From NCBI GenBank assembly GCA_965219845.1, contig CBDCOP010000006.1, positions 294,670 to 358,669 of the forward strand: DNA of 64,000 nucleotides. The letters are read 5' to 3'. Of this stretch, positions 1 to 64,000 are shown piece after piece. Positions within the stretch are counted from its first letter, which is position 1. The number at the start of each line of letters is the position of its first letter. Source of the DNA: Dehalococcoidia bacterium. GTDB lineage: Bacteria; Chloroflexota; Dehalococcoidia; Lucifugimonadales; Australimonadaceae. Below the pieces are notes generated by a model that did no database searches, was not told the origin of the DNA, and saw only the letters and a program-made list of their open reading frames with translations. The translations under genes were made by a program, and so were the position numbers.

Positions 1-484
1 GGTGCGCTAGGCTGGCCGTCGCCGGAAAGCCTAGGATGACGCGGCGGCATCAGCGGGGCTACTCCCAGCTTTGAACAACGTCCACGGGCACTACATCTAG
101 GCAGTAGGGACGCCCCAAGCAAGCTCTTGGGCAGTCCGGTTCTGCCTGTGGTCTCCCGTGTTTAGCGACGCTCAGGATACGAAGACCACGATTTAGGGAA
201 CTGATCAGTTGCAGGCCACCGGTTCGAGTCTCCCTAAGTACCCCTAGGGAGACTGTACTGCGAATGTTTGAGTGGGCGGTGACCCCGTAGCACTATTGGC
301 AGTGGTGGTCCGTTAGACTTCCGGACTGGTCACCACGACTGCCATGATTGTCGGTTGGCTAGGATAGCGCGTCTTCAATCGCTCTCGCCGTGTGCCCTTT
401 GGGGATTCAGTGAAGGCCGGCTCTCGTTGTCCGCTACAGTCTGCGGTGCTTCCGCGATTCTTGTGGCAATCTGTTCAGGTGGCG

Positions 485-811
485 CTAGTCGACCTCGACG
501 AACACTGCTCCATCCTCAACCCTGACGGGATACACGGTCAATGGCAGGCTCGAAGGACCCTCCAGTCGTTCCCCAGTTCGTACATTAAAGCGGCTGAAGT
601 GGCAGCTGCACTCGATCTCCTCCCCTTCGAGAGGTGGGTCGCCCAGTGGGCCGCCGATTATTTCACAGTCCGCATGGGGGCAGATGTTATTGAAAGCAAC
701 GATCTCACCGTCGATGTTCGCCAGCGCAACCTGAATTGTGTCGTCGATGGGCACGAGCACCATCTTCTCCGGCGTCACGTCATCGACTCGAGCGATCTCT
801 GTTTCCGCCAT
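485..811 (-). CDS. Rieske-type [2Fe-2S] ferredoxin component of an oxygenase system
   Basis: Lies in ORF 485..880(-). The internal ATG at 811 follows AAGGAGGG. Rieske ligand motifs are CPH...CSCH (CPHADC, CSCHFSRF). About 108 aa, the usual size of ferredoxin components. Confidence 0.85.
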   Translation of the reverse strand: MAETEIARVDDVTPEKMVLVPIDDTIQVALANIDGEIVAFNNICPHADCEIIGGPLGDPPLEGEEIECSCHFSRFNVRTGERLEGPSSLPLTVYPVRVEDGAVFVEVD

Positions 812-974
812 TCCTGCCCTCCTTCTCGCCTGCTCGGATTTCGCCAGCCGCTCGCCGATGGCGGATTCCGCCGCTAGCAATGAGTTTGCATGTCGCGGCT
901 TTGGATCGGCCTTTCGGGTATCGCCGTCGACTTTGGATTGGGGCGCTCGCCGCCGCTCGGGGCCGATGATACGT

Positions 975-1903
975 CCCGCTGTATTATCCGTAAATATCCG
1001 ACAGTGCCTCTTCTCCCCTCCTCAGGGGTGGACTGCAAGCCTAGGCTCAGGTGAGGCGATAGTAGTGGTAGGGGTGGAGGAACTCCTCTGAGTTCTGCTG
1101 GCACTCGGAGATGTCCTCCCTGGAGAAGTCCTCCCTACGGTCGTGTAGCCAGCCCTGACACCCTTGCGCATCGTCCGGTTGAAGCTCTCAATGTACTCCT
1201 GCTCGTTCTTCTTGTAAGGCTGAGCCACCCGATGCCGCTGACAGTAGGTCTGCACCCGGTGCGCGAAGGACTCTTTGAACTCACTGCCGCCGTCCGTTTG
1301 AATCAACTCCACCCAGCCATTGAAGCGCCGCGCCATGGCCTGCTCGAGAAAGGCACACCCATAGGCAGCCGTGAGGGCCGGGGCCACTAGGATGTCCGCC
1401 TCCTTGGTATAGATGGCTATGGCGGTGAAAGCGAACAGGCTGCCGAACATGACAGTGTCCATCTGGACTACCTGGCTTGGGCCGCTGGCGACCGGCACAG
1501 GTTCCCCTCCGACGACGTTTCTTCCACTTGGAGCGGATGACGTACCTCTCCCTGAGAATCTCGTAGATCTTGAGCACGGACAGATGTACCCCGTGCATTG
1601 CTCCAGGAAGTAGGCAATCTTCTGCCCACAGCATCCTGACTCCCGTTTCCTGATGGCCCGCACCCCGCGTTTCACGACAGGGTTGACCTGCCTCTTCAGC
1701 CCCTCCCGCTGGATACCACATAGCCACAAGTGGATGGTCTCCTGGTGTCTTCCTAGGCGCCCGGCGATCCGCGCCTTAGGGACTCCTTGCTGGTAGAGAC
1801 CCCAAGCCAGTGTGATCAACGTGAGGTTCGACATGTCCATGACCATATCCATGGACTGTCCGAGGTCTGTCGGGTTTCTACGAAAACAGTGCACCAACTT
1901 GAC
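975..1903 (-). mobile_element. Degenerate DDE insertion sequence (IS481/IS3 retroviral-integrase superfamily), copy 1 of 2
   Basis: 929-bp block repeated at 8604..9532 with constant offset 7629, no indels and about ten substitutions by eye. Imperfect subterminal inverted repeats: TGTATTATCCGTAAATATCCGACAG (980..1004) and TGTTTTCGTAGAAACCCGACAG (reverse strand of 1867..1888). Confidence 0.85.
980..1852 (-). pseudogene. DDE transposase disrupted by at least four frameshifts
   Basis: The frame of ORF 1022..1963 holds the HTH (VPKARIAGRLGRHQETIHLWL) and DDE contexts (VVQMDTV, IQTDGGSEF, NEQEYIESFNRTMRK). The expected continuations lie in other frames: HGVHLSVLKIYEILRERYVIRSKWKK (ORF 1281..1727 frame), CQGWLHDRREDFSREDISECQQNSEEFLHPYHYYR (third frame, my translation) and PHLSLGLQSTPEE (ORF 874..1104 frame). 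Confidence 0.8.
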
Positions 1904-1961
1904 TCCACTTCGTGCATCCCAGATACTGGCGCTTGCGATTCCGAAAACGAAAGGTGATGAC

Positions 1962-2948
1962 ATGGCTGACGATCACCGAATTGGCGCCGTTTACTGGATC
2001 GATCACTACGTAGTAGCTACCAACGACGTCCTGCGTTGGCGCGACTTTTATGCAAATATGTTCTGCGGAGAGCCTTGGGCTCTCGGTGGGCTGACCACGC
2101 AGGAGCGAATGCATGGTGGGCCCATCCGCTGTTTCGTGGAGATGTCCAAGTACCACCATAACGGAGGCTTCCTCCAAGACGAGATGATGCCTCCCACGGA
2201 GGAGTTGGGGCGCGGCATGCCCCGCTACGGATACTTCATCGCGCCCGAAGACATCGACGAACATCTGCGGCGGCTTGAACAGTTTGATGTACCAAATTCG
2301 GGTCCCATCCGCACATCAGAGGATGGCCATGATGGGACAGCCATCTACTTCACGGACCCGGACGGCAATCAGTTGGAGCTATGGGCGCCGACTCGCATGC
2401 CGGAAGGGGCCATGGACACGGCCAACGTCGCCAAAGTGGGACGGATCAGCCACGTTGTCCAGGAGTCAAGGGACCTCAGCCGCACTGCAGAGTTCTACTC
2501 CCGTTACTGCGGCATCGACGTAATCGAGAGCTCTGACATCCCAAAAGATACGCTTTCCATGGAACTGCTGGCCGGCGGCCGGCTCGTATTCAAGCAGGTA
2601 GACGAACTCCATCCCCGCACGGGGAGTCAGAACAAGTGGATCGGGGTGCACACGGCACTCACCGTGCAGGACGACGAGTACCTCCCGGCATATCGAAACT
2701 TCTGGAAGGACTTACCTGAGTCGAATCTGATGCCCTACTCTAACGAGGCGAAGATGGCCGACGAGCAGTCCATGCCGCCCCACACGGAGCTTCACCCCGT
2801 CGTTGCGCGAGGTGTCTGGGAGAATAAGCTAGGCCGCGGTACCATGTTCTTCGATTGGGACACAGCCAACTACCACTTGGTCGGGGGCGTTCCCATCAAC
2901 GGCGGTATGGCTCACTATGGAAAACCAAGCTCGCCACAACTCGCGTAG
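1962..2948 (+). CDS. Two-domain VOC-fold protein (glyoxalase / extradiol-dioxygenase superfamily)
   Basis: Listed ORF 1812..2948 starts inside the IS repeat. The first ATG outside it is at 1962, preceded by AAAGGTGA. Two VOC-like modules: HRIGAVYWIDHYVV...AIYFTDPDGNQLELW and GRISHVVQESRDLSRTAEFY. Confidence 0.75.
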   Translation: MADDHRIGAVYWIDHYVVATNDVLRWRDFYANMFCGEPWALGGLTTQERMHGGPIRCFVEMSKYHHNGGFLQDEMMPPTEELGRGMPRYGYFIAPEDIDEHLRRLEQFDVPNSGPIRTSEDGHDGTAIYFTDPDGNQLELWAPTRMPEGAMDTANVAKVGRISHVVQESRDLSRTAEFYSRYCGIDVIESSDIPKDTLSMELLAGGRLVFKQVDELHPRTGSQNKWIGVHTALTVQDDEYLPAYRNFWKDLPESNLMPYSNEAKMADEQSMPPHTELHPVVARGVWENKLGRGTMFFDWDTANYHLVGGVPINGGMAHYGKPSSPQLA

Positions 2949-3391
2949 GATCCGCGAAGCACCCCTGTGCCCCGAACAAGTAGCCGGGGCGCCCTCCGAT
3001 TGACTTCGGAGGGCGGCTTCCCCTATCCGATGACTGCATCTCCTCGATGGCCACGAAACAGGCCGGATCGGGCAAACCGAGGACCGTAACCGTCGGCACC
3101 GCTCAGTCGTAAAACGCCGGGGAGAACGGGCCTTGTCCGAAGACATGAACGGTGTCCCCAGCTCGCACGACCTGGCTCGCCGACTCAGGCCAGCCCATCC
3201 TGGGTTGATTCGCTCTATATGCATGGAGTCCTCGTTCTCCTGCTTAGATATGGGTCTCTCTGCTACTGGTAGAGGATGCGCAAGTGGGGCGCGACGCAAT
3301 TCACATGGCCCGGTCACACGCCCACGGAGGGCCGATCGCGCCGTGGAGGGGACCTGCTCACACGCGAGCAACAGGTATGCGTGGAATCAGC

Positions 3392-4168
3392 CTAGGGCCG
3401 GGCTCCAGCGGGCTCGGAGCGAGCACCTTTCAGGTGCGCCTCCAAGAACGCAAGCGTCCTAGCCCAAGAGTCCTTCGCAGCCTCCCTGTGGTACGTGCGG
3501 CCGCCCTTTTGGAGAAAGCCGTGGTCTGCTCCAGGGTAGAGGTGGAGCTCGATGTCCTTCTTCAGCTCTCGCATCCTAGACTCGAAGGCGCGGTAGGTAT
3601 CCATCGGGATGCGTTGATCGCTATCGCCAAAGAATCCAATCATTGGGCACGTGATAGCCGCACTATAATCGATGGGATTGTCGGTTTGCAGGAGCTCGTT
3701 CAATGGTGCATCGTTCCGGGGCATGATGCCCCCACCATAATAGATCACGGAGCATGCGATGCCCGATACGCGCGACGCCGCGATGAATGAGGTGCGCCCG
3801 CCCTGGCAGCAGCCCATCACACCGATGCTTTCCTCATCGACGTAGGGCGTGCTCTGGAGATGATCCATTAAGACTTTCAGGTCGTCGACGATCCCGTTGT
3901 CGGTCATGCCAACGCGAAGCGGAGCCGTCTCCTCCATTGTCGTTGCGAACCCATTGCGCGTCGCCCTATGGTACAAGTTCGGTGCGACGGCACAGTAGCC
4001 CTCGTCGGCGAAGGCGCGGGCCAGGTCCTTGATTTGCTGGTCGACCCCCATGGCCGCCTGACAGACGATGACAGTTGGGAACGAACCATCGCCTTCTGGA
4101 CGATAAGTGAAGGTCACCATCTCACCATCAGGCACCTTGAGCTCTACGCTGCCGGAAACCACCGACAC
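3392..4168 (-). CDS. Dienelactone hydrolase family protein
   Basis: ORF 3392..4168(-) with a GTG start after GAGGAGG. DLH-type nucleophile elbow G-C-C-Q-G-G and C-terminal GADHGF. 258 aa. Confidence 0.8.
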   Translation of the reverse strand: MSVVSGSVELKVPDGEMVTFTYRPEGDGSFPTVIVCQAAMGVDQQIKDLARAFADEGYCAVAPNLYHRATRNGFATTMEETAPLRVGMTDNGIVDDLKVLMDHLQSTPYVDEESIGVMGCCQGGRTSFIAASRVSGIACSVIYYGGGIMPRNDAPLNELLQTDNPIDYSAAITCPMIGFFGDSDQRIPMDTYRAFESRMRELKKDIELHLYPGADHGFLQKGGRTYHREAAKDSWARTLAFLEAHLKGARSEPAGARP

Positions 4169-4199
4169 AATCCCACCTCCTCAACTGTTATAAATCGGC

Positions 4200-5372
4200 C
4201 TACTCGATAGCGGCGATCCCCTCGATTGCCACGAGGCAGTCTGGGTTGGGCAACCCAAGAACGGCGAAGTCTGTGCTTGTTGGAGGCGCCCCGGCGTAGA
4301 AGGCCTCGCGCGCCTTGCGTACGTTGGGGAAGTAGTCTGGTCGGGCCATGTAAGTCGTTGTCCGCACCATGCTGGACCGGCTCCCCCCGGCCGCCCCCAG
4401 AGCAGCATCCAGATTCTGGTACACTTGGTCGAGTTGGGCGTCGATGTCACCCTTGCCTACGACATTGCCGGAGGGGTCCATAGCGGCTTGCACAGCAATA
4501 TAGGCGATGCCGTCAGCCACCACTACCTGGCTAGACCCGTCGACCGGCGTCATCAGCGTCGGAGGGTTGAGGTACCGCTTCTCACCACCAATTACAGCCG
4601 TCGCCTCGACTTCAATCACACCGACGGGGTCAGGACCAACGCTCCACACGCACATCGACGTGCAGGCGGGAGCGTGGTCGCCGTAGAACTCTGCCTGGGC
4701 CGTCACGGCACCCTCATAGTAGCGGAAATGGGTGAAATACGTGAGGTGGCGGACGACATCGTTCTTGGTGGCTCCTGCCGCGTGGAGGACATTCTCCATA
4801 TGCCGGTAGGACATCTCCGCCTGAACCCCAACGTCGCACGGGCCAACCATCTTGCCGTAGTCCCGGGCCATCTGCCCAGTGGTGTACACGACGTTACCCG
4901 CCCTGGCGCCTTGGGGGTGCCCGCTGGTCTGCTGTATCTCCGGTGGGTTGATGGGTTGGAGGGTTGCTGCTGTAGTGCCAACCGAACCGATGGCGTCGAC
5001 TTCCACTAGTACGTTGGAGCCGACATGGGCTGGTATGACTACGGTGGTGCTCGCGGCCGGACGCGCCCCGCTGGATAGCACAGGCAGATACTCTTCGCGC
5101 GCGCGCACAACCGCTCCGAAGTACTCCGGCCGCGTTACATAGATGCTAACCTTGAGGACGCTATGCATCCCGCTACCGACGGACGCAAGGGCGTCCGCCA
5201 CGCCCTTGAAGGCTAGGGACGCTTGGGCATCGGCGTCGCCGATGCCCAAGACCTCACCGCCAGGGCCAAAGGGGCCGTGCCCGGCAACATAAACAGTGTC
5301 GCCCGCGCGCACCACCTCGCTGACCGAACCAAGTGGCCCAATACCCGCAGGGTTGTTTCGCTCGATTGCCAT
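4200..5372 (-). CDS. Single polypeptide with three tandem RidA/YjgF/L-PSP domains
   Basis: 390-aa ORF. Three ~125-130 aa modules each show the RidA pattern, for example VRAGDTVYVAGHG...VLKVSIYV...VEVDAIG; ARAGNVVYTTGQ...VVRHLTYF...IEVEATA; VVADGIAYIAVQ...MVRTTTYM...VAIEGIAAIE. Confidence 0.8.
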   Translation of the reverse strand: MAIERNNPAGIGPLGSVSEVVRAGDTVYVAGHGPFGPGGEVLGIGDADAQASLAFKGVADALASVGSGMHSVLKVSIYVTRPEYFGAVVRAREEYLPVLSSGARPAASTTVVIPAHVGSNVLVEVDAIGSVGTTAATLQPINPPEIQQTSGHPQGARAGNVVYTTGQMARDYGKMVGPCDVGVQAEMSYRHMENVLHAAGATKNDVVRHLTYFTHFRYYEGAVTAQAEFYGDHAPACTSMCVWSVGPDPVGVIEVEATAVIGGEKRYLNPPTLMTPVDGSSQVVVADGIAYIAVQAAMDPSGNVVGKGDIDAQLDQVYQNLDAALGAAGGSRSSMVRTTTYMARPDYFPNVRKAREAFYAGAPPTSTDFAVLGLPNPDCLVAIEGIAAIE

Positions 5373-5412
5373 GCTATGGTTGTCTGCTCTCTCCGCCTGT
5401 GCGCTTTCCCTG

Positions 5413-6600
5413 CTAGCCGCCCAGCGTTCGCATTTTCATTTCCAGCTTGCCGAGCCGCCGCGCGCCGTTGGATTCGACAACAATCGTGTTTCCTGCGCGG
5501 TTGCGGCGCTTGCCGTCAGCCGTGACGACTGCTGGCTTGAGGATGAAGCACTGCCCTTGCCTGACGAGCTGACCGTCCATGGTGCCAGGCCGGACCATCG
5601 GGCCGTCCTCGGCGAGGCCCATACCGTGCCCTAAGAATCCGCCCGTGTATTCGGAACTGTACTTCTTGATGGTGTCCTGGGTAATCTGAATCAGATCGTT
5701 CCATGGCACGCCGGGCTTCATCGCCTCCAACACGGCGTTGAAGCAGTCAAGCGAGATATCGAACAGCGTTTGGTACTCCTGAGGAGGCGTGCCGACGCAA
5801 AAGGTCTCGTCTCCTTGGGCCATGTAGCCCATGTATTTGGCGTCGAACTCAGTGAAGATGATGTCGTTGGCCCCGAGGCTCCGGAACGTGGGCATCAGCC
5901 ATGTCTGGTTGGGCTCGGGCTCTGCTACGAAAAGAGCCATCGTGGGCAACTCCCCGCCGCCGCGAACCATGGCGCTTATCATCTGGCCGTACACTTCGTG
6001 CTCGGTCACGCCGGGACGGGCCGATTCAAAAAGTGCCTCACTTGCCTTGTCTGCGAGATCGGCTGCACGCTCCATGAAGACGATCTCCTCCGGACTCTTT
6101 TCCATCCGGACTTCCTGCATCATCTCGGTAACGTCTTCGAAATGCGCCTCCCGCAGCCCCGAGCGAACGTTCTCCCACTCGGTGTGGGAAACCGAGCCCT
6201 CGGGGTCGCGGAGGTGCCCCTGCAGCCCGACGACGCCGATTCTCCCGCTTTCGTGGCCCGCATCCTTGACCGCTTGGACGATCGACTCGCTCCACATACC
6301 AGTCTTGCCCCGAGTGTCCTCCACCCAGTTCTGAGCACGCTTCCACCACTCCCGCCGCTGCGGGTCACGCACGATGGCAACCGGGTCGCCCTCAATCGGG
6401 AACACTGCCGCAACGCCCGTGCAATTGCCTCCAATGCCCGTTAGGTAGCGAATATCAATTTGATAGTTGTCCCAGTCCCCGTTGCTGTGGGGTAATACCA
6501 GACAGTCCAACCCCTGCGCCACCATCTGGGCTCGAACCGCCCCATAGCGGCGATCTCGCTCCTCCTTCGAGAACCTCGGGAAACTGACTTCGTCCAACAT
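5413..6600 (-). CDS. M24-family metallohydrolase (creatinase / Xaa-Pro dipeptidase-like)
   Basis: ORF 5413..7059(-) is over-extended; the ATG at 6600 follows GGAGGGG. Creatinase/prolidase-type N-domain followed by a pita-bread domain (FTEFDAKYMGYMAQGDETF..., GHGMGL). 395 aa. Confidence 0.75.
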   Translation of the reverse strand: MLDEVSFPRFSKEERDRRYGAVRAQMVAQGLDCLVLPHSNGDWDNYQIDIRYLTGIGGNCTGVAAVFPIEGDPVAIVRDPQRREWWKRAQNWVEDTRGKTGMWSESIVQAVKDAGHESGRIGVVGLQGHLRDPEGSVSHTEWENVRSGLREAHFEDVTEMMQEVRMEKSPEEIVFMERAADLADKASEALFESARPGVTEHEVYGQMISAMVRGGGELPTMALFVAEPEPNQTWLMPTFRSLGANDIIFTEFDAKYMGYMAQGDETFCVGTPPQEYQTLFDISLDCFNAVLEAMKPGVPWNDLIQITQDTIKKYSSEYTGGFLGHGMGLAEDGPMVRPGTMDGQLVRQGQCFILKPAVVTADGKRRNRAGNTIVVESNGARRLGKLEMKMRTLGG

Positions 6601-6677
6601 GTGCGCCCCTCCATGTGCGAATGCCCCTAACGCGTAAGCCCTGAATCTCAGCACAACGGGCCCGGACAGCCCGTGTG

Positions 6678-7547
6678 TCAACGGATGGTCGATACTCCCA
6701 TGGAGCGGAACATCCTCTCTGTCTGATCGCGAGTATCGCCGATGTACGGGACATGCTCCGGGCGATGCTCGTCGTCTGTGACTGCCGCCGCGGTATACCC
6801 GCCGTCCACGTACCAGACCGCTCCGGTTACGAACTTCGCCTCCTCGGTCGCCAGGAAGATCGCTGGACCGACTAGGTCCTCCTCGCGGCCAACCCTGCCG
6901 AGCGGCAGACGCCGCAACCGCTCCTTGACCTCGGCGAGTTGCCCGCCAGTGTGCGCCTGGCGACCATGTCCCAGACTGTTGACGCGGATGCCGTAGCCGC
7001 CCATGGCGTGGGCCATCGCCCGCATCATTGCATCGCGTGCACCGCATATCGCGCTCCAAGGGACAGCGCCACCCGATCCCAGCCGCGACACGATGGACGT
7101 GAGGTTGATGATGCTTCCGCTACCACGTCGCGCCATCTCTTTGCCAAGGTACTGGCAGGTGAGGAAGTAGCTCTTCACTCCGAGATCGATACCCTGGTCC
7201 CAATCGTCAACGGACAACTCAAATATGACACCGTGGGTGTTACGGCCGCCAGGTGTGTTAACGAGGACGTCCACCCTCCCAAACTTCGCGAGCACGTCCT
7301 CGGTCAACCGGGCAACCTCCGACCCTCTGGTAACGTCGTAGATACCCGACTCGACCCGCTGTCCCACGCGTGCACCTTCGTCCGTGGAGGACGTCTCCGA
7401 CGCGATGATGAGCAGGGGACCCTCGCTTCCTGGGGCCTCTTGCAGGAACAGGTCGGCTCCTTCCCGAGCGTAACCGAGAGCAATAGCTCGCGCCAGAGGG
7501 CCTGATGCTCCGGTGATGACTGCTACTTTGCCTGCGAGCCGTTTCAC
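6678..7547 (-). CDS. SDR-fold protein, atypical (catalytic Tyr and Lys positions replaced)
   Basis: In ORF 6678..7700(-). GTG at 7547 lies 5 nt after GGAGG. Rossmann motif VITGASGPLARAI. Where classical SDRs have YxxxK it reads PWSAICGAR. Confidence 0.7.
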   Translation of the reverse strand: MKRLAGKVAVITGASGPLARAIALGYAREGADLFLQEAPGSEGPLLIIASETSSTDEGARVGQRVESGIYDVTRGSEVARLTEDVLAKFGRVDVLVNTPGGRNTHGVIFELSVDDWDQGIDLGVKSYFLTCQYLGKEMARRGSGSIINLTSIVSRLGSGGAVPWSAICGARDAMMRAMAHAMGGYGIRVNSLGHGRQAHTGGQLAEVKERLRRLPLGRVGREEDLVGPAIFLATEEAKFVTGAVWYVDGGYTAAAVTDDEHRPEHVPYIGDTRDQTERMFRSMGVSTIR

Positions 7548-7605
7548 TGTGACCTCCACTCGTGATCGAGATTCGTACTGGCAACAATCCCGCAGGTTCT
7601 CATCG

Positions 7606-8436
7606 CTACTTGCCCTTATAGCGCTGAGGAGGCCGGACCTCGTCCTTCCCCTCGGGACGGTGCTCCGCATCGGTCGTCGCTGCAACGGTGTAGCCACCAT
7701 CGGCGTAGAGCACCGTCCCGGTCACCCAGTCGGAGTCGGAAGTCGCCAGGAAGATGGCGGGGCCAACCACGTCGTTGTGCAGCCCAAGGCGCCCGAATGG
7801 CAGACGGCGCAGTCGCTCGTGCTGACCGGGGTTCGTCGGTGCCGACGAACCATCGCTACGCGTATGGCCGCGAGCGAGAGCGTTAACGTTCACTCCGTAT
7901 AATCCCAACGCATGCGCCTGCGCCTTGGTCATGCCGTCCACGCCGCCCCTGGCGGCACTCCAAGGCACCGCCCCGCCCGAGCCGAGCACGCCTACGACGG
8001 AAGATAAGTTGATAATCTTGCCACTAGCGTTGCGGGCCATCTCCTTCCCGATGTGTTTCACCGTCAGGAAGTAGCTCTTGAGCCCCACCGCCATGCAGCG
8101 ATCCCACTGGTCCTCGGTGATGTCGAAAAAGACCCCATGTGCGCCGTCCGCTGCCGTGTTCACCAGGATGTCAATCCTTTTGAAGTCGGTCATAGCCTGC
8201 TTCGTCATGTCGACTACAGCGCGTTCGTCGGTAATGTCGAACACACCGGTACTGACCTTGCGTCCGTCGCCACCCGCAGCCTTGACAGTCTTGAGGACAT
8301 CCTTCATCCTTTCATGATTCTTGGGGAAGAACTGAAGGTAGAGGTCGGCTCCCTCCCGAGCGAACCCGCACGCTATGGCCTGCGCGAACTGGCCATCCGC
8401 ATCCGTAATGACGGCCACTTTGCCTTCCAATCTCAT
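7606..8436 (-). CDS. SDR-fold protein, atypical paralog (Tyr->Trp, Lys->Arg; degenerate Gly-rich motif)
   Basis: In ORF 7606..8580(-), ATG at 8436. N-terminal motif VITDADGQFAQAI instead of TGxxxGxG. The active-site stretch IINLSSVVG...PWSAARGGV aligns to NxSS...AYSASKAAV. Confidence 0.7.
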   Translation of the reverse strand: MRLEGKVAVITDADGQFAQAIACGFAREGADLYLQFFPKNHERMKDVLKTVKAAGGDGRKVSTGVFDITDERAVVDMTKQAMTDFKRIDILVNTAADGAHGVFFDITEDQWDRCMAVGLKSYFLTVKHIGKEMARNASGKIINLSSVVGVLGSGGAVPWSAARGGVDGMTKAQAHALGLYGVNVNALARGHTRSDGSSAPTNPGQHERLRRLPFGRLGLHNDVVGPAIFLATSDSDWVTGTVLYADGGYTVAATTDAEHRPEGKDEVRPPQRYKGK

Positions 8437-8603
8437 CGCATTTCCTCGTGAAGTGAACTTGGTGTCGGACGGCTTAGCTGTTGGAATCAAACGCTGCGAA
8501 TTTCCTCCATAAACCTCGGTACAGGCGAGTTTACCTTGAGAGGACATCTCCAATACCCAAACGTGGGGTTCCTTTATCATGGCTCCTGAGTCATGTCAAG
8601 GCC

Positions 8604-9532
8604 CCCGCTGTATTATCCGTAAATATCCGACAGTGCCTCTTCTCCCCTCCTCAGGGGTGGGCTGCAAGCCTAGGCTCAGGTGAGGCGATGGTAGTGGTAG
8701 GGGTGGAGGAACTCCTCTGAGTTCTGCTGACACTCGGAGATGTCCTCCCTGGAGAGGTCCTCCCTACGGTCGTGTAGCCAGCCCTGATACCCTTGCGCAT
8801 CGTCCGGTTGAAGCTCTCAATGTACTCCTGCTCGTTCTTCTTGTAAGGCTGAGCCACCCGATGCCGCTGACAGTAGGTCTGCACCCGGTGCGCGAAGGAC
8901 TCTTTGAACTCACTGCCGCCGTCCGTTTGAATCAACTCCACCCAGCCATTGAAGCGCCGCGCCATGGCCTGCTCAAGAAAGGCACACCCATAGGCAGCCG
9001 TGAGGGCCGGGGCCACTAGGATGTCCGCCTCCTTGGTATAGATGGCTATGGCGGTGAAAGCGAACAGGCTGCCGAACATGACAGTGTCCATCTGGACTAC
9101 CTGGCTTGGGCCGCTGGCGACCGGCACAGGTTCCCCTCCGACGACGTTTCTTCCACTTGGAGCGGATGACGTACCTCTCCCTGAGAATCTCGTAGATCTT
9201 GGGCACGGACAGATGCACCCCGTGCATTGCTCCAGGAAGTAGGCAATCTTCTGCCCACAGCATCCTGACTCCCGTTTCCTGATGGCCCGCACCCCGCGTT
9301 TCACGACAGGGTTGACCTGCCTCTTCAGCCCCTCCCGCTGGATACCACATAGCCACAAGTGGATGGTCTCCTGGTGTCTTCCTAGGCGCCCGGCGATCCG
9401 CGCCTTAGGGACTCCTTGCTGGTAGAGACCCCAAGCCAATGTAATCAACGTGAGGTTCGACATGTCCATGACCATATCCATGGACTGTCCGAGGTCTGTC
9501 GGGTTTCTACGAAAACAGTGCACCAACTTGAC
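8604..9532 (-). mobile_element. Degenerate DDE insertion sequence, copy 2 of 2
   Basis: Same 929-bp block as 975..1903. Flanked by AAGGCC (8598..8603) and AAAGCC (9533..9538), 5/6 identical, possibly a decayed 6-bp target duplication. Confidence 0.85.
8609..9481 (-). pseudogene. DDE transposase with the same frameshifts as copy 1
   Basis: ORFs 8651..9616(-) and 8973..9356(-) reproduce the frame pattern of copy 1 (same garbage tails, same out-of-frame HGVHLSVPKIYEILRERYVIRSKWKK segment). Confidence 0.8.
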
Positions 9533-9590
9533 AAAGCCTACCGATTCTGGTAAAGCATCGCTTGCAGGTGGTTCCCTGCGGGAGGTCCAG

Positions 9591-10760
9591 ATGGATTTGT
9601 CATCACTTTTTCGCAAAGGTTTGGTGCTCGCGGTCGTAGCACTTGGAAGCTCGGTGCTCCTCGGCTCTTGTGGTAGCGACGACCCGACACCAACGTTAGA
9701 GCCTCAGCCCACCGCGACTCCGGTGCCTCAAGCCGCCACTGCGACTCCGACGTTAACGGCCTTGCAAAGACTCATTGAGGCCGCCGCAGCCGAGGGGCAG
9801 GTCATCATTGAAGGAGGCCCCTTTGATGAGCCTGAGGCCGCCAACGAAGCCGAGGCTGCGATCAAGGCCATGTGGGGGATCGACTTGGATATCCAGCAGG
9901 TTCCCAACCCAGTTGGAAGTCAGAACGCGCACGCGGCCAAGCTGATCAAGGAGGCCGAGGCCGGTCAGCGTCACTCGACAGACATGTTTACTGGCACACA
10001 GTCCACCGCGCCATTACTTATCACGTCAGGCGTGGCCCAGAGGGTGAACTGGCGCGCCTTCGATCCGAGCATCCCAGAGGATGCTGTTGACGGAATGGGC
10101 GCTGCGCTAGCTTTTGGAACCCGCATGGGCGGCATCGCCTACAACACAAACGAAGTCTCCCCCGACGACGTTCCGAAGTCCTTCGACGACCTACTGGATC
10201 CGAAATGGAAGGGCCGGATCGCAACCACCCCGTACGTGGCGGTCTGGGACAGGGCCACGCTATATACCCCTGGTGAGGAGATTGAGGCCTTCCTCAAAGA
10301 GCTGTCGGATAATGGCAACCTTGCGGGGCTCATTGGCTGTGGTGGTGATGTGGACCGTATCGTGACCGGGGAGTTCGCGATGCTGGCCATGATCTGTAGC
10401 GACAACGGTGTGTATCAGCTTCAGGACAAGGGCGCGCCGATCGAGATCGCCTTCATTCCTGAGACTACCGACATCTCGCACGGCTACCTGGTCATACCGC
10501 AGCCGGACACGATTAACCACCCGAATGCGGCCATACTGTATGCAATCTTCAATCTGACCCCAGAGGGGCAGGCCCTCCACCGGAAGTACAACTTCTGGGA
10601 CCTGCACTACATAGAGGGCAATGAAACTTACAATCGTGTTGAGGCGCTCCGTGCCCAGGGTATCAATCCGCCAGTGATCGACACAGACGACGTGATCGCT
10701 GAGCAGGAATCCTTCTCCGCGTGGGCGGCCAAGTTCCGAACCATCGTCCGAGGAGGCTAG
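9591..10760 (+). CDS. ABC transporter substrate-binding lipoprotein (family-1 SBP; Fe3+/polyamine/thiamine-like class)
   Basis: Listed ORF 9450..10760 starts in the IS. ATG at 9591 follows GGGAGG. Signal peptide with lipobox LLGSC, then a Pro/Thr-rich linker. Matching permease and ATPase genes lie at 15.0-18.0 kb. Confidence 0.8.
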   Translation: MDLSSLFRKGLVLAVVALGSSVLLGSCGSDDPTPTLEPQPTATPVPQAATATPTLTALQRLIEAAAAEGQVIIEGGPFDEPEAANEAEAAIKAMWGIDLDIQQVPNPVGSQNAHAAKLIKEAEAGQRHSTDMFTGTQSTAPLLITSGVAQRVNWRAFDPSIPEDAVDGMGAALAFGTRMGGIAYNTNEVSPDDVPKSFDDLLDPKWKGRIATTPYVAVWDRATLYTPGEEIEAFLKELSDNGNLAGLIGCGGDVDRIVTGEFAMLAMICSDNGVYQLQDKGAPIEIAFIPETTDISHGYLVIPQPDTINHPNAAILYAIFNLTPEGQALHRKYNFWDLHYIEGNETYNRVEALRAQGINPPVIDTDDVIAEQESFSAWAAKFRTIVRGG

Positions 10761-10796
10761 TCCTTCACGGGGCTGCGTAAGTGACGGTAGCGATAG

Positions 10797-10834
10797 CAGG
10801 CAGGCCACGCCCCCGAAAGGGTGTGGCTTGCCTG
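10797..10834 (+). terminator. Strong hairpin just after the SBP stop codon (terminator candidate, weak U-tract)
   Basis: CAGGCAGGCCACGCCC-ccgaaa-GGGTGTGGCTTGCCTG: a 16-bp stem with two G-U pairs. The following sequence is not U-rich. Confidence 0.4.
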
Positions 10835-10874
10835 TGTCCGGTGCGCTTCAGAGGCAAGGGAAGGCCGCTATATT

Positions 10875-11215
10875 GCCTTTCATTCGTGAGACCACGACAT
10901 TCTGGAAGCTTCCCGGCTATCCCACAGCCGAACCGAATCACCCACCCGCGTGTGGCCCCACTGTACGCGATCTCCCAACTGGGCCCCGGGGCCGGCCCTT
11001 CCACCGAAAGTGCAACTTCCGGGACCTGCACTTAATCGAGGGTATCGAAACCACGAGCGTGTTGATGTGCTGCTTGCCGAGGGCATCGCCACGGGACTCT
11101 TCCCTCCAAGTGGACCGACCAAGTTCCGAACGATCGCCCAGGACGCCAGTCCCCGGGCCGCGTAAGTGGCGGTAGCGACAGTGCAGGGCACAGCCTTCGG
11201 AGCGTAGCCCTTTGC
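10875..11215 (+). pseudogene. Degenerate tandem duplicate of the 3' end of the SBP gene plus its downstream region
   Basis: 10875.. aligns with 10449..~10836, for example CACCGAAAGTGCAACTTCCGGGACCTGCAC vs CACCGGAAGTACAACTTCTGGGACCTGCAC and CGTAAGTGGCGGTAGCGACAG vs CGTAAGTGACGGTAGCGATAG. There are multiple indels. Fragments translate as HRKCNFRDLHLIEG vs HRKYNFWDLHYIEG. Confidence 0.75.
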
Positions 11216-11270
11216 TGTATCCCTGTACCTGGCTGGCCCGAGATGGGGGCGACGGGGCTCCCTTACGCAG

Positions 11271-11304
11271 AGATGGCGCTGAGTTTGCTTGCACAGCGCC
11301 ATCT
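11271..11304 (+). terminator. Intrinsic-terminator-like hairpin between convergent genes
   Basis: Perfect 11-bp stem AGATGGCGCTG / CAGCGCCATCT with a 12-nt loop, followed by TCCTGTTCTATT on the + strand. Lies between the SBP remnant (+) and the oxygenase gene end (-). Confidence 0.5.
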
Positions 11305-11347
11305 TCCTGTTCTATTGGCGGGGCCCTTGCTTGCCCAAGACTCCGCG

Positions 11348-12649
11348 CTAGGCGAAGGTCATCTCCTGGAACTTCGCCAGTTCCTTCCAGGCCTCCCGCC
11401 AGTCCTCCCCTTTCTCCAGGACGGTGACGTAGCCACCCATGAGCGGGAACCGATTGTCCTCCGGCCTCCGTATGTCGAGGGGAACCTCCCCGGTTTCCAT
11501 CATGTGCCGGATAGCCTGGATTGTGACCTTCCGCGCGAGGGCAACGGCCTTGTCTCCGGGAGCCAAGTGCTCCCGGGTCCGGTCCTCGATGAACCCTTGA
11601 CCCTCCGTCGCCATCGCGTCATGGACGTTGAAGTTGGGTCCGAGGCCGATGAAGCTCCGGGACACCATCTCCTCACGATCCTGGAGGTAACGGTTGCTCC
11701 CATTCCGCCGAAGGGTGTAGTCGGGAAGGACGTCTCGGTCCTGACGGGAATACTCGAGCCGTTCGATGTCCAGAGGCTCGACAATCGTGTGGCCGAAGCT
11801 GAACTTCCAGTGGTGGTGATCGTCGATCGGCACGTGCCAATTGACGCTGTAGCCGTCGCCTCGCGGGCGATTGCCCGAGAAGATGCCAATGCTTGGGTAG
11901 ACGAAGTTGTTCATACGTACGTAGGTCCGGCCATCGTCCGTGATCCGTAGCGCCCACAACCGGACTCCGAAGTCGGCCTCTTCGGCTTCGACCCGTGGCG
12001 CTACGTCGCGGCTCACTAGGGCGTTGGCGGTAGTGCTAGCTCCCGGCACATTCGAGCTCTGGGCGGATCGGCTTTGTGCGTCCTCGCGGATGAACTTGTG
12101 CAAGTAGGAGATATGCGGAGGGTCGATCTCGCCCTCCAGTCCCTGGAGGAAGTTGCACTCCTGGTAGACCTTGTTGCAGGTCCGCTTATCCTCGGACACG
12201 ACCAAGAAGGAGTAGCGCGGGGGCAGGGGAGGCTTGTCCGGCCCCATGTACGTGAGGATAACGCCGCCCATCTCAACGCAAGGGTAGGCGGGGTGCTGGA
12301 TGCGGTCCTTGAAAGTGCTGCTCGCGGACTCCGCTGGCTGGTCGAGGCATTGCCCGTTGATGTCGTACAGCCAGCCGTGGTATACACAGCGGATGCCTCC
12401 GTCCTCGAGACGACCGAAGCTCAGGTCGGCCTGCCGGTGCGAGCAGTGCCGCGCGAGCAGGCCCGGCCGCCCTGCGTCATCCCTGAAGAGCACGAGATCC
12501 TCGCTCAGCAGTCGCACCGGCTTCGGAGGGGAACCGTGTGGGAGCTCCTCGCTCAGGGCGACGGGGTTCCAGTACCTGCGGTGAAACCTGCCAGCCGGCG
12601 TTCCGGGACCGGTCTGGGTTATCAGATCGTTCTCCTCCCGAGTCAGCAT
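11348..12649 (-). CDS. Rieske non-heme iron oxygenase, alpha (catalytic) subunit
   Basis: 433-aa ORF; ATG follows AAGGAGG. Rieske motif CSHRQADLSFG...CVYHGWLYD. The N-terminus LTREENDLITQTGPGTPAGRFHRRYWNPV is typical of the phthalate/VanA-type family. Confidence 0.85.
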   Translation of the reverse strand: MLTREENDLITQTGPGTPAGRFHRRYWNPVALSEELPHGSPPKPVRLLSEDLVLFRDDAGRPGLLARHCSHRQADLSFGRLEDGGIRCVYHGWLYDINGQCLDQPAESASSTFKDRIQHPAYPCVEMGGVILTYMGPDKPPLPPRYSFLVVSEDKRTCNKVYQECNFLQGLEGEIDPPHISYLHKFIREDAQSRSAQSSNVPGASTTANALVSRDVAPRVEAEEADFGVRLWALRITDDGRTYVRMNNFVYPSIGIFSGNRPRGDGYSVNWHVPIDDHHHWKFSFGHTIVEPLDIERLEYSRQDRDVLPDYTLRRNGSNRYLQDREEMVSRSFIGLGPNFNVHDAMATEGQGFIEDRTREHLAPGDKAVALARKVTIQAIRHMMETGEVPLDIRRPEDNRFPLMGGYVTVLEKGEDWREAWKELAKFQEMTFA

Positions 12650-12675
12650 TCTGTCCTCCTTTGCTACTTTAGCCC

Positions 12676-13254
12676 CTATCGCACGCCGTCGAGCCCAACC
12701 GCCTCCTCCTTGCGGAGGCCGCCAAGGCGCGCATTGAGCCTGCCACGATTCATCACCGCCAAGCCTACGAGTATCTCATTGTCCAGTGGGGCATCGGGCA
12801 CGGCTACGGTAATCGTGTCGTAGTGCGACCGCACCCAGATGGCGTCCTTGTAGCAGGTGGGGATGTCCATCGACGCGCCGGCACTCGCCCGCTTGGTAAC
12901 AGAGGGCAGCCACGCCTTGGCCCCGCCGATACGCTCGCGGAAAGCGTCGCCGAACACACTAGTCAGGCACGCATTCGCATGCTCCTGCTCACCGGCGAGG
13001 CCAACCACGGCACCCTTCCCGTAGCTCTCTACGTCCGTGGCCAGCGCCTCTACCGCGCGATTGGCGAGAAGGCTGGCGAGCTCACCTGAAGCCTCTGACA
13101 GGCCATCGAGGGACTCAGCGTACGGCTGGAGCGCGTAGGGGTTTCGGATGACCGCGAGGGCAGCGACCTTCCGGAGGGAGTCGCCTTGGTCGGAGCGCCC
13201 TCCCTCTAACCAGATCTCCTCGCTGATGACAACAACTTTCCTAATGTCCAGCAT
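12676..13254 (-). CDS. 'Amino acid synthesis' (PF06684-like) family protein, function unknown
   Basis: 192-aa ORF 26 nt upstream of the oxygenase gene on the same strand. Family call is from memory of its size and sequence pattern (IRKVVV...EGGR...AAAVIRNPY); needs an HMM check. Confidence 0.55.
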   Translation of the reverse strand: MLDIRKVVVISEEIWLEGGRSDQGDSLRKVAALAVIRNPYALQPYAESLDGLSEASGELASLLANRAVEALATDVESYGKGAVVGLAGEQEHANACLTSVFGDAFRERIGGAKAWLPSVTKRASAGASMDIPTCYKDAIWVRSHYDTITVAVPDAPLDNEILVGLAVMNRGRLNARLGGLRKEEAVGLDGVR

Positions 13255-13699
13255 CCCGCGCTCTCCTCTTGAGGATCTGGATCGTGGAGGCGGAGCAGTC
13301 TTTCTGACGGATTGCCCATCTCAGCGCTGTGCGGCGCCTGAGGCTTCGCCACCACCCCCAGTGTGGTGAGCATACTGACTACGAGTGGCAGCGTCAATCC
13401 TACTATCACGCCTGAGGAAAGCCCGCTAATCGTACGTGCCGCCGCGTTCGCAGCGCTGTTTCGTCTGGGGCACCATCGGCCCGACGCACCAGGGGAATGG
13501 GCTGAGGCGACGCTTGACGCGCCCCGAGGCCGTGGGGACAATGCCCAAGCTGTCGAGGATGTATCGGGAGCGTCTGAGCCGGCGTGAGGGGCTGCCGAGG
13601 TGCATCCCCCCCAGCTACCAACGGGAGGTGCGCGCCTTCTGGGCATCGACAGGCCCGACTTGTCCTGTCATTGAATTTCAACAAAAAGGGGGCACAACG

Positions 13700-14881
13700 A
13701 TGGCAACCCTAGGCATCAAGAACATAGGTATCCTCGTATCGGGCGCTCTGGACAGAGGGCTCATCGATGCCGACACTGTTCTGTGTGAGGACGGGAAAAT
13801 CGCCCGCATCGGTAACGGACTTGACATGGCGTCCGCGGACGTCGTCGTGGACGCCCTTGGAACCACCGTCATGCCGGGGCTCATCGATTCTCACTGCCAC
13901 GTCGTCATCGGTGACTTCACGCCGAGGCAAAAGACGGTGGACTTCCTCGAATCGTACGTCCACGGGGGTGTGACGAGCGTAATCAGTCCTGGGGAGATTC
14001 ACGCCCCTGGACGTCCCAAGACGGCCGTGGGAGTGAAAGCCCTTGCCGTCGCGGCCCACGAATGCTTCTTGAACTTTCATCCCTTGGGCATGAAGTGCCA
14101 CGCAGGCTCAGTGATCATCGAGCCGACCCTCTCGCGGGGGGACTTCCAAGACATCGCTTCGCAGGGTGTGTGGCTGGCCAAGTACGGGTTCGGCGCCTTC
14201 GCCGACCCCGCCGACGGCGAGCCACAGGTGCGGTGGGCACAGGAGGCCGGGCTTAACGTGATGTGTCACTCGGGGGGGGCATCCATACCCGGCTCCAAGC
14301 CAATCACTGCCGACCATCTGATGATGCTAGCACCGAATATCGCAGGCCATGTCAATGGCGGCCCGACGGCCCTGACCGACGACGGCGTGCGCATGCTCGT
14401 TCTCGAGTCAAGCATGTACCTGCAGATCGTGCAGGCTGGGAACCTCAAGAAAACCTTCGAAATCGTCAACCTGGCCGCCGAATCTGGGGTACTGCCCCGT
14501 GTCATAGTTGGCAGTGACACTCCAACCGGGACCGGCGTCATGCCATTGGGAGTGCTGAAGACCATATGCGAAGTTGCCTCGATGACTGGCCTAGCCCCTG
14601 AGAAAACGCTCGCCCTGGCCCAGGGTAACAATGCACGCGCCTTCGACCTTAACCAGGGAGTCGTCGAGGAGGGAGCAGCGGCTGACCTCGTCGTACTGGA
14701 CACGCCATGGGGGTCGGTCGGCACTAACGCGCTCGAGGCAATCGCCCGTGGCGATATCCCCGGAATCTCCGCCATGATTCTCGACGGCAGAGTCCGAACG
14801 CTCCGAAGCCGGAACACGCCAGCTGCTGCACGCATGGCGCAGGTGGAGCCGTCCATGGGGTGGCTAGCGGACGGTCATTAG
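13700..14881 (+). CDS. Metal-dependent amidohydrolase (enamidase / imidazolonepropionase-like)
   Basis: ORF 13436..14881 is over-extended; ATG at 13700 follows AAAGGGGG. The N-terminal beta-sandwich start MATLGIKNIGILVSG and the metal motif GLIDSHCHVV are typical of the amidohydrolase superfamily. Confidence 0.75.
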   Translation: MATLGIKNIGILVSGALDRGLIDADTVLCEDGKIARIGNGLDMASADVVVDALGTTVMPGLIDSHCHVVIGDFTPRQKTVDFLESYVHGGVTSVISPGEIHAPGRPKTAVGVKALAVAAHECFLNFHPLGMKCHAGSVIIEPTLSRGDFQDIASQGVWLAKYGFGAFADPADGEPQVRWAQEAGLNVMCHSGGASIPGSKPITADHLMMLAPNIAGHVNGGPTALTDDGVRMLVLESSMYLQIVQAGNLKKTFEIVNLAAESGVLPRVIVGSDTPTGTGVMPLGVLKTICEVASMTGLAPEKTLALAQGNNARAFDLNQGVVEEGAAADLVVLDTPWGSVGTNALEAIARGDIPGISAMILDGRVRTLRSRNTPAAARMAQVEPSMGWLADGH

Positions 14882-15013
14882 CCTCCGGCCATCGCCCTGC
14901 CGGGAATTGACATGTGGTCGTGCCACGCGTACATTCCGTCCTGCGTTGGGGAATCGCTATTGGAGTATCGATTCGTAACGAGACGAACCGATGCGTCGGT
15001 CGAGGATGCAACG

Positions 15014-16759
15014 ATGTTGTCTGCGGCTCAAATGAGAACGTCACTAGCTAGGGCGGTGACGCCTTCACTCCTCGACGGCCGCTTTGTGATCGTCGGATTC
15101 AGCATGACTGTTCTGTTGATGGTCGTGGGTCTGCTCGCGGTCGTCGTGCTGATTGCATTTCAGGACCACCGTGACACATCTCTGTATACCCTTGAGAACT
15201 TCCGCGACCTCTACGGTGACCCCTTTGTTTACAAGGCCCTCTGGAACACGCTGTACTACACGATCGTTGTCGTCATTACGTCGTTGGTATTCGCCGTTCC
15301 TATCGCGCTAATTGCCGAGAGGACCGACCTTCCCGGGCGAGGTGCGATTTTCCCACTGATGACGGGGACGATTATCGTCCCGGGGTTCCTGACGGCTCAG
15401 GGCTGGCTGCTGATGTTCCACCCGCGTATCGGTGCGGTGAACATTTGGCTAAGGGACCTGCTCCCTTGGATGGATAGCGGACCGATCAACATCACGACCA
15501 TTCCGGGAATGGGGGTAGTAACGGGGCTGGGGCTATCCTCTGTGGCCTTCATCATGGTCGCGGGGACATTCAGGAACATGGACCCTGCATTGGAGGAGAG
15601 TGCGCAGATTCATGGACTCGGGTCCTTCACCCGCTTCCAGCGTATCGTGTTCCCTTTGGCCTGGCCAGGTGTGCTCGCCGCTGGACTCTATGTGGCCGCG
15701 ATCGGCATGGCCGCATTCGACGTCCCTGCCGTGCTGGGCTTGACCAACCGGATCTTCGTGTTTAGCACACTCGTCTGGACACAGACGAACCCGGAGGAGG
15801 GCGCACCGAACTTCAGCATCGTAGGAGCGCAGGCGGTCTTCATGATAGGCGTTGCGTTGCTCGTCAGCTGGTGGTATCTGCGGACCATACGCCACTCGCA
15901 CCGCTACGCCGTGATCACTGGCAAGAACTACCGCCCCAAGCTACTCAAGCTCGGTCGCTGGTGGATTGCAGCATGGGCGTTCGTGGGCATCAAACTCCTG
16001 TTCAGTGTCGTGCTACCAGTCCTTATGGTGTTCTGGGGCTCCCTGCATCGGTTCATCCGGCCCATCAATGCCACGACCATCTCTGAGGCAAACTTCGACA
16101 ACTACAGCCAAATCCCGTACGAGTTGTTCTGGTTCTCGGTGAAGAACACGGGCATGCTCGTGTTCAGCGTGCCTACGCTGCTGGTGCTCATTGGGCTCGC
16201 CATATCGTGGGTGGTTATCCGCTCTGGAATCAGGTTCTCGTGGTTGTTTGACTTAGGCGCGTTCATTCCCCATGCAGTGCCCAACTTGATTTTCGCTGTG
16301 GCTATTCTTGTGGCGGCCCTCTTCTATATCCCCAAGTGGTTACCCTTCTATGGTACGATATTCATCCTGATCTTCATCTTTACAATCACGCGGATTAGCT
16401 TCACCACCCGACTGTTCAACAGTTCCTTGCTGCAAATCCATCGGGAACTAGATGAAGCTGGATATGTGTTTGGCTTAATGCCGTTGCAGGTGGTACGATA
16501 TATCCTCATTCCGCTGCTTCTTCCGGCAATCTTCTATGCTTGGATATGGATGGCTTTGCTCGCCTTTCGCGAGCTTACCCTAGCGGCGTTCGTCACCAGC
16601 GGTTCCAACCTGACGCTGCCCGTTTTTGTCATCAATCTGATACGCAGCGGTGACGGGCCTATCGGAGCTGCGCTGTCCATGCTCATCATGGGCGTGATGG
16701 CGCCGCTCGTCGTTGCGTACTTCATCTTGGCGCGGCGACGGATGCAGTTCACGTTGTAA
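15014..16759 (+). CDS. ABC transporter permease, duplicated (two-module, ~12 TM) FbpB/ThiP-type
   Basis: In ORF 14912..16759; start uncertain (ATG 15014 chosen). Long hydrophobic protein with two binding-protein-dependent permease modules. Confidence 0.75.
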   Translation: MLSAAQMRTSLARAVTPSLLDGRFVIVGFSMTVLLMVVGLLAVVVLIAFQDHRDTSLYTLENFRDLYGDPFVYKALWNTLYYTIVVVITSLVFAVPIALIAERTDLPGRGAIFPLMTGTIIVPGFLTAQGWLLMFHPRIGAVNIWLRDLLPWMDSGPINITTIPGMGVVTGLGLSSVAFIMVAGTFRNMDPALEESAQIHGLGSFTRFQRIVFPLAWPGVLAAGLYVAAIGMAAFDVPAVLGLTNRIFVFSTLVWTQTNPEEGAPNFSIVGAQAVFMIGVALLVSWWYLRTIRHSHRYAVITGKNYRPKLLKLGRWWIAAWAFVGIKLLFSVVLPVLMVFWGSLHRFIRPINATTISEANFDNYSQIPYELFWFSVKNTGMLVFSVPTLLVLIGLAISWVVIRSGIRFSWLFDLGAFIPHAVPNLIFAVAILVAALFYIPKWLPFYGTIFILIFIFTITRISFTTRLFNSSLLQIHRELDEAGYVFGLMPLQVVRYILIPLLLPAIFYAWIWMALLAFRELTLAAFVTSGSNLTLPVFVINLIRSGDGPIGAALSMLIMGVMAPLVVAYFILARRRMQFTL

Positions 16760-16831
16760 GGAACCGTGTGGCTTTCTACAGCAGCTCTATCCCCAAGGCT
16801 TGAGGGCTGGCTGTTCGACGGAGGCAAGCAA

Positions 16832-17968
16832 ATGATCACGATCGAGCGAGTGTTCAAGACGTTCCAGACCGGAGCCCTCGGGTCCGTCGTTGCCTTGGGA
16901 GGGATTGATGTGGAGATTGGTGACGGCGAATTCTTCGTGCTACTCGGTCCCAGCGGGTCGGGCAAAACGACGCTTATGCGTTGTGTGGCCGGACTCGAGA
17001 CTCCAGACTCCGGCGTTATCCGCATCGGCGATGACCTTGTATTCTCCGGTATCGGGAAGATATCCATGCCGCCTGAGAGGCGCGGGGTAGGCATGGTATT
17101 CCAGTCCTATGCGATCTGGCCACATATGACCGTATGGCAGAACGTCGCTCTGCCGTTGACCCGAGGAAAGATGAGAGTGCCGCAAGGAGAAGTCGTCCAC
17201 AAGGTGGACCGCGCGCTGACGCTGGTGGGTATGCAGGACCTCGGCGCACGGCCGGCGCCGCTGTTGAGCGGGGGACAGCAGCAGCGTGTGGCCTTGGCCC
17301 GGGCCCTGGCCGTGGAGCCACGTGTGCTGCTGATGGACGAGCCGCTCAGTAACCTGGATGCGCGACTTCGCGAGGAGGTCCGCGCCGAGATCAAGAGCGT
17401 TGTTGAAGACCTGGGCGTCACGGTCCTCTACGTGACTCATGATCAGACCGAGGCCATGGACCTGGCGAACCGCATCGCAGTCATGCACATGGGCAACATC
17501 GTTCAGATTGGCTCGGCTGAGGAGCTCTACACCAATCCGAAGAACCCGCTGGTCGCTCAGTTCTTCGGGGAGATGAACTGGCTCGAGGCTGAGATTGCCG
17601 ATGGCTTGACGGTGAAAACGCAACTAGGAACTCTTCACGTCCAGGCTTCAGATGCCACGCAGCGCGGAGGCCAAGTCTTGGTGGGAATTCGGCCTGAGCG
17701 TATTCAGATGGCGGAGGTGGCCTCCGCCTTCGATGGGGCTAGCGAGAACGTCTTCTCATGCAACATTGCCTCGTCGAGTTTTCTCGGAGACCATTGTAAG
17801 TACTGGCTGGCCGTCGGCGACAAGCACCTTATGGTCAAACATGCGTCGGTTCCGCGCCTCAGTGGGACCGTCAGCGTCAGGATTCCCAAGGAGGGCATCC
17901 TGTGTTTCCCTGGGGAACAGCCCCCCGTCGAGAATGAGCCTGTGACCGGATCTCAGGTAACCACGTAG
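16832..17968 (+). CDS. ABC transporter ATP-binding protein (PotA/FbpC/MalK-type with C-terminal TOBE-like domain)
   Basis: ATG at 16832 follows GGAGG. Walker A GPSGSGKT, signature LSGGQQQRV, Walker B LLMDEP. Confidence 0.9.
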   Translation: MITIERVFKTFQTGALGSVVALGGIDVEIGDGEFFVLLGPSGSGKTTLMRCVAGLETPDSGVIRIGDDLVFSGIGKISMPPERRGVGMVFQSYAIWPHMTVWQNVALPLTRGKMRVPQGEVVHKVDRALTLVGMQDLGARPAPLLSGGQQQRVALARALAVEPRVLLMDEPLSNLDARLREEVRAEIKSVVEDLGVTVLYVTHDQTEAMDLANRIAVMHMGNIVQIGSAEELYTNPKNPLVAQFFGEMNWLEAEIADGLTVKTQLGTLHVQASDATQRGGQVLVGIRPERIQMAEVASAFDGASENVFSCNIASSSFLGDHCKYWLAVGDKHLMVKHASVPRLSGTVSVRIPKEGILCFPGEQPPVENEPVTGSQVTT

Positions 17969-18176
17969 AACTCGGATGGCTCCTCACGCCGATGTGAGGA
18001 TGTCCGCACCGTCACTCGTCTTTGGGCTTACGTGAAAGTGGTACTTCCTTTCGACTGCTTTCCTAAGACAACCAGCTCCACTTCCCCAGTTGGTCAAGGA
18101 TAGGTAGTTGGGCAATGAGGCCCACCTAGAGATGGATCGCTTGGAAAGAGCTAGGTGTAGTTCCCAGGGACGTTGT

Positions 18177-18376
18177 TTACAGGCGGGAGGCGGGAGTAGC
18201 TCCGCCGATGCCGCCGTGTGGACGCCGGTGATTGTAATACGCAAGGAACCCAGGCAGCGTGTCGAGCCGCTTGCGGTTGGAGTAGTACGGGCGCTGGTAG
18301 GCCCACTCGGCCTGCAGTATCTTGTTGAGCGCCTCCGCCTTGTCGTAACAGCGAGGCTCCTCACCTATAAACCACC

Positions 18377-18380
<4 letters not shown>
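18177..18380 (-). pseudogene. C-terminal fragment of an IS481-type integrase/transposase
   Basis: ORF 18177..18380(-) reads ...AEWAYQRPYYSNRKRLDTLPGFLAYYNHRRPHGGIGGATPASRL, the conserved C-terminus only. No N-terminal part is present. Confidence 0.7.
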
Positions 18381-21730
<3,350 letters not shown>

Positions 21731-21740
<10 letters not shown>

Positions 21741-24597
21741 CGCTTGCCCCGGCTGAACTCGTTAACCCGGCAGACGTGTTTGAACGCGCAGTAGGAGGGA
21801 CACGGACTTACCTGCGGGTTGACTCGGAAGTCGCCAGATGTGACGGCGTCGCGCATGTCCTTGGAAATCTCGACGACGTCCTCCAATGCCTTCTCGCCAT
21901 CGCTCTCGGAGGAGTCGATCTCCCACCGGCGGTGGTTGGGGTTAAGCCAGGCGTAGCGGGCGATGACCCGCCCTGCGCCAGCCCTCTCACGTGCCAGGTG
22001 GGCGTAGAGCTGGAGTTGAACACGGCGGCCGTCCACCACCTGGGCCCTGGGTATCTCGCGCCCCGACTTGTAGTCGACGATCACGACGAGATCGTCGCCC
22101 TCATCGAGCCGGTCGAGCTTGGCGTATACGCGGAGGGGCGGGTCGAGGGGGAGGGCGGTCTTGATCTCCTCCTCAGCGCCGATGATACGGGCGACGCCGG
22201 AGTGTTCGCCGGCTTCGGCCTCTCTCTCAAGGAGGATCTCCATCTCCTGAAAGGCGGTCTGGGCTTCGAGTCGCCAGAGGGCGGCACGGCCGAAGCCATA
22301 CGTCCGCGGCGCCGCGTCCCAGATGCCGGGGCCGTTGGCCATGAGCCGGGCGGTTGCCTCGTCCAGCGTGTCCGACCTCAGGGGTAGGCCGCGCTCGATC
22401 AAGGGCTTCAGGGCGTCCTGCAAGATATCGTGGATGACAGTCCCGCGCGTGCCGGCGTCGGCGGCGTCCATCTCCTGGTCCAACTCCCTTAGGCGCAGGG
22501 CGTACTGGCTGAAGAACTGGAACGAGCATGTTCGGTAGGACTCGAGCCGCGAGGCGCTCCAAACGGCATCACTGTTCGTGAGCAGGGGTACGAGGCCTGG
22601 GTCTAGGCGGCCCTCGTACACCCCGGCGTTGCCCCACGAACGGCGGCGTTGCTCGTTGACCGCCGCCGACCGGATGACCGGCCACACCACAGACCCCGGG
22701 GGCCGACGCCGTTCGTGGGCAGACCACCGCTGGGTGCAGGCGATGGCGAGCTCGCGGAGGGAGGCGGCGCGCTCGGGGGCCGTCGTACGCAGTTCGTCAT
22801 ACGGCTGCGCCTCCTGATCGGAAGTCAACAAATCGAAGTAGTACGAGGGGGCGGCAGGTCATCCCCGATCGTCGAGGCGGGTCTTCCACAGGGCGAGGCC
22901 CGCCGCGTTCAACGCCTCCCGGGCGTCATCGTCGAGCAGGTCGGTCCCGGTGCGTTGCGCAGGGAACTCCCCTTCGATGAGACCACCGAAGGCGACGAAC
23001 TCGAAACGCAGGCCGTGGACGGTGTGCATCGGCGCGAGCAGTACGCCCCCGGCTTCCCGCAGGAGCACCGCGGGCGCGTCAATCTCACGTTTGAGGTGGG
23101 CCACGAACGCTCCGAATGGTCCCAGTCCCTTACCAAGCGTCTCCTGCGCGGCAGGATACCCCGGAGGTAGCCTCGGAGAGCGTCGATCTCCACGTCCACG
23201 CCGGGAAGCTCCCGGGAGGACAGGGGAACGAGGCCATTCGCACCGAACAGCGGATCGTCGAGGCGCCGCGCATAGTCGGCGGAGAGGGACGGCGGCGGCT
23301 CGAGCAGCGCGCGCAGCTCCTCAATGGCATTGGCCATGCCGTCGGCGGTCCGGCGCAGCATCCCGCGGGCTGGGTCAGGCGTCTGGTCCGCATCGGCCTC
23401 CGTTCGCAGCGCGGCCAGGATGTCCTGCAGCTTGTCGTGCCCCGCCCAGAAGTTGTTGTCCCGCCCCTTCCGCATAAACCTCGCCACGTCATTGGGGGAG
23501 AGATCCCATCGCTGAAAGGTCGATGAAACCGCTCGAAAGCGCAGCGGCCAGATCGCGCAGACGCCAGCCGTCCTGGGCAAGGCGCAGTAGGCGGCGGAGC
23601 CAGACGCCAAGAGGGCGGGCGCTGAGACGTTCCCCGGCGGCGGGATCGAGCGGCAGGTCATACTCAGCGAATACCTGCCGAGCGAGGCTGAGATAGGGCA
23701 ACGCCTGCCTGAATGCGACCGCACAGTCGGACGGGCGGAGCGCGGGGTTGTCGGTGAGACGCTGCTTGATCTGCCGGGCGATGGCGCGCAACTGGCCTTC
23801 ACGGTCTGGGGCGGCGTCAGCGGTCACCGTCAGGGGATGAGCCGGCGTGCTGTCCTGTAGCTCTAGGACAGTGGCGGTGAGAAAGCGTTTGAAGAGCCGT
23901 TCGTAGTCGTGCTGGGACCGCGCTCCAGCGTTTGGGTCGATGGCGACGACAACCTCCGCCCGCTCGGCTAGCGCTTCTAGGAGCACGCCCTCCGTCCCCC
24001 TGAAGAGATGGAAGCCGTCGACCACCACCAAGCCGGGCATAGGGGCACCAGCTCTGACGGCGTCGGTTCCCGCGATGGCGGCCTGCGCGGGGTGCAGCCA
24101 GCGGCGTTGTTCGAGCTCGGAGGAGTACGCGGTGAAGATGGCGCTCAGAGCAGTAATGCGGGCGACACCCGCCCTGTCGGCGGCTTTACTTAACACCTGT
24201 GGGTGTATTCCCTCCGCAAGCAGGTTGCCGACGGCGGCACTCAGGAGGTCGCCGATCCCCTCGGTTTCCGCGATAGGTTTGAAGTAGGCGCCGGGGCCGT
24301 ATTGAACTTCGCGTCGAATCGTTCGCGCAAGGAGTTCCTCGGCGAGAATGTAGGACGGCGCCTTCGCAGCGGGAGCCAGCCCCCAGCTGGAGTGAGCAAT
24401 CGTCTCCACGCGGAGTCGCAGAGCCACTCCGCATCGACTGATGAGGCGGCGGCGGAACTGGTCGCGTGACGCAGGGTCGGTACGAGCACCACCGTCTCGG
24501 AGAACGGGTCGCCCTCGTATCGGGCGGCCAGCCTTGAGACAACCTCCCCGGTCTTTCCACTGCCCGGGCCACCGATGATGAACGTTACGCTGGACAT
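21731..24597 (-). pseudogene. addB: AddB-type helicase-nuclease subunit, three frameshifts plus an in-frame TGA
   Basis: Starts MSSVTFIIGGPGSGKT (ORF 24241..24597). It continues in the frames of ORFs 23489..24649, 22909..23802 and 22859..23104, with an in-frame TGA at 22859..22861. ORF 21731..22831 then carries the nuclease/Fe-S Cys pattern (YRTCSFQFF, VDYKSG, CPSYCAFKHVC). Confidence 0.75.
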
Positions 24598-24699
24598 GAT
24601 CCTGCCTAATCCAGAGGAGTGAGCGGCTCCACCGGCGGCGGCCCATCATTCCGATAGGTCATCCGACTGTTCAGGCACCGTCACTTCATGTGCGGCTGC

Positions 24700-25010
24700 G
24701 ATGCCCGAGAGGCGGAGGCCAAGCCGATTACCACGACCTTGATCATACCCTGCCACGGTGTTCGCCAGCGCGTCGTAGCCGCGCTGCCGCACCCATTTCA
24801 TGACCAACCTGCTGTGCAAGGTCCCGCGCCGCGTTCCACCAAGGAGCAGGTCTGGTCCAACAACCCGCAGGAGCGGCTCAACAAGGAGTTCAGACGGCGC
24901 GCCGACATGGTGGACATCTTCCCAACCGCGCATCGATCCGGCGCCTCAGCGGCGCAGTCCTGGCCGAGCAGCATGATGAGTGGCAGGCCGTGAGGCGCAG
25001 TCCGATGCGC
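24700..25010 (+). mobile_element. Remnant of an IS256-family (mutator-type) transposase gene
   Basis: Out-of-frame pieces RCRTHFMTNLLCKVPRR, NPQERLNKEFRRRADMVDIFP and NRASIRRLSGAVLAEQHDEWQ (my translations) match conserved IS256 C-terminal motifs. There is an internal deletion and frameshifts. Confidence 0.6.
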
Positions 25011-28000
25011 TACGGGTCTGGTTCGAAGATGAGCTCTGGAACCACCACTTCCCAGCCATCGCAGCGGAGGCCATCCCGGTACTCTGGCTCCGAACGCTCT
25101 CTGTCCCAAGTAGCGATAGCGAAGACTGTGGCGGCTAGCAATGCATGTTCTGCGGAGGCTCGAACCCACCCGCAAGCAGCCCCACGACAACCCCTTCCTG
25201 GTCGAGGAGTTGCCAGCGTCCGACTCCACGCTGACTCGCAATGAGTCCCCCTGCAACAGCGCAGCGATGGCATGGTGCACGGCGTGTTCAGGACTCCGGT
25301 ATCCCGCGAAGCTCAGGAAGACATCGCGCAGGCCGAGCCGCCGATAGCGCCTGGCCAGCTCCGGCGCTGGCGACGGCATGTCCACGGGTGACCGGCGGCG
25401 CAATACGGAGGGCCTCTCCGTCAGATCACCCAGGGTGGGGTGTGGGCCGGAGAGAGTGGCCAAGGTGAGCGTCTGCCGGGCCCTTGTCATGGCAACGTAG
25501 TAGAGTCGCCGCGGCGCGTCCGTGTCTTCGCCCTGACCAACACGGTCCCAGCCACCGTCCAGCACCACGACATGGTCGAACTCCAAACCCTTGGCACGAT
25601 GGGCGGTGCGCAACAGAAGTCCGCTCTGGCGGCGGCGCGCTTCCCTGCCCCATTCGGCCAGCCATTCGACGAAATGGTCTACCGGCACTTCCGAGCCGCC
25701 CGTCTCTATCGCGTAGTCCGACACGGCTTCTTGCAGGAATGCGGTCCAAGGCCCTTGGGGCTGACGGGCCACCCAACTGTTCAGGTCTACGCCCTTCACC
25801 AAGCGCGAGCCCCGCCCTCATAGCCAGTGGACGAAGGGCCGGGTCTCGCGAAGATGCCAGAACCCCGAGAAGTCCTCATTCGCCATCTGCACGGGGATCC
25901 CCTCGGCCTCGCACAGAGAGCGCACCGGGTCCAGGAACCTCCACTCCCGCGCAACGACGGCGCAGGCAGACCAGTTCCAGTCCTGACCGAGACTGGACAG
26001 CCGCTTCAATTCGACGACGGCCGTCTGGGCTTGAGTGATAGCCGAGTCACCCGCTGGCAGCAACTGAACTCGACCGCGGGCTACCGGGTCCAGTCCCACC
26101 CACGCACCACCGGGCGGTTCGTTCACGCGATTTCGGTCGACGCCGATGGGATGTCCGGCCTTCATCCGTTTTCGTGCGGGCTCGATCACAGCATTCGCCG
26201 TGGCAACGACGTGTCCGCTGGAGCGGTAATTGTCTGTCAGGAAGACGGGCTTGGCCCCGTAGTCCTCCTCGAAGCGGTAGATGAATTCCGAGGAGGCGCC
26301 ATCGAAGGCATAGATGTTCTGATCGTCGTCGCCTACTGCGAAGAGGCTCAGCTTGTCGTCCCCATCAGGCAGAGTCCTCCCTGCGAGGGCGGAGATGAGT
26401 TCGTATCGTGCCGGGTTGATGTCCTGGTATTCGTCCACCAGTATCCAGCGGAAGCCGGCCAGCAGCCGCTCCCTGCTCTCATCGGCCTCGTCGGGGGGCA
26501 ATCCCTCGCCCTGCAACAGGGCAACGGCCTGCCGTAGCACGTCGTCAAAGTCGCCATCGCGCAGGCGGTTCGCACGGCCAGCGAAACTCGCTCCGACCAG
26601 CCGCATCGCGAGCGCGTGACAGGTGAGCACCATCACGCCACGGGCGTCGTCCCCGATGAGGTCGGCGAGGCGGCGTCGTATCTCGACAGCGGCATGCCGG
26701 TTGAAAGCCAGCGTCAGGATGCCGCGGGGATTCTCCCGCTTCATGCGTATCAGGTATGCGATGCGGTGCACCAACACCCGCGGTCTTGCCGGAGTCGGGT
26801 TCGGCAAGCACCAGCACGGTCGTCTGTAACGATCCTGCGCTGGACCGGATTCCTGAGACTCTCAACGATGGTTCTCCACGATTCCAGCGTGGTCTGCAGC
26901 AGAGTCTCCCTGCCCCGATCCGGCAACCAGCGCTGCAGGAAGTCCTTCTTGGGGAGGCTGAAATAGTCCATGGCCAGGCGCAGGGCATCAGCCATGGGCC
27001 CAAGGCCCTGCTGCGCGAACTCCGCCATCACGTGGATCTGCAGCACCTGTTCGTCGTAGTGGAAAAAGAGGTGCGAAGTCGCCCTGAGCGAAGCGCCGTC
27101 TTTCCTGTCCGAGGCGGATCATCATGGCCGAACGGAACACCGCGAGGCCCTTGTGCAGCCGGATGACCTCCTGCTCGTGCAGCCACATCAGTGCGCGGCC
27201 CATCAACTTCACAGGATCCCTGACCTCGCTCTTCAGCACCAGGTCGGAGTTGATCGCCGCCAACAGCTTGCCCTGGGTCGTCGCAGCCTGCAGGTCCTTG
27301 CCCTGGCTCCCACGCGGGAGGCAGGCGAGCAGGTGGCCCAGCAAGCGCCTGGCCGCTGCGCGCCTCAGTTCGGCTGTTTTCTCCAGGGCTGTCCACCCGC
27401 GTTGCAACGTTACCTGTACGGTCTCCGTGCCGTGTCGCCGCAGGCCGAGGCTTCCCCTGCCCCCCTCCTCGCCCTGCCCATCGGCAGTGATGCTTCGGAC
27501 GATTTGCCACAGGTGCTCCGGCAGGGCGTAGGAATGGCCGTCGTCCCTGAGCCGTTGGTTGACCAGACGGAGATGCAGCGGCCAGGTTTCGCCTACGTCC
27601 ACGTCCGGTGCCGTTTCGCGCAGCAGGCCGATCAGAGCATGCTCCAGGGCCTCCGCCTGCTCGAAGCGCCTCCGCGATGAATCCTCCACCCCGGCATGGA
27701 CGAAGGCAGTCAACACAGTGTCGTTACTGGCGATGCCCAACGCTTCGAGGTCATGGAGCGCCCCCGCACCTCCTCCGGGGTCAGGCGTGCCGTATTCATC
27801 AATTCGTCAGTCGAGATGCCCTCGTCGGCGTCGGCTTCTATCAGCTTCCCGACTATCGCCAGTAGTTGGCGGCGGCGGTCATCTGTGACACGAGCTTGCA
27901 CGAGCTTGGCGCGGGCCTCATCCAACGTCGCCACCCGCATGGAGGAGGGGAACACCTGGACGAGGTTCTCCTCCCTGCTCAGCAACACCGCATCCTCCAG

Positions 28001-28400
28001 CCATGCAACGGCGGTCCGAACGCGCGTGTCGTCGGTCGCGGAGTCCCGTTCGAATGCGCGCTCTTCGTCCTCGCGGAGGATCTCCCCTGGGGTCGCTATG
28101 ACCTCGCCGTCCAGGCGCTTCTTCCGATCCAGGTTCCAGAGCGCCTTAAGACTCTGCGGAAGGCGTTGGACGACTACCGCGCCAGGGAGTCGGCGCAGGC
28201 GGAGAAGCCGGTGCTGGGCAAGCACATCGTCGAGTGGGCGCGCCGGGCTGGCGACAGGCTGGACGACCTGTCGGACAAGGGGTGAAGGGAGGTGCTGCGC
28301 CTCCTCTTGGATGGGGCGACCATCGACAGGGACAACAAGGTCAACCTGACGCTGGCCATCCCGATTGAGGATGTTGTGTCGATTGTAGGACTGGAGCCGT
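25010..28400 (-). pseudogene. Large RecQ-remnant/UvrD-type helicase, N-terminally truncated, with about five frameshifts and one in-frame TGA
   Basis: UvrD motifs are spread over several frames: LAEPDSGKT, RVLVHRIAYLI, WILVDEYQDIN, DDDQNIYAF, TDNYRSS, TAHRAKGLEFDHVVV, YYVAMTRA. In-frame TGA at 25818..25820. Frame switches near 27763 (C5 run), 27062 (A5 run), 26818, 26785 and ~25170. The C-terminus WEVVVPELIFEPDP ends at 25010. Confidence 0.7.
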
Positions 28401-28413
28401 CTTTCCCGCCCAC

Positions 28414-28716
28414 ATGAAGGCTCTCGCCGGACCCCGCCCCAACGACGGCGCGAAGGTGCGCGCTGCACAAGCCTTCCTCACGCGCGCTCTTGCTGACGGT
28501 CCACGGCCCGCTGGCAACGTCGAGCGAGAGGCTGCGCTCATCGGCCTCTCGAAGAGCGCCCTTCACCGCGCCCGCTCCGTCTGCGGCGTGCGCTCAACCC
28601 GTGTCAGCACGCCCGGAGTCCCCAGCGGTCCGGGTGCGTGGTACTGGTCGCTGCACCACGCCCCGGTGCAACGGAATGAAACACCCGCCGCCCTGCCTGA
28701 AGTTGTGAACAGGTGA
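28414..28716 (+). CDS. Small HTH-like protein, probably a remnant of a mobile-element primase/RepA-type protein
   Basis: 100-aa ORF. The pattern AQAFLTRALADGPRPAGNVEREAALIGLSKSALHRARSVCGV...AWYWSL resembles C-terminal DNA-binding domains of integrative-element replication proteins (from memory). Confidence 0.35.
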   Translation: MKALAGPRPNDGAKVRAAQAFLTRALADGPRPAGNVEREAALIGLSKSALHRARSVCGVRSTRVSTPGVPSGPGAWYWSLHHAPVQRNETPAALPEVVNR

Positions 28717-29177
28717 AATCTTGTTGCCTTGTTCCCAGGAAGCAGGCCGTGGCTTCGAAAACACCCCATTGCAAGGAGATCAAGAATGTCAAAAGGTATC
28801 CCGGTTCCACTCGTATCATCCGGAACAAGAAACTCATCGAAACGCACCGTTGAGTTCCTTGTTCACGAGTGTCCCTCGGCCTCTCCCGAAGACTCCGAAC
28901 GCGGCATGCCGGTGCTGACCATCGAAAGGAAGCGTATGCCTGGAGGCGCCGCTCCGAGATCGCCTACTTTCACTGCTCGTGTGACCCGCCCCTCTCTTGT
29001 CTGCCTCCTTCCTGGCGTGGCTCTTCTCTCTCCTTGGAAGAGGAGCCGGATGTGAGGGTTGACGAAACGCCGCGACCCCGCAGCGCGAAGCAGCGCCGCC
29101 AGCGTCGCCGGGCCCTCGCGAGCGGCATCGCTCAACCCACTGTGGCAAAGGGCGCGGCGCAACGGTAGCATCGCGCC

Positions 29178-30485
29178 ATGGTCGAGGAGCAGCAACAAGC
29201 GCCGGACGCGGAGCGGGGGGGGCGGGGGCGCGCTGAAGCGCGTCCCGCCTCCGCGGGAACGGCGGGTCCCGGACGTCGCCGCTGGCCCCGGACATTCGAC
29301 GCGCTCGCGGTGCCCGCGTACCGCAACTACTTCGTCGCGATGGTGTTCTTCTTGGGCGCGATGCAGGCGACGATGCTGGCGCGCCCCATCCTGGCCTACG
29401 ACCTGGCCGACCGCGCCCCCATCGTGCTGGGCCTCGTCCTCGCGGCGAACAACGCTCCGTCGCTCGTGCTGTCGCCGTTCGCGGGAGCGCTTGCGGACCG
29501 GGTCTCCATGCGGAACATCCTCATCATCGCGGCGGGGCTCATGTCCGCATTCGCCGGCATCACGGCGATCGGCGTCGTGCTGGACGTGCTGGAGTGGTGG
29601 CACGTCATGGTCATCGGCGTGTTCCAGGGCTCGGTGATGGTGTTCATCACGCCGGCGCGCCGCGCAATCATCGGCGGGCTCGTGGACGAGCGGCTGCTGC
29701 TGAATGCCACGGGCCTCCACACGATGGCGCATAACGCGACCCGGACGCTGCTGCCGCTGGTGGCCGGGCTCATCTTTGCGCGGGCGGGGCCGGAGTGGGC
29801 CTACCTGCTCGTGGTGGTGCTGTACGTCCTGGCGCTGGGCCTGCTGTTCTTCACGCCCGTGCGGGGCGTGGCGGCCCCGCGGCGGCGAAACCGCAGCGGC
29901 TCGACGCTGGAGGGCTTCAGGTACGCGTGGCAGGTGCCCGAGATCCGCACGCTGCTGCTCGTGGGGTTTGTCGTCACCGTGTTCGGACAGCCGTTCCAGA
30001 ACCTGCTGCCCCTTGCCCAGGACTTTCTGCAGATAGAGGCGGACGGCGTGGGCCTGTTGTTCACGTTCTACGGGCTCGGGTCGCTGCTGGGCTCGACGAC
30101 GGCCGCGTCGCTGGGGGACTTCCAGCGGAAGGGCCTGCTGTTGGTGGGCTTCTTCATGCTGTTCGGCGCCGGCGTCGTGGCGTTCGCGGCGTCGAGCTGG
30201 TACGCGCTCTCGCTGCTGCTCATGCTGCCTGCAGGGATGGGACACTCCGGGAGGATAGTGGTGCACCTCGCCATGCTGCAGACCTACTCGGAACCGGAGA
30301 TGCGCGGGCGCGTGCAGGCTCTGAACGCGATGATGGGCGGGCTGATGCCGCTGGCCATCCTGGGCATTGCGGGGCTGGCGGACCTGTACGGGGGCCGCGT
30401 TGCGCTCGGGGCGACGGGCGGCGTCATCGTGGCCTACGGCCTGTGGGAGACGCTGTTCTCAAAGACGCTGCGCAGGCTCCGGTAG
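29178..30485 (+). CDS. MFS transporter
   Basis: 435-aa ORF. Charged N-terminal tail, then ~12 hydrophobic segments. The FRNYF-type start (YRNYFVAMVFFLG) is typical of the EntS/MFS_3 group. Confidence 0.8.
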   Translation: MVEEQQQAPDAERGGRGRAEARPASAGTAGPGRRRWPRTFDALAVPAYRNYFVAMVFFLGAMQATMLARPILAYDLADRAPIVLGLVLAANNAPSLVLSPFAGALADRVSMRNILIIAAGLMSAFAGITAIGVVLDVLEWWHVMVIGVFQGSVMVFITPARRAIIGGLVDERLLLNATGLHTMAHNATRTLLPLVAGLIFARAGPEWAYLLVVVLYVLALGLLFFTPVRGVAAPRRRNRSGSTLEGFRYAWQVPEIRTLLLVGFVVTVFGQPFQNLLPLAQDFLQIEADGVGLLFTFYGLGSLLGSTTAASLGDFQRKGLLLVGFFMLFGAGVVAFAASSWYALSLLLMLPAGMGHSGRIVVHLAMLQTYSEPEMRGRVQALNAMMGGLMPLAILGIAGLADLYGGRVALGATGGVIVAYGLWETLFSKTLRRLR

Positions 30486-30589
30486 GGGAGATGTCCTTCC
30501 GAGCGAAGCCGAGGAATCTCTCAGGGGCCTCGGACATGGCAATGCACCCCGAGAGATGCCTCGACTCCGCTGCGCTCCGCCCAGCATGA

Positions 30590-31135
30590 CATACCTCCAC
30601 CGCTGCCCCCCGACCCTCACCCCCAGCCCCTCTCCCGCTCAGCGGGTGAGGGGCGCCGTACACCCCGCACCTCCCCATCTCACAGTACCCTCACCCTAGC
30701 CCTCTCCCCTTGTAGAGACCTTTTGCATAACCCGTCCACACCGCCCCGGAGTACCCTCACCCTAGCCCTCTCCCCTTGTAGAGACCTTTGCATAACCCGT
30801 CCACACCGCCCCGGAGTACCCTCACCCTAGCCCTCTCCCCTTGTAGAGACCTTTTGCATAACCCGTCCACACCGCCCCGGAGTACCCTCACCCTAGCCCT
30901 CTCCCCTTGTAGAGACCTTTTGCATAACCCGTCCACACCGCCCCGGAGTACCCTCACCCTAGCCCTCTCCCCTTGTAGGGAGAGGGGATCAGGCCTCTCG
31001 CCACTCCTCCCAAAGCGCCCTCGCCACAGTTACGCAAAGGTCTCCTTGTAGGGAGAGGGGATAAGTCCACTCCCCCCGCCCCACGAGAGGCTCGCTGTGC
31101 CGCTCCCTGGATTCCCGCCTGCGCGGGAATGACGA
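30590..31135. repeat. REP cluster (families A, C and variants)
   Basis: Palindromes CCCCTCTCCCGCTCAGCGGGTGAGGGG, CCCTCTCCCCTTGTAGGGAGAGGGGATC (twice) and GGATTCCCGCCTGCGCGGGAATGAC fill the spacer between two convergent genes. Confidence 0.9.
30685..30992. repeat. Tandem array, 66-bp unit x ~4.6
   Basis: Unit GTACCCTCACCCTAGCCCTCTCCCCTTGTAGAGACCTTTTGCATAACCCGTCCACACCGCCCCGGA starts at 30685, 30751, 30816, 30882 and 30948 (periods 66/65/66/66). Only the last unit has the complete REP-A palindrome. Confidence 0.95.
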
Positions 31136-31149
31136 GGTTCACGTGCCGC

Positions 31150-31746
31150 CTATCCGCGCTCGCCCGAGCCTTCGCTTCCGCCGCCGTCGTGCTTACCCGA
31201 GCCTTCGTCTTCGCGGTCGCTGCCGTGCTCGCCGGAGCCTTCGTCTTCGCGATCGCTGGTGTGCTCTTCGATGCCCTGAGGACCGACCTCCGCGTGCGGG
31301 TTCCAGGTGTCGAAGGGCTGGGCCGACGCGGGGAGAGTTACGCTGATCATCTGTCCTGATGCGAGGTCAACGGGAGTGGTGGGTCCGAGTTCGATCCCGT
31401 TGGAGAGGTGGACCTCGACGCGCACGTTCGAGAGGGTGGCGTTGGTGGTGTTCTCGACTGTGCCGGTGAAGGCGTTGGCCGCAGCATCGTAGCGGAGGAT
31501 GAGACGCGCGCCTGCGCGGACCTGGTCGAAGGTCTGCTCCTTCGTAAGCAGGTTGCGGGCCTCTTCGCCGCCGCCCTCTTCGGAACCTTCCTCGCTGCCG
31601 CCCTCTGAGCCTTCGTACTCTTCGCTTTCTGCGGCTTCCGTGTGGCTTTCGGAGTTGTCAGTGGTGCAGCCTGCGATGCCGCCTCCAAGGATGCTCATCA
31701 GGGCGAGCGCCGCGGTAATCACAAGCATCATCTGTCGTTTCTTCAT
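31150..31746 (-). CDS. Acidic lipoprotein of unknown function
   Basis: In ORF 31150..31797(-); ATG at 31746 follows AGAGGAG. Signal peptide with lipobox GGIAGC, a Glu/Gly/Ser-rich linker, and a C-terminal direct repeat SDREDEGSGEHG / SDREDEGSGKHD. Confidence 0.65.
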   Translation of the reverse strand: MKKRQMMLVITAALALMSILGGGIAGCTTDNSESHTEAAESEEYEGSEGGSEEGSEEGGGEEARNLLTKEQTFDQVRAGARLILRYDAAANAFTGTVENTTNATLSNVRVEVHLSNGIELGPTTPVDLASGQMISVTLPASAQPFDTWNPHAEVGPQGIEEHTSDREDEGSGEHGSDREDEGSGKHDGGGSEGSGERG

Positions 31747-31904
31747 CAGGCTCCTCTTTGTTGGGACTGGATGGCGCGCCGGTACGCGTCGTTCCATGAA
31801 CGGCTGCGTCCAACGCGGTCAGGGGATGTCAAGGAACACTACGAAGAGACGAAGTATCTGGATCTATCGGACAGTCGGCGCGTTATGCGAATCCGGGACC
31901 CTTG

Positions 31905-32165
31905 CGCAACCCATCCACCCGCCCCCGAGTACCCTCACCCTCGCCCTCTTGTAGGGAGCTTTGCGTAACGCCATCGCATCCCCCAAACCCCGCGATTCAC
32001 CCCCATCCTAACCTTCCCCCATCGAGGGGGAAGGGATCAAATAGCCCCGCCCCGCATCCCCTCTCACGGTTATGCAAAGGTCTCCTTGTAGGGAGAGGGG
32101 ATCGAATACACCGGCTCACGCAGGGCCCTCATCCTGGCCCTCTCCCTCAGGAGAGGGAATCAAGC
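31905..32165. repeat. REP cluster (A, B, A, A' units)
   Basis: Contains an intact REP-B unit (GATTCACCCCCATCCTAACCTTCCCCCATCGAGGGGGAAGGGATCAA, 31995..32040) followed by REP-A and REP-A' (CCCTCTCCCTCAGGAGAGGGA). Confidence 0.9.
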
Positions 32166-32564
32166 CTACCGTGAGCGCGGCAGGCGCCAGGAACGGGTGA
32201 GGTTGTCCCAGCCGAGGTGTCCGTAGAATGCGTGCCCTTCCTCACTGGAGTGAAGGATGATTGTGCACTCGTCGCCGGCCTGCTCGCGGAAGCGCCGCAG
32301 CAGCTCCCGCCCGATGCCCAGGCGCTTGTAGGGCGCCGCGACGGCGAGCTCCGTCACGAGGGCGTAGACCGCGAAATCGGCGAGCCCGCGAACGATGCCA
32401 ACGAGCGCGCCGCCGTCCCGCGCCGTAACGATGACGTCGGCGTTGTTCAGCATCCGCTCGACGCGCCGGAGGTCGTCGAGCGGCCGGTTGAAGCCTCCTG
32501 CGCGGAGCAGGTCGGCCACCTCGGCTGCGCCTGGCATGTCGTCTGTTGAATAGGTGACGCTCAT
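32166..32564 (-). CDS. GNAT-family N-acetyltransferase
   Basis: ORF 32166..32798(-) is over-extended into REP DNA; ATG at 32564. GNAT motif A region ELAVAAPYKRLGIGRELLRRF. 132 aa. Confidence 0.75.
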   Translation of the reverse strand: MSVTYSTDDMPGAAEVADLLRAGGFNRPLDDLRRVERMLNNADVIVTARDGGALVGIVRGLADFAVYALVTELAVAAPYKRLGIGRELLRRFREQAGDECTIILHSSEEGHAFYGHLGWDNLTRSWRLPRSR

Positions 32565-32619
32565 GCTTTCCAACTGTCTCCTGACACCCTCACCTGCCGT
32601 GCTTCCCCACGGGGCACGA

Positions 32620-32790
32620 GGGGCTGCGAGGTTCCTGCCTGCGCAGGAACGACGGCTCCGCCGTCCCACGCCCCGCCACGCTACCTGACGGACGGCCTGG
32701 ATTCCAGCGGAGGCTGGAATGACGGGTGGGATGCTGGAATGACGGGTGGGATGCTGGAATGACGGGTGGAATGCTGGAATGACGGGAAGG
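32620..32790. repeat. REP cluster (D unit plus 20-bp tandem repeat of a C-type half site)
   Basis: AGGTTCCTGCCTGCGCAGGAACGAC, then GCTGGAATGACGGGTGGGAT repeated ~3.7 times (32713..32786). Confidence 0.9.
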
Positions 32791-32879
32791 GCGCGCATTC
32801 CTTGACACTTCCCCCCGCTAATCCTACGATGCGGCAGAATCTATATGGAAGGCTTGAATGGGGCGAAAGGAGCGGAGTC

Positions 32880-34097
32880 ATGCCGGAAGAGAATGTCCGG
32901 GCAGACAGGCTGGGAGGAAGAGCGACGCGGCGCAACATCGGCGGTCGCGACCTGACCGGCGAGGGCGATATCGATTACAAGTACATCTCAGCGGATAACC
33001 ACATAGACCTCGTCTGGTATCCGCACGACGTCATCCAGTCACGCATCGAACCGGAGTTCAGGGAGAAGGCCCCGAAGGTCGTCGAGTCGCATAAGGGCAC
33101 AGCGTGGCAGTGGGAAGACGACATCCACGCGTTCGCCGCCGACGGCAAGGACTGGGCGACTCACGCCAAGCGGTTCCTGCCCATCGAGGTCGAGGAGGGC
33201 CGGCTGCCGCCGTCCGACCCGGAGATACTGCTCCATCACATGGACATCGGCGAGTTTTACGCGGGCGTCTACTACGGGAATACCCGCAAATGGGTGTTCA
33301 AGGACAAGGAGCTGGAGAAGGCGGTCTACCGGGCGTTCAACGACTGGGCGGCGGAGCTGTGCTCCTACTCCCCGGACCGGTTGATCGTGCTGCCGTGGTT
33401 GCATGCAGCCTTCCCCGAGACGTGCGCTGCTGAACTGTACCGGCTCGCCGATCAGGGCATCCGCGCCGTCGAACTCAGCCCGAACGACATGGCGGAGGGC
33501 GTCTGGTCGCCCGTGTGGGAGCCTGTGTGGGCCGCGGCTGAAGAGACGCGCACGGTGATCTGCGGGCACATCGGCGACGCGGCGGGCACACCGTACCCGC
33601 CGAACGAGCACGGGCAATCGCTCGCACACTTCTCGCAGGTGCCGTTCAACCCGGCGGGCAAGCATATCGCCCAGTACGTGTTCAGCGGCATGTTCGACCG
33701 CCACCCGGACCTGCACGTCTCGATCGCGGAGTGCCGCATCGGGTGGCTGCCGTTCCTCTTCCAGTGGATGCAGCGCTGCTACAGCGACCGTGTGCGGGAC
33801 ACCATCCACCATCTGGACCAGGAGCCGCTGCACTACCTCAAGAACAACATGTCCTTCACGTTCGAGGAGGACTACATCGGCGCGAAGATGATTCCCGACC
33901 CCGAGTTCCTGATACGCGACAGCGTCATCTGGGGCTGCGACTACCCGCACGAGCAGGGGCAGACGTGGCCGGACGCGACGCCTGCGATGGAGCGCATGTT
34001 CACCGGCGTCGACCCGGACCTTGTGCACGAGGTCGTCTGGGGACGGTCGCAGCGTATCTTCCGCATCCAGGGACCGAACGGATCGAACGGGGGTTAG
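32880..34097 (+). CDS. Amidohydrolase_2 (ACMSD/TIM-barrel metal-dependent hydrolase or decarboxylase) family protein
   Basis: ATG at 32880, 8 nt after AAGGAG. N-terminal metal motif ISADNHID and C-terminal VIWGCDYPHEQG are typical of PF04909-type enzymes. 405 aa. Confidence 0.75.
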   Translation: MPEENVRADRLGGRATRRNIGGRDLTGEGDIDYKYISADNHIDLVWYPHDVIQSRIEPEFREKAPKVVESHKGTAWQWEDDIHAFAADGKDWATHAKRFLPIEVEEGRLPPSDPEILLHHMDIGEFYAGVYYGNTRKWVFKDKELEKAVYRAFNDWAAELCSYSPDRLIVLPWLHAAFPETCAAELYRLADQGIRAVELSPNDMAEGVWSPVWEPVWAAAEETRTVICGHIGDAAGTPYPPNEHGQSLAHFSQVPFNPAGKHIAQYVFSGMFDRHPDLHVSIAECRIGWLPFLFQWMQRCYSDRVRDTIHHLDQEPLHYLKNNMSFTFEEDYIGAKMIPDPEFLIRDSVIWGCDYPHEQGQTWPDATPAMERMFTGVDPDLVHEVVWGRSQRIFRIQGPNGSNGG

Positions 34098-34158
34098 GCG
34101 CTTGGCCGAGAACCGCCACAAGAAAGAGGTGCTGCTCGGCGACGAGCGCAACCGGCAG

Positions 34159-35277
34159 ATGGCCGCCGTGCTCCGCTACGGCCCCTACGTCTTCCTCTCC
34201 AGCTCCGACGGCTACCGCGACCTAGAGACGCAGCAGATCGACACGGAGTTGGACGGCCAGGCGACCCCGCAGTGCAACAACGCCTACGGGCGTCAGGCGC
34301 GGCGCCTGGAGCAGGTGGGCTACGGCGGCGACGCAGCGGTGTGGATAGAGAACTTCACGTCCGGCCAGTCGTGGCGTCTGGAGCGCATGGCGACTTGGCC
34401 GGACCACTTCGGCGAGGAAGGCCACAAGCTCGCGGTCAGCTTCGGCGCGCAGTGCAAGATGGCGGGGGTCAACATGCTCACCGCCGTCGTGATGGCGATG
34501 ACGCCCGACCTGGAAAGGCAGGTGTTCGTACACCAGCCGCACCGGGGGCGGGCGTCCCGCATCACACGCTGCGGCGACTTCACGTACGTCATCGGCGTAC
34601 GCGGCCGCTCCAACCCGTTCACGGAGGAAGAGGCGATCGAGGAGACGCCGGAGCAGTTCAACACGGAGCTGTTCTACACCTACGAGTGGCTCCGCTCACA
34701 CCTCGAGAAGGGCGGCGGCAGCCTGGACGACCTCGTGCGGACGGACTGCGCGCTGAAGCGCATCGGCGACGTGGGGCCGTACTACGACGAGCTGAAGGAG
34801 CGCTTCGGCGGCAGCGTGCCGTTCGCGGCGTACTCGGTGGGGACGCTCCTCGGCGGGCGCGGCGTCATGGAGATCGGCGGCCTCGCCATCAACCCCGGCG
34901 GGGTGAAGGAGACGGCGTGGCTGGCCGAGGACCCGGACCGGACGCAGGCCGTGCGGGCCAACGGACTCGTGTTCGCATCGAGCGCATCAGGGCTCGCGGA
35001 CGAGCAGACCGGCGCGGTGAAGCAGGAGCTGTACGGCGACCGCACCGGCCAGGCGCGGCAGGCGCTGCGACGACTGGACGCCGCGCTCAACCGGTTCGAC
35101 ACGTCGCTGGAGAACGTGCTGCGGCTCGACGTCTTCTTGGACGACATCTACTTCGAGGACGAGTTCGTTGCGCTCGCGGCGGAGCACTGGGGCGGCGACC
35201 CGCCGACGATGAACGTCGTCGGCGTCGACCTGCACGGCAACGCTGAGGTCGAACTCTCCTGCATCGCGGGTGCGTAG
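34159..35277 (+). CDS. Second single-chain triple-RidA/YjgF-domain protein
   Basis: In ORF 34021..35277. Start is ATG 34159, or TTG 34102 just after the upstream stop. Three RidA-like modules; the third is the clearest (VRANGLVFASSASG...VLRLDVFLDD...VELSCIAGA). Confidence 0.7.
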   Translation: MAAVLRYGPYVFLSSSDGYRDLETQQIDTELDGQATPQCNNAYGRQARRLEQVGYGGDAAVWIENFTSGQSWRLERMATWPDHFGEEGHKLAVSFGAQCKMAGVNMLTAVVMAMTPDLERQVFVHQPHRGRASRITRCGDFTYVIGVRGRSNPFTEEEAIEETPEQFNTELFYTYEWLRSHLEKGGGSLDDLVRTDCALKRIGDVGPYYDELKERFGGSVPFAAYSVGTLLGGRGVMEIGGLAINPGGVKETAWLAEDPDRTQAVRANGLVFASSASGLADEQTGAVKQELYGDRTGQARQALRRLDAALNRFDTSLENVLRLDVFLDDIYFEDEFVALAAEHWGGDPPTMNVVGVDLHGNAEVELSCIAGA

Positions 35278-35280
35278 GAC

Positions 35281-35802
35281 ATGACGGAGGCGAAGCCGGT
35301 CGCGGTCGGGGTCGAGGCGTCGGTCATCATGGCGGAGTTGCGTTCGCTGGGTATAGACCACGTCATCTGCATCCCGGACTCCTACCAGAAGACGCTCATC
35401 GTTGCACTGCAGGACGACCCGTCCATGCGCTTCATCACGGCATGCACCGAGGACGAGGCGATAGGCATCAACGCCGGGCTGTACATGGGCGGCAGGAACG
35501 CGATGCTGGTCATCCAGAACAACGGGATCTTCGCGTCCATCAACACGATCAAGGCGATCCCGCTGGACGCGCGCATCCCCACGTTCATCTTTGTGGGCCA
35601 GTTCCAGCGCGACCCGATGGTGCCCATAGAGGAGAGCAGGTCCCGCGCCGTTCGCATGGTGGAACCGACGCTGGACGTGTGGGGCGTGCCGCACTGGCGG
35701 TTGGAGGGGCCGGGCGATCTCGGCAACATCCGTGCGGCCCACGAGCGCGCGCACGAGACGCTGGGGCCCGCGGCGCTCATCGTGGGAGCGCCGACGCTGT
35801 AG
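35281..35802 (+). CDS. TPP-dependent decarboxylase, alpha (PYR-domain) subunit; sulfopyruvate/phosphonopyruvate decarboxylase-like
   Basis: 173 aa, starting 4 nt after the upstream stop. The pattern IDHVICIPDSYQKTLI...ACTEDEAIGINAG matches ComD-type N-terminal TPP-binding halves. Confidence 0.7.
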   Translation: MTEAKPVAVGVEASVIMAELRSLGIDHVICIPDSYQKTLIVALQDDPSMRFITACTEDEAIGINAGLYMGGRNAMLVIQNNGIFASINTIKAIPLDARIPTFIFVGQFQRDPMVPIEESRSRAVRMVEPTLDVWGVPHWRLEGPGDLGNIRAAHERAHETLGPAALIVGAPTL

Positions 35803-35804
35803 CC

Positions 35805-36368
35805 ATGGAACGCAACGAGGCCATAGAGATAATCGCGGAGGGGCGCGGCGACGCCGTCTCTGTCGTGACGATGCAGTCGATATACCCGTGGCACCAGGCA
35901 GGGCAGGGCGAGATACTCCACGTCGACGCCTCACAGTGCATGGGGAGCGCGTCGTCCATCGGTCTGGGGCTCGCGATGGCGCGCCCCGACAAGAAAGTCA
36001 TCGTGCTGGACGGCGACGGCAGCCTGCTCATGCAGTTGGGCTCGCTGGTCACCAACGCAGGGCAATCGCCCGCGAACCTCTACCACTTCGTCTTCGCCAA
36101 CGGCCTGCACCAGAGCACCGGCAACCAGCCTTTGCCCGCCGTCGGGCAGTTCGACTGGGTTGGGCTCGCGAAGTCCTCGGGGTACGCGGACGCACTCCGC
36201 ATCGAGGCGGCGGAGGACCTGCTGGAGCGTCTGCCGGAGGTGCTGGAGATGACGGGACCGGTGCTCATCGAACTCACCATCGAGCGGGAGGACCGCGACC
36301 CGCTCTGGGCGGGCGTGCCGATGTGGAAACAGACTGCGCTGCTCAAAGAGCAACTGGAGGCGTCATGA
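35805..36368 (+). CDS. TPP-dependent decarboxylase, beta (PP-domain) subunit
   Basis: ATG at 35805, 3 nt after the alpha stop. TPP/Mg motif VLDGDGSLLMQLGSLVT...N. 187 aa. Confidence 0.7.
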   Translation: MERNEAIEIIAEGRGDAVSVVTMQSIYPWHQAGQGEILHVDASQCMGSASSIGLGLAMARPDKKVIVLDGDGSLLMQLGSLVTNAGQSPANLYHFVFANGLHQSTGNQPLPAVGQFDWVGLAKSSGYADALRIEAAEDLLERLPEVLEMTGPVLIELTIEREDRDPLWAGVPMWKQTALLKEQLEAS

Positions 36369-37786
36369 GCGATGGCGGCTATTGGCGACTCTCCGCCACG
36401 GAACTGATCGAGGGGTACCGGAGGCGCGATTTCTCGCCCGTCGAGGTGATACGGGAGGTGTTCGAGCGCATCGAGCGGATCGATCCGAATCTGAGCGCGT
36501 TCCTCGCGGTGAACACGGACGACGCCATGAAGGCGGCCGAAGCTGCGGAAGCAGCCTGGCTCGGCTCGGGCGAGCGCGGCCTGCTCTGCGGCGTGCCGAT
36601 CTCGCTGAAGGACAGCATCGAGATGGCGGGTCACCCGACGACCTACGGCTCGCTGGCGTTCGTCGATAACCGGCAGCCGGACTCGGAGATAGCGCGGCGC
36701 ATCCGGCGCGAGGGCGGCGTGCTCATCGGCAAGACGAACCTGCCTGAGTTCGCGCTGCACGGCGCGGTGGACAATCGCATCAGCCCGCCGGGGCGCAATC
36801 CGTGGAACCTCGATCACACGTGCGGCGGCTCCAGCGGCGGCGCGGGCGCGCAGGTCGCAGCGGGCCTCGGTCCGCTTGCCATCGGCACAGACTCGGGCGG
36901 CTCGATACGGATGCCCGCTGCGATCAACGGGGTCTTCGGCATCAAGCCGACGTACCAGCGCATACCGGCTGCGCAGACGTGGCGCGCGGCGCCCGGACGC
37001 TCGCACAACGGCCCGCTGACGCGCACCGTGCGCGACTCCGCGCTCGTGCTCCAGGCGCTCGCGGGCTATGACCCGCGCGATGGGGAGTCCAACCTATCGC
37101 CGGTGAGCGACTACTTCGCGTTCGCGTCGGGCGACCTGCGCGGGCTGCGCGTCGCGGTGAGCTACGACTTCGGCAGGGGCTTCGCGATGGACGGTGAGGC
37201 GCTGGAGCACGTGCGCGACACCGCGCGCTTCTTCGAGGACGCGGGCTGCATCCTGATCGAAGCGGACCCGCCGACCATCGAAGAGCCGGAGGAGCTGGAA
37301 CCGGGCATCTGGGCGTATTCCGGCGACCACTACGCCGCCGCCGAGGCGATGGTCCCCGGCTTCCTGGAGAAGCACCTGGAAGACCTGAGCGACGTGGCGC
37401 GTCCTGTCTACGAGGCCGGGCCGCATGCGAAGGCGTGGCAGTCGCGGCGCATAGTGCGGCGCAACCGGGGGTACGGCCTGCGCGTGCAGGAGTGGTTCCG
37501 CAACTACGACCTGCTGCTGAGCCCGCTGATGGGTCCGGCGCAGCGGATAGACGCCGTGCGGATGCCGGACCGGTCGCGCCCGCCGCAGAGTTTCAGCACA
37601 CCGTTCAACCACGCGTACAACCCGGCGGCTGCCGTCCCCGTGGGTTTCCACTCGAACGGGCTGCCGCTCTCCGTGCAGATAGTGGGGCGTCTGTACGACG
37701 ACGTAGGCGTGCTGCGGGCGTCGGCAGCGCTGGAGCGCTCCCGCCCGTGGGGGCACAACTGGCCATCGCTGGCGGAGCAAGGGTAG
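36365..37786 (+). CDS. Amidase-signature (AS) family amidase
   Basis: ATGA overlap with the upstream stop. AS motifs GVPISLKDS and GGSSGGAGAQVAAGLGPLAIGTDSGGSIRMPA. 473 aa. Confidence 0.85.
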   Translation: MSDGGYWRLSATELIEGYRRRDFSPVEVIREVFERIERIDPNLSAFLAVNTDDAMKAAEAAEAAWLGSGERGLLCGVPISLKDSIEMAGHPTTYGSLAFVDNRQPDSEIARRIRREGGVLIGKTNLPEFALHGAVDNRISPPGRNPWNLDHTCGGSSGGAGAQVAAGLGPLAIGTDSGGSIRMPAAINGVFGIKPTYQRIPAAQTWRAAPGRSHNGPLTRTVRDSALVLQALAGYDPRDGESNLSPVSDYFAFASGDLRGLRVAVSYDFGRGFAMDGEALEHVRDTARFFEDAGCILIEADPPTIEEPEELEPGIWAYSGDHYAAAEAMVPGFLEKHLEDLSDVARPVYEAGPHAKAWQSRRIVRRNRGYGLRVQEWFRNYDLLLSPLMGPAQRIDAVRMPDRSRPPQSFSTPFNHAYNPAAAVPVGFHSNGLPLSVQIVGRLYDDVGVLRASAALERSRPWGHNWPSLAEQG

Positions 37787-37789
37787 GGG

Positions 37790-37993
37790 CTAGGCCTCGA
37801 CTAACTCGTAGGAGTGGGGTTCGGGTACCGGCAGGCCGTCTTCCTGTAGAGCTTCGAGATAGAGTTGGATGGCCTCGCGGATGAGCGTATCGACTTCTTC
37901 CCTGGTTTCTGCTGCGGCTACGCAGCCGGGCAGGTCCGGCACATACGCACCGTAACTGGTAGGGCCCTTCTCGATGATGACGGCGTACTTCAT
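37790..37993 (-). CDS. hicB: HicB-family antitoxin (short, UPF0150 type)
   Basis: ATG at 37993 overlaps the hicA stop (ATGA). MKYAVIIEKGPTSYGAYVPDLPGCVAAAETREE is the HicB N-domain signature. Confidence 0.8.
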   Translation of the reverse strand: MKYAVIIEKGPTSYGAYVPDLPGCVAAAETREEVDTLIREAIQLYLEALQEDGLPVPEPHSYELVEA

Positions 37994-38196
37994 CGGTTCG
38001 CTCTCTTGTCGAGACCAGCTTGCTTCAAGATATTCTCCCACGTCCCTTGCGGTATATCCACACCCGGGTGCCCCGATATGACGGTGGCCCCCGGTTTCGT
38101 TGGATGTTTGTACACCCGGTGGCTTCCCCTCGTTCTCACATGCTGCCATCCGTCCCGCTCAACCATGCGGATGGCATCCCTCACCTTTGGCGGCAT
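37990..38196 (-). CDS. hicA: HicA-family mRNA interferase toxin
   Basis: ATG at 38196 in ORF 37990..38268(-). The pattern VRDAIRMVERDGWQHVRTRGSHRVYKHP...IPQGTWENILKQAGL is the YcfA/HicA pattern including GSH. Confidence 0.8.
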   Translation of the reverse strand: MPPKVRDAIRMVERDGWQHVRTRGSHRVYKHPTKPGATVISGHPGVDIPQGTWENILKQAGLDKRANR

Positions 38197-38338
38197 ACCG
38201 TTCGTGCTCCCTGAACGTGCTTTGCTGAATGGTCTATGTGTGCACACTAAGGAGAGCGGCGGCAACATAACAAGGGGCAGATGTCACAAGACTGGCGTGG
38301 GTAGTCCTCCCTACCTGGCCGGAGGTCGCGGAAGAGAG

Positions 38339-38425
38339 CTAGACCTCGACCACGATGGCGGCGCTCGTGGGTTCGGGGATGGGGTCGCCGTGCTCGCGCA
38401 TCAGTTCGAGGTGGAGGCAGTTGGC
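38339..38425 (-). pseudogene. C-terminal fragment of another HicB-like antitoxin
   Basis: My translation of the - strand gives ...ANCLHLELMREHGDPIPEPTSAAIVVEV*, the usual HicB C-terminal 'GEPIPEP' segment, with no N-terminal part. Confidence 0.4.
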
Positions 38426-38506
38426 AGGTGCGCCACCTGCCAACCATCAGGGACTTGCGCCGCTCTCGCCGTCAACCCGCCTTAGCAACATCCGGGACAG
38501 CGACTT

Positions 38507-38815
38507 CTATCTCCACCATCTGAAACGTGGTCGATAGCGAGGGTTCGGGTTTACCAACTCGGCGTAGGAACGCAGAACGTCTTCCGGGAGCGGTTCGTTA
38601 TGGTGGGCAATGGCATCGTCGATGGACATCCTGGGTTCCGGGAGCGGCTCACCCTGCTCCAGCAGGTCCTCGATGTGGAACGCGAGAGCCTCGCGAATCA
38701 TCGCCTGCATCTCTTCCCAGGTCTTGCCGGTGCTGATGCAGCCCGGCACGTCCGGCACATAGGCGCCGTAATTGTTGGGGGTCTGCTGGAAAACGACGGC
38801 GTAGCGCAGCTTCAT
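38507..38815 (-). CDS. HicB-like antitoxin, orphan (no adjacent hicA)
   Basis: ATG at 38815 in ORF 38507..38860(-). MKLRYAVVFQQTPNNYGAYVPDVPGCISTGKTWEEMQAMIREAL...GEPLPEP. 102 aa. Confidence 0.7.
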   Translation of the reverse strand: MKLRYAVVFQQTPNNYGAYVPDVPGCISTGKTWEEMQAMIREALAFHIEDLLEQGEPLPEPRMSIDDAIAHHNEPLPEDVLRSYAELVNPNPRYRPRFRWWR

Positions 38816-38914
38816 TGCATGTAGTTGCTCCTTGACTCCCCACGCCTGTTCAGCCTTCACTGCATCTTGCGCGCTATAGGTCTCCCCGAGAGGATGTCGC
38901 GCGCTAAAGCACGG

Positions 38915-39107
38915 GCTTCGCTCAACATGACAACTCCCCTACTCCCCCACTCCCACAGGGCCCTCACCCTAACCCTCTCCCTCAGGAGAGGGGACCGAGC
39001 CCTCACCCCCTCGCCCCCGCAGTACCCTCACCCTCGCCCTCTCCCCTTGTAGAGACCTTTGCATAACCCCATCGCACACCCCAGACCCCGCCGATTCACC
39101 CCCATCC
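38915..39107. repeat. REP cluster (A', A, left half of a B unit)
   Basis: Ends ...GATTCACCCCCATCC, which is the left half of REP-B, cut by the IS110-family element. Confidence 0.9.
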
Positions 39108-39281
39108 TTGTATGGTGATGGAAGGCGGGGCAGGCCGCCCCATCCTGGGTCCCAAAAGACCGCAGGTTAGCTTGACCGCCCCGCCCCCATTCACCCGCCC
39201 TACCGGCTGCCCGAACAGTTGCCTGAGCCAACGAGCTCGTATCACAAGGCTGGGCACGGCAGGGCGCAAGGAGGATACCGC
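39108..39281 (+). ncRNA. Candidate bridge (guide) RNA of the IS110-family element
   Basis: CCCCATCCT (39138..39146) equals the left flank. GGTTAG (39165..39170) is the reverse complement of right flank CTAACC. A small hairpin GGTC-ccaaaa-GACC lies between them. ACAGTTGC (39215..39222) equals the element's right end (40230..40237). Confidence 0.45.
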
Positions 39282-40220
39282 ATGGACTCGACCCTCTGCA
39301 TCGGCATCGACGTCTCTCAGGACTGGCTCGACCTGACCGCTCACCCAGCCGGACAACCCCGGCGCTTCAAGACCACCCCTGACGGCCTCCGCTCTCTTGT
39401 CGAGCACTGCCGCGACGCTCAGCCCCGCTTGATCGCCTTCGAGGCCTCCGGCGGCTACGAACGCCCGCTCGCGGACACGCTCATCCAAGCGCAACTCCCC
39501 TTCGTCATCCTCAACCCCCGCAACGTTCGCTACCACGCCCGCTCCACCGGCATCCTGGCCAAGACGGACCGGATCGACGCTGCCGTCATCGCTCAGTTCG
39601 TCTACCGCAACGAGGTGCAGCCGAAGCCTGCGCCGTCGCCCGCGGAGCAGGCCGTGCGCGATCTGGCCACTCACCGCAACCAACTCGTCGATGCCCGGAC
39701 GCGCGCGATGCACGAGGGCCGGCACTTCACAGGGACGAGCTCGGCCAGCACCCAGCGCCATATCGCCTTCCTCGAACGGGAGATTGCTGCCATGGAGCAG
39801 GAGCTGCGGGAGGTCATCGCCCAGGACGTCTTCTTGCGCGAGCGCTCGGAGCGGCTGCGGAGCGTTCCCGGCGTCGGGGAGACGCTGGCGGCGGTGCTGC
39901 TCGGGGCCATGCCGGAACTGGGGCGCCTGAACCGGGGCGCCGTCGGCAAGCTGGCAGGTCTGGCCCCGCACGCCCGCGACAGCGGGAAGCGCGAGGGGAA
40001 GCGCTTCTGCTGGGGTGGGCGTGCGAACGTGCGGAGGGTGCTCTACATGCCTATGCTCGCGGCCATCCAGCACAACCCCGTGATCCGCGCCTTCTACCAG
40101 CGGCTGGTTGGCCAGGGCAAACCGAAGAAGGTGGCGCTGGTAGCCTGCATGCGCAAGATGCTGACGATACTGAACGCCATCCTACGGGAGGGGACCACCT
40201 GGAACCCACACATCGCTTGA
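39282..40220 (+). CDS. IS110-family transposase/recombinase (DEDD N-domain + C-terminal Ser domain)
   Basis: ATG at 39282 follows AAGGAGGA. The start CIGIDVSQDWLD and the blocks AFEASGGYE, KTDRIDA, VPGVGETLAAVLL and AGLAPHARDSGK are classic IS110 family features. 312 aa. Confidence 0.9.
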   Translation: MDSTLCIGIDVSQDWLDLTAHPAGQPRRFKTTPDGLRSLVEHCRDAQPRLIAFEASGGYERPLADTLIQAQLPFVILNPRNVRYHARSTGILAKTDRIDAAVIAQFVYRNEVQPKPAPSPAEQAVRDLATHRNQLVDARTRAMHEGRHFTGTSSASTQRHIAFLEREIAAMEQELREVIAQDVFLRERSERLRSVPGVGETLAAVLLGAMPELGRLNRGAVGKLAGLAPHARDSGKREGKRFCWGGRANVRRVLYMPMLAAIQHNPVIRAFYQRLVGQGKPKKVALVACMRKMLTILNAILREGTTWNPHIA

Positions 40221-40237
40221 CCCGCAATCACAGTTGC

Positions 40238-40329
40238 TAACCTTCCCCCATCGAGGGGGAAGGGATCAAATAACCCCGCACCGCATCTCCCTCACGGTTA
40301 TGTAAAGGTCCCCTTGTAGGGAGAGGGGA
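40238..40329. repeat. REP cluster (right half of the B unit, then an A unit)
   Basis: Starts TAACCTTCCCCCATCGAGGGGGAAGGGATCAAATA; ends CCCCTTGTAGGGAGAGGGGATCAA. Confidence 0.9.
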
Positions 40330-41193
40330 TCAATTCCCGAGATACGCCTCGCGGGCGGAGCGGTAGTCGGCGGTCCCGGTGGCGATGCCCATCATCTCCG
40401 GAGTCGGCTCGCGGCCGGCGAGGTCGGCGGAGGGCGCGCCGGACGCCTGGTGCGCGAGCGATTCGTAGACGGTGCGGACGGTCTGCGTGAACGTGCCGTG
40501 TCCGCGCAGCACGATCTTCACACCGTAGCGGGCGAGGATGTCGGTCGTGAGCGCCCCCGGCGTGCTGCCGAGCATGAAGGGCAGGCCCGTGAGGGCGCGC
40601 GCGGCCTGCAGGTGCGCCTCCTCCCGCACGCCCATGAGGAAGATGCCGTCCACGCCGGTCTCCGCATAGGCGGCGACGCGCACGAGCGCATCGTCGAGGC
40701 TGGTGGCGTTGATGGCGTGGGTGCGCCCCAGGATGACGGTCGCGTCGTCCTGCCGGGCGGCGACGGCGGCGCGCAGCTTGCCGGTCATCTCGTCGACCGG
40801 GATGAGCTCCTCCTTGCCGCCTGAGCCGTACCGGCTGGGAAGCGACGTGTCCTCGATGGTCATGCCGCTCGCGCCCGCATCCTCCAGTTCGCGGACGGTG
40901 CGCATGACGTTCAGCGCATTGCCGTAGCCGTTGTCGGCGTCGATCATCTGGCTGATGTCGGATGCGCGGGTGATGCGGCGCACCTGGTCGGCGAGCTCGG
41001 TGAGGGTCATCACGGCGACGTCCGGCGCTCCGAGGATGACGGCGCTCGCTATTGAGCCGCCGAGCATGCCGACTTCGAATCCGAGGGCGTAGGCGGTGCG
41101 CGACGAGACGGGGTCGAACACGGATGCGGGACGGATGCAGCCCTCGCGCTGGAGGTAGTCGCGCAGGCGTCGGCGGCGGTCGGTGACGTGCAT
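40330..41193 (-). CDS. Isocitrate lyase / PEP mutase superfamily enzyme (oxaloacetate decarboxylase / methylisocitrate lyase-like)
   Basis: 287-aa ORF. Family patterns DADNGYGNA and GMTIEDTSLP. Lacks the EDKxxxxxNS signature of true PEP mutases. Confidence 0.7.
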   Translation of the reverse strand: MHVTDRRRRLRDYLQREGCIRPASVFDPVSSRTAYALGFEVGMLGGSIASAVILGAPDVAVMTLTELADQVRRITRASDISQMIDADNGYGNALNVMRTVRELEDAGASGMTIEDTSLPSRYGSGGKEELIPVDEMTGKLRAAVAARQDDATVILGRTHAINATSLDDALVRVAAYAETGVDGIFLMGVREEAHLQAARALTGLPFMLGSTPGALTTDILARYGVKIVLRGHGTFTQTVRTVYESLAHQASGAPSADLAGREPTPEMMGIATGTADYRSAREAYLGN

Positions 41194-41269
41194 GGCGTGG
41201 CTCCTGTGACACCGGCCCGTAGCGGATTCGCGGGGCAGGCCGGTAGTTTGGGTCGGCAGCGATGATAGC

Positions 41270-41475
41270 CCATCGCAGGAACGACGGGAGGGACGCCGGG
41301 CCTCCCCAGCCCCCGGTTCACCCTCACCCTAACCCTCTCCACTCAAGGGAGAGGGGATCAGACGGGAATGACGAAAGGGACACCGGGCCGGTTCACCCCC
41401 ATCCTGGCCTTCCCCCATCGAGGGGGAAGGGACCAAGCAGGGGCGAGGTTCCTGCCTCCGCAGGAACGACGAGGT
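41270..41475. repeat. REP cluster (D-half, A', C-half, B, D)
   Basis: Contains CCCTCTCCACTCAAGGGAGAGGGGATC, TTCACCCCCATCCTGGCCTTCCCCCATCGAGGGGGAAGGGACCAAGC and AGGTTCCTGCCTCCGCAGGAACGACG. Confidence 0.9.
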
Positions 41476-41519
41476 TGCCCATCGGCCTACAGTGGTATCA
41501 TTGATAAGATGGAGGCAGA

Positions 41520-42512
41520 ATGACACAGGCGCACTATGCGATAGAAGCGACAAACATCTACAGGCGGTTCGGCGAGGTGCGCGCCGTCGAGGGCGTCAGC
41601 CTCGCGGTGAGTCCGGGCGAGATCTACGGCTTCCTCGGCCCCAACGGAGCGGGGAAGACCACCATGCTCCGAGTGCTGACGACGCTGCTCCTCCCGTCGG
41701 GCGGCAGCGCGACGGTTGCCGGGTTCGACGTGGTGTCGGAGGCGGTGCAGGTCCGGCTGAAGATCGGGACGGCGTTGCAAGATGTGGGGCTGGACCCGAA
41801 GCAGTCCGGCTTGGAGCTGCTGCGCCTGCAGGGCTCGCTGTACGGACTCTCCCGCAGGGAAACGAAACGCCGCATCGAGGAGCTCGAGCACCTCGTGGAC
41901 ATCGGCGACGCGATGAGCCGCCTCATCGGGACGTACTCCGGCGGCATGAAACGCCGCCTCGACCTCGCCGCGTCGCTGATCCACGCGCCGGAGGTGCTCT
42001 TCCTCGACGAGCCAACCACAGGCCTCGACCCCATCAGCCGCGCCCGCGTGTGGGACTACGTGCGGGCCATCAACCGGGAGATGGGCGTGACGATCTTTCT
42101 GACGACCCAGTACCTGGAGGAGGCTGACGCGCTCGCGGAGCGGGTCGGCATCATCAACCACGGCGTGGTGTCCGCGGAAGGCACGCCCGCCGAACTCAAA
42201 CGTTCGGTCGGCTCCGACGTGATCGTTGCCACTGTGGGCGAACCGGAGCAGGGCCGAGCCGCGCTGGAGCGGGTTGGTTCCGTACAGCAGGTGGACGTGT
42301 ACGAGAACGAGATATCCATCTCAACAGCGAACGGCGCGGCGTTGATAAGCGACGTTGCGCTCGCGCTCAATCATGCGGGGGTGACGGTGAACTCGCTTAC
42401 GCTGCGCACTCCAACCTTGGACGACGTGTTCCTGCAGGTCACCGGAGCGCGCATGGAAGCGGAGGCGGAGGGCTCCACCCACGACACCGAGCCGCAGGGG
42501 GTGGCATCGTGA
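41520..42512 (+). CDS. ABC-2 type exporter, ATP-binding protein (DrrA-like)
   Basis: ATG follows GGAGG. Walker A GPNGAGKTT, signature YSGGMKRRL, Walker B LFLDEPTTGLD. Confidence 0.9.
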   Translation: MTQAHYAIEATNIYRRFGEVRAVEGVSLAVSPGEIYGFLGPNGAGKTTMLRVLTTLLLPSGGSATVAGFDVVSEAVQVRLKIGTALQDVGLDPKQSGLELLRLQGSLYGLSRRETKRRIEELEHLVDIGDAMSRLIGTYSGGMKRRLDLAASLIHAPEVLFLDEPTTGLDPISRARVWDYVRAINREMGVTIFLTTQYLEEADALAERVGIINHGVVSAEGTPAELKRSVGSDVIVATVGEPEQGRAALERVGSVQQVDVYENEISISTANGAALISDVALALNHAGVTVNSLTLRTPTLDDVFLQVTGARMEAEAEGSTHDTEPQGVAS

Positions 42513-43327
42513 CCACCGCCACGCAGTCCATGACGCCGGTTACAGCGCGCCGGGCGGGCTTCCTGCGCGACGTGATGAGCCTAGGCGGGCGGGCGTTGCG
42601 CTCCATCCCGCGCGACGTCGAGACGCTCGTCCCCGCGCTCATCATCCCGGTCTTCTTCTTCATCATCAACGTCGGAGCGTTGCAGGACCTGACGGAGATA
42701 CCCGGTGGAGCGGCGGCGGCAGGGTTCGACTACAAGGCGTTCCAGATACCCGTCGCCATCCTGTTCGCCGTGACCGGACTGAGCCGGGCGAACATACTGG
42801 TGCTGGACATCCAGAACGGCTACTTCGACCGGCTCGCGTTGTCGCCGGTGAACCGCCTGGCGATGCTCCTGGGGTTCATGGTGGCGGACATGGCGCTCGC
42901 CGTCGCGATGTCGGTGCCGGTGTTCGTGCTCGCGTTCGCTATAGGGGTGGACTTCGTGACAGGGCTGCTCGGCATCGCTGCGCTGCTCGTGCTCACGGTC
43001 ATCTGGGCGATCGTCTACAACGGCTTCCCGTACGCGATCGCGCTGAAGACGGGCAATCCCGCGGCGGTGAACTCCAGCTTCATCATCTTCTTCCCCGTGG
43101 TATTCCTGAGCCCGGTGTTCGTTCCCCAGGAGGCGATGACCGGTTGGATGGAGACCATCGTCCAGTACAACCCGGTGACGTACCTGCTGCGCGGGATGCG
43201 CTCGCTCATCAGCGAGGGCTGGGCGCCGGAGGACATCTTTGTCGCGTTGCTCGGTATCGCGGCCATCGGGGTCGTCACGATTCCGCTTGCGACGCTGGCG
43301 CTGCTGGGGCGCGTCCGGAGGTCGTAG
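42509..43327 (+). CDS. ABC-2 type exporter permease
   Basis: GTG overlaps the upstream TGA (GTGA). 272-aa six-TM-type hydrophobic protein directly coupled to the ATPase gene. Confidence 0.8.
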   Translation: MTTATQSMTPVTARRAGFLRDVMSLGGRALRSIPRDVETLVPALIIPVFFFIINVGALQDLTEIPGGAAAAGFDYKAFQIPVAILFAVTGLSRANILVLDIQNGYFDRLALSPVNRLAMLLGFMVADMALAVAMSVPVFVLAFAIGVDFVTGLLGIAALLVLTVIWAIVYNGFPYAIALKTGNPAAVNSSFIIFFPVVFLSPVFVPQEAMTGWMETIVQYNPVTYLLRGMRSLISEGWAPEDIFVALLGIAAIGVVTIPLATLALLGRVRRS

Positions 43328-43374
43328 GGGCGTGGGGCGGAGGGGTTGCGAGACGCCCCCATACCCACGCCCCC

Positions 43375-43650
43375 ACGGTACGCTCACCCGTGCTCTCCCG
43401 CCATGTATGGACCCTTGCGTAACCCATCGCATACCCCACGTCCCGCCAACCCTCACCCCAGCCCTCTCCCGCCATCGGGAGAGGGAGCAGGCAGCCTCCC
43501 CACCACATCCGCCCTGGGCTGCGAGATTCCCGCTTCGCGGGAATGATGGAAGGGGGTGGGAATGGCGGAGGAAAGGGGCTGCGAGGTCCCTGCCTGCGCA
43601 GGAACGACGGGGGAACGTCCCGAGAGATGTTTCGGCTACGCTCAACATGA
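43375..43650. repeat. REP cluster (A variants, C, D)
   Basis: Contains CCCTCTCCCGCCATCGGGAGAGGGA, GAGATTCCCGCTTCGCGGGAATGATGG and GAGGTCCCTGCCTGCGCAGGAACGACG. Confidence 0.9.
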
Positions 43651-43682
43651 CAAGAGGTGGGGGCGTGTATGGTAGGGGCCTC

Positions 43683-44975
43683 ATGGAGAACGGCCCTGCG
43701 CCCATACAACATCTGCCCCGCCTGTGGCCGTCCCGCGCCTACTACGGCTGGGCCATCGTCTTCACCAGCTTCTTCATCTCCATCGCGCAGGTGCCGATGT
43801 ACGGCCCGGTCTTCTCCGTGTTCGTCAGGCCCATCGCTGACGACCTCGGCTGGACCCGCACCACCGTAACCGTCGCGTTCACCGTGGGGAGTCTGGGAGG
43901 CGCGCTGCTCGCCTCAGTTGTCGGCCCGGTGGTGGACCGGTACGGCGCGCGGGGCGTGATGGGAGCGACCGGCCTGCTGGTGACAGCAGGACTCCTGGGC
44001 ATCGCGGCGATGAGCGAGCCGTGGCAATTCTGGGTTGCGTACGGCGCGGCGCGGACCGTGTCCGTGGCGGGCGTGGGGCTCGGCACGTCGGTCGCCATCG
44101 CGAACTGGTTCATCCGCAAGCGCGGGCGCGCCATCGCGATGCGCGCCGCCGGACAGCGTGGAGGGCAGGCCATCATGCCGCTGCTCATCCTGCCGGTGCT
44201 GCTCACACTGGGGTGGCGCGAGTCGTTCGTCGTGCTGGGAGTGGTGGCCGCGCTGTTCATCACCGTCCCCTCGTTGCTGTTCATCCGGCGCAGGCCGGAG
44301 GACTTCGGACTCCGACCCGACGGCGACAGCGGTGAGTCCTCCGATGCGTCTCGCGCCCGTATGTCCGCCGAGTATTCGTGGACCCTCCGCCAGGTGCGGG
44401 CGACGCGGACGCTCTGGATGTTGACGGTGGGGATGGCTGCCGGGTTGGCGGCGCAGATCGCCATCAACGTGCACGCGGTGGCGAACTTCGAGGACAAGGG
44501 CATCTCGCAGGGGCTCGCGGTGACGGTTGCGAGCATCTTCACCGGCGTGGCGGCGGTCTCGATGGTGGGCTGGGGCGTGCTGGTGGAACGCATCCACGTG
44601 CGCTACGTGAGCATGGCGGCGATGGCGCTCTTCTTCCTGGCGATGGGAGTGCTGCTCGTTGCGGAGACGTACCCGATGGCAGTGCTCTTCGCGTTGCTGT
44701 TCGGCCTCGGAACAGGTGGGTGGACGGTGGCCCAGATGATCATGATCCCGAATTATTTTGGACGTCTCCACGCGGGATCGATCAAGGGGTTCATCTCGCC
44801 GGTCGAAGGATTGCTGGGCATCAGCGGCCCGCTGGTGGCCGCGCGAGTGTTCGACGCGACGGGCAGCTACGATGCAGCGTTCGTCGGCGCCGCGGTGACG
44901 TTCGCCGTGGGCATTGCCGCGTTCTACGTCGCGAAACCGCTGCGCGCGCCGTCGGCGGTGGGAGCGCCGGCCTGA
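43683..44975 (+). CDS. MFS transporter (oxalate/formate-antiporter-like), paralog 1
   Basis: ORF 43239..44975 is over-extended through REP DNA; ATG 43683 chosen (start uncertain). YYGWAIVFTSFFI...MYGPVFSVF is similar to the downstream paralog. Confidence 0.75.
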   Translation: MENGPAPIQHLPRLWPSRAYYGWAIVFTSFFISIAQVPMYGPVFSVFVRPIADDLGWTRTTVTVAFTVGSLGGALLASVVGPVVDRYGARGVMGATGLLVTAGLLGIAAMSEPWQFWVAYGAARTVSVAGVGLGTSVAIANWFIRKRGRAIAMRAAGQRGGQAIMPLLILPVLLTLGWRESFVVLGVVAALFITVPSLLFIRRRPEDFGLRPDGDSGESSDASRARMSAEYSWTLRQVRATRTLWMLTVGMAAGLAAQIAINVHAVANFEDKGISQGLAVTVASIFTGVAAVSMVGWGVLVERIHVRYVSMAAMALFFLAMGVLLVAETYPMAVLFALLFGLGTGGWTVAQMIMIPNYFGRLHAGSIKGFISPVEGLLGISGPLVAARVFDATGSYDAAFVGAAVTFAVGIAAFYVAKPLRAPSAVGAPA

Positions 44976-46345
44976 TGCGCGAGCAGCAGCACCAGCCGCT
45001 CCCCCGGCTCTGGCCGTTCAAAAAGGTCTTCTACGGCTGGGCGATCGTCGGCACGTCCGTCGTGGTGACGTTCGCGCAGGTGCCGATGTACGGGCCCGTG
45101 CTGTCCGTGTTCGTGACGCCCATCGAGCAGGAGCTGGGGTGGGCGCGCTGGGAGACCGCAATGGCGTTCACCATCGGCAGCCTGGGCGGGTCGATCGGAT
45201 CGGCGCTGGTCGGACACCTGCTGGACCGTTACGGCGCGCGGGCGGCGGTAGTGGTTTCGGGGATGCTGGTCACCGGGGCGCTGCTGGGCCTTGCGGTCAT
45301 GCAGGAAGTCTGGCAGTTCTGGGGGCTGTTCGGACTTGGCCGGACGGCGGCGCTCACCGGCGTGAACCTCGGCGTCACGGTTGCGCTGGGCAACTGGTTC
45401 ATCCGCAAGCGCGGCCGGGCGCTCTCGTTCATGACCGTGGGTCTGCGGGCGGGGCAGGCGCTCGTACCGCTGGTCATCGTGACACCGCTCATACTTGCCT
45501 ACTCGTGGCGGCACGCCTACGTTGCACTGGCGGTCCTGGCGTTCGTCTTCGTCGCTCTTCCAGGCTGGCTGTTCATCCGGCGGAGGCCGGAGGACTTCGG
45601 ACTGCTGCCGGATGGGGAGAGGGGACCAGGCGAGGTTCCTGCCTCCGCAGGAACGACGACCAGTGGTGCAGGAACGACGACCAATGGTGCAGGAACGACG
45701 ACCAGTGGGGCAGGAACGGCGGACGGAGAGGTGTCGTTCACGCTGGCAGAGGCGAAGCGCACACCGGCCTTCTGGCTGCTGACCATCGCGACGATGACGG
45801 TGATCTTCGCGCAGACCGCGGTGAACGTGCACGCGGTGCCGAGCGTGGAGGACAGGGGGGTGAGCCAGGCGTTCTCCGGCACGTTCGTCTTCATCATCAT
45901 GGGCACGGCGGCGCTCTCGGCCTACGGCTGGGGGGCGCTGATGGACAAGATCCACGTGCGGTGGGCGACCATCATCGCCACGCTCTTCTCGGCAGTAGCG
46001 ATGATCGTGCTCATCTTCGCCGACACCATCCTCATGGCGGCGGTGTTCGGCGTCCTGTTCGGGCTCGGCACGGGCGCCTGGACGATCTCGCAGATACTGC
46101 TGTTCGCCAACTACTTCGGCCGGCGGCACCTCGGCGCGATACGCGGGCTCTCGCAACTGCTGGCCGCGCCGCTCTCGTCGTTCGGCGCGGTGCTGGCGGG
46201 AGCGATCCAGACAGTGACGGGCGGCTACACGCTGGCGTTCCTCATCTTCTTCGTATCGCTGGTGATCGTGGTGGTGGCGCTTCTGCTGGCCAAGCCGCCG
46301 CGCAAGCCCGCGCCGGCCAGCCACACCGGTTCACCCCATTCCTAA
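44975..46345 (+). CDS. MFS transporter, paralog 2, carrying a REP-derived in-frame insertion
   Basis: ATG overlaps the upstream TGA (TGATG). Colinear with paralog 1 except for ~30 extra residues in the central loop. The last codons and the TAA stop lie inside a REP-B unit. Confidence 0.8.
   Translation: MREQQHQPLPRLWPFKKVFYGWAIVGTSVVVTFAQVPMYGPVLSVFVTPIEQELGWARWETAMAFTIGSLGGSIGSALVGHLLDRYGARAAVVVSGMLVTGALLGLAVMQEVWQFWGLFGLGRTAALTGVNLGVTVALGNWFIRKRGRALSFMTVGLRAGQALVPLVIVTPLILAYSWRHAYVALAVLAFVFVALPGWLFIRRRPEDFGLLPDGERGPGEVPASAGTTTSGAGTTTNGAGTTTSGAGTADGEVSFTLAEAKRTPAFWLLTIATMTVIFAQTAVNVHAVPSVEDRGVSQAFSGTFVFIIMGTAALSAYGWGALMDKIHVRWATIIATLFSAVAMIVLIFADTILMAAVFGVLFGLGTGAWTISQILLFANYFGRRHLGAIRGLSQLLAAPLSSFGAVLAGAIQTVTGGYTLAFLIFFVSLVIVVVALLLAKPPRKPAPASHTGSPHS
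45613..45720 (+). repeat. REP A'/D composite plus 21-bp tandem repeat inside a coding region
   Basis: GGGAGAGGGGACCAGGCGAGGTTCCTGCCTCCGCAGGAACGACG closely resembles the intergenic composite near 41428..41470. GCAGGAACGACGACCAGTGGT repeats at 45647, 45668 and 45689 (plus a partial unit), encoding AGTTTSG x3. Confidence 0.9.
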
Positions 46346-46437
46346 CCTTCCCCCATCGAGGGGGAAGGGATAGAACACCGCCCTGCATGCACCTTCCCCA
46401 AGGCTATGCAAGGGTCTCCATGCAGGGAGAGGGGAGC
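46331..46437. repeat. REP cluster (B, A variant)
   Basis: TTCACCCCATTCCTAACCTTCCCCCATCGAGGGGGAAGGGATAGAA and TCTCCATGCAGGGAGAGGGGAGCC lie between convergent genes. Confidence 0.9.
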
Positions 46438-47685
46438 CTACACGAAGCCTCGCAGCTTGATGGCTCGGGCGACGCGCTCGACGCCGATCTCCATCGCCGT
46501 CTCGCGGTACGCGCATCCCGCCTCCCGCGCCTTCGCCGCGACCGCGCGGTAAGCGGCAACGATGCGCCGCTGCAGTTCCTCGTTCACGCGCTCCTCCGTC
46601 CAGCTGAATTGTTGTAAGTTTTGCGTCCACTCGAAGTAGGAGACGGTGACGCCCCCGCCATTGACGAGGATGTCCGGCAGGACGGGGATGCCGCGTTCCG
46701 CGAGGATACGGTCTGCCTCGGGTGTCGTGGGGTGGTTGGCGGCTTCGAGTACGAGTTTCGCCGGCAGCGTCCCCGCGTTCTCCTCCGTGAGTGCGTTCTC
46801 CATCGCAGCGGGGACGAACACGTCGCACTCGACCGAGAAGATGTCCTCGGTGCGGCAGTTCTCGCCGCCCGTGAACCCAGCGACGGTGTGGTGTTCCCCG
46901 GCGTATTCGGCGAGCGCAGGAATGTCCAGCCCGTTCGCGTTGCAGATCGAGCCGTGCAGGTCGGCGACAGCGACGACGCGCAAGCCCTCCTCGTGCGCTA
47001 TTCTTGCGAACCACGAGCCGACGTTGCCGAAGCCCTGCACCGCGACCCGCGCGCCCTGCACCTGCATGTCGAGGTCGTGCATCGCCTCTGTCAGCACGAA
47101 CACCGCGCCGCGTCCGGTGGCCGCCTCGCGCCCCGCCGAGCCGCCCAGTTCGATGGGCTTGCCGGTCACGACGGACGGGTTGTAGCCGTGCAACTGGCCG
47201 TACTCGTCCATCATCCACGCCATCGTCTGCGCGTTGGTGCCCATGTCAGGCGCGGGAATATCGCGATGGGGGCCGAGGAGGTGCTGGATGCTGCGGGTGT
47301 AGCGCCGCGTAACGCGGTTCAGCTCAGCTTCGCTCAGCGTGTGGGGGTCGAGTTCGATGCCGCCCTTCGCGCCGCCGAACGGGATGTCGAGCAGGGCGGT
47401 CTTCCACGTCATCAGCGAGGCGAGGGCGCGCACCTCGTCTTCGTCGGCGTGGGGGTGGTAGCGGAGGCCGCCCTTGTACGGTCCGCGCACGGCGTTGTGC
47501 TGCACGCGGTAGCCAATGAAGACCTCGATCCGGCCGTCGTCCATCCGCACGGGGAGGGAGACGCGGAGCTCCCGCCACGGCTCGACGAGCATGTTGCACA
47601 AGCCCTGCGGCAACCCCAGGCGCTCCGCCGCGTAGTCGAACGAGCATCGGACGTCTTCCTGTGCGCTTCGCTCTTTGACGGCCAT
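46438..47685 (-). CDS. gdhA: NAD(P)-dependent glutamate dehydrogenase
   Basis: ATG at 47685 follows GAGGAG. The Glu/Leu/Phe/Val dehydrogenase signature LLDIPFGGAKGGI and a Rossmann motif VAVQGFGNVG. 415 aa. Confidence 0.9.
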   Translation of the reverse strand: MAVKERSAQEDVRCSFDYAAERLGLPQGLCNMLVEPWRELRVSLPVRMDDGRIEVFIGYRVQHNAVRGPYKGGLRYHPHADEDEVRALASLMTWKTALLDIPFGGAKGGIELDPHTLSEAELNRVTRRYTRSIQHLLGPHRDIPAPDMGTNAQTMAWMMDEYGQLHGYNPSVVTGKPIELGGSAGREAATGRGAVFVLTEAMHDLDMQVQGARVAVQGFGNVGSWFARIAHEEGLRVVAVADLHGSICNANGLDIPALAEYAGEHHTVAGFTGGENCRTEDIFSVECDVFVPAAMENALTEENAGTLPAKLVLEAANHPTTPEADRILAERGIPVLPDILVNGGGVTVSYFEWTQNLQQFSWTEERVNEELQRRIVAAYRAVAAKAREAGCAYRETAMEIGVERVARAIKLRGFV

Positions 47686-47739
47686 CGTGGTCTCCTCTCG
47701 ATCCGGGACCTCGTGCAACCTCACCGCTCCCCACTTCAC

Positions 47740-47792
47740 CCCGGAGTACCCTCACCCTAGCCCTCTCCCCTTGTAGGGAGAGGGGATCGGAG
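47740..47792. repeat. REP-A unit
   Basis: GGAGTACCCTCACCCTAGCCCTCTCCCCTTGTAGGGAGAGGGGATCGG. Confidence 0.9.
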
Positions 47793-47896
47793 TCCTCAAT
47801 TCGAGGATATCACCCTGCCTGCCGTGGCCCGTTCGAGACTGACGCGCTATCGGGAAGCGGAGGCTGCTATGCTCGCGGCATGGTGACCGGTAGCGC

Positions 47897-49123
47897 ATGA
47901 GCGTGTCAGGCCAGCGGCGGCGGGCCGCCTTGACCCACGCCCCCATCTTCTTCTCCTTCTTCACGTGGGGGTTCGGCACGGGCGCTCAGAACCTGGGACG
48001 CCCGTTGTTCGCACTGGCCGTTACGGGCAACGTCTTCCTGGTTGGGGTGCTGCTTGCGGCCAACGCCATACCACGCGCCTTCACCGGCCCGGTAACCGGC
48101 TTCCTCACGGACAAGCTGGGCCGCAAGCCGATGGTGCTGATGGGCCCCATCGTGCGCGGCGTAACCAACATCGGACAGTTCTTCGCGGACGACTACGCCA
48201 CATTCTTCGTGCTCGAAATGATCGGCCAGGTGGGCGTCGCCATGTGGGCAACGAGCTCCAACGTCCTCCTTTCCGACGTCACCAGCACTGAGAGCCGTGG
48301 TCGTGTGCTGGCGCTGCGCAACATGGCGACACGGCTGGGGTTCGTTGCCGGCCCCGCGGTGGGAGGGGTGCTGGCTCTGACGTTCGGGCTGGAGTCGGTC
48401 TTCCTGCTCAATGGGGTGAGCAAGATCGTTATCGTGGTTGTGGTGCTGACGATGGTGAAGGAGACGCGTCCGCAAGAGCTTGCCGAGGCGGGGAGCCCGG
48501 GACGGCAGGGGGCGCGGCTCTCGTTCGAACCGTTCCGCGACCGGACGTTCGCGGTCGTGGCGGTGGCGACCGCCGCGTTTGCAATGAGCAATGCGGGCAT
48601 CGCGCAGGCACTCCTGCCGGTGCATGCGGTGGACGCGTTGATGCTGGACGAAGCGGTTGTGGGGTTCCTCATCAGCCTCACCTCCGCACTCACCTTCTTG
48701 TGGGCATTTCCCAACGGCATGATCGCGGACCGTTTCGGGCGGAAGTGGTCGCTCGGGCCCGGGCTGCTGATAATGGCGGCGGCAGCAGTGGCGCTAACCG
48801 TGGGCGACGTGTATGCGGCGCTGCTGGTGGCGGCGGTGCTCATCGGCATCGGCGAGGCAGCGGGCATGGGGACCTCACAGACATTCGCGATGGACATGGC
48901 GCCACCGGAGAAGCGGGGGATGTACCTGGGCCTCTTCATGCTGGCGCAGTCGGTGGGTGCAACGATAGGGCCGTTGCTGTTGACCGCTCTTTACCATTTC
49001 GTTTTCCCGGACCTGTCGTTCGCTACGATGGCGGTGCTGTTGGTGCTGGCCGCCCTCATGCTGGCGTTGATGGCACGGGAGACCGGCGGACGCGCCCGGC
49101 TCCGCCAGGCTGACGCTCCGTAG
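47897..49123 (+). CDS. MFS transporter
   Basis: 408-aa ORF with 12 predicted hydrophobic segments. MFS motif GFLTDKLGRKP between TM2 and TM3. Confidence 0.85.
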   Translation: MSVSGQRRRAALTHAPIFFSFFTWGFGTGAQNLGRPLFALAVTGNVFLVGVLLAANAIPRAFTGPVTGFLTDKLGRKPMVLMGPIVRGVTNIGQFFADDYATFFVLEMIGQVGVAMWATSSNVLLSDVTSTESRGRVLALRNMATRLGFVAGPAVGGVLALTFGLESVFLLNGVSKIVIVVVVLTMVKETRPQELAEAGSPGRQGARLSFEPFRDRTFAVVAVATAAFAMSNAGIAQALLPVHAVDALMLDEAVVGFLISLTSALTFLWAFPNGMIADRFGRKWSLGPGLLIMAAAAVALTVGDVYAALLVAAVLIGIGEAAGMGTSQTFAMDMAPPEKRGMYLGLFMLAQSVGATIGPLLLTALYHFVFPDLSFATMAVLLVLAALMLALMARETGGRARLRQADAP

Positions 49124-50355
49124 TGCCTCCATCGGGCCTGACGTGCGACCCAGGCGGATTGACCCCCGCAGCGCGGACGGCGCATCATCGCAACATCGAA
49201 GCGTACGTTGCATCCGCTCCCGCCCCAGCCTCCGCTCCGCCGCACTCGTTCGTCAACGAGCAGCGGGCGCTCGACGACGCTGTCGCAGCGCTCGCGTCCG
49301 GTTCCGTAGTGGCCATCGACACGGAGGCTGACAGCCGCCACCACTACCCGGAGAAGGTCTGCCTGCTCCAGCTCTCCGATGGCGCACACAGCTACCTCGT
49401 CGATACGCTCGCAGGCCTGGACTACGGCGCGCTGGGCGCTCTCTTCCTCGATGCCTCGGTGCAGAAGGTGCTGCACGGCGGCGACTTCGACCTGCGCGGG
49501 TTGAATCGCGACTTCGGCTTCACGTTCGCCAACTGCTACGACACGTCCATAGCGGCGCGGTTCGCGGGCATCGAACGCTTCGGCCTCGCGTCGCTGCTCG
49601 AGGAGTTGCTGGACGTCCGCATCCCGAAGGACCAGCGTCTGCGGCGGGCGGACTGGTCGCGGCGTCCGCTGGAGAAGGACGCGCTCGCCTACGCGGCGTC
49701 GGACGTGGCGTACCTGCCTACGCTTCGCGACGTGCTGGACGAGCGATCGCGCGCGCTGGGCAGGGAGTCGTGGGTTACGGAGGAGTGCGAGCGCCTCACA
49801 GAGATCAGGCACGTTCCGCCTGACCCGGACATGGCGTGGCTGTCGGTGAAGGGTGCCCACGTGCTCGACGGGAGGGGTCTGGCGGTGCTCAAACCGCTGT
49901 TCGAATTTCGGGAGGTCGAGGCACGGCGGCTCGACCGTCCTCCGGGGTACGTGCTTCCCGCGCAGGCGCTCGTGCATATCGCAGCGCATCCTGGCGCGGC
50001 GGTGGAGGACGTGCCAGGGATGAACGCGACCCTCGTGCGGCGCTACGGGCGGGGCGTCCGCGCTGCCGTGAAGACCGGCGTGGCGTCGCCTCCGCTGCAG
50101 CGCCCGCGCCCACCGCAGCCGCTCTTTCCTCGCATGACCAAGGCCGAGCTGTCACGACTCGGTCGGCTCAAGCGGTGGCGCGCAGGCCTCGGGGCCGACT
50201 TGGGGGTCGACCCCTCCATCCTCTGGCCGATGCGGAGCCTGGAACGGCTGGCCCGCGCGCCGGGGTCGCTCGACGCCGAGTGCGCGTCGGCGGAGGTGCG
50301 GGTGTGGCAGCGGGAGCGGTTCGCCGAGCCGCTGCGGCGGGAACTGGGGCAGTAG
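49123..50355 (+). CDS. rnd: Ribonuclease D (DEDD 3'-5' exonuclease + HRDC domain)
   Basis: GTG start overlaps the upstream TAG (TAGTG); start uncertain. Exo motifs VAIDTEAD, LHGGDFD and YAASDVAYL, with an HRDC-like C-terminal half. Confidence 0.8.
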   Translation: MPPSGLTCDPGGLTPAARTAHHRNIEAYVASAPAPASAPPHSFVNEQRALDDAVAALASGSVVAIDTEADSRHHYPEKVCLLQLSDGAHSYLVDTLAGLDYGALGALFLDASVQKVLHGGDFDLRGLNRDFGFTFANCYDTSIAARFAGIERFGLASLLEELLDVRIPKDQRLRRADWSRRPLEKDALAYAASDVAYLPTLRDVLDERSRALGRESWVTEECERLTEIRHVPPDPDMAWLSVKGAHVLDGRGLAVLKPLFEFREVEARRLDRPPGYVLPAQALVHIAAHPGAAVEDVPGMNATLVRRYGRGVRAAVKTGVASPPLQRPRPPQPLFPRMTKAELSRLGRLKRWRAGLGADLGVDPSILWPMRSLERLARAPGSLDAECASAEVRVWQRERFAEPLRRELGQ

Positions 50356-50395
50356 AGAGCCTTGCAGAACCATCAGCACACCCCAATCTCCACCC

Positions 50396-50448
50396 CTCGG
50401 AGTACCCTCACCCTAGCCCTCTCCCCTTGTAGGGAGAGGGGATCAACA
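50396..50448. repeat. REP-A unit
   Basis: GGAGTACCCTCACCCTAGCCCTCTCCCCTTGTAGGGAGAGGGGATCAA. Confidence 0.9.
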
Positions 50449-50527
50449 CCCCGTTCCACCCTTCGCCTAGGCTAGGCAGAGGTCTCAGTAGCGGAGAACG
50501 AATCGTGCAGGGAAGCGAGAGGACAAC

Positions 50528-51508
50528 GTGATGCGACCGCCGACGCTACGGGACGTTTACGAAGCGCGAAAGACCATTGCACCCTATCTGGCCCGTACGC
50601 CGTTGCAGTACTCGGCGGGGCTGAGCCGGTTGTTCGATGCCGAGGTGTACCTGAAGCATGAGGAGCACCATCCACTGGGCGCCTTCAAGGCGCGCGGCGG
50701 CATCAACCTGCTGGCGCACATGACCGAAGAGGAACGGAGCCGGGGACTGATCACCGCATCGACCGGCAACCACGGGCAGTCGATCGCCAACGCTTGCCGC
50801 ATATTCGAAGCAAGGGCGCTCATCGCGTTGCCGCAGAGGGACCCCAACCCGCTGAAGGTGGCAGCCATGGAAGCGTTGGGCGCAGAGCTGGTCTTCCACG
50901 GGGAAAACTTCGACGAGGCGAAGGCCTACTCCGAACGGCTGGCCGCGGAAGAGGGCTACCGCTATGTGCATCCCGCGAACGAACCACTGCTCATAGCGGG
51001 CGTGGCAACGCAGGCGTTGGAGATCATCGAAGACCTGCCTGACGTGGAGGTGCTGTACCTCCCGTTGGGAGGCGGCAGCGGCGTAGCCGGCGCCTGCGTG
51101 GTCGCCAGTGCGGTCGCTCCGGACATCAGGGTCCGGGCCGTGCAGTCGGAAGGAGCGCCGGCCGGTTACCTGTCCTGGCAGCGAGGCGAAATGGCGTTTG
51201 CTCCGATGAACACGTTTGCGGAGGGCATAGCCACGATGTCCGGCAACGAACTTCCCCAGCAGATCATCCGTCATACGTTGGACGACTTCGTGCTCGTCAG
51301 CGACGACGAGATACGCCAGGCCGTCGGTCTGCTGATCGAGAAGGCGCACACGATGGCAGAAGGCGCGGGGGCGGCGGCCACGGCGGGAGCGTACAAGCAA
51401 CGGGCATCGTTGACCGGCAGGAAGGTGTCCATCACCGTGAGCGGCGGAAACACCACCACAGCCCAGCTCATCGACGCGCTGGAAACGTACGCTAGGATGC
51501 GGGAGTAG
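50528..51508 (+). CDS. PLP-dependent threonine/serine dehydratase (catabolic type, no ACT domain)
   Basis: GTG-ATG start after GAGAGGA. PLP-Lys context HHPLGAFKARGG and glycine loop LGGGSGVAG. 326 aa. Confidence 0.85.
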   Translation: MMRPPTLRDVYEARKTIAPYLARTPLQYSAGLSRLFDAEVYLKHEEHHPLGAFKARGGINLLAHMTEEERSRGLITASTGNHGQSIANACRIFEARALIALPQRDPNPLKVAAMEALGAELVFHGENFDEAKAYSERLAAEEGYRYVHPANEPLLIAGVATQALEIIEDLPDVEVLYLPLGGGSGVAGACVVASAVAPDIRVRAVQSEGAPAGYLSWQRGEMAFAPMNTFAEGIATMSGNELPQQIIRHTLDDFVLVSDDEIRQAVGLLIEKAHTMAEGAGAAATAGAYKQRASLTGRKVSITVSGGNTTTAQLIDALETYARMRE

Positions 51509-51537
51509 GCTCCCGCACACCCAACCCCACCCACAAA

Positions 51538-51648
51538 GGCCCTCACCCTAACCCTCTCCCTCAGGAGAGGGGACCAGCCCGCGTACACCCACCCCGCCCC
51601 CGGAGTACCCTCACCCTAGCCCTCTCCCCTTGTAGGGAGAGGGGATCG
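51538..51648. repeat. REP cluster (A', A)
   Basis: GGCCCTCACCCTAACCCTCTCCCTCAGGAGAGGGGACCAGCC and GGAGTACCCTCACCCTAGCCCTCTCCCCTTGTAGGGAGAGGGGATCGG. Confidence 0.9.
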
Positions 51649-51709
51649 GCCGGTGCTGCGGGGCGGGCGTGCTATCCTTGCCGTATCCCTGTTCCCTGCC
51701 GGAGTTGCG

Positions 51710-53959
51710 ATGGTTGCTCAACCCACCGGGCGCGCTATCGGTGTGCCCACCCCCCGAGTCGACGGCGTCGAGAAAGCAACGGGCCGCGCCGTCTACACCG
51801 CCGACGTACAGTTGGATGGGGCGCTCTTTGCCAAGACGCTGCGTTGTCCCTTTCCCCATGCCCGCATCCTCTCCATAGACACGTCCGCGGCAGAGCGGGC
51901 GCCCGGCGTGCACGCCGTTGTCACCGGCGCGGACATCTACGAGGGCGCTCGGCACGGACGCGCGGTGCTGGACGTTCCCGTGCTTGCGCAGGGCGTCGCC
52001 CGGTTCATCGGCGAGCAGGTCGCGGCCGTGGCCGCGGACGACGAGGACATCGCACAGCGCGCACTCGACCTCATCGAAGTGGAATACGAAGAGTTGCCCG
52101 CCGTGCTGACGATGGACGAAGCGAAGGCGGAGGGCGCGCCGCTCGTGCACGAGGACATGCTGCAGGTGAAGGGCTACCCGAAGGAGGTAACCGAGCCGAG
52201 CAACGTCTACACCGTCTGGGAGTGGGCGAAGGGCGACGTCGAGGCGGGGATGGCGGAGGCCGACGTGATCGTGGAGAACACGTTCACGACGCCGCGCCAG
52301 CACCAGGCGTACCTGGAGCCGCACACCTGCCTCGTGGCGGCGCACCCGTCAGGCAAGGTGGACGTGTGGGCTGCGAACAAGTCGCCCCACCCGGGCAAGC
52401 GGATGGTGGCCATGGCGCTAGGGCTGGACGCCGGGGACGTGGTATTCAACCCCGTCACCATAGGCGGCGACTTCGGGGGCAAGGGCTCCGCGATGGCGAT
52501 ACCCATCGCGTGGATGCTTTCCACGCGCTCCGACAGGCCAGTGAAGATCGTGTTCGACTACTCGGAAGACCTCACGTCCGCTAACCCACGCCACGAGTCC
52601 CGTGTCACAGTGCGCACCGGCGCGACGCGCGAAGGCATCATCCTGGCGCATGAGGCGCTGGTGGAATACAACAGCGGCGCGTACGCCGGCTTCAAGCCCG
52701 GCGGGCACCTCGGCGGCGCCAGCGCCGCGGCGGGACCGTACCGGGCGGCGAACACACGCATCGTGGAGCACCAGGTCTACACGAACAACGTGCCGTGCGG
52801 GTACATGCGCGGCCCGGGAGAGCCGCAGGCGATGTTCGCGGTGGAGTCGCAGATCGACTGCCTCGCGGCGGCGCTGGGGATGGACCCCGCGGAGTTGCGC
52901 CGCCGGAACCTCGTTATCGAGGGCGAGCAGGACTCGCTTGGCACCGTGTTCGAGCAGGTGCGTTCCATCGAAACGCTGGATGCCGCACTGGACGCGGCGG
53001 GCTATGCCAAGCCGAGGCCCTCGGACGAACGTCTCGCTTATGGCAGGGGCGTCGCCATCGGCGAGCGCGTGCAGGCAGGCGGCGAGACGCACGCGGGTGT
53101 GACGTTGCACCCGGACGGATCGGTAACGGTCAACACCTCCGTCTTCGAACAGGGCACCGGCTCCTACACCGTGATGCAGCAGATCGTCGCGGACGAACTG
53201 CGCCTGCCGATCGAGCAGGTGCGCGTCGCCGTGTGGGACACTGCGAGCACGTCGTTCGACTCCGGCATCGGCGGCGCGCGGGTGACGCGGATGGCGAGCG
53301 CGGCGGTGTGGAACGCGGCGCAGGCCGCCAAGGGCGAACTGTTCAAGCTGGCGGCGGACATCCTCGGCTGGCCGGAGGACACGTTGGAGGTGGACGGACC
53401 GGCGCTGCGGCGGACCGACTCCAGCGAGACCATCGAGTGGGCGTCGCTGGCGGAGCGCACCGGCGCCCCCATCGTGGGCCTGGGCGACGTGCAGGACACG
53501 GCCAGGAACCCCTACACCGCGTTCACGGCGCAGGTCGCCGAGGTGGCGGTCGACCGGGAGACGGGACAGGTGAGACTGCTGACGATGACCACGGCTCACG
53601 ACACCGGCAAGATACTCAATCCCATCGGCCACCAGGGGCAGGTCAACGGCGGGCTCGTGCAGGGCATCGGTTTCGGCCTGCAGGAGGAGTTGGCGGTCGA
53701 GGACGGACGCGTCACCACGGCATCGTTCGCCGACTACAAGATCCCAACGGTTGCCGACCTTCCGGAGCTGCGCACGGTGCTGCTGGACGAGGACCAGGGC
53801 GGCGGTTGGGGCCCGTACCAGGTCAAGGGCATCGGCGAGCAGTCCAACTCGCAGGCCGCCCCCGCCATAGCGAACGCCGTCGCCGACGCCGTTGGGGTGC
53901 GCATACGCGACCTTCCCGTAACGGCGGAGAAGGTGTACCAGGCACTGCACGCTCGATGA
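51710..53959 (+). CDS. Molybdopterin-binding subunit of a xanthine dehydrogenase / aldehyde oxidase / CoxL-family oxidoreductase
   Basis: ATG at 51710 in ORF 51653..53959. N-terminal a/b-hammerhead pattern PRVDGVEKATGRAVYTADV...HARILSIDTS..A...PGVHAVVTGADI. 749 aa. Confidence 0.85.
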   Translation: MVAQPTGRAIGVPTPRVDGVEKATGRAVYTADVQLDGALFAKTLRCPFPHARILSIDTSAAERAPGVHAVVTGADIYEGARHGRAVLDVPVLAQGVARFIGEQVAAVAADDEDIAQRALDLIEVEYEELPAVLTMDEAKAEGAPLVHEDMLQVKGYPKEVTEPSNVYTVWEWAKGDVEAGMAEADVIVENTFTTPRQHQAYLEPHTCLVAAHPSGKVDVWAANKSPHPGKRMVAMALGLDAGDVVFNPVTIGGDFGGKGSAMAIPIAWMLSTRSDRPVKIVFDYSEDLTSANPRHESRVTVRTGATREGIILAHEALVEYNSGAYAGFKPGGHLGGASAAAGPYRAANTRIVEHQVYTNNVPCGYMRGPGEPQAMFAVESQIDCLAAALGMDPAELRRRNLVIEGEQDSLGTVFEQVRSIETLDAALDAAGYAKPRPSDERLAYGRGVAIGERVQAGGETHAGVTLHPDGSVTVNTSVFEQGTGSYTVMQQIVADELRLPIEQVRVAVWDTASTSFDSGIGGARVTRMASAAVWNAAQAAKGELFKLAADILGWPEDTLEVDGPALRRTDSSETIEWASLAERTGAPIVGLGDVQDTARNPYTAFTAQVAEVAVDRETGQVRLLTMTTAHDTGKILNPIGHQGQVNGGLVQGIGFGLQEELAVEDGRVTTASFADYKIPTVADLPELRTVLLDEDQGGGWGPYQVKGIGEQSNSQAAPAIANAVADAVGVRIRDLPVTAEKVYQALHAR

Positions 53960-54006
53960 GGCGTCAGCCGGAGACCGGGGAGGCACCCCTTGGTCAGGAG
54001 GGGACC

Positions 54007-55224
54007 GTGGGGGGACGCGGACCCCGCACGTTCTCGGCGATGGCGTACGCACAGTACCGGCGCTTGTGGGGCGGCACGTTCTTCACGTTCTCCGCAGGGC
54101 AGATGACCATCATCGCACGTCCGTGGCTCGCCTACGAACTGACAGGGTCCGCGTTCTGGGTGGGGGTTGTGGCGCTCGGACAGGGCATCCCCATGTTCTT
54201 CATGTCACCACTGGGCGGAGTGGCAGCGGACAAGCTCTCGAAACGGGCGGTGCTGCTCGCCTCGCAGACCGCGTTGTTGGTGATGGCGCTCGTCCTCGTC
54301 GTGGTGCTCTACCTTGAGGTCGTGGAAGTCTGGCACCTCTTGGTGCTTGCGCTCGTACACGGCTCAGCGATGCCGTTCAACATGCCGGTACGGCAGTCAT
54401 ACGTTCCCTTGCTGCTGCCGAGGCGGCTGATCCCGAACGGCGTCGCGTTGCAAGCGGCGGGGCGGAACGTCAACCAGGTCGCCGCGCCGGGCGTTGCCGG
54501 CATCCTGCTGGGGATCGACCCACTCATCGCGTTCGTCACCATAGCGTCGTTCCACGTGCTCTCGATGGCGATGTCGCTGACCTTCCCGGCGGGGCGCCCG
54601 GAACAGCAGCGCAGCCGCGGGATGCGCGGCGAGCTGCTGTTGGGGTTCCGCTACGTCTTCTCGACGCCGCTTCTGCGGCTGCTGTTCGGAATGTTGGTCA
54701 TCATGCTGGTGCTCGGCATGCCTTACGTGCACCTGTTGCCGGTGTTCCAGGAGGTGCTGAGCATCGGCCCGGAACTGCTGGGCTTCATGTACGCGGCGAC
54801 AGGTCTGGGCGGGTTCTGCGGGTCGCTGACGGTCGCGTCGTTCACGCGGCTGGCTGGCGGCCTGCCGCAGATGATCGCTGGGATAGGTTTCGGAGTGGCG
54901 CTGGCGGCATTCGCGCTGTCGCCCTCCTACGCACTCAGCATCGCGCTGCTCTTCTGCACGGGCTTCGCGCACCAGGCGTACACCACCATCAACCAGACGC
55001 TCATCATCACGCGGACGGACCCGGCACTGTACGGGCGCGTGATGAGCATCAACCTCATGATGCGCTCGTTCATCACCATGGCCATCCTGCCGTTCGGTGC
55101 GCTGGTCGACCAGTTCGGCGCGCCGGTCACCCTCGCGGCCGCCGGCGGGATACTCGCCGGATCGCTGCTGCTCATCGGCCTGGTGCGAGGAACGACGATA
55201 CCGGAGGGCGTGCGGGGTGCGTGA
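54007..55224 (+). CDS. MFS transporter (MFS_3/EntS-like)
   Basis: Tail of ORF 52795..55224. GTG at 54007 lies 4 nt after AGGAGGG (an ATG at 54040 is also possible). YRRLWGGTFFTFSAGQM start typical of this group. Confidence 0.8.
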   Translation: MGGRGPRTFSAMAYAQYRRLWGGTFFTFSAGQMTIIARPWLAYELTGSAFWVGVVALGQGIPMFFMSPLGGVAADKLSKRAVLLASQTALLVMALVLVVVLYLEVVEVWHLLVLALVHGSAMPFNMPVRQSYVPLLLPRRLIPNGVALQAAGRNVNQVAAPGVAGILLGIDPLIAFVTIASFHVLSMAMSLTFPAGRPEQQRSRGMRGELLLGFRYVFSTPLLRLLFGMLVIMLVLGMPYVHLLPVFQEVLSIGPELLGFMYAATGLGGFCGSLTVASFTRLAGGLPQMIAGIGFGVALAAFALSPSYALSIALLFCTGFAHQAYTTINQTLIITRTDPALYGRVMSINLMMRSFITMAILPFGALVDQFGAPVTLAAAGGILAGSLLLIGLVRGTTIPEGVRGA

Positions 55225-55315
55225 TGGGGGGCGTGCCGTCCCCCATGTCCCATCGGGTAGACTCTGTGATGCCTCGCAAGGGCGCCGCCCGGGGTACAGT
55301 TGGCAGGAGGGCAGA

Positions 55316-55834
55316 GTGGGTGTGCAAGCGATGACGGTCTCGGTGACGGAAGACGTCCTCGCCGTCCAGCTGTCGGACGGTCGCGACATCTCCGTGCCGT
55401 TGTCCTGGTACCCCCGGCTGGTCCATGCGACGCCGGAGGAGCGAGGACGCTGGGAACTCATCGGCGGGGGAGAGGGCATCCATTGGCCCGACCTGGACGA
55501 AGACATCAGCGTCGAGATGCTGCTGGCGGGCCGAAAGTCGGGTGAGAGCCGGCGGTCCTTCAAGCAGTGGCTGGAGGCGAAACGGGCGGGCAGGGGACTC
55601 ACTCTGTACGAGCTCCCGGTTACGAGGAAAAAGCCGGTGGGTGAGCACGACGCCTCAAAGAGCCGGCTCGACACCGACGGGCCGGTGATCACGAAGCACA
55701 GCAAGCCTGTCGCTCGCGTCGTTCCCTATGACCGCCGGGACGCCGACCTCATCGGGAGCCTGCGGCACAAGATCGAAGTGAAGGGCGACATCTTCACGAC
55801 CGGCGTCCGCTGGGATGCAGTTGCTGAATCTTGA
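55316..55834 (+). CDS. DUF2442-domain protein fused in frame to a truncated Phd/YefM-type antitoxin
   Basis: GTG at 55316 lies 5 nt after AGGAGG (ATG at 55331 also possible). N-terminal half LAVQLSDGRDISVPLSWYPRLVHATPEERGRWELIGGGEGIHWPDLDEDISVEMLL. C-terminal half GPVITKHSKPVARVVPY...GSLRHKIEVKGDIFTTGVRWDA. Confidence 0.6.
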   Translation: MGVQAMTVSVTEDVLAVQLSDGRDISVPLSWYPRLVHATPEERGRWELIGGGEGIHWPDLDEDISVEMLLAGRKSGESRRSFKQWLEAKRAGRGLTLYELPVTRKKPVGEHDASKSRLDTDGPVITKHSKPVARVVPYDRRDADLIGSLRHKIEVKGDIFTTGVRWDAVAES

Positions 55835-56001
55835 TATGGCGTCCCGTTGCTTACGCGCGACCGCGTCATGAGGCGCTCGAAGGCTGTCCCCATAGCCTCG
55901 TAGAGGCCGTTCCGTACCGGCACACAGCGTGGTACGGCGTTGCCCGCCGCCGCCGCGCTCGGTAGACTGCGAATGCGTGGAACGCACAGGGAGAGCGCGT
56001 T

Positions 56002-56310
56002 ATGACGACGGACGACCGCAACTCAGACGTCATCAGAGCAATGGCGCAAGGCATGGAAGACCTCATCGCTGGCCAAGTGCGGCTGGGGGCCGCGTTAGAG
56101 CAACTTGCGGATGGCCAGCGGATGATAGTGACTGCCCTCGAAGACCTGACCAAAGCGCAGGCTGAACTAGCCAGAGCGCAGGGCAGTATCGAGGAAGTCG
56201 TGCGGGAACTGGCGGACACGCAACGGCAACTGGCCAGCACGCAGCAGTCAATCATCAAGGTGGTCAGCCAGTTGCAGGTGGATGTGGCAACATTGATCGA
56301 GCGAGAGTGA
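56002..56310 (+). CDS. Coiled-coil protein of unknown function
   Basis: 102-aa ORF after GGGAGAG. Heptad-rich, low-complexity A/Q/E/L sequence. No recognisable catalytic motif. Confidence 0.45.
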   Translation: MTTDDRNSDVIRAMAQGMEDLIAGQVRLGAALEQLADGQRMIVTALEDLTKAQAELARAQGSIEEVVRELADTQRQLASTQQSIIKVVSQLQVDVATLIERE

Positions 56311-56327
56311 CGGGACCAGACCCTGTA

Positions 56328-56485
56328 CAGGGCTGCTGGATTCCCGCCTTCGCGGGAATGACGGAGAAGGGTGGGAGTGACAGGACCGGGCCCCCGATCC
56401 AGGGCTGCTGGATTCCCGCTTTCGCGGGAATGACGAGAAGGGCGGGGATGACGGGAAAGTTGGGATGACGAGAAGGCGAGAGTGA
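56328..56485. repeat. REP cluster (two C units in a ~70-bp tandem duplication)
   Basis: CAGGGCTGCTGGATTCCCGCCTTCGCGGGAATGACGGAGAAGGG... occurs twice (from 56328 and 56400). Confidence 0.9.
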
Positions 56486-56505
56486 CGGCCTCTTGGAGGT
56501 ATGAG

Positions 56506-57882
56506 ATGGACGAACGTATCCGTGACCGGGTCGAGGCTGCTCTGAAAGAAGCGGGCGGCCAGTACGTCGAGGTGCACGTCGAGGAGGCGTCGTCCTCCAC
56601 CATCCGCTACCGTGCCCGCGAGCTTGAGGAGATCGGGCGCGGCAGCGCGATCGGCGGCAACGTCCGGGCGCTCGCAGGCGGCGGCTGGGGGTTCGCGTCG
56701 TTCAACGACCTGGACAGCCTCGAAGCCAAGGTGCGCCAGGCGGTCGATCAGGCGCGCGTCATCGGCGGTGAGCGCGTCGAGCTCGCGGAGACGCCCCCGG
56801 TGGTGGACCACGTTCCGCCCGTGCTGGGGCGCGACCCCGGCGCGCTGTCGCTCGCAGAGAAGAAGGCGGTGCTGGACGAGTATGCGGACGTGATGATGGG
56901 CACGCCGGGCGTGCAGTCCTCCACCGTCGGCTACACGGACGCGCGGCGCCACATGGTGTACGCCAACTCGGAGGGCTCGTACATAGACCAGGAGCGCGTG
57001 GATATCAATCTGCGGCTGAACGCGCAGGCGCGGAACGGCGCGGACGTGCAGCAGTACGGCATCAGCCTGGGCAGCCTGGGCGATTTCGAGTTCGTCATGG
57101 ACCTCCGTGAGAGCGCGAGCGAGGCGGCGGAGAAGGCCGTCGCGCTGTTGAACGCGCCGGAGGTTAAGGGCGGCGAGTACACCGTGATCCTCGACCCCAT
57201 CCTCGCGGGCGTTTTCATCCACGAGGCGTTCGGCCACCTCTCCGAGGCGGACCACATCTACGCGGAGCCGCGCCTGCAGGAACTGATGAAGCCCGGCAAG
57301 CGGTTCGGCGGCCCACACCTGAACGTGAAGGACGGTGCGACCATCCCCCGTCCAACGCTGCGAGGCTCCTACCAGTACGACGACGAGGGCGTGCAGGGCC
57401 AGCAGACCGACCTCATCCACGAGGGTGTGCTCGTGGGGCGACTGCACTCGCGAGAGACGGCGGCGAAGCTCGGCGAGCGCCCGACGGGCAACGCGCGGGC
57501 GCTGAACTACCGCTTCGCGCCCATCGTGCGCATGACCAATACGTTCATCGTCCCCGGCGAATCCAGCGTGGACGACCTGTTCGCGGACGTCGAGGATGGG
57601 TTGTACGTGAAGAACTGGTACGGTGGCATGACCTCCATGGAGATGTTCACCTTCTCCGCGGGAGAGGCGTACCGCATCCGCAATGGGAAGATCGCAGAGT
57701 TGTGCAGGCCGGTGATGCTGTCCGGCAACGTCTTCACGACGCTGCACAACATAGACGCCATCGCGGGCGACCTGGAGATGAACGAGGGCGGTGGCTGCGG
57801 CAAGGCGGGGCAGAGCCCCCTGCCGGTCTCCAACGGCAGCCCCCACATCCGCATCCGCCAGTGCCTCATCGGAGGAGCGTAG
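56506..57882 (+). CDS. tldD: TldD-family metalloprotease
   Basis: ATG at 56506, 6 nt after GGAGG. HExxxH-type motif HEAFGHLSEADH and C-terminal GGCGKAGQ. 458 aa. Confidence 0.9.
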   Translation: MDERIRDRVEAALKEAGGQYVEVHVEEASSSTIRYRARELEEIGRGSAIGGNVRALAGGGWGFASFNDLDSLEAKVRQAVDQARVIGGERVELAETPPVVDHVPPVLGRDPGALSLAEKKAVLDEYADVMMGTPGVQSSTVGYTDARRHMVYANSEGSYIDQERVDINLRLNAQARNGADVQQYGISLGSLGDFEFVMDLRESASEAAEKAVALLNAPEVKGGEYTVILDPILAGVFIHEAFGHLSEADHIYAEPRLQELMKPGKRFGGPHLNVKDGATIPRPTLRGSYQYDDEGVQGQQTDLIHEGVLVGRLHSRETAAKLGERPTGNARALNYRFAPIVRMTNTFIVPGESSVDDLFADVEDGLYVKNWYGGMTSMEMFTFSAGEAYRIRNGKIAELCRPVMLSGNVFTTLHNIDAIAGDLEMNEGGGCGKAGQSPLPVSNGSPHIRIRQCLIGGA

Positions 57883-59219
57883 CCATCGTTTCCCCAGAGC
57901 AGGCCAGAGCTGCGGCGGAAGGGATACTGGAGAGAGCACTCCGTTCCGCCGACGAGGCGGAAGTCTTCTACGCCGCGTCGTCCAGCACGCCCGTGCATTT
58001 CGAAGCGAACGTCATCAAGGGGGTGGACGCGAACGATGCGATGGGTGCGGCGCTCCGCATCATCAAGGACGGGCGCGTCGGCTTCAGCTCCACGTCCAAC
58101 CTGGACGATCCGCAGGCGCTGGTGGACGCCGCAGTCGAGACAGCCCCGTTCGGCGCTGAGGCGCAGTTCGAGTTTCCCGAAGTCCAGACCTACCCGGACG
58201 TGCGCCCCTATGACTCCTCCGTGGACGAAGCGACGCTCGAAGAGATGGTGGCGCTGGGCGAACGGGCCATCGCGGAACTGCGCGCGTACTCTACTGAGGC
58301 GCAGGTAGAGGGCGGCGTCGGCAAGTCCACGTCCACCATCGCGCTGGTCAACAGCAGGGGCGGCAGCGTTGCTTACGAGCGGTCCCGTTTCCAGCTGGGG
58401 TTCGAAGGCACCGTGATACGCGGCGAGGACATGCTGTTCACGATGGACAGTGAGAGCAGTATCTCCGCTCTGAGCGACCCCTCCGGCGTCGTGGCTTCGG
58501 TCATCCGCCAGCTCGAATGGGCGAAAGAGACCGCATCGGTCGAGACGAAGTCCATGCCCGTCGTGATGATGCCAACCGCGGTGCGGAGCGTGCTCCTTGC
58601 TCCGTTGCTCGCCGGGCTGAACGGCAAGTCAGTCCTGCAGGGCACGTCGCCGCTAGTGGGGCGGCTGGGCGAGCGCATCGTGGACGAACGGTTCAGCCTG
58701 ACGGACGACCCCACGCTCGCGGGCGTGGCGGGGGCCCGCCCCGCTGACGACGAGTGTGTGGCGAGCCGCCGCCTGCCGCTCATCGCCTCCGGCGCTGCGT
58801 CTGCGTTCTTCTACGACCTGCAGACGGCTGGGCAGGCGGGCGCCGCAAGCACCGGATCAGGCGAGCGCGGGCTCGGCTCGCTGCCGGGGCCGTCGGCGAG
58901 CGTGCTCCTCGTGGACGAGGGCGACGCGACACTGGACGACATCATCGCAAGCATGGACGAGGCGATCATCGTGGAGCGGCTGCTCGGGGCAGGGCAGAGC
59001 AACGTGCTTGGCGGAGACTTCAATGCGAACGTGCTGCTGGGATATAAGGTGGAGCGCGGCCGGGTGGTCGGCCGAGTGAAGAACACGATGATTTCCGGCA
59101 ACGCATACCGGGCGCTGAACGACGTGCTGGCGCTGGGCAGCGAGGGCCGCTGGATGGGCGGCGGGCTACACGCGCCCCCCATAGCGGTCGGTGGCATATC
59201 GGTCTCCAGCAAGGGGTAG
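57861..59219 (+). CDS. pmbA: PmbA/TldE-family protein (TldD partner)
   Basis: Tail of ORF 57702..59219. Conserved N-terminus begins ~57885 (IVSPEQARAAAEGILERAL). Start codon unresolved: GTG 57861 has no SD; ATC 57885 has a perfect SD. Confidence 0.8.
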   Translation: MPHRRSVAIVSPEQARAAAEGILERALRSADEAEVFYAASSSTPVHFEANVIKGVDANDAMGAALRIIKDGRVGFSSTSNLDDPQALVDAAVETAPFGAEAQFEFPEVQTYPDVRPYDSSVDEATLEEMVALGERAIAELRAYSTEAQVEGGVGKSTSTIALVNSRGGSVAYERSRFQLGFEGTVIRGEDMLFTMDSESSISALSDPSGVVASVIRQLEWAKETASVETKSMPVVMMPTAVRSVLLAPLLAGLNGKSVLQGTSPLVGRLGERIVDERFSLTDDPTLAGVAGARPADDECVASRRLPLIASGAASAFFYDLQTAGQAGAASTGSGERGLGSLPGPSASVLLVDEGDATLDDIIASMDEAIIVERLLGAGQSNVLGGDFNANVLLGYKVERGRVVGRVKNTMISGNAYRALNDVLALGSEGRWMGGGLHAPPIAVGGISVSSKG

Positions 59220-59221
59220 AC

Positions 59222-60151
59222 GTGACGCTCGGAGACGTCATCCCCCGACTGCTCGACGCCGGTAGCGAACTGAAGCCGTCGCTCCTTGGAAAGCTCAGCG
59301 GCCTGACACTCGAGGAGCAGCGGGAACTGCTGGGGAGATGGGGTGACATCCCCACGTCCCGGCGGCTCATGATCATCCGCGCCGTGACCGGTATGGCTGA
59401 GGACAACATCGAGATGGAGTTTACCGGGCTGCTGTGCGCCGCGCTCGAGGACGGCGACGTTCCCGTACGGGTAAGCGCCGCTGCCGGACTGTGGGAGACG
59501 GGCGACCGCACCGTCATCGCGCCGCTTGCGGCGATGTTGGAGTGCGACGAGTCCCACGAGGCACGCGCCGCCGCCGCCAGTGCGCTTGGCCACTTCGCCG
59601 AGCTCGCAGAGGAAGGGAAACTGATCGAGCGCGACGCCGCACTGGTGCGGAACGCACTCCTTGGCGCGCTGGAAGACGGCGAGGAAGAGACCGCGGTGCG
59701 CCGCCGCGCGCTGGAAGCGATAGCGCGCATACGCCACCCGGACGTTCCCGGCTGGATACGGTGGGCGTACGGGAGCGGCGAGCCGCTGCTGCGGCAGAGC
59801 GCCGTCTACGCGATGGGGCGCACCTGCGACGCGGTGTGGCTGCCCTTCATCGAGCAGGAGTTCGACAGCAGCGTGGCGGCTATGCGTTTCGAGGCGGCCA
59901 ACGCTGCCCGTGAGCTCGCGGACCCGAAGACGCTGCCCCACCTCCACGGACTGGTGACCGACGACGACCCGCAGGTCGCGCTCGCCGCGGTGCAGGCTAT
60001 CGGAGGCATCGGCGGCGCGGCGGCGCGGAAGCTGCTCAAACACTACGTCGATGAGGGCGACCCCACGCTGAGCGAGGCCGCCCAGGAAGCGTTGCGCGTG
60101 CTCGAAGCCGACGAAGGGGACTTCTCGATGCTGACGCTGGAGGAGCGATAG
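59222..60151 (+). CDS. HEAT-repeat (PBS-lyase HEAT-like) protein
   Basis: GTG 3 nt after the pmbA stop. Repeated DxxVRxxAAxALG-type units (DGDVPVRVSAAAGLW, HEARAAAASALGH, ETAVRRRALEAIA, DPQVALAAVQAIG). Confidence 0.7.
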   Translation: MTLGDVIPRLLDAGSELKPSLLGKLSGLTLEEQRELLGRWGDIPTSRRLMIIRAVTGMAEDNIEMEFTGLLCAALEDGDVPVRVSAAAGLWETGDRTVIAPLAAMLECDESHEARAAAASALGHFAELAEEGKLIERDAALVRNALLGALEDGEEETAVRRRALEAIARIRHPDVPGWIRWAYGSGEPLLRQSAVYAMGRTCDAVWLPFIEQEFDSSVAAMRFEAANAARELADPKTLPHLHGLVTDDDPQVALAAVQAIGGIGGAAARKLLKHYVDEGDPTLSEAAQEALRVLEADEGDFSMLTLEER

Positions 60152-60244
60152 GCATGGCGGGCCCCGGGCGATCGGCAATCGCATATCCTGTGTGGGTCTG
60201 CCAGTGGTGGGCTTGCCGCAACGACCTCCGTTCTGCCTCGAAGG

Positions 60245-60478
60245 ATGGCCGTAGTGAAGAGGTCGCTTAGGAACGTCCGGCAGCGTCAGGCGGTGAGAGC
60301 TTTCGTGAGGCTTGGGGGCATCGAACTGAGAGGACGAGGGAAAGGCAGCCATAAACTGGTCCGTATGCCGAATGGCCATACGCTGACCATACCCGGCGGA
60401 ACGCTCAACGTCTGGCTGTTGCGAGGCGTACTGAAGGATGCGGACGTGGCCGAGGAGAAGTTCCTGGAGGCGTTGTGA
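60245..60478 (+). CDS. HicA/YcfA-like toxin
   Basis: 77-aa ORF. The pattern RQAVRAFVRLGGIELRGRGKGSHKLVRMPNGHTLTIPGGTLNVWLLRGVLKDADVAEEKF fits the YcfA/HicA fold signature (GSH...TIP..G.L....L..VLK.A). Confidence 0.65.
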   Translation: MAVVKRSLRNVRQRQAVRAFVRLGGIELRGRGKGSHKLVRMPNGHTLTIPGGTLNVWLLRGVLKDADVAEEKFLEAL

Positions 60479-60503
60479 AGGACTGTAGCGAGGAGCGGGC
60501 AAG

Positions 60504-61466
60504 ATGACGACGCAGGTGAGGCGAAAGACGATCGAGTATACGTGCGAGGATTGCGGCAAGACGTTTCAATCCGGCAGGAGGCGATCAGGCCCGCTGTACT
60601 GTGCGTCGTGCGTGGAGGAACGGAGGAAGGTTGGCCTCGGCCCGCGTCAAACTGCACCGGAAGGGAGGGCCGGGCACGTAGTGGTTGGAGGCGTTCGATA
60701 CAAAGTGCTCATCTATCCTGCTGAGGAGGGCGGGTTCTGGGGCAAGGCGCCGCAGTTCCCGGGTTGTTTCTCCCAAGGCGGGAGCGAGGAGGAATTGCGT
60801 GCGAACCTGGAGGACGCCGTCGCGGCAGTTATCGAGGCATCCGGCGTGCAGTTCGAGGATCAGATACGACTGAGCGTCGAGGAGTTCGTGCAGGAAGCGC
60901 CTCGGTGGCATGCAAAGTACCTAGCGCATAACCCCGGAGTGCCTGCACTCGAAGAGGCCATCGGCGAAAGCAGAGCGCGTGGGTATCTGGACAGGAGCGA
61001 TCTCAAAGGCGTCGTCCTGTGGGGCGGCAACCCCTACGGCATGTGGGGGAAGATCGATCGTCGCAACAGTGATGAACGGATAGCACGTTGCTCCTCCGAG
61101 GCCATCGAACTGCTCGCCGACCCGGAGGCAGCGCTGGAACGCATCACGGGAATCCATGGGCTCGGCGCGAGTTTCGGCAGCAAGGCACTGGCGTTCCTCT
61201 CCCCGCAGACCTGCCCCATCCTCGATTCCGTCATAGACAAGGGATGCCTTATCTGGGCGGACAACTGGACGCACCGCTATGCAGACCTGGCCGCTCTCTG
61301 CGGGCATATCGCGGCGCGTCAGCCGGGACCGAACCCCGCGAGGCCCAAAGGCGCATGGTACGTGCGCGATGCCGAGATGGCGTTGTTCCAGTTTGCATGG
61401 CGCGGTCCCGGAGAGCCCGGACGGTACATCGTGGGGAAACTCCCTCTTGGCGGCGCGGACCCATAG
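60504..61466 (+). CDS. Three-part fusion: N-terminal CxxC...CxxC zinc ribbon, HicB-like antitoxin domain, ~200-aa C-terminal domain with HhH-like motif
   Basis: 320-aa ORF 25 nt after the hicA-like gene. Zinc ribbon YTCEDCG...YCASC. HicB core YKVLIYPAEEGGFWGKAPQFPGCFSQGGSEEELRANLEDAV. C-terminal ITGIHGLGASFGSKALAFLSPQTCPILDSVI. Confidence 0.6.
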   Translation: MTTQVRRKTIEYTCEDCGKTFQSGRRRSGPLYCASCVEERRKVGLGPRQTAPEGRAGHVVVGGVRYKVLIYPAEEGGFWGKAPQFPGCFSQGGSEEELRANLEDAVAAVIEASGVQFEDQIRLSVEEFVQEAPRWHAKYLAHNPGVPALEEAIGESRARGYLDRSDLKGVVLWGGNPYGMWGKIDRRNSDERIARCSSEAIELLADPEAALERITGIHGLGASFGSKALAFLSPQTCPILDSVIDKGCLIWADNWTHRYADLAALCGHIAARQPGPNPARPKGAWYVRDAEMALFQFAWRGPGEPGRYIVGKLPLGGADP

Positions 61467-61468
61467 GT

Positions 61469-61915
61469 ATGGCGGGCGGTCTGCGGGTTGCTCAGGCGGT
61501 ATCCGCCGGCGGCGTTGTCTGCGAGGAGCATGAAGGCGGCGTGATGGTGGCGCTCTGCGGCCGTCTGAAGACCGGTTTGTGGGCGTTGCCCAAGGGCACG
61601 CCGGACGGAGCCGAATCGCTGGAAGAGACGGCGTTGCGCGAGGTGCGGGAGGAGACCGGGCTGGCCGTGGAGATAGCGGCTTCGCTGGGGCACATCGAGT
61701 ACTGGTTCACCCGCGACGCCGAGCGTATCCACAAGCGGGTCTACTTCTACCTGATGCGTCCGTGCGGCGGCTCGTTCGACGACCATGACCCGGAGTTCGA
61801 CGTCGTGCGCTGGGTCTCCCCGGCGGACGCGCTCGACACGCTGACCTACCCCTCGGAGCGCGAAGTGCTGCGCAGGGCGATGGCCGCGCTGGGAGCAGGA
61901 GAGGCCACAGCATGA
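61469..61915 (+). CDS. NUDIX hydrolase
   Basis: ATG 3 nt after the upstream stop. Complete Nudix box GTPDGAESLEETALREVREETGL (Gx5Ex7REUxEExGU). 148 aa. Confidence 0.9.
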   Translation: MAGGLRVAQAVSAGGVVCEEHEGGVMVALCGRLKTGLWALPKGTPDGAESLEETALREVREETGLAVEIAASLGHIEYWFTRDAERIHKRVYFYLMRPCGGSFDDHDPEFDVVRWVSPADALDTLTYPSEREVLRRAMAALGAGEATA

Positions 61916-62451
61916 CAGAGACCGGCATCCGCGGACAGAAGGTCGTGCTCCGCGAGAAGCGGATCGAGGACGGCGAGGACGACCACCGCTGGCGGTCGGA
62001 CCAGGAGCTTGCGGAGCTCGACGCCGCGCCGCGCCTGCGGCAGCCGCTCCCCGACTTCCTGCGCGACTACGGGAATGAGTTGAAGTACCCCACGCCGTGG
62101 GTGCGCCGCTACGGCATCGACACGCTGGAAGGTCTGCACATCGGCAACTGCATGGTCTACGACATCGACAACTTCAAGGGACAGTGCGAGGTCGGCGTCC
62201 TCGTCGGGGACCGGGACTACTGGGGCAGGGGCTACGGTCGGGAGGCGGTGCAACTGCTGGTGGAGCAGTGCTTCAAGAACACGGCGATGAACCGGCTCTA
62301 CCTGCACACGCTGGAGTGGAACGCCCGCGCTCGCCGCGCGTTCGCGATGTGCGGGTTCCGGGAAGTGAAGCCCGTGCGCCGCGCCGGTTACAACTTCATC
62401 CTGATGGAGCTGATCCGCGATGAGTGGGAGGCGATGCAGGACGGGGCGTAA
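61912..62451 (+). CDS. GNAT-family N-acetyltransferase (RimJ/RimL-like)
   Basis: ATGA overlap with the Nudix gene. The motif DYWGRGYGREAVQLLVEQCF and NARARRAFAMCGFRE are typical of the RimJ/L subgroup. 179 aa. Confidence 0.85.
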   Translation: MTETGIRGQKVVLREKRIEDGEDDHRWRSDQELAELDAAPRLRQPLPDFLRDYGNELKYPTPWVRRYGIDTLEGLHIGNCMVYDIDNFKGQCEVGVLVGDRDYWGRGYGREAVQLLVEQCFKNTAMNRLYLHTLEWNARARRAFAMCGFREVKPVRRAGYNFILMELIRDEWEAMQDGA

Positions 62452-62477
62452 CGGCCTCGCTCATCCCCAGCCCCGAC

Positions 62478-62565
62478 CATTCACCCCCATCCTAACCTTC
62501 CCCCATCAAGGGGGAAGGGATCAACCAGCCCCGTTCCACCCCTGGCCGACGCTATGCAAGGGTTT
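62478..62565. repeat. REP cluster (B unit, A-flank remnant)
   Basis: ATTCACCCCCATCCTAACCTTCCCCCATCAAGGGGGAAGGGATCAACC; an unoccupied IS110-type target site sits at 62492|62493. Confidence 0.9.
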
Positions 62566-62569
62566 CGGA

Positions 62570-62992
62570 CTAGCGCGACGGTAGCGCAACGACTGCCTCA
62601 CCCGTGGTCGTGCGGAGGCCCGCGCCGTTCTCAATCCAGATATCGCAGCGTACGGAGCCGGCCTCCTCGTCCCGCTCCACCACCGTTCCTTTGCACGTCA
62701 GCACGTCGCCCGGAACGTCCATCTCGCGGTAGCGCACGGAGAGCGACAGGAGCCGCCCCTCGGCGCCTGCCCAGTCCGTGACGAGCTGGCCGAGGTACGC
62801 GCTCTTCAGCGCGCCGTGGAGTATGACACCGGGCAGCCCCTGCGCGTTGGCGAAGTCCTTGTCGTAGTGGATCTCGTAGAAGTCGCCGGACGCGCCTGCG
62901 TACATCACCAGCTGGCGGGTCGTCGGCTCCTTAACCAGCGCGGGCAGCTCCGCGCCGACCGCGGCGTCGTCCAGGTAGGTCTGCGTGCTCAT
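62570..62992 (-). CDS. MaoC-like (R)-hydratase hotdog-fold subunit
   Basis: ATG at 62992 in ORF 62570..63493(-). Hydratase motif YAGASGDFYEIHYDKDFANAQGLPGVILHG. 140 aa. Confidence 0.8.
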   Translation of the reverse strand: MSTQTYLDDAAVGAELPALVKEPTTRQLVMYAGASGDFYEIHYDKDFANAQGLPGVILHGALKSAYLGQLVTDWAGAEGRLLSLSVRYREMDVPGDVLTCKGTVVERDEEAGSVRCDIWIENGAGLRTTTGEAVVALPSR

Positions 62993-63405
62993 GCTGCGGG
63001 CATCCTTATGACGGTGTTGCGCTGCGTGGCGGCGAGTTCGCCACGCTGGTTCGTGTAGCGAGTGAGGTAGGTGGCGATGAGCATCGCCCCCATGCGGCCC
63101 TCGCGCTCGATGAGCGTCTCCATCTGGGTGACGAACGTGATCGCGTCGCCCGGACGGACCGGTTCGCCGTACGTCCACTCGCTGCCGCCGTCCAGCGCCC
63201 GGGGCACGGCCTCGCTGTCGGGAAGGGGAGGGATGGCGAGGCCCACGGAGCGCAGGAACGTGGGTGGCGCCACGTCCGGATACGCGGGGTTGTCGTCGCC
63301 GATGGCGGCGGCGAAGCGCTGGATGGCGCCGCGTTCGATGAGTGCGGTGCGCGGTTCGCCGTCGCGTCCGACGGCAGCCTGCATCGCGGGGGTGAGTATG
63401 GACAC
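62989..63405 (-). CDS. MaoC N-terminal-type hotdog-fold subunit (non-catalytic partner)
   Basis: 138-aa ORF overlapping the downstream partner by ATGA. IQRFAAAIGDDNPAY and PPTFL are typical of the HadA/FAS1-dehydratase-like half. Confidence 0.75.
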   Translation of the reverse strand: MSILTPAMQAAVGRDGEPRTALIERGAIQRFAAAIGDDNPAYPDVAPPTFLRSVGLAIPPLPDSEAVPRALDGGSEWTYGEPVRPGDAITFVTQMETLIEREGRMGAMLIATYLTRYTNQRGELAATQRNTVIRMPAA

Positions 63406-63479
63406 GCCTCTGCTCCGGTATGGGGTCGGCGGGCAGGCTAGTGGCGCGCGTTGGGAGTGTCAAGCGTCGGTATCGGAAT

Positions 63480-64000
63480 GTGTGGTTGGTCAATGATTAT
63501 GTCAGTGGGTAAGTGGTCACTGATTATGTCAGTCCATGAAAGGACTGACGTTGAGCACGAGAGAGCAATCGCGGATACAGGTGTTGAACAAGATGATCGG
63601 GAAGGAAGTGCCGGTGGCTGATGCGGCCGGGCTGATGGGTGTGAGCGAGCGCCATGCGTGGCGACTACTGGCGGCGTATCGAGAGGAGGGAGCTGCCGCC
63701 ATAGCACACGGAAACAGAGGCAGGGGACCGTCGACCGCCACGGCTGCAGAGGTTCAGGAGCGGGTGCTGGCCCTGGCTCAAGGCCGCTACGCCGGTTTCA
63801 ACCACTCTCATCTGACCGAGATGCTGGCCGGGCGGGAGGGCATCCACCTCTCGCGCTCCACCGTCCGGCGAGTCTTGTTGGCGGGTGGGGTCCGCAGTCC
63901 CCGGCGCCGGCGCGCGCGCAGGCGCTACCTGCGCAGGGCACGCTACCCCCAGGAGGGGATGCTGCTGCAGATCGATGGGAGCCGTCACGACTGGCTGGAG
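63480..64000 (+). mobile_element. Left end of an insertion sequence; transposase gene (from 63536) runs off the window
   Basis: TGATTATGTCAGT occurs twice (63494..63506, 63521..63533) just upstream of ATG 63536. My translation is MKGLTLSTREQSRIQVLNKMIGKEVPVADAAGLMGVSERHAWRLL...HGNRGRGP...LLQIDGSRHDWLE: an HTH plus the start of a DDE core, ISNCY/IS481-like. Confidence 0.75.

Follow-up and report, generated by a model that had tools for sequence, protein, structure and literature searches.

The two IS copies that bracket six catabolic genes in the 64,000-nucleotide stretch of DNA from an uncultured Dehalococcoidia bacterium analysed here (the window) are, in what we consider the most probable reading, a non-mobile pseudo-composite that arose from promoter-targeted insertion and recombination inside one catabolic cluster. 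The pair appears not to have delivered the six genes, and the genes inside and outside it would form one pathway neighbourhood.

The two repeat blocks (Table 1) are 929-bp direct repeats which align at an offset of 7629 with 10 substitutions and no indels, exactly as a first-pass annotation of the same DNA had described them (near-identical, about ten substitutions), and they enclose 6,700 bp (1904-8603). Immediately beyond them the in-register identity is that of the background (about 25-38%). Outside the IS, the blocks share only 10 + 2 bases, and the larger segmental duplication that the annotation had named as evidence against its reading is not found.

Table 1. Features of the locus (window coordinates; IRL and IRR, ends of the IS)
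Feature	Position	Strand	Description and basis
Rieske-type ferredoxin, 108 aa (flank A)	485..811	-	like dioxygenase ferredoxin subunit; NCBIfam HcaC/AndAb-like
Candidate hybrid promoter, copy 1 IRR	966..994	-	out of IRR towards ferredoxin gene
Repeat block, copy 1	975..1903	-	929 bp; alignment
IS proper, copy 1	977-1893	-	917 bp; IRR at 977 (CGCTGTATTATCCG...), IRL at 1893 (...CAGTGCA)
Transposase pseudogene, copy 1	984..1852	-	family stop TAA 986-984; possible starts 1852 or 1840
Ten non-IS bases, copy 1 IRL	1894..1903	+	CCAAC (5 bp, the family's duplication position) + TTGAC (target motif)
Promoter-like site, copy 1 IRL	1899..1927	+	TTGACT-17-GATACT, 5 bp outside IRL; consensus scan
VOC/glyoxalase-fold protein, 328 aa	1962..2948	+	Pfam Glyoxalase/VOC
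Dienelactone hydrolase (DLH) family protein, 258 aa	3392..4168	-	Pfam DLH 7.8e-46
Triple RidA (YjgF/L-PSP) repeat protein, 390 aa	4200..5372	-	Pfam, three Ribonuc_L-PSP stretches
Creatinase_N + Peptidase_M24 hydrolase, 395 aa	5413..6600	-	Pfam, NCBIfam
SDR oxidoreductase, 289 aa	6678..7547	-	Pfam adh_short
SDR oxidoreductase, 276 aa	7606..8436	-	Pfam adh_short; first gene of minus-strand five-gene run
Promoter-like site, copy 2 IRR	8571..8599	-	TTGACA-17-TAAAGG, 6 bp outside IRR, towards SDR genes
Repeat block, copy 2	8604..9532	-	929 bp; IS proper 8606-9522; transposase pseudogene 8613-9481
Ten non-IS bases, copy 2 IRL	9523..9532	+	CCAAC + TTGAC, same as copy 1
Promoter-like site, copy 2 IRL	9528..9556	+	TTGACA-17-TAAAGC; TGg immediately before -10 hexamer
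ABC-transporter solute-binding protein (SBP), 389 aa (flank B)	9591..10760	+	Pfam
Rieske/LigXa_C oxygenase, 433 aa (flank B)	11348..12649	-	Pfam

Each block is a decaying copy of a compact DDE IS with a single ORF, from an IS481-like clade (HTH_23/HTH_32, rve and rve_3 domains); they are in direct orientation, and the 5' end of the transposase gene (IRL) faces the VOC and SBP genes, as already annotated. The IS ends in the window were set by alignment to three intact 938-bp relatives (L006, L007 and L008), and the pseudogene of copy 1 was delineated by frame-by-frame translation, DNA alignment to P0002/L006 and Pfam rve/HTH_23 fragments. Intact relatives are 935-950 bp long, with ends CGCA...GCG and a 5-bp target duplication, compared to 917 bp for the window copies. 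The best-scoring IS family model is that of IS481, aligned end to end (profile 11-283 of 284), and the likeness to the IS481 family (ISfinder; NCBIfam NF033577) includes the single-ORF DDE transposase with N-terminal HTH and rve core, without programmed frameshift, the size of about 1 kb, and a short target duplication within the IS481 range. On the other hand, the score of 121 bits is below the curated cut-off (224), the family has CGCA...GCG termini instead of the TGT...ACA reported for IS481-like elements, and the duplication is 5 bp long while that of most IS481 members is 6 bp (PMC10045372). No intact copy of more than 77% identity was found in a collection of 5.8 billion proteins, and the nearest annotated plasmid-borne relatives are at most 35% identical.

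In DNA alignments to intact relatives, the two window copies have in common five frameshifting indels (at about 1596, 1504 and 1161, plus a -1/+1 pair close to the C-terminus which uncovers a stop codon). They also share two in-frame changes, a deletion of 48 nt and an insertion of 15 nt, as well as 13 nt inserted in the 5' leader. The count of "four or more frameshifts" made in the first-pass annotation was correct for this sequence, and its statement that both copies are dead and that the pair cannot transpose alone holds for the window strain. A 313-codon open frame (1022-1963) arises by accident from the high GC content and does not represent an intact gene.

The additional claim that inactivation predates the duplication is not supported. 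Strain assemblies with the same two junctions differ from one another in three of the five frameshifts: copy 1 of L003 is a single open frame of 268 codons, copy 2 of L010 retains the ancestral state at one of the polymorphic sites, and L009 (Illumina), L010 and L011 have additional, different indels in their IS copies. Over 15 kb, every gap in the alignments of L001 and L002 to the window falls inside the IS copies. Both copies of L003 share four substitutions (1416, 1648, 1651 and 1660) which are absent from both copies of the window, L001 and L002. The two copies exchange sequence, that is, they evolve in concert; since they do so and the indels are polymorphic, the shared frameshifts cannot date the inactivation. 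All copies of all strains have the 48-nt deletion and the pair of C-terminal frameshifts.

It is highly improbable that collapsed or mis-polished repeats in a metagenome assembly gave rise to the repeat or to the shared frameshifts. The DNA does come from a metagenome, coverage of the related assemblies is low (2-10x), and one polymorphic indel falls in a G4/G3 run. The other two lie outside homopolymer runs, however, and no indels occur in the 13 kb of coding DNA on the flanks. Both copies, with unique flanks, are contained in the same arrangement in each of three long-read contigs (L001-L003), two more (L010 and L011) reach copy 2 with the junctions of the window, and the junctions are identical across every strain assembly. 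The short-read contig L004 is exactly window 1874-8633 and ends 30 bp inside each copy, which is expected of a true repeat. Moreover, copy-specific substitutions (1101, 1810 and 1814) are retained in three strains, and the independent Illumina scaffold L009 has its own combination of indel states.

The IS family is target-specific: a sigma70-type -35 hexamer, TTGACA, lies directly past the 5-bp duplication, a -10-like hexamer follows about 17 bp further, and the targeted promoter reads away from the IS. The duplication, directly at the CGCA...GCG ends, is perfect in 44 of 59 family insertions. A match of at least 5/6 to TTGACA abuts 36 of 58 independent insertions, versus 0.7% at control offsets; 32 of these 36 have a -10-like hexamer (at least 4/6) 16-18 bp downstream, versus 7/58 on the opposite side. 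Exact TTGAC is next to the duplication in 33 of the 59 insertions. Of the exact-TTGAC sites that were scored (n=32), 26 have a best spacer of exactly 17 bp and 28 have -10-like matches of at least 4/6, compared to 6.5 expected from shuffles. Judging from their sequence, the target hexamers may be functional promoters; a crude ORF-distance test gave a weak result (15/33 versus 9/33).

We found no report of promoter-specific targeting by such an IS in the literature that was searched. The Xer-site-targeting IS (cf. IS1202) are comparable in that they are DDE elements related to the IS481 lineage, insert consistently 5 bp away from a specific protein-binding DNA site, and leave this site intact. 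Contrary to them, the present family targets the -35 hexamer of sigma70-type promoters and no Xer site, is found in both orientations (the motif is on the IRR side in 26 of the 36 insertions and on the IRL side in 10), and is about 0.94 kb long instead of about 1.5 kb.

On their IRL side, both window copies show the family target geometry; this orientation is the less frequent one (10/36). The -35 hexamers start 63 nt upstream of the ATG of the VOC gene and 63 nt upstream of that of the SBP gene; the -10-like hexamers of copy 2 are weak (3/6). The two ATGs do each follow a 58-nt spacer, as noted in the first-pass annotation, which took this to be compatible with an outward-reading IS promoter or else a coincidence. 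However, the shared TTGAC is outside the IS and is the target motif of the family, a -35 box. Judging from these motifs, the VOC and SBP genes have probably retained core promoters of their own directly beyond the IS, which explains the equal spacers without any outward promoter. At the IRR of copy 1, the consensus scan gives a candidate hybrid promoter, with a -35-like TTTACG inside the IS and a -10-like TATCAT in the flank (9/12, 17-bp spacer).

On the family geometry, the junctions read CGTCC/CCAAC for copy 1 and GCCCC/CCAAC for copy 2, and there is no 5-bp target duplication around copy 1, copy 2 or the whole IS-six-gene-IS unit. The flanks quoted previously (ATACGT/TCCACT and AAGGCC/AAAGCC) are present, but the reading of the second pair as a plausible decayed 6-bp duplication of copy 2 is not supported, because the family makes 5-bp duplications at its ends; AAGGCC and AAAGCC look alike mostly because of two divergent -35 hexamers (TGTCAA / TTGACA). 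That copy 1 has no duplication was rightly recognized, and recombination, then put forward, is a good explanation. The sharing between blocks runs 2 bp and 10 bp past the IS ends and stops exactly at the end of TTGAC; identical CCAAC at both IRL junctions has a chance of 1/1024. Two clean transposition events do not seem to fit these junctions.

Direct IS repeats flank known compound transposons, such as Tn9 with IS1. Pfam confirms the identity of the six enclosed genes, and the first-pass annotation saw in them an accessory module dropped into the surrounding cluster. That a composite transposon, or a translocatable unit (one IS and the cassette), brought them into an existing Rieske-oxygenase/ABC cluster is in our opinion unlikely. 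It is true that direct IS copies bracket the genes, that a ferredoxin on one side (with Rieske/Rieske_2 calls in L001-L003) and an oxygenase on the other give the look of an interrupted cluster, and that the locus borders a mobile-element-rich region (split serine recombinase, IS1182-like transposase and AAA_25). As in compound transposons and IS26 translocatable units (PMC4196232), two direct copies of one IS surround passengers, and recombination between the repeats can delete, excise or amplify the passenger segment. However, the window strain has no functional transposase, its transposase belongs to a family other than IS6/IS26, no duplication surrounds the unit or either copy, the unit has a single genomic context across all assemblies, no GC break occurs at the boundaries of the 6.7-kb segment, and each junction resembles a promoter-docked insertion site. 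Homologues of inside genes (triple-RidA, VOC and M24) and outside genes (Rieske, SBP, permease, ATPase, AA_synth and amidohydrolase) are interleaved in IS-free distant relatives (36-61% amino-acid identity), which argues against a delivered cassette. An IS-free 32.5-kb JGI contig combines, by Pfam content, M24, SBP, Rieske/LigXa_C, triple-RidA, VOC, SDRs, AA_synth and amidohydrolase. Triple-RidA homologues are rare and at most 53% identical, and have a Rieske/LigXa_C homologue as neighbour; in L094, the Rieske homologue (57%) is directly upstream of the triple-RidA homologue (53%). In L104, the VOC homologue (60.5%) precedes homologues of the SBP (41%), permease (53%) and ATPase (61%), and there is an M24 homologue (36%); no SBP homologue was found between the cluster at 100% and 41% identity. 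The passengers would belong to the surrounding pathway cluster. A search for an empty site found none, as the databases hold only strain-level relatives of this organism.

Regarding the origin of the pair, the reading that we favor is that the IS inserted 5 bp from the -35 boxes of promoters within the existing cluster, and that later recombination between the copies would have produced the identical CCAAC pentamers and removed the duplications. In one route, gene conversion or the repair of a break would have been anchored in the IS and have stopped in the TTGAC microhomology; for copy 2, recombination between IS copies would be another route. Identical CCAAC is unlike two independent insertions, so this reading would need an extra conversion or repair step and, with no matching duplication left at either copy, a minimum of one further unseen event at the IRR sides. 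IS copies without target duplications can arise when two IS recombine, by deletion of adjacent DNA, or by IS movement linked to rearrangements (Ngan et al. 2024, PMC11708052); those copies likewise have recognizable ends without duplications, and recombination is the preferred explanation. The window copies differ in that they also share a half-duplication and a target motif on one side, which suggests that a microhomology of 5 bp was the end point of a conversion or duplication. It may also be, with a lower probability, that copy 1 never transposed; template switching, or illegitimate recombination facilitated by homology, would instead have copied IS and CCAAC from copy 2 (or vice versa). 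The joins would then lie in two microhomologies, CC (975-976) and TTGAC (1899-1903), and the promoter-like surroundings of copy 1 would be partly coincidental. The exact extent of the shared block and the lack of duplications are in line with such copying, the lesions present in all copies of all strains suggest that the progenitor may already have been defective, and IS copies without duplications have been linked to duplications and rearrangements (PMC11708052). On the contrary, copy 1 has the exact family geometry (N5, then TTGACT-17-GATACT, 63 nt from the ATG), for which shuffles yield a -10-like match of at least 4/6 only about 20% of the time, and copying leaves the missing duplication of copy 2 unexplained. 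It is hard to distinguish from the conversion variant of the reading that we favor, promoter-targeted insertion followed by recombination.

The pair itself is ordinary; the interesting by-product of its analysis is that the IS family is target-specific. In practice, the role of the pair is that of about 920 bp of direct homology, able to delete or amplify the 6.7-kb segment.

The blocks at 975-1903 (copy 1) and 8604-9532 (copy 2) are 929-bp direct repeats, kept at an offset of 7629 throughout and distinguished by exactly 10 substitutions and no indel, where the first-pass annotation had counted about ten by eye. Identity in register falls to background directly beyond both blocks, and comparison of the whole 64-kb window with itself reveals neither a third IS copy nor stray IS ends. 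The interval between the blocks is 6,700 bp long, and domain searches agree with the six enclosed genes read from the sequence (VOC, DLH, triple-RidA, M24 and two SDRs); the flank hexamers and the two 58-nt spacers quoted at the same time are also all found. On the copy 2 side, outside the pair, the cluster also carries AA_synth, amidohydrolase, ABC permease and ABC ATPase genes. The Rfam search of positions 1-12000 gave no match. The 313-codon ORF at 1022-1963 mixes reading frames and is a GC-driven artefact, not a real gene.

Genes inside and outside the IS pair, and dispersed short repeats (window positions)
Feature	Position	Strand	Location	Identified with
Rieske ferredoxin gene	485-811	-	outside, copy 1 side	
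VOC/glyoxalase protein	1962-2948	+	inside	Pfam
Dienelactone hydrolase (DLH)	3392-4168	-	inside	Pfam
Protein with three RidA repeats	4200-5372	-	inside	Pfam
Creatinase_N/M24 hydrolase	5413-6600	-	inside	Pfam/NCBIfam
SDR	6678-7547	-	inside	
SDR	7606-8436	-	inside	
ABC solute-binding protein (SBP)	9591-10760	+	outside, copy 2 side	
Rieske/LigXa_C oxygenase	11348-12649	-	outside, copy 2 side	
Short repeat loci	30684-30978, 31902-32103, 38942-39108, 40234-40331, 41389-41440, 46317-46435, 47717-47790, 50360-50445, 51525-51651, 62446-62566			

Some other features of the window are worth recording. The 443 bp between the convergent VOC and DLH genes (2949-3391) contain no gene called in any assembly, and the 180-codon ORF at 2829-3371 (-) has no Pfam match and is probably spurious. 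A direct repeat of about 250 bp (73% identity, 10418-10664 and 10845-11087) overlaps SBP at its 3' end and continues into non-coding DNA ahead of the gene for the Rieske oxygenase. The short repeats of the table form an intergenic family dispersed in the window, with units of 50-130 bp and identities of 78-100%; at one locus there is a 66-bp tandem array with 4.5 copies, and the units hold a CCCTCTCCC...GGGAGAGGG hairpin, whose fold z-score is only -1.6. These repeats look REP- or MITE-like.

The locus is present in several metagenome assemblies. The long-read contigs L001-L003 match the window at 99.0-99.9% identity, each of them spanning both IS copies, and L001 belongs to a contig of 3.49 Mb; the strain contigs L010 and L011 extend to copy 2 with the same arrangement, and L012 terminates within the IS. 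The short-read contig L004 corresponds exactly to 1874-8633 and ends 30 bp into each copy, as expected of a true repeat. The four junctions are identical in all assemblies, which shows that the two-copy arrangement is older than the divergence of the strains.

The repaired translation of the transposase leads to a large family of single-ORF transposases (288-300 aa, 60-77% identity) with the Pfam domains HTH_23, HTH_32, rve and rve_3, of which P0002, P0012 and others are intact. The best NCBIfam IS model for P0002 is IS481, which aligns end to end with 121.3 bits (IS3, 76.6) and stays below its curated equivalog cut-off of 224. The intact relatives share with the IS481 family a single-ORF DDE transposase with an HTH at the N-terminus, an rve core and no programmed frameshift (the window copies are frameshifted), and a short target duplication; their 5 bp fall inside the family range of 2-15 bp, mostly 6 bp (PMC10045372). 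In contrast, IS481-like elements have been reported with TGT...ACA terminal repeats, whereas those of this clade begin with CGCA. The clade is found in Dehalococcoidia, Chloroflexia, Patescibacteria, Nitrospira, Armatimonadota and gammaproteobacterial MAGs. The nearest intact relatives are in Dehalococcoidia MAGs, and the 5.8-billion-protein collection holds no intact copy of the window lineage above 77% identity. The IS block has no blastn match in 72,556 plasmids, where the best annotated relatives of an intact member (tblastn) are at most 35% identical.

We defined the element from L007 and L008 (identical copies in one other genome), L006 and at least 40 further loci; of the 231 family copies matched in GTDB genomes alone, 80 were kept. 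In these relatives the element is 935-950 bp long, with imperfect inverted repeats, CGCA(A/T)TGTTTCCGTAGAAATCCGACAG and CGCAxTATTATxCGTAAATATCCGACAG, the termini being CGCA(A/T)TGTTTCC... and ...ATT(G/A)CG. The target duplication is 5 bp, perfect in 44 of 59 insertions. Alignment to the relatives places the IS proper of the window at 977-1893 and 8606-9522, 917 bp each, with the termini TGCAC... and ...ACAGCG.

Directly past the 5-bp duplication, and on one side only, the hexamer in the intact relatives is TTGACA. The first five bases are exact at 33 of 59 sites, 24 on the side of IRR and 9 on that of IRL (the end at the 5' end of the transposase gene), and the sixth is A in 26 of these 33. 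At least five of the six bases match in 36 of 58 sites, and at least four in 46 of 58, compared with 0.7% and 7.8%, respectively, at control offsets. In the stricter class, 32 of the 36 sites are followed by a -10-like hexamer at a distance of 16-18 bp, compared with 7 of 58 on the opposite side of the same insertions. When 32 sites with exact TTGAC were scored, the -10-like hexamer at 16-18 bp matched in at least four positions in 28 (6.5 in shuffles) and in at least five positions in 12 (about 1 in shuffles); the spacer is exactly 17 bp in 26 sites, and A2 and T6 are both present in 24. The pattern holds across several phyla (L007, L008, L013-L092), and both window copies conform to it (1894-1904, 8594-8605, 9523-9533). 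Since the sequences between and beyond the hexamers vary from site to site, and since a variable duplication separates them from the IS, they are target DNA rather than part of the element.

The targets resemble promoters of the sigma70 type, directed away from the IS. Part of the -10 signal could come from survivorship, insertions at TTGACA within genes being purged. A crude test of ORF distance gave a weak signal: an ORF starts just downstream of the target motif in 15 of 33 cases, against 9 of 33. The HTH of the transposase has no Pfam match to sigma70 region 4, even at E <= 10. Literature searches returned no description of an IS of this kind with specificity for promoter -35 boxes; the closest parallel is the IS1202/ISAjo2 group, located 5 bp away from XerC sites. 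As a sequence pattern, the target specificity of the clade is strongly supported and, to our knowledge, undescribed. On this basis we consider, with a confidence that is about evenly balanced, that a widespread and uncharacterised IS481-like clade may integrate exactly 5 bp upstream of sigma70-type -35 boxes (TTGACA-N17-TAnnnT), in either orientation, leaving the core promoter intact, and that the window pair would be a relic of docking events at three promoters in a single catabolic cluster. The targeting could proceed either by direct reading of the -35 DNA, or by docking on promoter-bound RNA polymerase or sigma.

In the window, the repeat blocks run past the IS by 2 bp on the IRR side (CC, 975-976) and by 10 bp on the IRL side (CCAACTTGAC, 1894-1903 and 9523-9532). 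Under the geometry of the family, the flanking 5-mers read CGTCC/CCAAC at copy 1, GCCCC/CCAAC at copy 2, and CGTCC (972-976) versus CCAAC (9523-9527) around the whole unit: there is no 5-bp target duplication at any of the three. The first-pass annotation was thus right to see none at copy 1, while the 6-bp duplication it proposed for copy 2 (AAGGCC/AAAGCC, a 5/6 match) lies outside this geometry; the likeness is due in large part to a divergent pair of -35-like hexamers (TGTCAA, 8594-8599; TTGACA, 9528-9533).

At the IRL end of copy 1, the IS is followed by CCAAC, TTGACT, 17 bp and GATACT, and then by the ATG of the VOC gene (1962). At the IRL end of copy 2, the order is CCAAC, TTGACA, 17 bp and TAAAGC, with TGg ahead of the -10 hexamer, and then the ATG of the SBP gene (9591). 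The IRR end of copy 2 faces GGGGCC, TTGACA, 17 bp and TAAAGG on the minus strand, towards the SDR genes. The equal 58-nt spacers in front of the two ATGs, which had been taken as compatible with an outward-reading IS promoter, would result from docking 5 bp upstream of -35 boxes at similar distances from the start codons; the predicted core promoters lie outside the IS, at the target position of the family, so that no outward IS promoter is needed on the IRL side. Only 19 of the 58 bases are identical between the two spacers (P = 0.22), which leaves no hidden larger duplication. The 7-mer CGCTTGC occurs in register in both of them, just past the predicted -10 hexamers (1930-1936 and 9559-9565, P about 0.005); it could be due to chance, or be a shared operator or start-site motif. 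At copy 1, the IRR end contributes a TTTACG that is separated by 17 bp from TATCAT in the flank (966-994, minus strand); the two are aimed at the ferredoxin gene (811-485) and may form a hybrid promoter for it.

The lesions of the window copies were scored against the intact relatives. In both copies the leader contains an insertion of 13 nt, 16 codons within HTH_32 are lost through an in-frame deletion of 48 nt, three internal frameshifts are present (at about 1596, 1504 and 1161), 15 nt are inserted in frame, a -1/+1 pair close to the 3' end brings up a stop about 25 codons too soon, and the conserved AIDIY motif has a D-to-A change. The four or more common frameshifts noted earlier therefore amount to five. 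The three internal ones vary between strains: all three are present in both window copies and in L001 copy 2, two in L002 copy 2, one each in L003 copy 2 and L002 copy 1, and none in L003 copy 1, which has a single open 268-codon HTH+rve frame (L003:13469-14398). Even this copy, the least decayed, lacks the 16 codons and some 25 residues at the C-terminus, among them positions that are invariant in the family. L010 copy 2 has the ancestral state at the first frameshift site, L001 copy 1 a private compensating insertion, and L009 (an Illumina scaffold from a separate project), L010 and L011 have more private indels, including a 19-nt deletion. When L001 and L002 are aligned with 15 kb of the window, every gap falls within the IS copies, which fits a pseudogene decaying amid genes under selection rather than random read error. 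Sequencing error as the cause of the strain indels is ruled out: they are concentrated in the IS, two of the three polymorphic frameshifts lie outside homopolymers, and the Illumina scaffold has such indels too.

The substitutions at 1416, 1648, 1651 and 1660 are present in both L003 copies and absent from both copies of the window strain, L001 and L002, which shows that the two copies evolve in concert, by gene conversion or unequal exchange; positions 1101, 1810 and 1814 are copy-specific in three strains. Considering this concerted evolution and the polymorphism of the internal frameshifts, common frameshifts cannot date the inactivation, and the earlier conclusion that it predates the duplication is not supported. 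The progenitor IS may nevertheless have been crippled already, given that the 48-nt deletion and the C-terminal frameshift pair are found in every copy.

The six genes had been seen as an accessory module dropped into the surrounding cluster. Two copies of the same IS do surround passenger genes, as in a composite transposon, but neither encodes a working transposase (five frameshifts, the 16-codon deletion and a truncated C-terminus in both) and no duplication surrounds the unit (CGTCC versus CCAAC). The GC profile has no boundary at the six-gene segment, and every assembly that contains these genes has the IS-six-gene-IS unit in the same context. The search with SBP gave no empty site; the host lineage is known at strain level only, SBP having no database homologue between the 100% cluster and 41% identity, and because the databases lack closer relatives, the missing second context and empty site carry little weight. 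There are also relatives in which homologues of inside and outside genes adjoin. In the distant relative L094, a homologue of the outside Rieske oxygenase (57%) immediately precedes one of the inside triple-RidA protein (53%). In L104, a 60.5% VOC homologue lies about 2 kb upstream of homologues of SBP (41%), the permease (53%) and the ATPase (61%), and an M24 homologue (36%) is also present. A 32.5-kb JGI contig, free of the IS, carries M24, SBP, Rieske/LigXa_C, triple-RidA (52% homologue), VOC, SDRs, AA_synth and amidohydrolase together, judged by Pfam content; a metagenome scan with the triple-RidA alignment gave 10 loci, this contig not among them. The sequence evidence thus speaks against delivery of the six genes by the IS pair.

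As for the origin of the pair, the promoter geometry at both copies is accounted for by two docked insertions that occurred independently, but the identity of the CCAAC pentamer (chance 1/1024) is not. If the IS was instead copied together with CCAAC by a non-transpositional route, with the joins in the microhomologies CC and TTGAC, the shared bases are explained, and the full promoter context of copy 1 less well. Both routes would meet in a repair or conversion event anchored in the IS and terminating in TTGAC. Copy 2 is flanked on either side by a promoter-like target and lacks a duplication; it looks as if two insertions had recombined, or as if the copy had undergone a further event. Several histories with a single event were considered: integration of a circle by the Campbell route, unequal crossing-over, and an insertion between two -35 boxes placed back to back. 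None of them gives all four junctions without extra events. IS copies that lack a target duplication as a result of recombination, adjacent deletion or rearrangement-linked movement are documented (PMC11708052). We conclude that the pair is a decayed, immobile pseudo-composite, a structure of an ordinary kind, which probably arose inside a single catabolic cluster through promoter-targeted insertion and recombination.

Two further observations concern the cluster itself. The triple-RidA protein (P0269-P0275) is rare (12 proteins in the 5.8-billion-protein collection, the closest outside the species being 53% identical), and its position directly downstream of a LigXa-type Rieske oxygenase in two distant relatives suggests that an oxygenase and an imine deaminase form a dedicated pair. 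Just past the left end of the window, the cluster borders on a region rich in mobile elements (L001:15515-20240, L002:15514-21146, L003:15861-21173), with a large serine recombinase split in two ORFs, an IS1182-like DDE_Tnp_1 transposase, and AAA_25 and HNH proteins; it varies by strain, L003 having IS630-type, IS21-type and Mu-like transposase genes instead. The whole catabolic cluster may be on a genomic island.

The present effect of the pair is likely to be a recombinational instability of the 6.7-kb segment, leading to its deletion or amplification, and the IS copies have possibly altered the upstream control of three promoters. The locus also calls for caution in two respects: identical lesions in two IS copies need not predate the duplication, since the copies convert each other, and a segment that is flanked by IS has not necessarily been delivered by them. 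The wider value of the observation is that a clade present in several phyla parks precisely upstream of the -35 boxes of real-looking promoters. Promoter-targeted integration is known from Ty3 and Tf1 of yeast, and if the transposition reaction itself is specific, this clade would be a bacterial counterpart and a possible starting point for promoter-proximal DNA insertion tools. The same specificity would represent a new safe-haven strategy for a bacterial transposon, and would allow the element to serve as a natural promoter marker in uncultured groups, Dehalococcoidia and Patescibacteria for example.

What the first reader, a model, noticed from the sequence alone, without database searches (positions are those of the whole stretch)
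4200..5372. Single-chain triple-RidA protein (covalent pseudo-trimer?)
The 390-aa product consists of three consecutive, clearly diverged RidA/YjgF/L-PSP modules (~1-130, ~131-262, ~263-390). Characterised RidA-family proteins are homotrimers of one ~125-aa domain with active sites at subunit interfaces. A three-domain fusion would form a single-chain trimer with three non-equivalent interface sites. It lies between an M24 creatinase-like hydrolase and a dienelactone hydrolase, which suggests handling of a reactive enamine/imine intermediate. To my knowledge this architecture is not among the characterised members.
Basis: partly seen in the sequence, partly recalled or inferred. Interest (0 to 1): 0.55.

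Follow-up and report, generated by a model that had tools for sequence, protein, structure and literature searches.

The report
Three-domain RidA-fold fusion protein
The gene really encodes three RidA-like domains fused into one chain that is predicted to fold like a RidA trimer, but this "3x-RidA" architecture was named in 2015 and is common in databases, and this copy lacks the arginine that RidA deaminases need, so it is an uncharacterised member of a known kind.

Summary
Observation confirmed. Window 4200-5372 (-) encodes a 390-aa protein with three PF01042 (RidA/YjgF/L-PSP) domains, at residues 1-132, 136-262 and 263-390, that are 23-30% identical to each other. AlphaFold2 gives one compact globule (pLDDT 91.6, pTM 0.91). 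Its best PDB fold matches over all three domains are the chorismatases FkbO/Hyg5, which are characterised single-chain pseudo-trimers of this fold.

The novelty claim fails. Niehaus et al. 2015 named this architecture "3x-RidA" and already proposed a covalent trimer. A profile search finds 613 clusters (50% identity) at E<=1e-30, and 147 of the 159 proteins retrieved from the databases have three domains. No 3x-RidA has a solved structure in the PDB or a biochemical study in the searchable literature.

The canonical enamine/imine-deaminase reading is weakened. The essential Arg105 is replaced in all three domains (S108, C237, S366). Only 2, 2 and 1 of the 7 RidA pocket-signature residues survive.

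The conserved gene partners in orthologues are a Rieske/LigXa_C oxygenase and the M24 hydrolase, not the dienelactone hydrolase.

Best reading: an asymmetric Rid-fold pseudo-trimer serving an unknown Chloroflexota catabolic pathway. Interest is low to moderate.

The parts
4200..5372 (-). CDS of the 390-aa 3x-Rid protein (stop codon at 4200-4202)
   Evidence: ORF list. PF01042 with 3 stretches, E=1.4e-47. Full-length orthologues. AF2 model pLDDT 91.6, pTM 0.91.
4977..5372 (-). Rid domain 1 (residues 1-132). Pocket-signature equivalents are V17, G31, V89, S108 (for Arg105), G118 and E124.
   Evidence: Own HMM domain E=1.5e-42. Residue mapping to E. coli RidA. S108, T110 and R92 are invariant in the clade.
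4587..4967 (-). Rid domain 2 (residues 136-262). Equivalents are H152, G166, V223, C237 (for Arg105), D248 and E254.
   Evidence: Own HMM domain E=3.1e-45. Mapping. H152, E254 and E256 are invariant and G166 is kept in 10 of 11 clade members; the Arg105 position is variable (C/T/S/A).
4203..4586 (-). Rid domain 3 (residues 263-390). Equivalents are S280, V294 (for Gly31), R352, S366 (for Arg105), N376 and A382 (for Glu120).
   Evidence: Own HMM domain E=1e-46. Mapping. S366 and E384 are invariant. The window copy has lost both Gly31 and Glu120, which most orthologues keep.
5413..6600 (-). M24/creatinase-like hydrolase, 40 nt upstream on the same strand; a conserved partner
   Evidence: PF00557 plus PF01321. 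The nearest NCBIfam models (ectoine hydrolase, PepQ) score far below their cut-offs. A 68% identical orthologue lies next to the Rieske-3xRid pair in L083, and an M24 gene is also present in the P0006 contig.
3392..4168 (-). Dienelactone-hydrolase-family protein, 31 nt downstream on the same strand, with a strong RBS
   Evidence: PF01738 E=7.8e-46. Intergenic sequence. Not seen near the orthologues.
6678..8436 (-). Two tandem paralogous SDR genes (6678-7547 and 7606-8436), upstream on the same strand
   Evidence: PF13561/PF00106. They are 50% identical to each other. Gene calls in L001.
11348..12649 (-). Rieske/LigXa_C-type oxygenase; it sits immediately upstream of the 3x-Rid gene in orthologous contigs, but here it is about 6 kb away beyond an IS-like repeat
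   Evidence: L001 gene call PF00355 plus PF19301. A 62% identical orthologue lies directly upstream of the 3xRid gene in L083, and the same arrangement holds for P0006 and P0007.
8604..9532 (.). IS-like 929-bp direct repeat (second copy at 975-1903). The pair brackets the VOC-DLH-3xRid-M24-SDR-SDR block.
   Evidence: blastn 98.9% identity over 929 bp with no gaps. An rve integrase fragment is called in both copies in L001.

Best explanation
The gene encodes a single-chain pseudo-trimer of the Rid (YjgF/YER057c/UK114) fold, that is, a member of the already named '3x-RidA' architecture.

Architecture: three beta-alpha-beta-alpha-beta-beta modules joined by short linkers of 4-8 residues pack around a pseudo-threefold axis. 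This reproduces the RidA homotrimer in one polypeptide and creates three different inter-domain clefts.

Function (inferred): this protein is not a canonical 2-aminoacrylate or alpha-imino-acid deaminase. The Arg that clamps the substrate carboxylate is replaced in all three domains (S108, C237, S366), and Tyr17 is also gone. The Glu120-type acid with its Gly31 partner survives in domains 1 and 2 (E124/G31 and E254/G166) and is lost in domain 3 (A382/V294). The best conserved pocket elements in the clade are H152, G166, E254 and E256 of domain 2, together with an invariant Ser (S108 or S366) at the old Arg position of a neighbouring domain.

I therefore infer an asymmetric protein with one principal site (at most two), as in the chorismatases. 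It would act as an accessory hydrolase or tautomerase, or as a binder, for a labile intermediate lacking the usual alpha-carboxylate. That intermediate would come from the conserved partners, a Rieske/LigXa_C oxygenase and an M24 creatinase/ectoine-hydrolase-like enzyme, within a Chloroflexota (Dehalococcoidia-like) catabolic island for an unidentified, probably nitrogen-containing, compound.

Shown: the architecture, the predicted fold, the residue losses and the synteny. Inferred: the number of live sites, the chemistry and the substrate.
For: Three PF01042 stretches and domain limits. The AF2 model has pLDDT 91.6 and pTM 0.91 with three repeated beta-alpha-beta-alpha-beta-beta units. Foldseek top hits are the chorismatases 4bps/5a3k/5ag3, aligned over 360-370 columns (TMq 0.53-0.56, TMt 0.61-0.64), followed by single RidA chains at TMt 0.83-0.95. 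[quoted passage not shown]

Residue mapping: Arg105 becomes S/C/S, Tyr17 becomes V/H/S and Glu120 becomes E/E/A. Only 2, 2 and 1 of the 7 TdcF pocket-signature residues are kept, against 4.4-5.3 in Arg-containing 3x proteins (signature from PMC1884159). Arg105 is reported as necessary for deaminase activity (PMC4433059; PMC5619798).

Synteny: Rieske/LigXa_C lies directly upstream in three independent orthologous contigs. The M24 orthologue is 68% identical, the Rieske orthologue 62% and the Rid orthologue 52%. The nearest genomic relatives are Dehalococcoidia MAGs.
Against: There is no experimental data for any 3x-RidA. Model coordinates could not be inspected, so which domain pairs form which cleft is unknown, as is whether another basic residue (R92, R352/R355, K265/R266) reaches a pocket. 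About 10% of RidA-subfamily proteins have Ser at the Arg position and their activity is untested, so loss of deaminase activity is inferred, not shown. In a more distant 3x relative (P0009) an FAD amino-acid-oxidase-type gene sits directly upstream, which fits an imine-handling role. Neighbouring enzymes match no characterised equivalog, so the pathway is unknown. In this window the block is bracketed by IS-like repeats and separated from the Rieske gene.
Confidence: 0.6

Rival explanations
1. Canonical RidA in covalent-trimer form. The protein would be a general enamine/imine deaminase that quenches 2-aminoacrylate or alpha-imino acids released by neighbouring enzymes, using up to three interface sites.
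For: The whole-protein TIGR00004 ('Rid family detoxifying hydrolase') score of 124.7 exceeds the 106.25 cut-off. Sources annotate orthologues as enamine deaminase RidA. The distant 3x relative P0009 lies next to a DAO-type FAD oxidase, a typical imine generator. Glu120 is kept in two domains. A Ser-for-Arg minority exists within the RidA subfamily.
Against: Arg105 is absent from all three domains, as is Tyr17. Arg105-to-Ala nearly abolishes activity in plant and Salmonella RidA, and Arg105 is used as the predictor of deaminase activity. Each domain alone scores only 39-53 bits against TIGR00004. Only 1-2 of 7 signature residues are kept per domain. No PLP-dependent dehydratase or amino-acid oxidase is among the annotated neighbours in the window.
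Confidence: 0.15
2. Non-catalytic Rid-fold module. The pseudo-trimer would bind a small molecule (as a sensor or sequestering protein) or act as a scaffold or chaperone, having lost enzymatic function.
For: Most canonical pocket residues are lost in all three clefts. The Rid protein is the least conserved of the three syntenic partners (52% against 62-68%). Other three-repeat derivatives of this fold, such as the FBXO22 FIST domain, have no obvious ligand pocket (PMC11185555).
Against: Pocket-position residues are conserved across the clade down to 40% identity: H152, E254, E256, S108 and S366 are invariant and G166 is kept in 10 of 11 members. The gene sits tightly, operon-like, among enzymes with no regulator domain fused or adjacent.
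Confidence: 0.15
3. Chorismatase-type enzyme (FkbO/Hyg5/XanB2) acting on chorismate or a similar enolpyruvyl compound.
For: The best PDB fold matches are chorismatases, aligned across the whole chain. A profile of the family weakly hits chorismatase chains 5a3k and 5ag3 in domain 3 (E about 2e-4).
Against: Only 15-16% identity and TM about 0.55-0.64 with rmsd about 5 A. In NCBIfam, even at E<=10, only Rid-family models and one marginal, unrelated match (an aminoglycoside phosphotransferase model, E 0.029) appear. All three domains are still ordinary PF01042, unlike chorismatases. No shikimate, polyketide or xanthomonadin genes were seen among the annotated neighbours.
Confidence: 0.03
4. Endoribonuclease or translation inhibitor (the L-PSP activity that gave PF01042 its name).
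For: The Pfam family name, and the reported RNase activity of rat L-PSP (cited in PMC4433059).
Against: The context is purely catabolic-enzyme and transporter genes, with no RNA-related neighbours. No Rfam or tRNA features occur in the window.
Confidence: 0.02

Closest known systems
3x-RidA (Niehaus et al. 2015, BMC Genomics 16:382; example EF_0115 of Enterococcus faecalis V583)
   Same: Three Rid/PF01042 domains are fused in tandem in one polypeptide of about 390 aa, presumed to be a covalently linked trimer unit. The window protein has exactly this architecture.
   Different: Niehaus et al. describe 3x-RidA as a subset of the RidA subfamily, which is defined by the catalytic Arg. The window protein has S/C/S at that position and keeps few signature residues. 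Among 147 three-domain proteins from the databases, 18 have Arg in all three domains, 114 have Arg in none and 15 have Arg in one or two. Its three domains are old and differentiated (27% mutual identity), whereas some 3x proteins have up to 94.5% identical domains. I did not examine EF_0115 itself.
Chorismatases FkbO / Hyg5 / XanB2 (PDB 4bps, 5a3k, 5ag3)
   Same: They are single-chain, three-repeat pseudo-threefold proteins of the YjgF fold, and they are the best PDB fold matches over all three domains (PMC11185555). From my own recollection of Juneja et al. 2014 (not held in the library), they use a single asymmetric active site.
   Different: Identity is 15-16%. Chorismatases are about 60 residues shorter, and profile searches detect only their C-terminal repeat by sequence. 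The window protein matches no non-Rid NCBIfam model apart from one marginal, unrelated hit and lies in a different gene context.
Homotrimeric RidA/TdcF/YabJ/UK114 imine deaminases
   Same: Each domain superposes on these structures at TMt 0.83-0.95 and rmsd 1.2-2.6 A, with 27-29% identity to E. coli RidA. The pockets lie at subunit or domain interfaces.
   Different: The window protein is covalently fused and its three sites are non-identical. The Arg105 carboxylate clamp, Tyr17, Asn88 and Pro114 are absent (signature from PMC1884159).
Arg-less Rid subfamilies Rid4-Rid7
   Same: They lack the critical Arg and are predicted not to hydrolyse imines, presumably serving other functions (PMC4433059; PMC5619798).
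   Different: Those are single-domain proteins defined by CDD footprints, which I could not test. The domains here score best against RidA-type models (TIGR00004, RutC).

Membership tests
Rid / YjgF-YER057c-UK114 superfamily (Pfam PF01042) | Significant match to the PF01042 profile above the gathering score | tested here: met
   161 bits against a cut-off of 27.3, in three stretches. Each third is significant alone against TIGR00004 and against my own HMM.
Rid / YjgF-YER057c-UK114 superfamily (Pfam PF01042) | Chorismate-mutase-like beta-alpha-beta-alpha-beta-beta fold assembled as a trimer with pockets at the interfaces | tested here: met
   In silico only. The AF2 secondary structure repeats three times with pTM 0.91. 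Single RidA chains match at TMt 0.83-0.95, and the whole chain aligns with pseudo-trimeric chorismatases.
3x-RidA architecture (Niehaus 2015) | Three Rid domains fused in tandem in one polypeptide | tested here: met
   definition in PMC4433059.
3x-RidA architecture (Niehaus 2015) | Domains belong to the RidA subfamily proper (CDD cd00448 footprint) | not testable with these tools
   No CDD search was available. As a proxy, TIGR00004 scores 124.7 bits for the whole protein (passes the 106.25 cut-off), but each domain alone scores 39-53 bits.
RidA-type enamine/imine deaminase (functional class: RidA, Rid1-3) | Arginine equivalent to RidA Arg105 that binds the substrate carboxylate | tested here: not met
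   S108, C237 and S366 occupy that position. Across the clade it is Ser in D1 and D3 and variable in D2. Criterion from PMC4433059 and PMC5619798.
RidA-type enamine/imine deaminase (functional class: RidA, Rid1-3) | Seven conserved pocket residues (Tyr17, Gly31, Asn56, Asn88, Arg105, Pro114, Glu120; Burman 2007) | tested here: not met
   Kept: 2 of 7 in D1, 2 of 7 in D2 and 1 of 7 in D3. Signature list from PMC1884159.
RidA-type enamine/imine deaminase (functional class: RidA, Rid1-3) | Measured acceleration of imine or 2-aminoacrylate hydrolysis | not testable with these tools
   This needs the LOX/semicarbazide or CdsH/LDH coupled assays.
Chorismatase (FkbO/Hyg5/XanB2) | Single-chain three-repeat YjgF-like pseudo-trimer fold | tested here: met
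   Foldseek E about 1e-13, 360-370 aligned columns, TMt 0.61-0.64.
Chorismatase (FkbO/Hyg5/XanB2) | Sequence-level family membership | tested here: not met
   15-16% identity. In NCBIfam at E<=10 only Rid-family models and one marginal, unrelated model (E 0.029) are hit. The profile hit to 5a3k/5ag3 is limited to D3 at E about 2e-4. Catalytic residues were not compared because no chorismatase sequence was at hand.
Chorismatase (FkbO/Hyg5/XanB2) | Context of shikimate-derived secondary metabolism | tested here: not met
   The neighbours are M24, DLH, SDR, VOC, Rieske, amidohydrolase and ABC transport genes.

The most novel reading that the evidence does not exclude
This Chloroflexota clade of anciently triplicated, Arg-less 3x-Rid proteins could be a new enzyme with a single asymmetric active site built around D2 (H152, E254, E256) and an invariant Ser from a neighbouring domain. 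It would catalyse an undescribed step on the product of a Rieske/LigXa_C oxygenase in a pathway with an M24 creatinase-like hydrolase. That would make it an evolutionary intermediate between symmetric RidA trimers and fully asymmetric chorismatase-type pseudo-trimers. The same window carries a second, more diverged pseudo-trimer (34102-35277), which would then represent a later stage of the same trajectory.
Probability: 0.25. Interest if true: 0.55.

Novelty: new member of a known kind. Interest (0 to 1): 0.3.

Why it matters
If the asymmetric-site reading is right, proteins like this give a tractable view of how a symmetric homotrimeric enzyme becomes a single-chain enzyme with specialised sites after gene triplication. 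The end point of that route, the chorismatases, is already known. No 3x-RidA has been purified, assayed or crystallised as far as the PDB and the searchable literature show, although hundreds of sequence clusters exist. A structure plus an activity for any one of them would therefore fill a real annotation gap. Current database labels such as "2-iminobutanoate/2-iminopropanoate deaminase" are probably wrong for the Arg-less majority. As a genomic observation, however, the finding is ordinary: the architecture is known, named and common.

Tried and rejected
- PDB sequence and profile searches for a solved 3x-RidA chain found only single-domain chains of 165 aa or less, plus weak D3-only hits to chorismatases.
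- Literature searches for '3x-RidA', 'three RidA', 'Rid domains' and similar terms found only Niehaus 2015. Juneja 2014, the FkbO structure paper, is not held in the library.
- The genome-contig scan with the family alignment used a single peptide pattern. It returned mostly single-domain Rid genes: only 5 of the 79 new loci are 3x, all from Dehalococcoidia. It is therefore not a usable taxonomic survey of the architecture.
- A tblastn survey of window proteins against those loci showed no conserved neighbourhood among distant relatives, apart from frequent SDR genes.
- NCBIfam naming of the neighbours gave no equivalog-level match, so the pathway could not be identified.
- AF2 coordinates are not exposed to the sandbox. 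I could not measure inter-domain contacts, assign cleft partners, or check whether R92, R352, R355 or K265/R266 reach a pocket.
- A chorismatase identity was considered and rejected on sequence and context.
- An assembly or fusion artefact was rejected, because full-length orthologues occur on independent contigs.
- tRNA and Rfam scans of the window found nothing.

Full report

Yes. The minus-strand ORF 4200..5372 encodes 390 aa. Pfam PF01042 (Ribonuc_L-PSP) matches at E=1.4e-47 in three separate stretches. NCBIfam TIGR00004 and RutC also match in three stretches, and each third scanned alone is significant at 1e-10 to 3e-14. A single-domain HMM that I built from the family places the domains at residues 1-132, 136-262 and 263-390, each at E about 1e-42 to 1e-46. 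The three domains are 23-30% identical to one another and 27-29% identical to E. coli RidA.

An M24/Creatinase_N hydrolase (5413-6600) lies 40 nt upstream and a dienelactone-hydrolase-family protein (3392-4168) lies 31 nt downstream. Both are on the same strand and are preceded by two SDR genes.

The gene is not an artefact. A 99% identical copy and 45-53% identical full-length orthologues of 385-388 aa occur on independent contigs.

**2. Does it fold as a covalent trimer?**

AlphaFold2 with an 11-sequence family alignment gives mean pLDDT 91.6 and pTM 0.91. The beta-alpha-beta-alpha-beta-beta unit is repeated three times, with only 4-8 residues between the last strand of one unit and the first strand of the next.

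Foldseek against the PDB puts the chorismatases 4bps (FkbO), 5a3k and 5ag3 at the top. They align over 360-370 columns, which covers all three domains in order (TMq 0.53-0.56, TMt 0.61-0.64). Single-domain RidA/YabJ/UK114 chains follow, superposing on one domain at TMt 0.83-0.95.

[quoted passage not shown] My recollection of Juneja et al. 2014 agrees, but that paper is not held in the library.

The closed trimer-like packing is therefore supported computationally. I could not inspect coordinates.

**3. Is the architecture new?**

No. Niehaus et al. [quoted passage not shown] The architecture is also common:
- A profile search of 1.84 billion cluster representatives found 613 proteins at E<=1e-30.
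- The best 150 are nearly all 375-420 aa.
- 147 of the 159 proteins retrieved from the databases have three domains by my HMM; one has six.

It has arisen repeatedly. Identity between the domains of a single protein ranges from 19% to 94.5%. Only about 10 of 146 representatives share domain-by-domain register with the window protein.

What is missing is characterisation. No solved chain in the PDB is a sequence-recognisable 3x-RidA. The term and its variants appear in only one paper of the searchable library.

**4. What kind of Rid protein is this one?**

I mapped each domain onto E. coli RidA.

| RidA residue | Domain 1 | Domain 2 | Domain 3 |
|---|---|---|---|
| Arg105 | S108 | C237 | S366 |
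| Tyr17 | V17 | H152 | S280 |
| Glu120 | E124 | E254 | A382 |
| Gly31 | G31 | G166 | V294 |

- **Signature residues.** Seven residues line the TdcF pocket: Tyr17, Gly31, Asn56, Asn88, Arg105, Pro114 and Glu120 (PMC1884159). The three domains keep 2, 2 and 1 of them. Arg-containing 3x proteins keep 4.4-5.3.
- **Why Arg105 matters.** It makes the bidentate salt bridge to the substrate carboxylate. Its replacement by Ala nearly abolishes activity. It is used as the predictor of Rid deaminase activity.
- **Conservation in the orthologous clade.** The clade comprises 11 sequences down to 40% identity. The Ser at the Arg position is invariant in D1 and D3 and variable in D2. H152, E254 and E256 of D2 are invariant, and G166 is kept in 10 of the 11.
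- **Pocket geometry.** In TdcF, Glu120 bonds across the interface to residue 107 of the neighbouring subunit. Each cleft therefore combines the 'Arg face' of one domain with the 'Glu/Gly face' of another. The best conserved cleft must then pair D2's Glu face with an invariant Ser from D1 or D3.
- **Domain 3.** In the window copy, D3's Glu face has lost both Glu120 and its sterically coupled Gly31.

This argues for an asymmetric protein with one or two live sites and against a general alpha-imino-acid deaminase.

Among the 147 three-domain proteins from the databases, 18 have Arg in all three domains, 15 have Arg in one or two, and 114 have Arg in none. This set is biased towards relatives of the query.

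**5. Context**

The nearest genomic relatives are Dehalococcoidia (Chloroflexota) MAGs. A neighbouring gene's closest cluster is annotated 'Chloroflexota bacterium'.

The synteny in orthologous contigs is as follows:
- In three independent contigs the 3x-Rid gene lies directly downstream of a Rieske/LigXa_C oxygenase: P0004/L083, P0006 and P0007.
- In L083 the Rieske orthologue is 62% identical to window 11348-12649.
- Also in L083, an M24 orthologue 68% identical to window 5413-6600 is divergently adjacent.
- The P0006 contig carries PF06684/AA_synth, Amidohydro_1, SDR, VOC and solute-binding-protein genes, as the window does.

In the window the Rieske gene is about 6 kb away, beyond one of two 929-bp, 98.9% identical IS-like direct repeats. 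These repeats bracket the VOC-DLH-3xRid-M24-SDR-SDR block. The dienelactone hydrolase is not seen in the other contexts.

More distant 3x relatives sit next to a GMC oxidoreductase (P0008) or a DAO-type FAD oxidase (P0009).

None of the neighbours reaches an NCBIfam equivalog cut-off. The M24 enzyme is nearest to ectoine hydrolase and PepQ, at 84 bits against cut-offs of 575 or more. The substrate of the island therefore remains unknown. The mix of C-N hydrolases and oxygenases suggests a nitrogen-containing compound; this is inference.

**6. Mechanism, with its rivals**

- **Most likely (0.6):** a monomeric pseudo-trimer whose clefts have diverged. It would use a Glu/His-containing site, without the Arg clamp, to hydrolyse, tautomerise or bind a labile intermediate produced by the Rieske oxygenase/M24 pathway.
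- **Rival 1 (0.15):** a canonical RidA deaminase. This is weakened by the residue losses. It is not excluded, because Ser-for-Arg RidAs are untested and one distant relative is next to an amino-acid-oxidase-type gene.
- **Rival 2 (0.15):** a non-catalytic binder or scaffold.
- **Rival 3 (0.03):** a chorismatase. This is rejected on sequence and context.
- **Rival 4 (0.02):** an endoribonuclease.

**7. Verdict**

The architecture, however, is a known, named and abundant kind, and characterised pseudo-trimers of the same fold exist.

This copy is an uncharacterised, Arg-less, differentiated member from a Chloroflexota catabolic island. The database label 'imine deaminase' is probably not right for it.

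Novelty: new member of a known kind. Interest: 0.3.

Noticed in passing
window 34102-35277 (+) (ORF listed as 34021-35277): A second single-chain Rid-fold pseudo-trimer lies in the same window. It is a 391-aa protein in which Pfam sees only one C-terminal PF01042 domain; my HMM sees a weak second and a very weak first repeat. The AF2 model (pLDDT 93.6, pTM 0.93) shows three beta-alpha-beta-alpha-beta-beta repeats, and chorismatases are again its best PDB fold matches. It belongs to a large, well-conserved family, where named annotated as Chloroflexota (127 clusters), and is flanked by Amidohydro_2, TPP-enzyme and amidase genes. It looks like a more diverged stage of the same triplicated fold.
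   Followed up: partly
window 975-1903 and 8604-9532: Two 929-bp direct repeats (98.9% identical, no gaps) carry an rve-type integrase fragment. They bracket the 6.7-kb VOC-DLH-3xRid-M24-SDR-SDR block like a composite-transposon remnant, which may explain why the Rieske oxygenase is separated from the 3x-Rid gene here.
   Followed up: partly
window 12676-13254 (-): A PF06684 (DUF1185/AA_synth) gene is conserved in the same island in the P0006 contig. [quoted passage not shown]
   Followed up: no
window 6678-7547 and 7606-8436 (-): Two tandem SDR genes are paralogues, 50% identical to each other. Neither reaches any NCBIfam equivalog cut-off.
   Followed up: no
proteins P0014, P0102 and P0011 (representative library, not in the window): An 803-aa protein has six Rid domains (P0014). 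Some 3x proteins have internal domains 61-94.5% identical to each other (P0102 at 94.5%, P0011 at 61%). This shows recent, independent triplications or concerted evolution of this architecture.
   Followed up: partly
window 4203-4586 (-), residues V294 and A382 of domain 3: The window copy has lost both Gly31 (to Val) and Glu120 (to Ala) in domain 3. Burman et al. describe these two positions as sterically coupled. Ten of the 11 clade members keep the Gly and nine keep the Glu (P0007 has Ala there), so this may be relaxation of one cleft in this lineage.
   Followed up: partly
window 1-64000: No tRNA or tmRNA genes and no Rfam matches at gathering thresholds were found anywhere in the 64-kb window.
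   Followed up: yes

Follow-up and report, generated by a model that had tools for sequence, protein, structure and literature searches.

What does a compact five-gene operon combining a PF04909 protein, a protein of three Rid-fold domains, a split TPP enzyme and an amidase do, and does it belong to any described pathway? The operon lies in a Dehalococcoidia (Chloroflexota) genome, within the 64-kb stretch of DNA that was analyzed as a whole (the window). It consists of five + strand ORFs spanning 32880-37786, and the features in its immediate vicinity are as follows.

32709..32786, no strand: 20-bp tandem repeat, 3.9 copies, GGATGCTGGAATGACGGGTG, just 5' of the promoter-like site
32802..32830, + strand: sigma-70-like promoter candidate, TTGACA-17-TACGAT, 50 nt 5' of the g1 ATG (consensus match only)
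32880-34097, + strand: g1, 405 aa
34102-35277, + strand: g2, 391 aa, TTG start
35281-35802, + strand: g3, 173 aa
35805-36368, + strand: g4, 187 aa
36365-37786, + strand: g5, 473 aa

The tight packing noticed in the first-pass annotation was confirmed: from g1 to g5 the genes are spaced by 4, 3 and 2 nt and finally overlap by 4 nt (ATGA). Each of the five genes has a strongly positive codon-usage log-odds score. The promoter candidate is the sole promoter-like site within 32400-38300, and a scan of the same region found no terminator-like site inside the operon. Based on the spacing, the single promoter-like site and the lack of a terminator, we read g1-g5 as one transcription unit. The upstream repeat (TRF score 142, 96% matches; four copies observed, 0.01 expected by chance) was found 5' of g1 in 0 of the 52 related loci, and its 13-nt core occurs in related loci four times, in three loci, always at other positions. 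The repeat may be a regulatory, operator-like element or junk.

At the level of Pfam families the original assignments stand. They include Amidohydro_2 (PF04909, 1.4e-20) for g1, Ribonuc_L-PSP (5e-11) for g2, where only one domain, limited to the C-terminal third, is recognizable, TPP_enzyme_N (2.6e-7) for g3, TPP_enzyme_C (1.7e-17) for g4 and a full-length Amidase match (2.6e-100, 337 bits) for g5. The three-domain Rid fold of g2 was likewise confirmed.

The more specific label of g1, an ACMSD-type enzyme, had to be revised. The nearest solved structures are amidohydrolase-related dinuclear oxygenases (AROs), namely PtmU3 (E 1.9e-30), DitZ (4.6e-18) and then four more, while LigW (8e-7) and ACMSD (6e-4) rank after these six. 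All 50 orthologues share D39-N-H41, H230, E284 and D354-Y-P-H357, and the six primary metal ligands are all kept and invariant. Non-redox PF04909 enzymes have an H-x-H motif. Since all six of the nearest solved relatives are AROs and the motif is D-x-H rather than H-x-H, g1 is not of the ACMSD type. Overall, g1 looks like a TIM-barrel protein of the ARO type, similar to PtmU3. This is also supported by its genomic context in relatives: two loci (L055 and L053) contain potential redox partners (flavin reductase, Fer2/NAD_binding reductase, nitroreductase), and in 13 non-Chloroflexota loci a small ABM monooxygenase-fold gene is located between g1 and g2. However, the last position of the ARO motif, as defined in PMC13154177, is occupied not by D/E but by Q359, which is nearly invariant among orthologues. 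As this breaks the strict motif, g1 could alternatively be a non-redox dinuclear hydrolase.

For g2, we assigned the start to TTG 34102. The previously proposed ATG 34159 is too late, because 47 of the 49 best full-length homologues (>=69% identity) are 390-393 aa long at ~100% coverage, and residues D14, E15 and R16, invariant or nearly so, are all encoded 5' of it. According to the AF2 model (pLDDT 93, pTM 0.93), in which the secondary-structure pattern is repeated three times, g2 is a pseudo-trimer within one chain, made up of three Rid/YjgF-fold domains (about 1-135, 136-265 and 266-391). Pairwise profile-profile comparison of the thirds (hhalign) gave probabilities of 95-99% and E-values of 2e-8 to 2e-17. 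The best full-length Foldseek matches are chorismatases (E 2e-13, TM 0.53/0.61, 362 columns); the Toblerone cyclic amide hydrolase 5hy2 comes at rank 46 (TM 0.40/0.45), under single-domain RidA matches. The C-terminal domain matches RidA proteins (2dyy, E 1e-11), yet the conserved polar residues are concentrated in domains 1 and 2 and not in this RidA-like domain 3. The position of RidA Arg105 is occupied by Ala in domain 2 and by Met in domain 3, while domain 1 is unalignable there. Replacement of Arg105 by alanine almost abolishes RidA activity (PMC4433059). Thus, the triple-RidA designation holds for the fold and fails for the arginine of domains 2 and 3. Given this loss and the chorismatases as best structural matches, the imine quenching suggested earlier for g2 is doubtful. 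At 50% identity its homologues form about 25 full-length clusters (41 matches at E<=1e-30, including fragments), against about 400 matches at E<=1e-10 that are mostly generic 3x-Rid-like proteins. Judging from these comparisons, g2 represents a small, distinct 3x-Rid subfamily that is divergent and lacks the RidA arginine. The presence of a second, only weakly similar protein of this kind in the window was also confirmed; an M24 creatinase/prolidase-like C-N hydrolase gene adjoins it.

4200-5435, - strand: second triple-Rid protein, three Pfam-recognizable Rid domains

Genes g3 and g4 are predicted to encode the alpha (TPP_enzyme_N/PYR domain) and beta (TPP_enzyme_C/PP domain) subunits of a two-subunit TPP-dependent decarboxylase. 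The nearest PDB entries are RhiE (9iz3_A, E 6e-7) for g3 and RhiF (9iz3_B, E 3e-16) for g4. E57 of g3 (T-E-D-E motif), presumably the cofactor-activating Glu, is invariant in 43 orthologues. The residues G70, D71, G72 and N99 of the g4 motif G70-D71-G72...N99 are likewise invariant. The ComD/ComE-like description is adequate for the architecture; as an assignment to these families it is not, the scores being far below the equivalog cut-offs (g3, sulfopyru_alph 71 bits vs 148; g4, Ppd 116 vs 312.5 and sulfopy_beta 101 vs 221.5).

The product of g5 is, by its sequence features, an amidase-signature enzyme. All 38 orthologues keep K82, S156 and S180, whose spacing (74 and 24 residues) fits the catalytic triad Lys-cisSer-Ser. 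PRK06169, the best NCBIfam match, scores under the cut-off (355 vs 506), so that g5 falls in no named equivalog. By far most full clusters contain g5, and in variants lacking it an isochorismatase-family hydrolase is instead fused to or adjoins g2. Both observations suggest that amide hydrolysis is integral to the system.

The set proved to be conserved as a unit across phyla: the operon recurs in at least six, in some as reduced or substituted versions. About 30 Chloroflexota MAGs share the gene order g1-g2-g3-g4-g5, which is also present in Alphaproteobacteria, Eremiobacterota and four further metagenome contigs. In Methylomirabilota/Rokubacteria, Binatia and Acidimicrobiales the cluster is reduced or has substitutions. 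Non-Chloroflexota clusters add an aldehyde dehydrogenase (ALDH), a GntR regulator and the small ABM gene; the ALDH is clustered with operon relatives in L039, L044-L047 and L053-L056. In the Acidimicrobiales locus L050, the split enzyme gives way to a full-length TPP enzyme assigned to PRK07064, with the 5-guanidino-2-oxopentanoate decarboxylase family among its next-best matches, and an ALDH follows. Judged by sequence family, this is a non-orthologous replacement with the function kept. Together with the ALDH in relatives, it strengthens the case for the 2-oxo-acid-type decarboxylation suggested in the first-pass annotation. Other variants consist of g1, g2 and isochorismatase only, without any TPP enzyme, showing that the decarboxylation branch is dispensable. 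Two neighbors recur among Chloroflexota.

29178..30485, + strand: MFS transporter (Pfam MFS_1)
40330..41193, - strand: PEP mutase/isocitrate lyase superfamily protein, convergent with g5 (Pfam PEP_mutase 7e-37)

The transporter, located 5' of g1 in most Chloroflexota loci (51-90% identity), is a candidate uptake system. Among Chloroflexota relatives the PEP mutase-family gene mostly lies 0-5 kb after g5, and immediately after it in L018, L019, L005, L029 and L032. Its product is PrpB-like (NCBIfam prpB, 155 bits vs cut-off 354) and possibly acts on the oxo-acid product. No publication describing the five-gene operon and no known pathway matching it were found in the literature searched, in line with the initial failure to name one. 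Thus, an operon that spans phyla matches no described pathway found there, and two of its genes carry new labels: the 'hydrolase' g1 is two-metal oxygenase-like, and the 'triple RidA' g2 is without the catalytic arginine.

We tentatively favor, at somewhat less than an even chance, an oxygenase-initiated C-N cleavage giving a 2-oxo acid, followed by TPP-dependent decarboxylation to an aldehyde and accompanied by an amidase step. The substrate could be a small N-containing carboxylate, such as an unusual or N-substituted amino acid or the carboxylate of an N-heterocycle, which the operon would catabolize. We infer all the catalytic roles, that of the first step from sequence similarity and conserved ligands. 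In this step g1, proposed as the O2-dependent initiating enzyme, would oxidize a C-H bond adjoining nitrogen; among characterized AROs, SfbO forms a hemiaminal by hydroxylating the C-H alpha to nitrogen, and a cyclic alpha-amino acid undergoes oxidative decarboxylation by BarH-type members. The linked pseudo-trimer g2 would then resolve the hemiaminal, imine or enamine to a 2-oxo acid, as Rid-fold proteins convert 2-aminoacrylate (RidA) or an enol ether (chorismatase) to pyruvate. Next, g3/g4 would decarboxylate the 2-oxo acid to an aldehyde, which in other phyla the clustered ALDH would oxidize to an acid. The putative role of g5 would be to hydrolyze a substrate amide or amide side-product, releasing ammonia. 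Reductase, Rieske ferredoxin, ABM and ALDH genes were not found within the 64-kb window, and so the first and the aldehyde-oxidizing steps would need unlinked partners in this genome.

It might be argued that the operon is instead a Lum/Rut-like module dismantling a pyrimidine-type or other N-heterocyclic ring, which we consider unlikely. Here g1 and/or g2 would open the ring, g2 in the manner of the three-domain Toblerone cyclic-amide hydrolases, g3/g4 would remove a ring carboxylate (as LumK/LumL) and g5 would hydrolyze an amidine or ureido group (as LumM). In lumichrome catabolism, LumH, LumI and LumM are hydrolases, and LumK/LumL (20 + 23 kDa) form a two-subunit TPP heterocycle decarboxylase (PMC12746152). 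If the lum letters follow genomic order, lumK-lumL-lumM would parallel g3-g4-g5, with similar sizes, a likeness at the level of description. ABM-fold proteins are often cofactor-free oxygenases of electron-rich aromatic substrates, which we counted in favor of this reading, as we did the isochorismatase (RutB family) fused to g2 homologues. Genes of the RutE (nitroreductase), RutD (alpha/beta hydrolase), RutF (flavin reductase) and RutA (luciferase-like) families appear in some relatives, but this Rut-like set is confined to two loci. The Toblerone match of g2 exists but is weak, and quinoxaline, pteridine or ring-oxidizing genes are not consistently adjacent. Moreover, heterocycle decarboxylation gives no aldehyde, leaving the strongly co-conserved ALDH and the TPP swap with ALDH in L050 unexplained.

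Less probable still is a purely hydrolytic, non-oxidative route comprising an ACMSD-type g1, g2 as a RidA imine/enamine deaminase, a ComDE/Ppd-type decarboxylase and an amidase. The Pfam families, the RidA match of the g2 C-terminal domain and the deviating Q359 of g1 all agree with it, and L038 and L054 have FAD-dependent DAO-family oxidoreductases, enzymes able to make imines, beside the cluster. It is disfavored by the preference of g1 for PtmU3 over ACMSD, its D-x-H motif and six dinuclear ligands, and by the missing arginine of g2 and the location of its conserved polar residues. Finally, an organosulfonate or organophosphonate route, in which g3/g4 would genuinely decarboxylate sulfopyruvate or phosphonopyruvate, the oxo acid deriving from cysteate, phosphonoalanine or a related amide, and the PEP mutase-family neighbor would serve the same compound class, is very improbable: it would fit the nearest named families and PDB entry (ComDE, Ppd, RhiEF), the syntenic PEP_mutase-family gene, the SsuA/TauA-family (NMT1) or weakly PhnS-like binding proteins and the regulator best matching PhnF in some relatives, and the ARO SfbO, which binds sulfonates and responds to 2-aminoethylphosphonate (PMC10811679), but all g3/g4 scores are far under the cut-offs, the PEP mutase-family protein is best described as PrpB-like and also below cut-off, the binding-protein matches are family-level only, and xsc, pta, sulfite exporter, phnX, phnA and phnW-type genes number 0 in the neighborhoods examined.

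Returning to the favored oxygenase-initiated scheme, its components can be compared with known systems. With the AROs PtmU3, DitZ, AibH2 and SfbO (PMC13154177, PMC10811679), g1 shares the PF04909 fold, the N-terminal D-x-H, the mid-barrel His, the bridging Glu and the C-terminal D-x-P-H. It differs from them in having a nearly invariant Gln in place of the last Asp/Glu and no Rieske ferredoxin neighbor. The middle residue of its D-x-H is hydrophilic (Asn), which we take as a likeness to diiron 'high-potential' AROs. Among the published ARO contexts found, none combines a split TPP enzyme with an amidase and a 3x-Rid protein. The triple-Rid architecture itself is already described, both as 3x-RidA (Niehaus et al. 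2015, PMC4433059) and in the chorismatase (FkbO/Hyg5; 4bps, 5a3k, 5ag3) and cyanuric acid hydrolase folds. 3x-RidA and chorismatases are tandem YjgF/Rid triplets forming a pseudo-trimer, as in g2, and their fold chemistry hydrolyzes 2-hetero-substituted acrylates to 2-oxo acids. In contrast to them, g2 has one Pfam-visible domain, no Arg105 and a site that its conserved residues place in domains 1 and 2; its identity to chorismatases is 13-15%.

The Lum module of Nocardioides simplex (LumH/I/K/L/M, PMC12746152), compared here at the level of description, resembles the operon in its two-subunit TPP decarboxylase (about 20 + 20 kDa, as g3/g4) and its amidase of about 50 kDa (g5 lies directly 3' of the TPP genes), and counterparts of g1 or g2 are not stated in that source. 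Both sets adjoin other C-N hydrolases in an N-compound catabolic cluster. The isochorismatase family, of which we guess the 24-kDa LumI to be a member, is the one fused to g2 homologues in some relatives. The operon differs in lacking linked P450, xanthine-oxidase-like and Rieske genes, and the ALDH in its relatives suggests that the product is an aldehyde and not a decarboxylated heterocycle. The Rut pathway (RutA-G) includes the isochorismatase RutB and the Rid protein RutC, and these families co-occur with an alpha/beta hydrolase, nitroreductase and flavin reductase in some operon relatives. However, such accessory genes are found in two examined loci only and not in the window, the operon has no RutA orthologue, and a TPP decarboxylase, an amidase and an ARO-like protein are outside Rut.

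Rid proteins accelerate the reaction of the amino-acid dehydrogenase DauA (PMC5619798). The same logic of imino/oxo acid, TPP decarboxylation, aldehyde and ALDH is seen in the arginine route as in the proposed scheme. In that route DauA/AruH feeds the TPP decarboxylase AruI and the ALDH KauB. The DavB/DavA route combines an amino-acid 2-monooxygenase with an amidase, which hydrolyzes the amide to the same chain-shortened acid. Compared with both routes, the operon has as its initiator a PF04909 protein rather than a flavoenzyme or aminotransferase, and its decarboxylase is of the split ComDE type and not, except in L050, of the AruI type.

The five operon genes, designated g1-g5, occupy a compact part of the window (GC content ~65%), preceded by two upstream elements:

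32709-32786, tandem repeat of unit GGATGCTGGAATGACGGGTG (20 bp x 3.9), directly 5' of the -35 box of the promoter-like site
32802-32830, plus strand, sigma-70-like site TTGACA-17-TACGAT, a consensus match 50 nt 5' of g1
32880-34097, plus strand, g1, PF04909 protein (405 aa)
34102-35277, plus strand, g2, triple-Rid (3x-Rid) protein (391 aa, TTG start)
35281-35802, plus strand, g3, alpha subunit of a TPP enzyme (173 aa)
35805-36368, plus strand, g4, beta subunit of the same enzyme (187 aa)
36365-37786, plus strand, g5, amidase (473 aa)

The genes are separated by gaps of 4, 3 and 2 nt, followed by a 4-nt ATGA overlap, and each scores strongly positive in the codon-usage model. Within the scanned region (32400-38300) we detected no second sigma-70-like site and no terminator-like site inside the operon. 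Together, the junction spacing, the lone promoter-like site and the lack of an internal terminator-like site are consistent with a single transcription unit. The tandem repeat was considered as a conserved operator and rejected: none of 52 related loci carries it 5' of g1, so it is specific to the genome of the window. The family-level labels in the first-pass annotation agree with Pfam and NCBIfam. The start of g2, however, had been placed too far downstream, at ATG 34159. Among the best 49 full-length homologues, all with 69% identity or more, 47 are 390-393 aa long and cover ~100% of the protein starting at TTG 34102; moreover, the invariant or near-invariant residues D14, E15 and R16 are encoded 5' of ATG 34159. 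The TTG was therefore taken as the true start.

A genome scan with the g2 profile yielded 51 related loci. The closest are Dehalococcoidia/Chloroflexota MAGs (94-97% identity), and in the closest Chloroflexota relatives g1 and g2 lie 4-8 nt apart; one relative bears the label SAR202. Judging from tblastn with all five proteins, the order g1-g2-g3-g4-g5 is found in practically all Chloroflexota loci that have sufficient flanking sequence. Three exceptions bear signs of decay or rearrangement: L029 is without g5, L051 has a shortened g2 (residues 1-206 only), and g3 and g4 of L006 are separated by a 1.8-kb insertion (9724-11558). In five loci g4 and g5 are set apart by additional sequence: an SDR gene, 45-53% identical to the SDR of L055, in L021 and L023-L025, and a shorter stretch with no SDR match in L026. 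At 44-60% identity, the five-gene set is also present in Rhodospirillales and other Alphaproteobacteria (L038, L039, L047), in Eremiobacterota/Ca. Lustribacter (L041, L042, L045) and in further metagenome contigs (L053-L056); in alphaproteobacterial L044 and L046 the contig ends after g4. Synteny across the related loci thus indicates that the set is conserved as a unit, recurring in Chloroflexota, Alphaproteobacteria and Eremiobacterota, contrary to the lack of conservation that the first-pass annotation had named as a refuting outcome.

The g1-g2 pair also occurs in other settings. In L037, L040 (Rokubacteria/Methylomirabilota) and L052 it is accompanied by an ABC transporter and an isochorismatase-family hydrolase, which adjoins g2 or is fused to it; neither the TPP enzyme nor the amidase is present at these three loci. 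In L050 (Acidimicrobiales) a full-length TPP enzyme and an aldehyde dehydrogenase (ALDH) come after g1 and g2. This TPP enzyme scores above the PRK07064 cut-off and also matches, among others, the 5-guanidino-2-oxopentanoate decarboxylase family. At the same locus (6779-13523) an M19 dipeptidase sits between g1 and g2, and the ALDH is 856 aa long, including an N-terminal extension of ~400 aa without an assigned domain.

Accessory genes differ between lineages. Non-Chloroflexota clusters regularly add a GntR/UTRA regulator and an NAD-dependent ALDH, as well as a solute-binding protein with its transporter, either of the NMT1/SsuA type or SBP_bac_1/8 with a fused double permease. By tblastn, a gene of ~105 aa with the ABM fold (PF03992) lies between g1 and g2, directly 5' of g2, in 13 non-Chloroflexota loci (including L039, L042, L044-L048, L050 and L053-L056; e.g. 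8495-8806 in L055); neither the window nor the Chloroflexota loci have it. L053 and L055 additionally contain an epimerase-family SDR, an alpha/beta hydrolase and a nitroreductase, and L055 also a flavin reductase and a Fer2/NAD-binding reductase. The 64-kb window contains no homologue of any of these accessory genes of related clusters. In Chloroflexota the syntenic flank 5' of the operon consists of an MFS transporter and a GNAT gene; on the 3' side lie a convergent PEP_mutase/ICL-family gene and an ABC-2 exporter. The PEP_mutase gene is found 0-5 kb past g5 in most Chloroflexota relatives, and directly next to it in several. In the window, two elements lie between g5 and this gene, and one further ORF lies upstream of the operon:

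31150-31746, minus strand, 198-aa ORF with a hydrophobic N-terminus MKKRQMMLVITAALALMSILGGGIA, no Pfam match
37790-37993, minus strand, HicB-like antitoxin ORF
39282-40220, plus strand, IS110-family transposase

Neither of the two downstream elements was accepted as an operon member. The transposase is probably a recent insertion, as it has no counterpart in any related locus, and HicB-type genes are variably present. Homologues of the 198-aa ORF occur upstream of the operon in five loci (L009, L012-L014, L034).

The g2 tblastn search against 72,556 plasmids gave no match, so that this set yielded no annotated copy from a cultured organism. We also found no description of the cluster in the literature searched (gene combination, SAR202, PDB 9u8q/9iz3). 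While each of the families, like the triple-Rid architecture, is already known, the literature searched does not describe the conserved five-gene combination, and all specific annotations fall below equivalog thresholds. We rate g1-g5 as an orphan catabolic operon.

The g1 protein matches Pfam PF04909 (74.7 bits, residues 142-395) and had been described as ACMSD-type in the first-pass annotation. Among all PDB sequences, its best matches are PtmU3 (1.9e-30) and DitZ (4.6e-18), followed by 8sm8 (1e-11), 6m1w (8e-10; which we take to be AibH2), SfbO (8sm6; 2e-9) and 8sm9; LigW (8e-7) and ACMSD (6e-4) rank only after these six. All six are amidohydrolase-related dinuclear oxygenases (AROs) (PMC10811679, PMC13154177); in sequence, the characterised AROs are closer to g1 than the hydrolases and decarboxylases of PF04909 are. 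AROs are defined by an N-terminal D-x-H and a C-terminal D-x-P-H-x-[D/E] motif, the latter missing from all characterised PF04909 hydrolases and decarboxylases (PMC13154177). In g1 the N-terminal motif is D39-N40-H41, invariant in 50 orthologues and aligned opposite D-D-H of DitZ. The N-terminal motif known for non-redox PF04909 members is H-x-H, and ACMSD-type proteins combine it with a mononuclear site and D-x-P-[FY] in strand 8. Given the D-N-H and D-Y-P-H motifs of g1 and an ACMSD match of only E 6e-4, we rejected the ACMSD-type assignment. With its C-terminal motif at residue 354, the TIM barrel of g1 has the minimum of 200 preceding residues expected of an ARO. The putative ligands D39, H41, H230, E284, D354 and H357 align with those of PtmU3 and DitZ, and D39-N-H41, H230, E284 and D354-x-P-H357 are invariant among the 50 orthologues (42-96% identity). 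On this basis, g1 has all six primary ligands of a putative two-metal site. Its C-terminal motif reads D354-Y-P-H357-E-Q359, with D, P and H invariant. The strict ARO motif is nevertheless absent, since the seventh position is a conserved Gln (48 of 49 orthologues) and never D/E. In PtmU3 the residue at that position binds metal directly; elsewhere it belongs to the second sphere. We infer that g1 is an ARO-like protein of a variant clade and a predicted oxygenase; the reductase-type genes and the ABM gene of the relatives would fit an O2-dependent step. To our knowledge, the barrel is common to all PF04909 members, so TM-scores of models would not separate an oxygenase from a hydrolase.

Only the last third of g2 passes the Pfam threshold (PF01042, residues 282-389, 43 bits against a cut-off of 27.3). 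Yet the AF2 model, built from a 21-sequence alignment (pLDDT 93.1, pTM 0.93), has one secondary-structure unit repeated three times, and hhalign relates the thirds to each other with high probabilities (D1-D2 95%, D1-D3 96%, D2-D3 99%). In Foldseek comparisons single RidA chains each span one g2 domain. The model and the sequence thus agree on a predicted single-chain Rid pseudo-trimer with three tandem Rid-fold domains, an architecture already named "3x-RidA" (PMC4433059). The best full-length Foldseek matches are the chorismatases 5ag3, 5a3k and 4bps (E 2e-13 to 2e-11; TM 0.51-0.54 by query and 0.59-0.62 by target; ~362 columns; 13-15% identity), and there is no shikimate-pathway context around g2. 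The Toblerone-fold cyclic amide hydrolase 5hy2 ranks 46th (E 1.3e-7, TM 0.40/0.45, 10% identity). Replacement of the catalytic Arg105 (E. coli numbering) by alanine nearly abolishes imine hydrolysis by RidA (PMC4433059). The P-A-R of E. coli RidA corresponds to P-T-M (domain 3) and P-F-A (domain 2) of g2, so that Arg105 is replaced by Met/Ala; domain 1 is not alignable in this region. In an independent alignment with PH0854, the Arg faces a hydrophobic residue of g2. The RidA-type imine quenching ascribed to g2 at first is in conflict with these replacements. The invariant polar residues (D14, Q57, N60, R68, S87, Q89, R95 and R150) are concentrated in domains 1 and 2. An exhaustive profile search yielded 41 matches at E<=1e-30, fragments included, ~25 of them full-length clusters at 50% identity, whereas the ~400 matches at E<=1e-10 are mostly generic 3x-Rid-like proteins. 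By these counts g2 forms a small, distinct 3x-Rid subfamily.

The window does contain the second, only distantly similar triple-Rid protein reported initially. It escaped tblastn of the five operon proteins against the window (E 1e-3) and was located by phmmer with g2 domain 3. This and other genes outside the operon are:

4200-5435, minus strand, second triple-Rid gene, of the generic 3x-Rid kind with three Pfam-recognisable Rid domains
5413-6600, minus strand, M24 creatinase/prolidase-like gene, overlapping the former by ~23 nt
11348-12649, minus strand, Rieske/LigXa-type oxygenase
12676-13254, minus strand, PF06684 "amino acid synthesis" family protein
13700-14881, plus strand, Amidohydro_1 enzyme
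51743-55224, molybdopterin-binding xanthine-dehydrogenase/aldehyde-oxidase large subunit (738 aa), then an MFS transporter

By eye, the second triple-Rid protein is also without an Arg105 equivalent, and its gene is flanked by two SDR-like genes and a dienelactone-hydrolase-like gene, these three likewise labelled by eye. This region (3392-8436, minus strand) is probably a separate catabolic operon. LigXa-type Rieske oxygenases are also found near the cluster in L039 and L056, and the window has at least six MFS transporters.

For g3 and g4, the ComD/ComE-like label held as far as the split alpha/beta architecture is concerned, which is common to g3/g4 and ComDE/Ppd, but the scores are far below the equivalog cut-offs: 71.2 against 147.95 for g3 with sulfopyruvate decarboxylase alpha and 100.8 against 221.5 for g4 with beta. 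Phosphonopyruvate decarboxylase (Ppd) gives 50.3 for g3 and 115.9 for g4 against 312.5. By score, g3/g4 are equivalogs of neither ComDE nor Ppd/RhiEF. The nearest structures are RhiEF (E 6e-7 for g3, 3e-16 for g4) and the two-subunit TPP enzyme 9u8q. The Glu of g3 T-E-D-E (E57), presumably the cofactor-activating residue, and the G-D-G...N motif of g4 are conserved, and the top 120 g4 homologues are all orthologues from the same cluster. The g5 protein covers the entire PF01425 profile (positions 1-445 of 445, 337 bits). Its K82, S156 and S180 do not vary among 38 orthologues, and their spacings of 74 and 24 are those of the Lys-cisSer-Ser triad of amidase-signature enzymes. It is thus predicted to be a full-length amidase-signature enzyme with this triad, although it is under every NCBIfam equivalog cut-off and matches no named equivalog.

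These assignments can be arranged into a five-step route. The predicted oxygenase g1 would oxidise a C-H bond adjoining nitrogen, for which hemiaminal formation by SfbO and oxidative decarboxylation of a cyclic amino acid by BarH-type AROs are precedents. The g2 protein may then turn the labile N-substituted intermediate into a 2-oxo acid; hydrolysis to a 2-oxo acid is chemistry common to RidA and chorismatase. Next, g3/g4 would convert the 2-oxo acid to an aldehyde, ALDH would oxidise the aldehyde to an acid, and g5, or the isochorismatase in the variants, would remove an amide or ureido nitrogen. We put the chance that the whole scheme, roles included, is correct at somewhat below even. Its oxo acid-aldehyde-acid branch has the strongest support, from the linkage to ALDH and from L050, where an ordinary full-length TPP decarboxylase and ALDH replace the split enzyme. 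A more specific reading, possible but rather doubtful, is that g1 and g2 (with the ABM protein outside Chloroflexota) constitute a new two- or three-component C-N-cleaving system, in which a two-metal amidohydrolase-fold oxygenase would have as its partner a pseudo-trimeric Rid-fold enzyme whose chemistry differs from that of RidA. It would act on an abundant but so far unrecognised marine or soil nitrogen compound and feed its product to split TPP decarboxylases of a new substrate class.

Alternatively, the operon might degrade a heterocycle in a manner resembling the pyrimidine (Rut) or lumichrome (Lum) pathways. Some relatives indeed carry protein families of the Rut pathway. The Lum pathway comprises a two-subunit TPP heterocycle decarboxylase (LumK/LumL), the amidase LumM and the hydrolases LumH and LumI (PMC12746152). 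However, such a route leaves ALDH unexplained, and we consider it unlikely. Less probable still is the purely hydrolytic scheme with RidA quenching proposed in the first-pass annotation, which is at odds with the residue checks of both g1 and g2. A sulfonate or phosphonate route, suggested by family-level hints, was downgraded to very improbable after a survey of ~40 neighbouring genes of the relatives revealed no specific marker genes.

The cluster is widespread in uncultured lineages, namely Dehalococcoidia/SAR202-type Chloroflexota, Eremiobacterota, Methylomirabilota, Binatia and Alphaproteobacteria. Since recalcitrant dissolved organic nitrogen is believed to be processed by these groups, identification of the operon's substrate would bring a further pathway into the environmental cycles of nitrogen and carbon. 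The operon gives a conserved physiological context to three enzyme groups that are little understood: to AROs, estimated at ~17,000 mostly misannotated sequences (PMC13154177), to Arg-less 3x-Rid proteins and to split TPP decarboxylases. If the C-N-cleaving system of g1 and g2 is real, it would be the first physiological pathway for a sizeable orphan ARO clade and the first function for Arg-less 3x-Rid proteins. The automatic labels "amidohydrolase", "RidA" and "sulfopyruvate/phosphonopyruvate decarboxylase" are probably misleading for these genes. What is most likely to surprise specialists is that, in one phylum after another, an ARO-like PF04909 protein is obligatorily paired with an Arg-less 3x-Rid protein. 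As for the split TPP decarboxylases, we know of them so far only in the coenzyme M, phosphonate and lumichrome pathways. LumK/LumL agree with g3/g4 in subunit sizes, and also in gene order, provided that the letters of the lum genes follow their arrangement in the genome.
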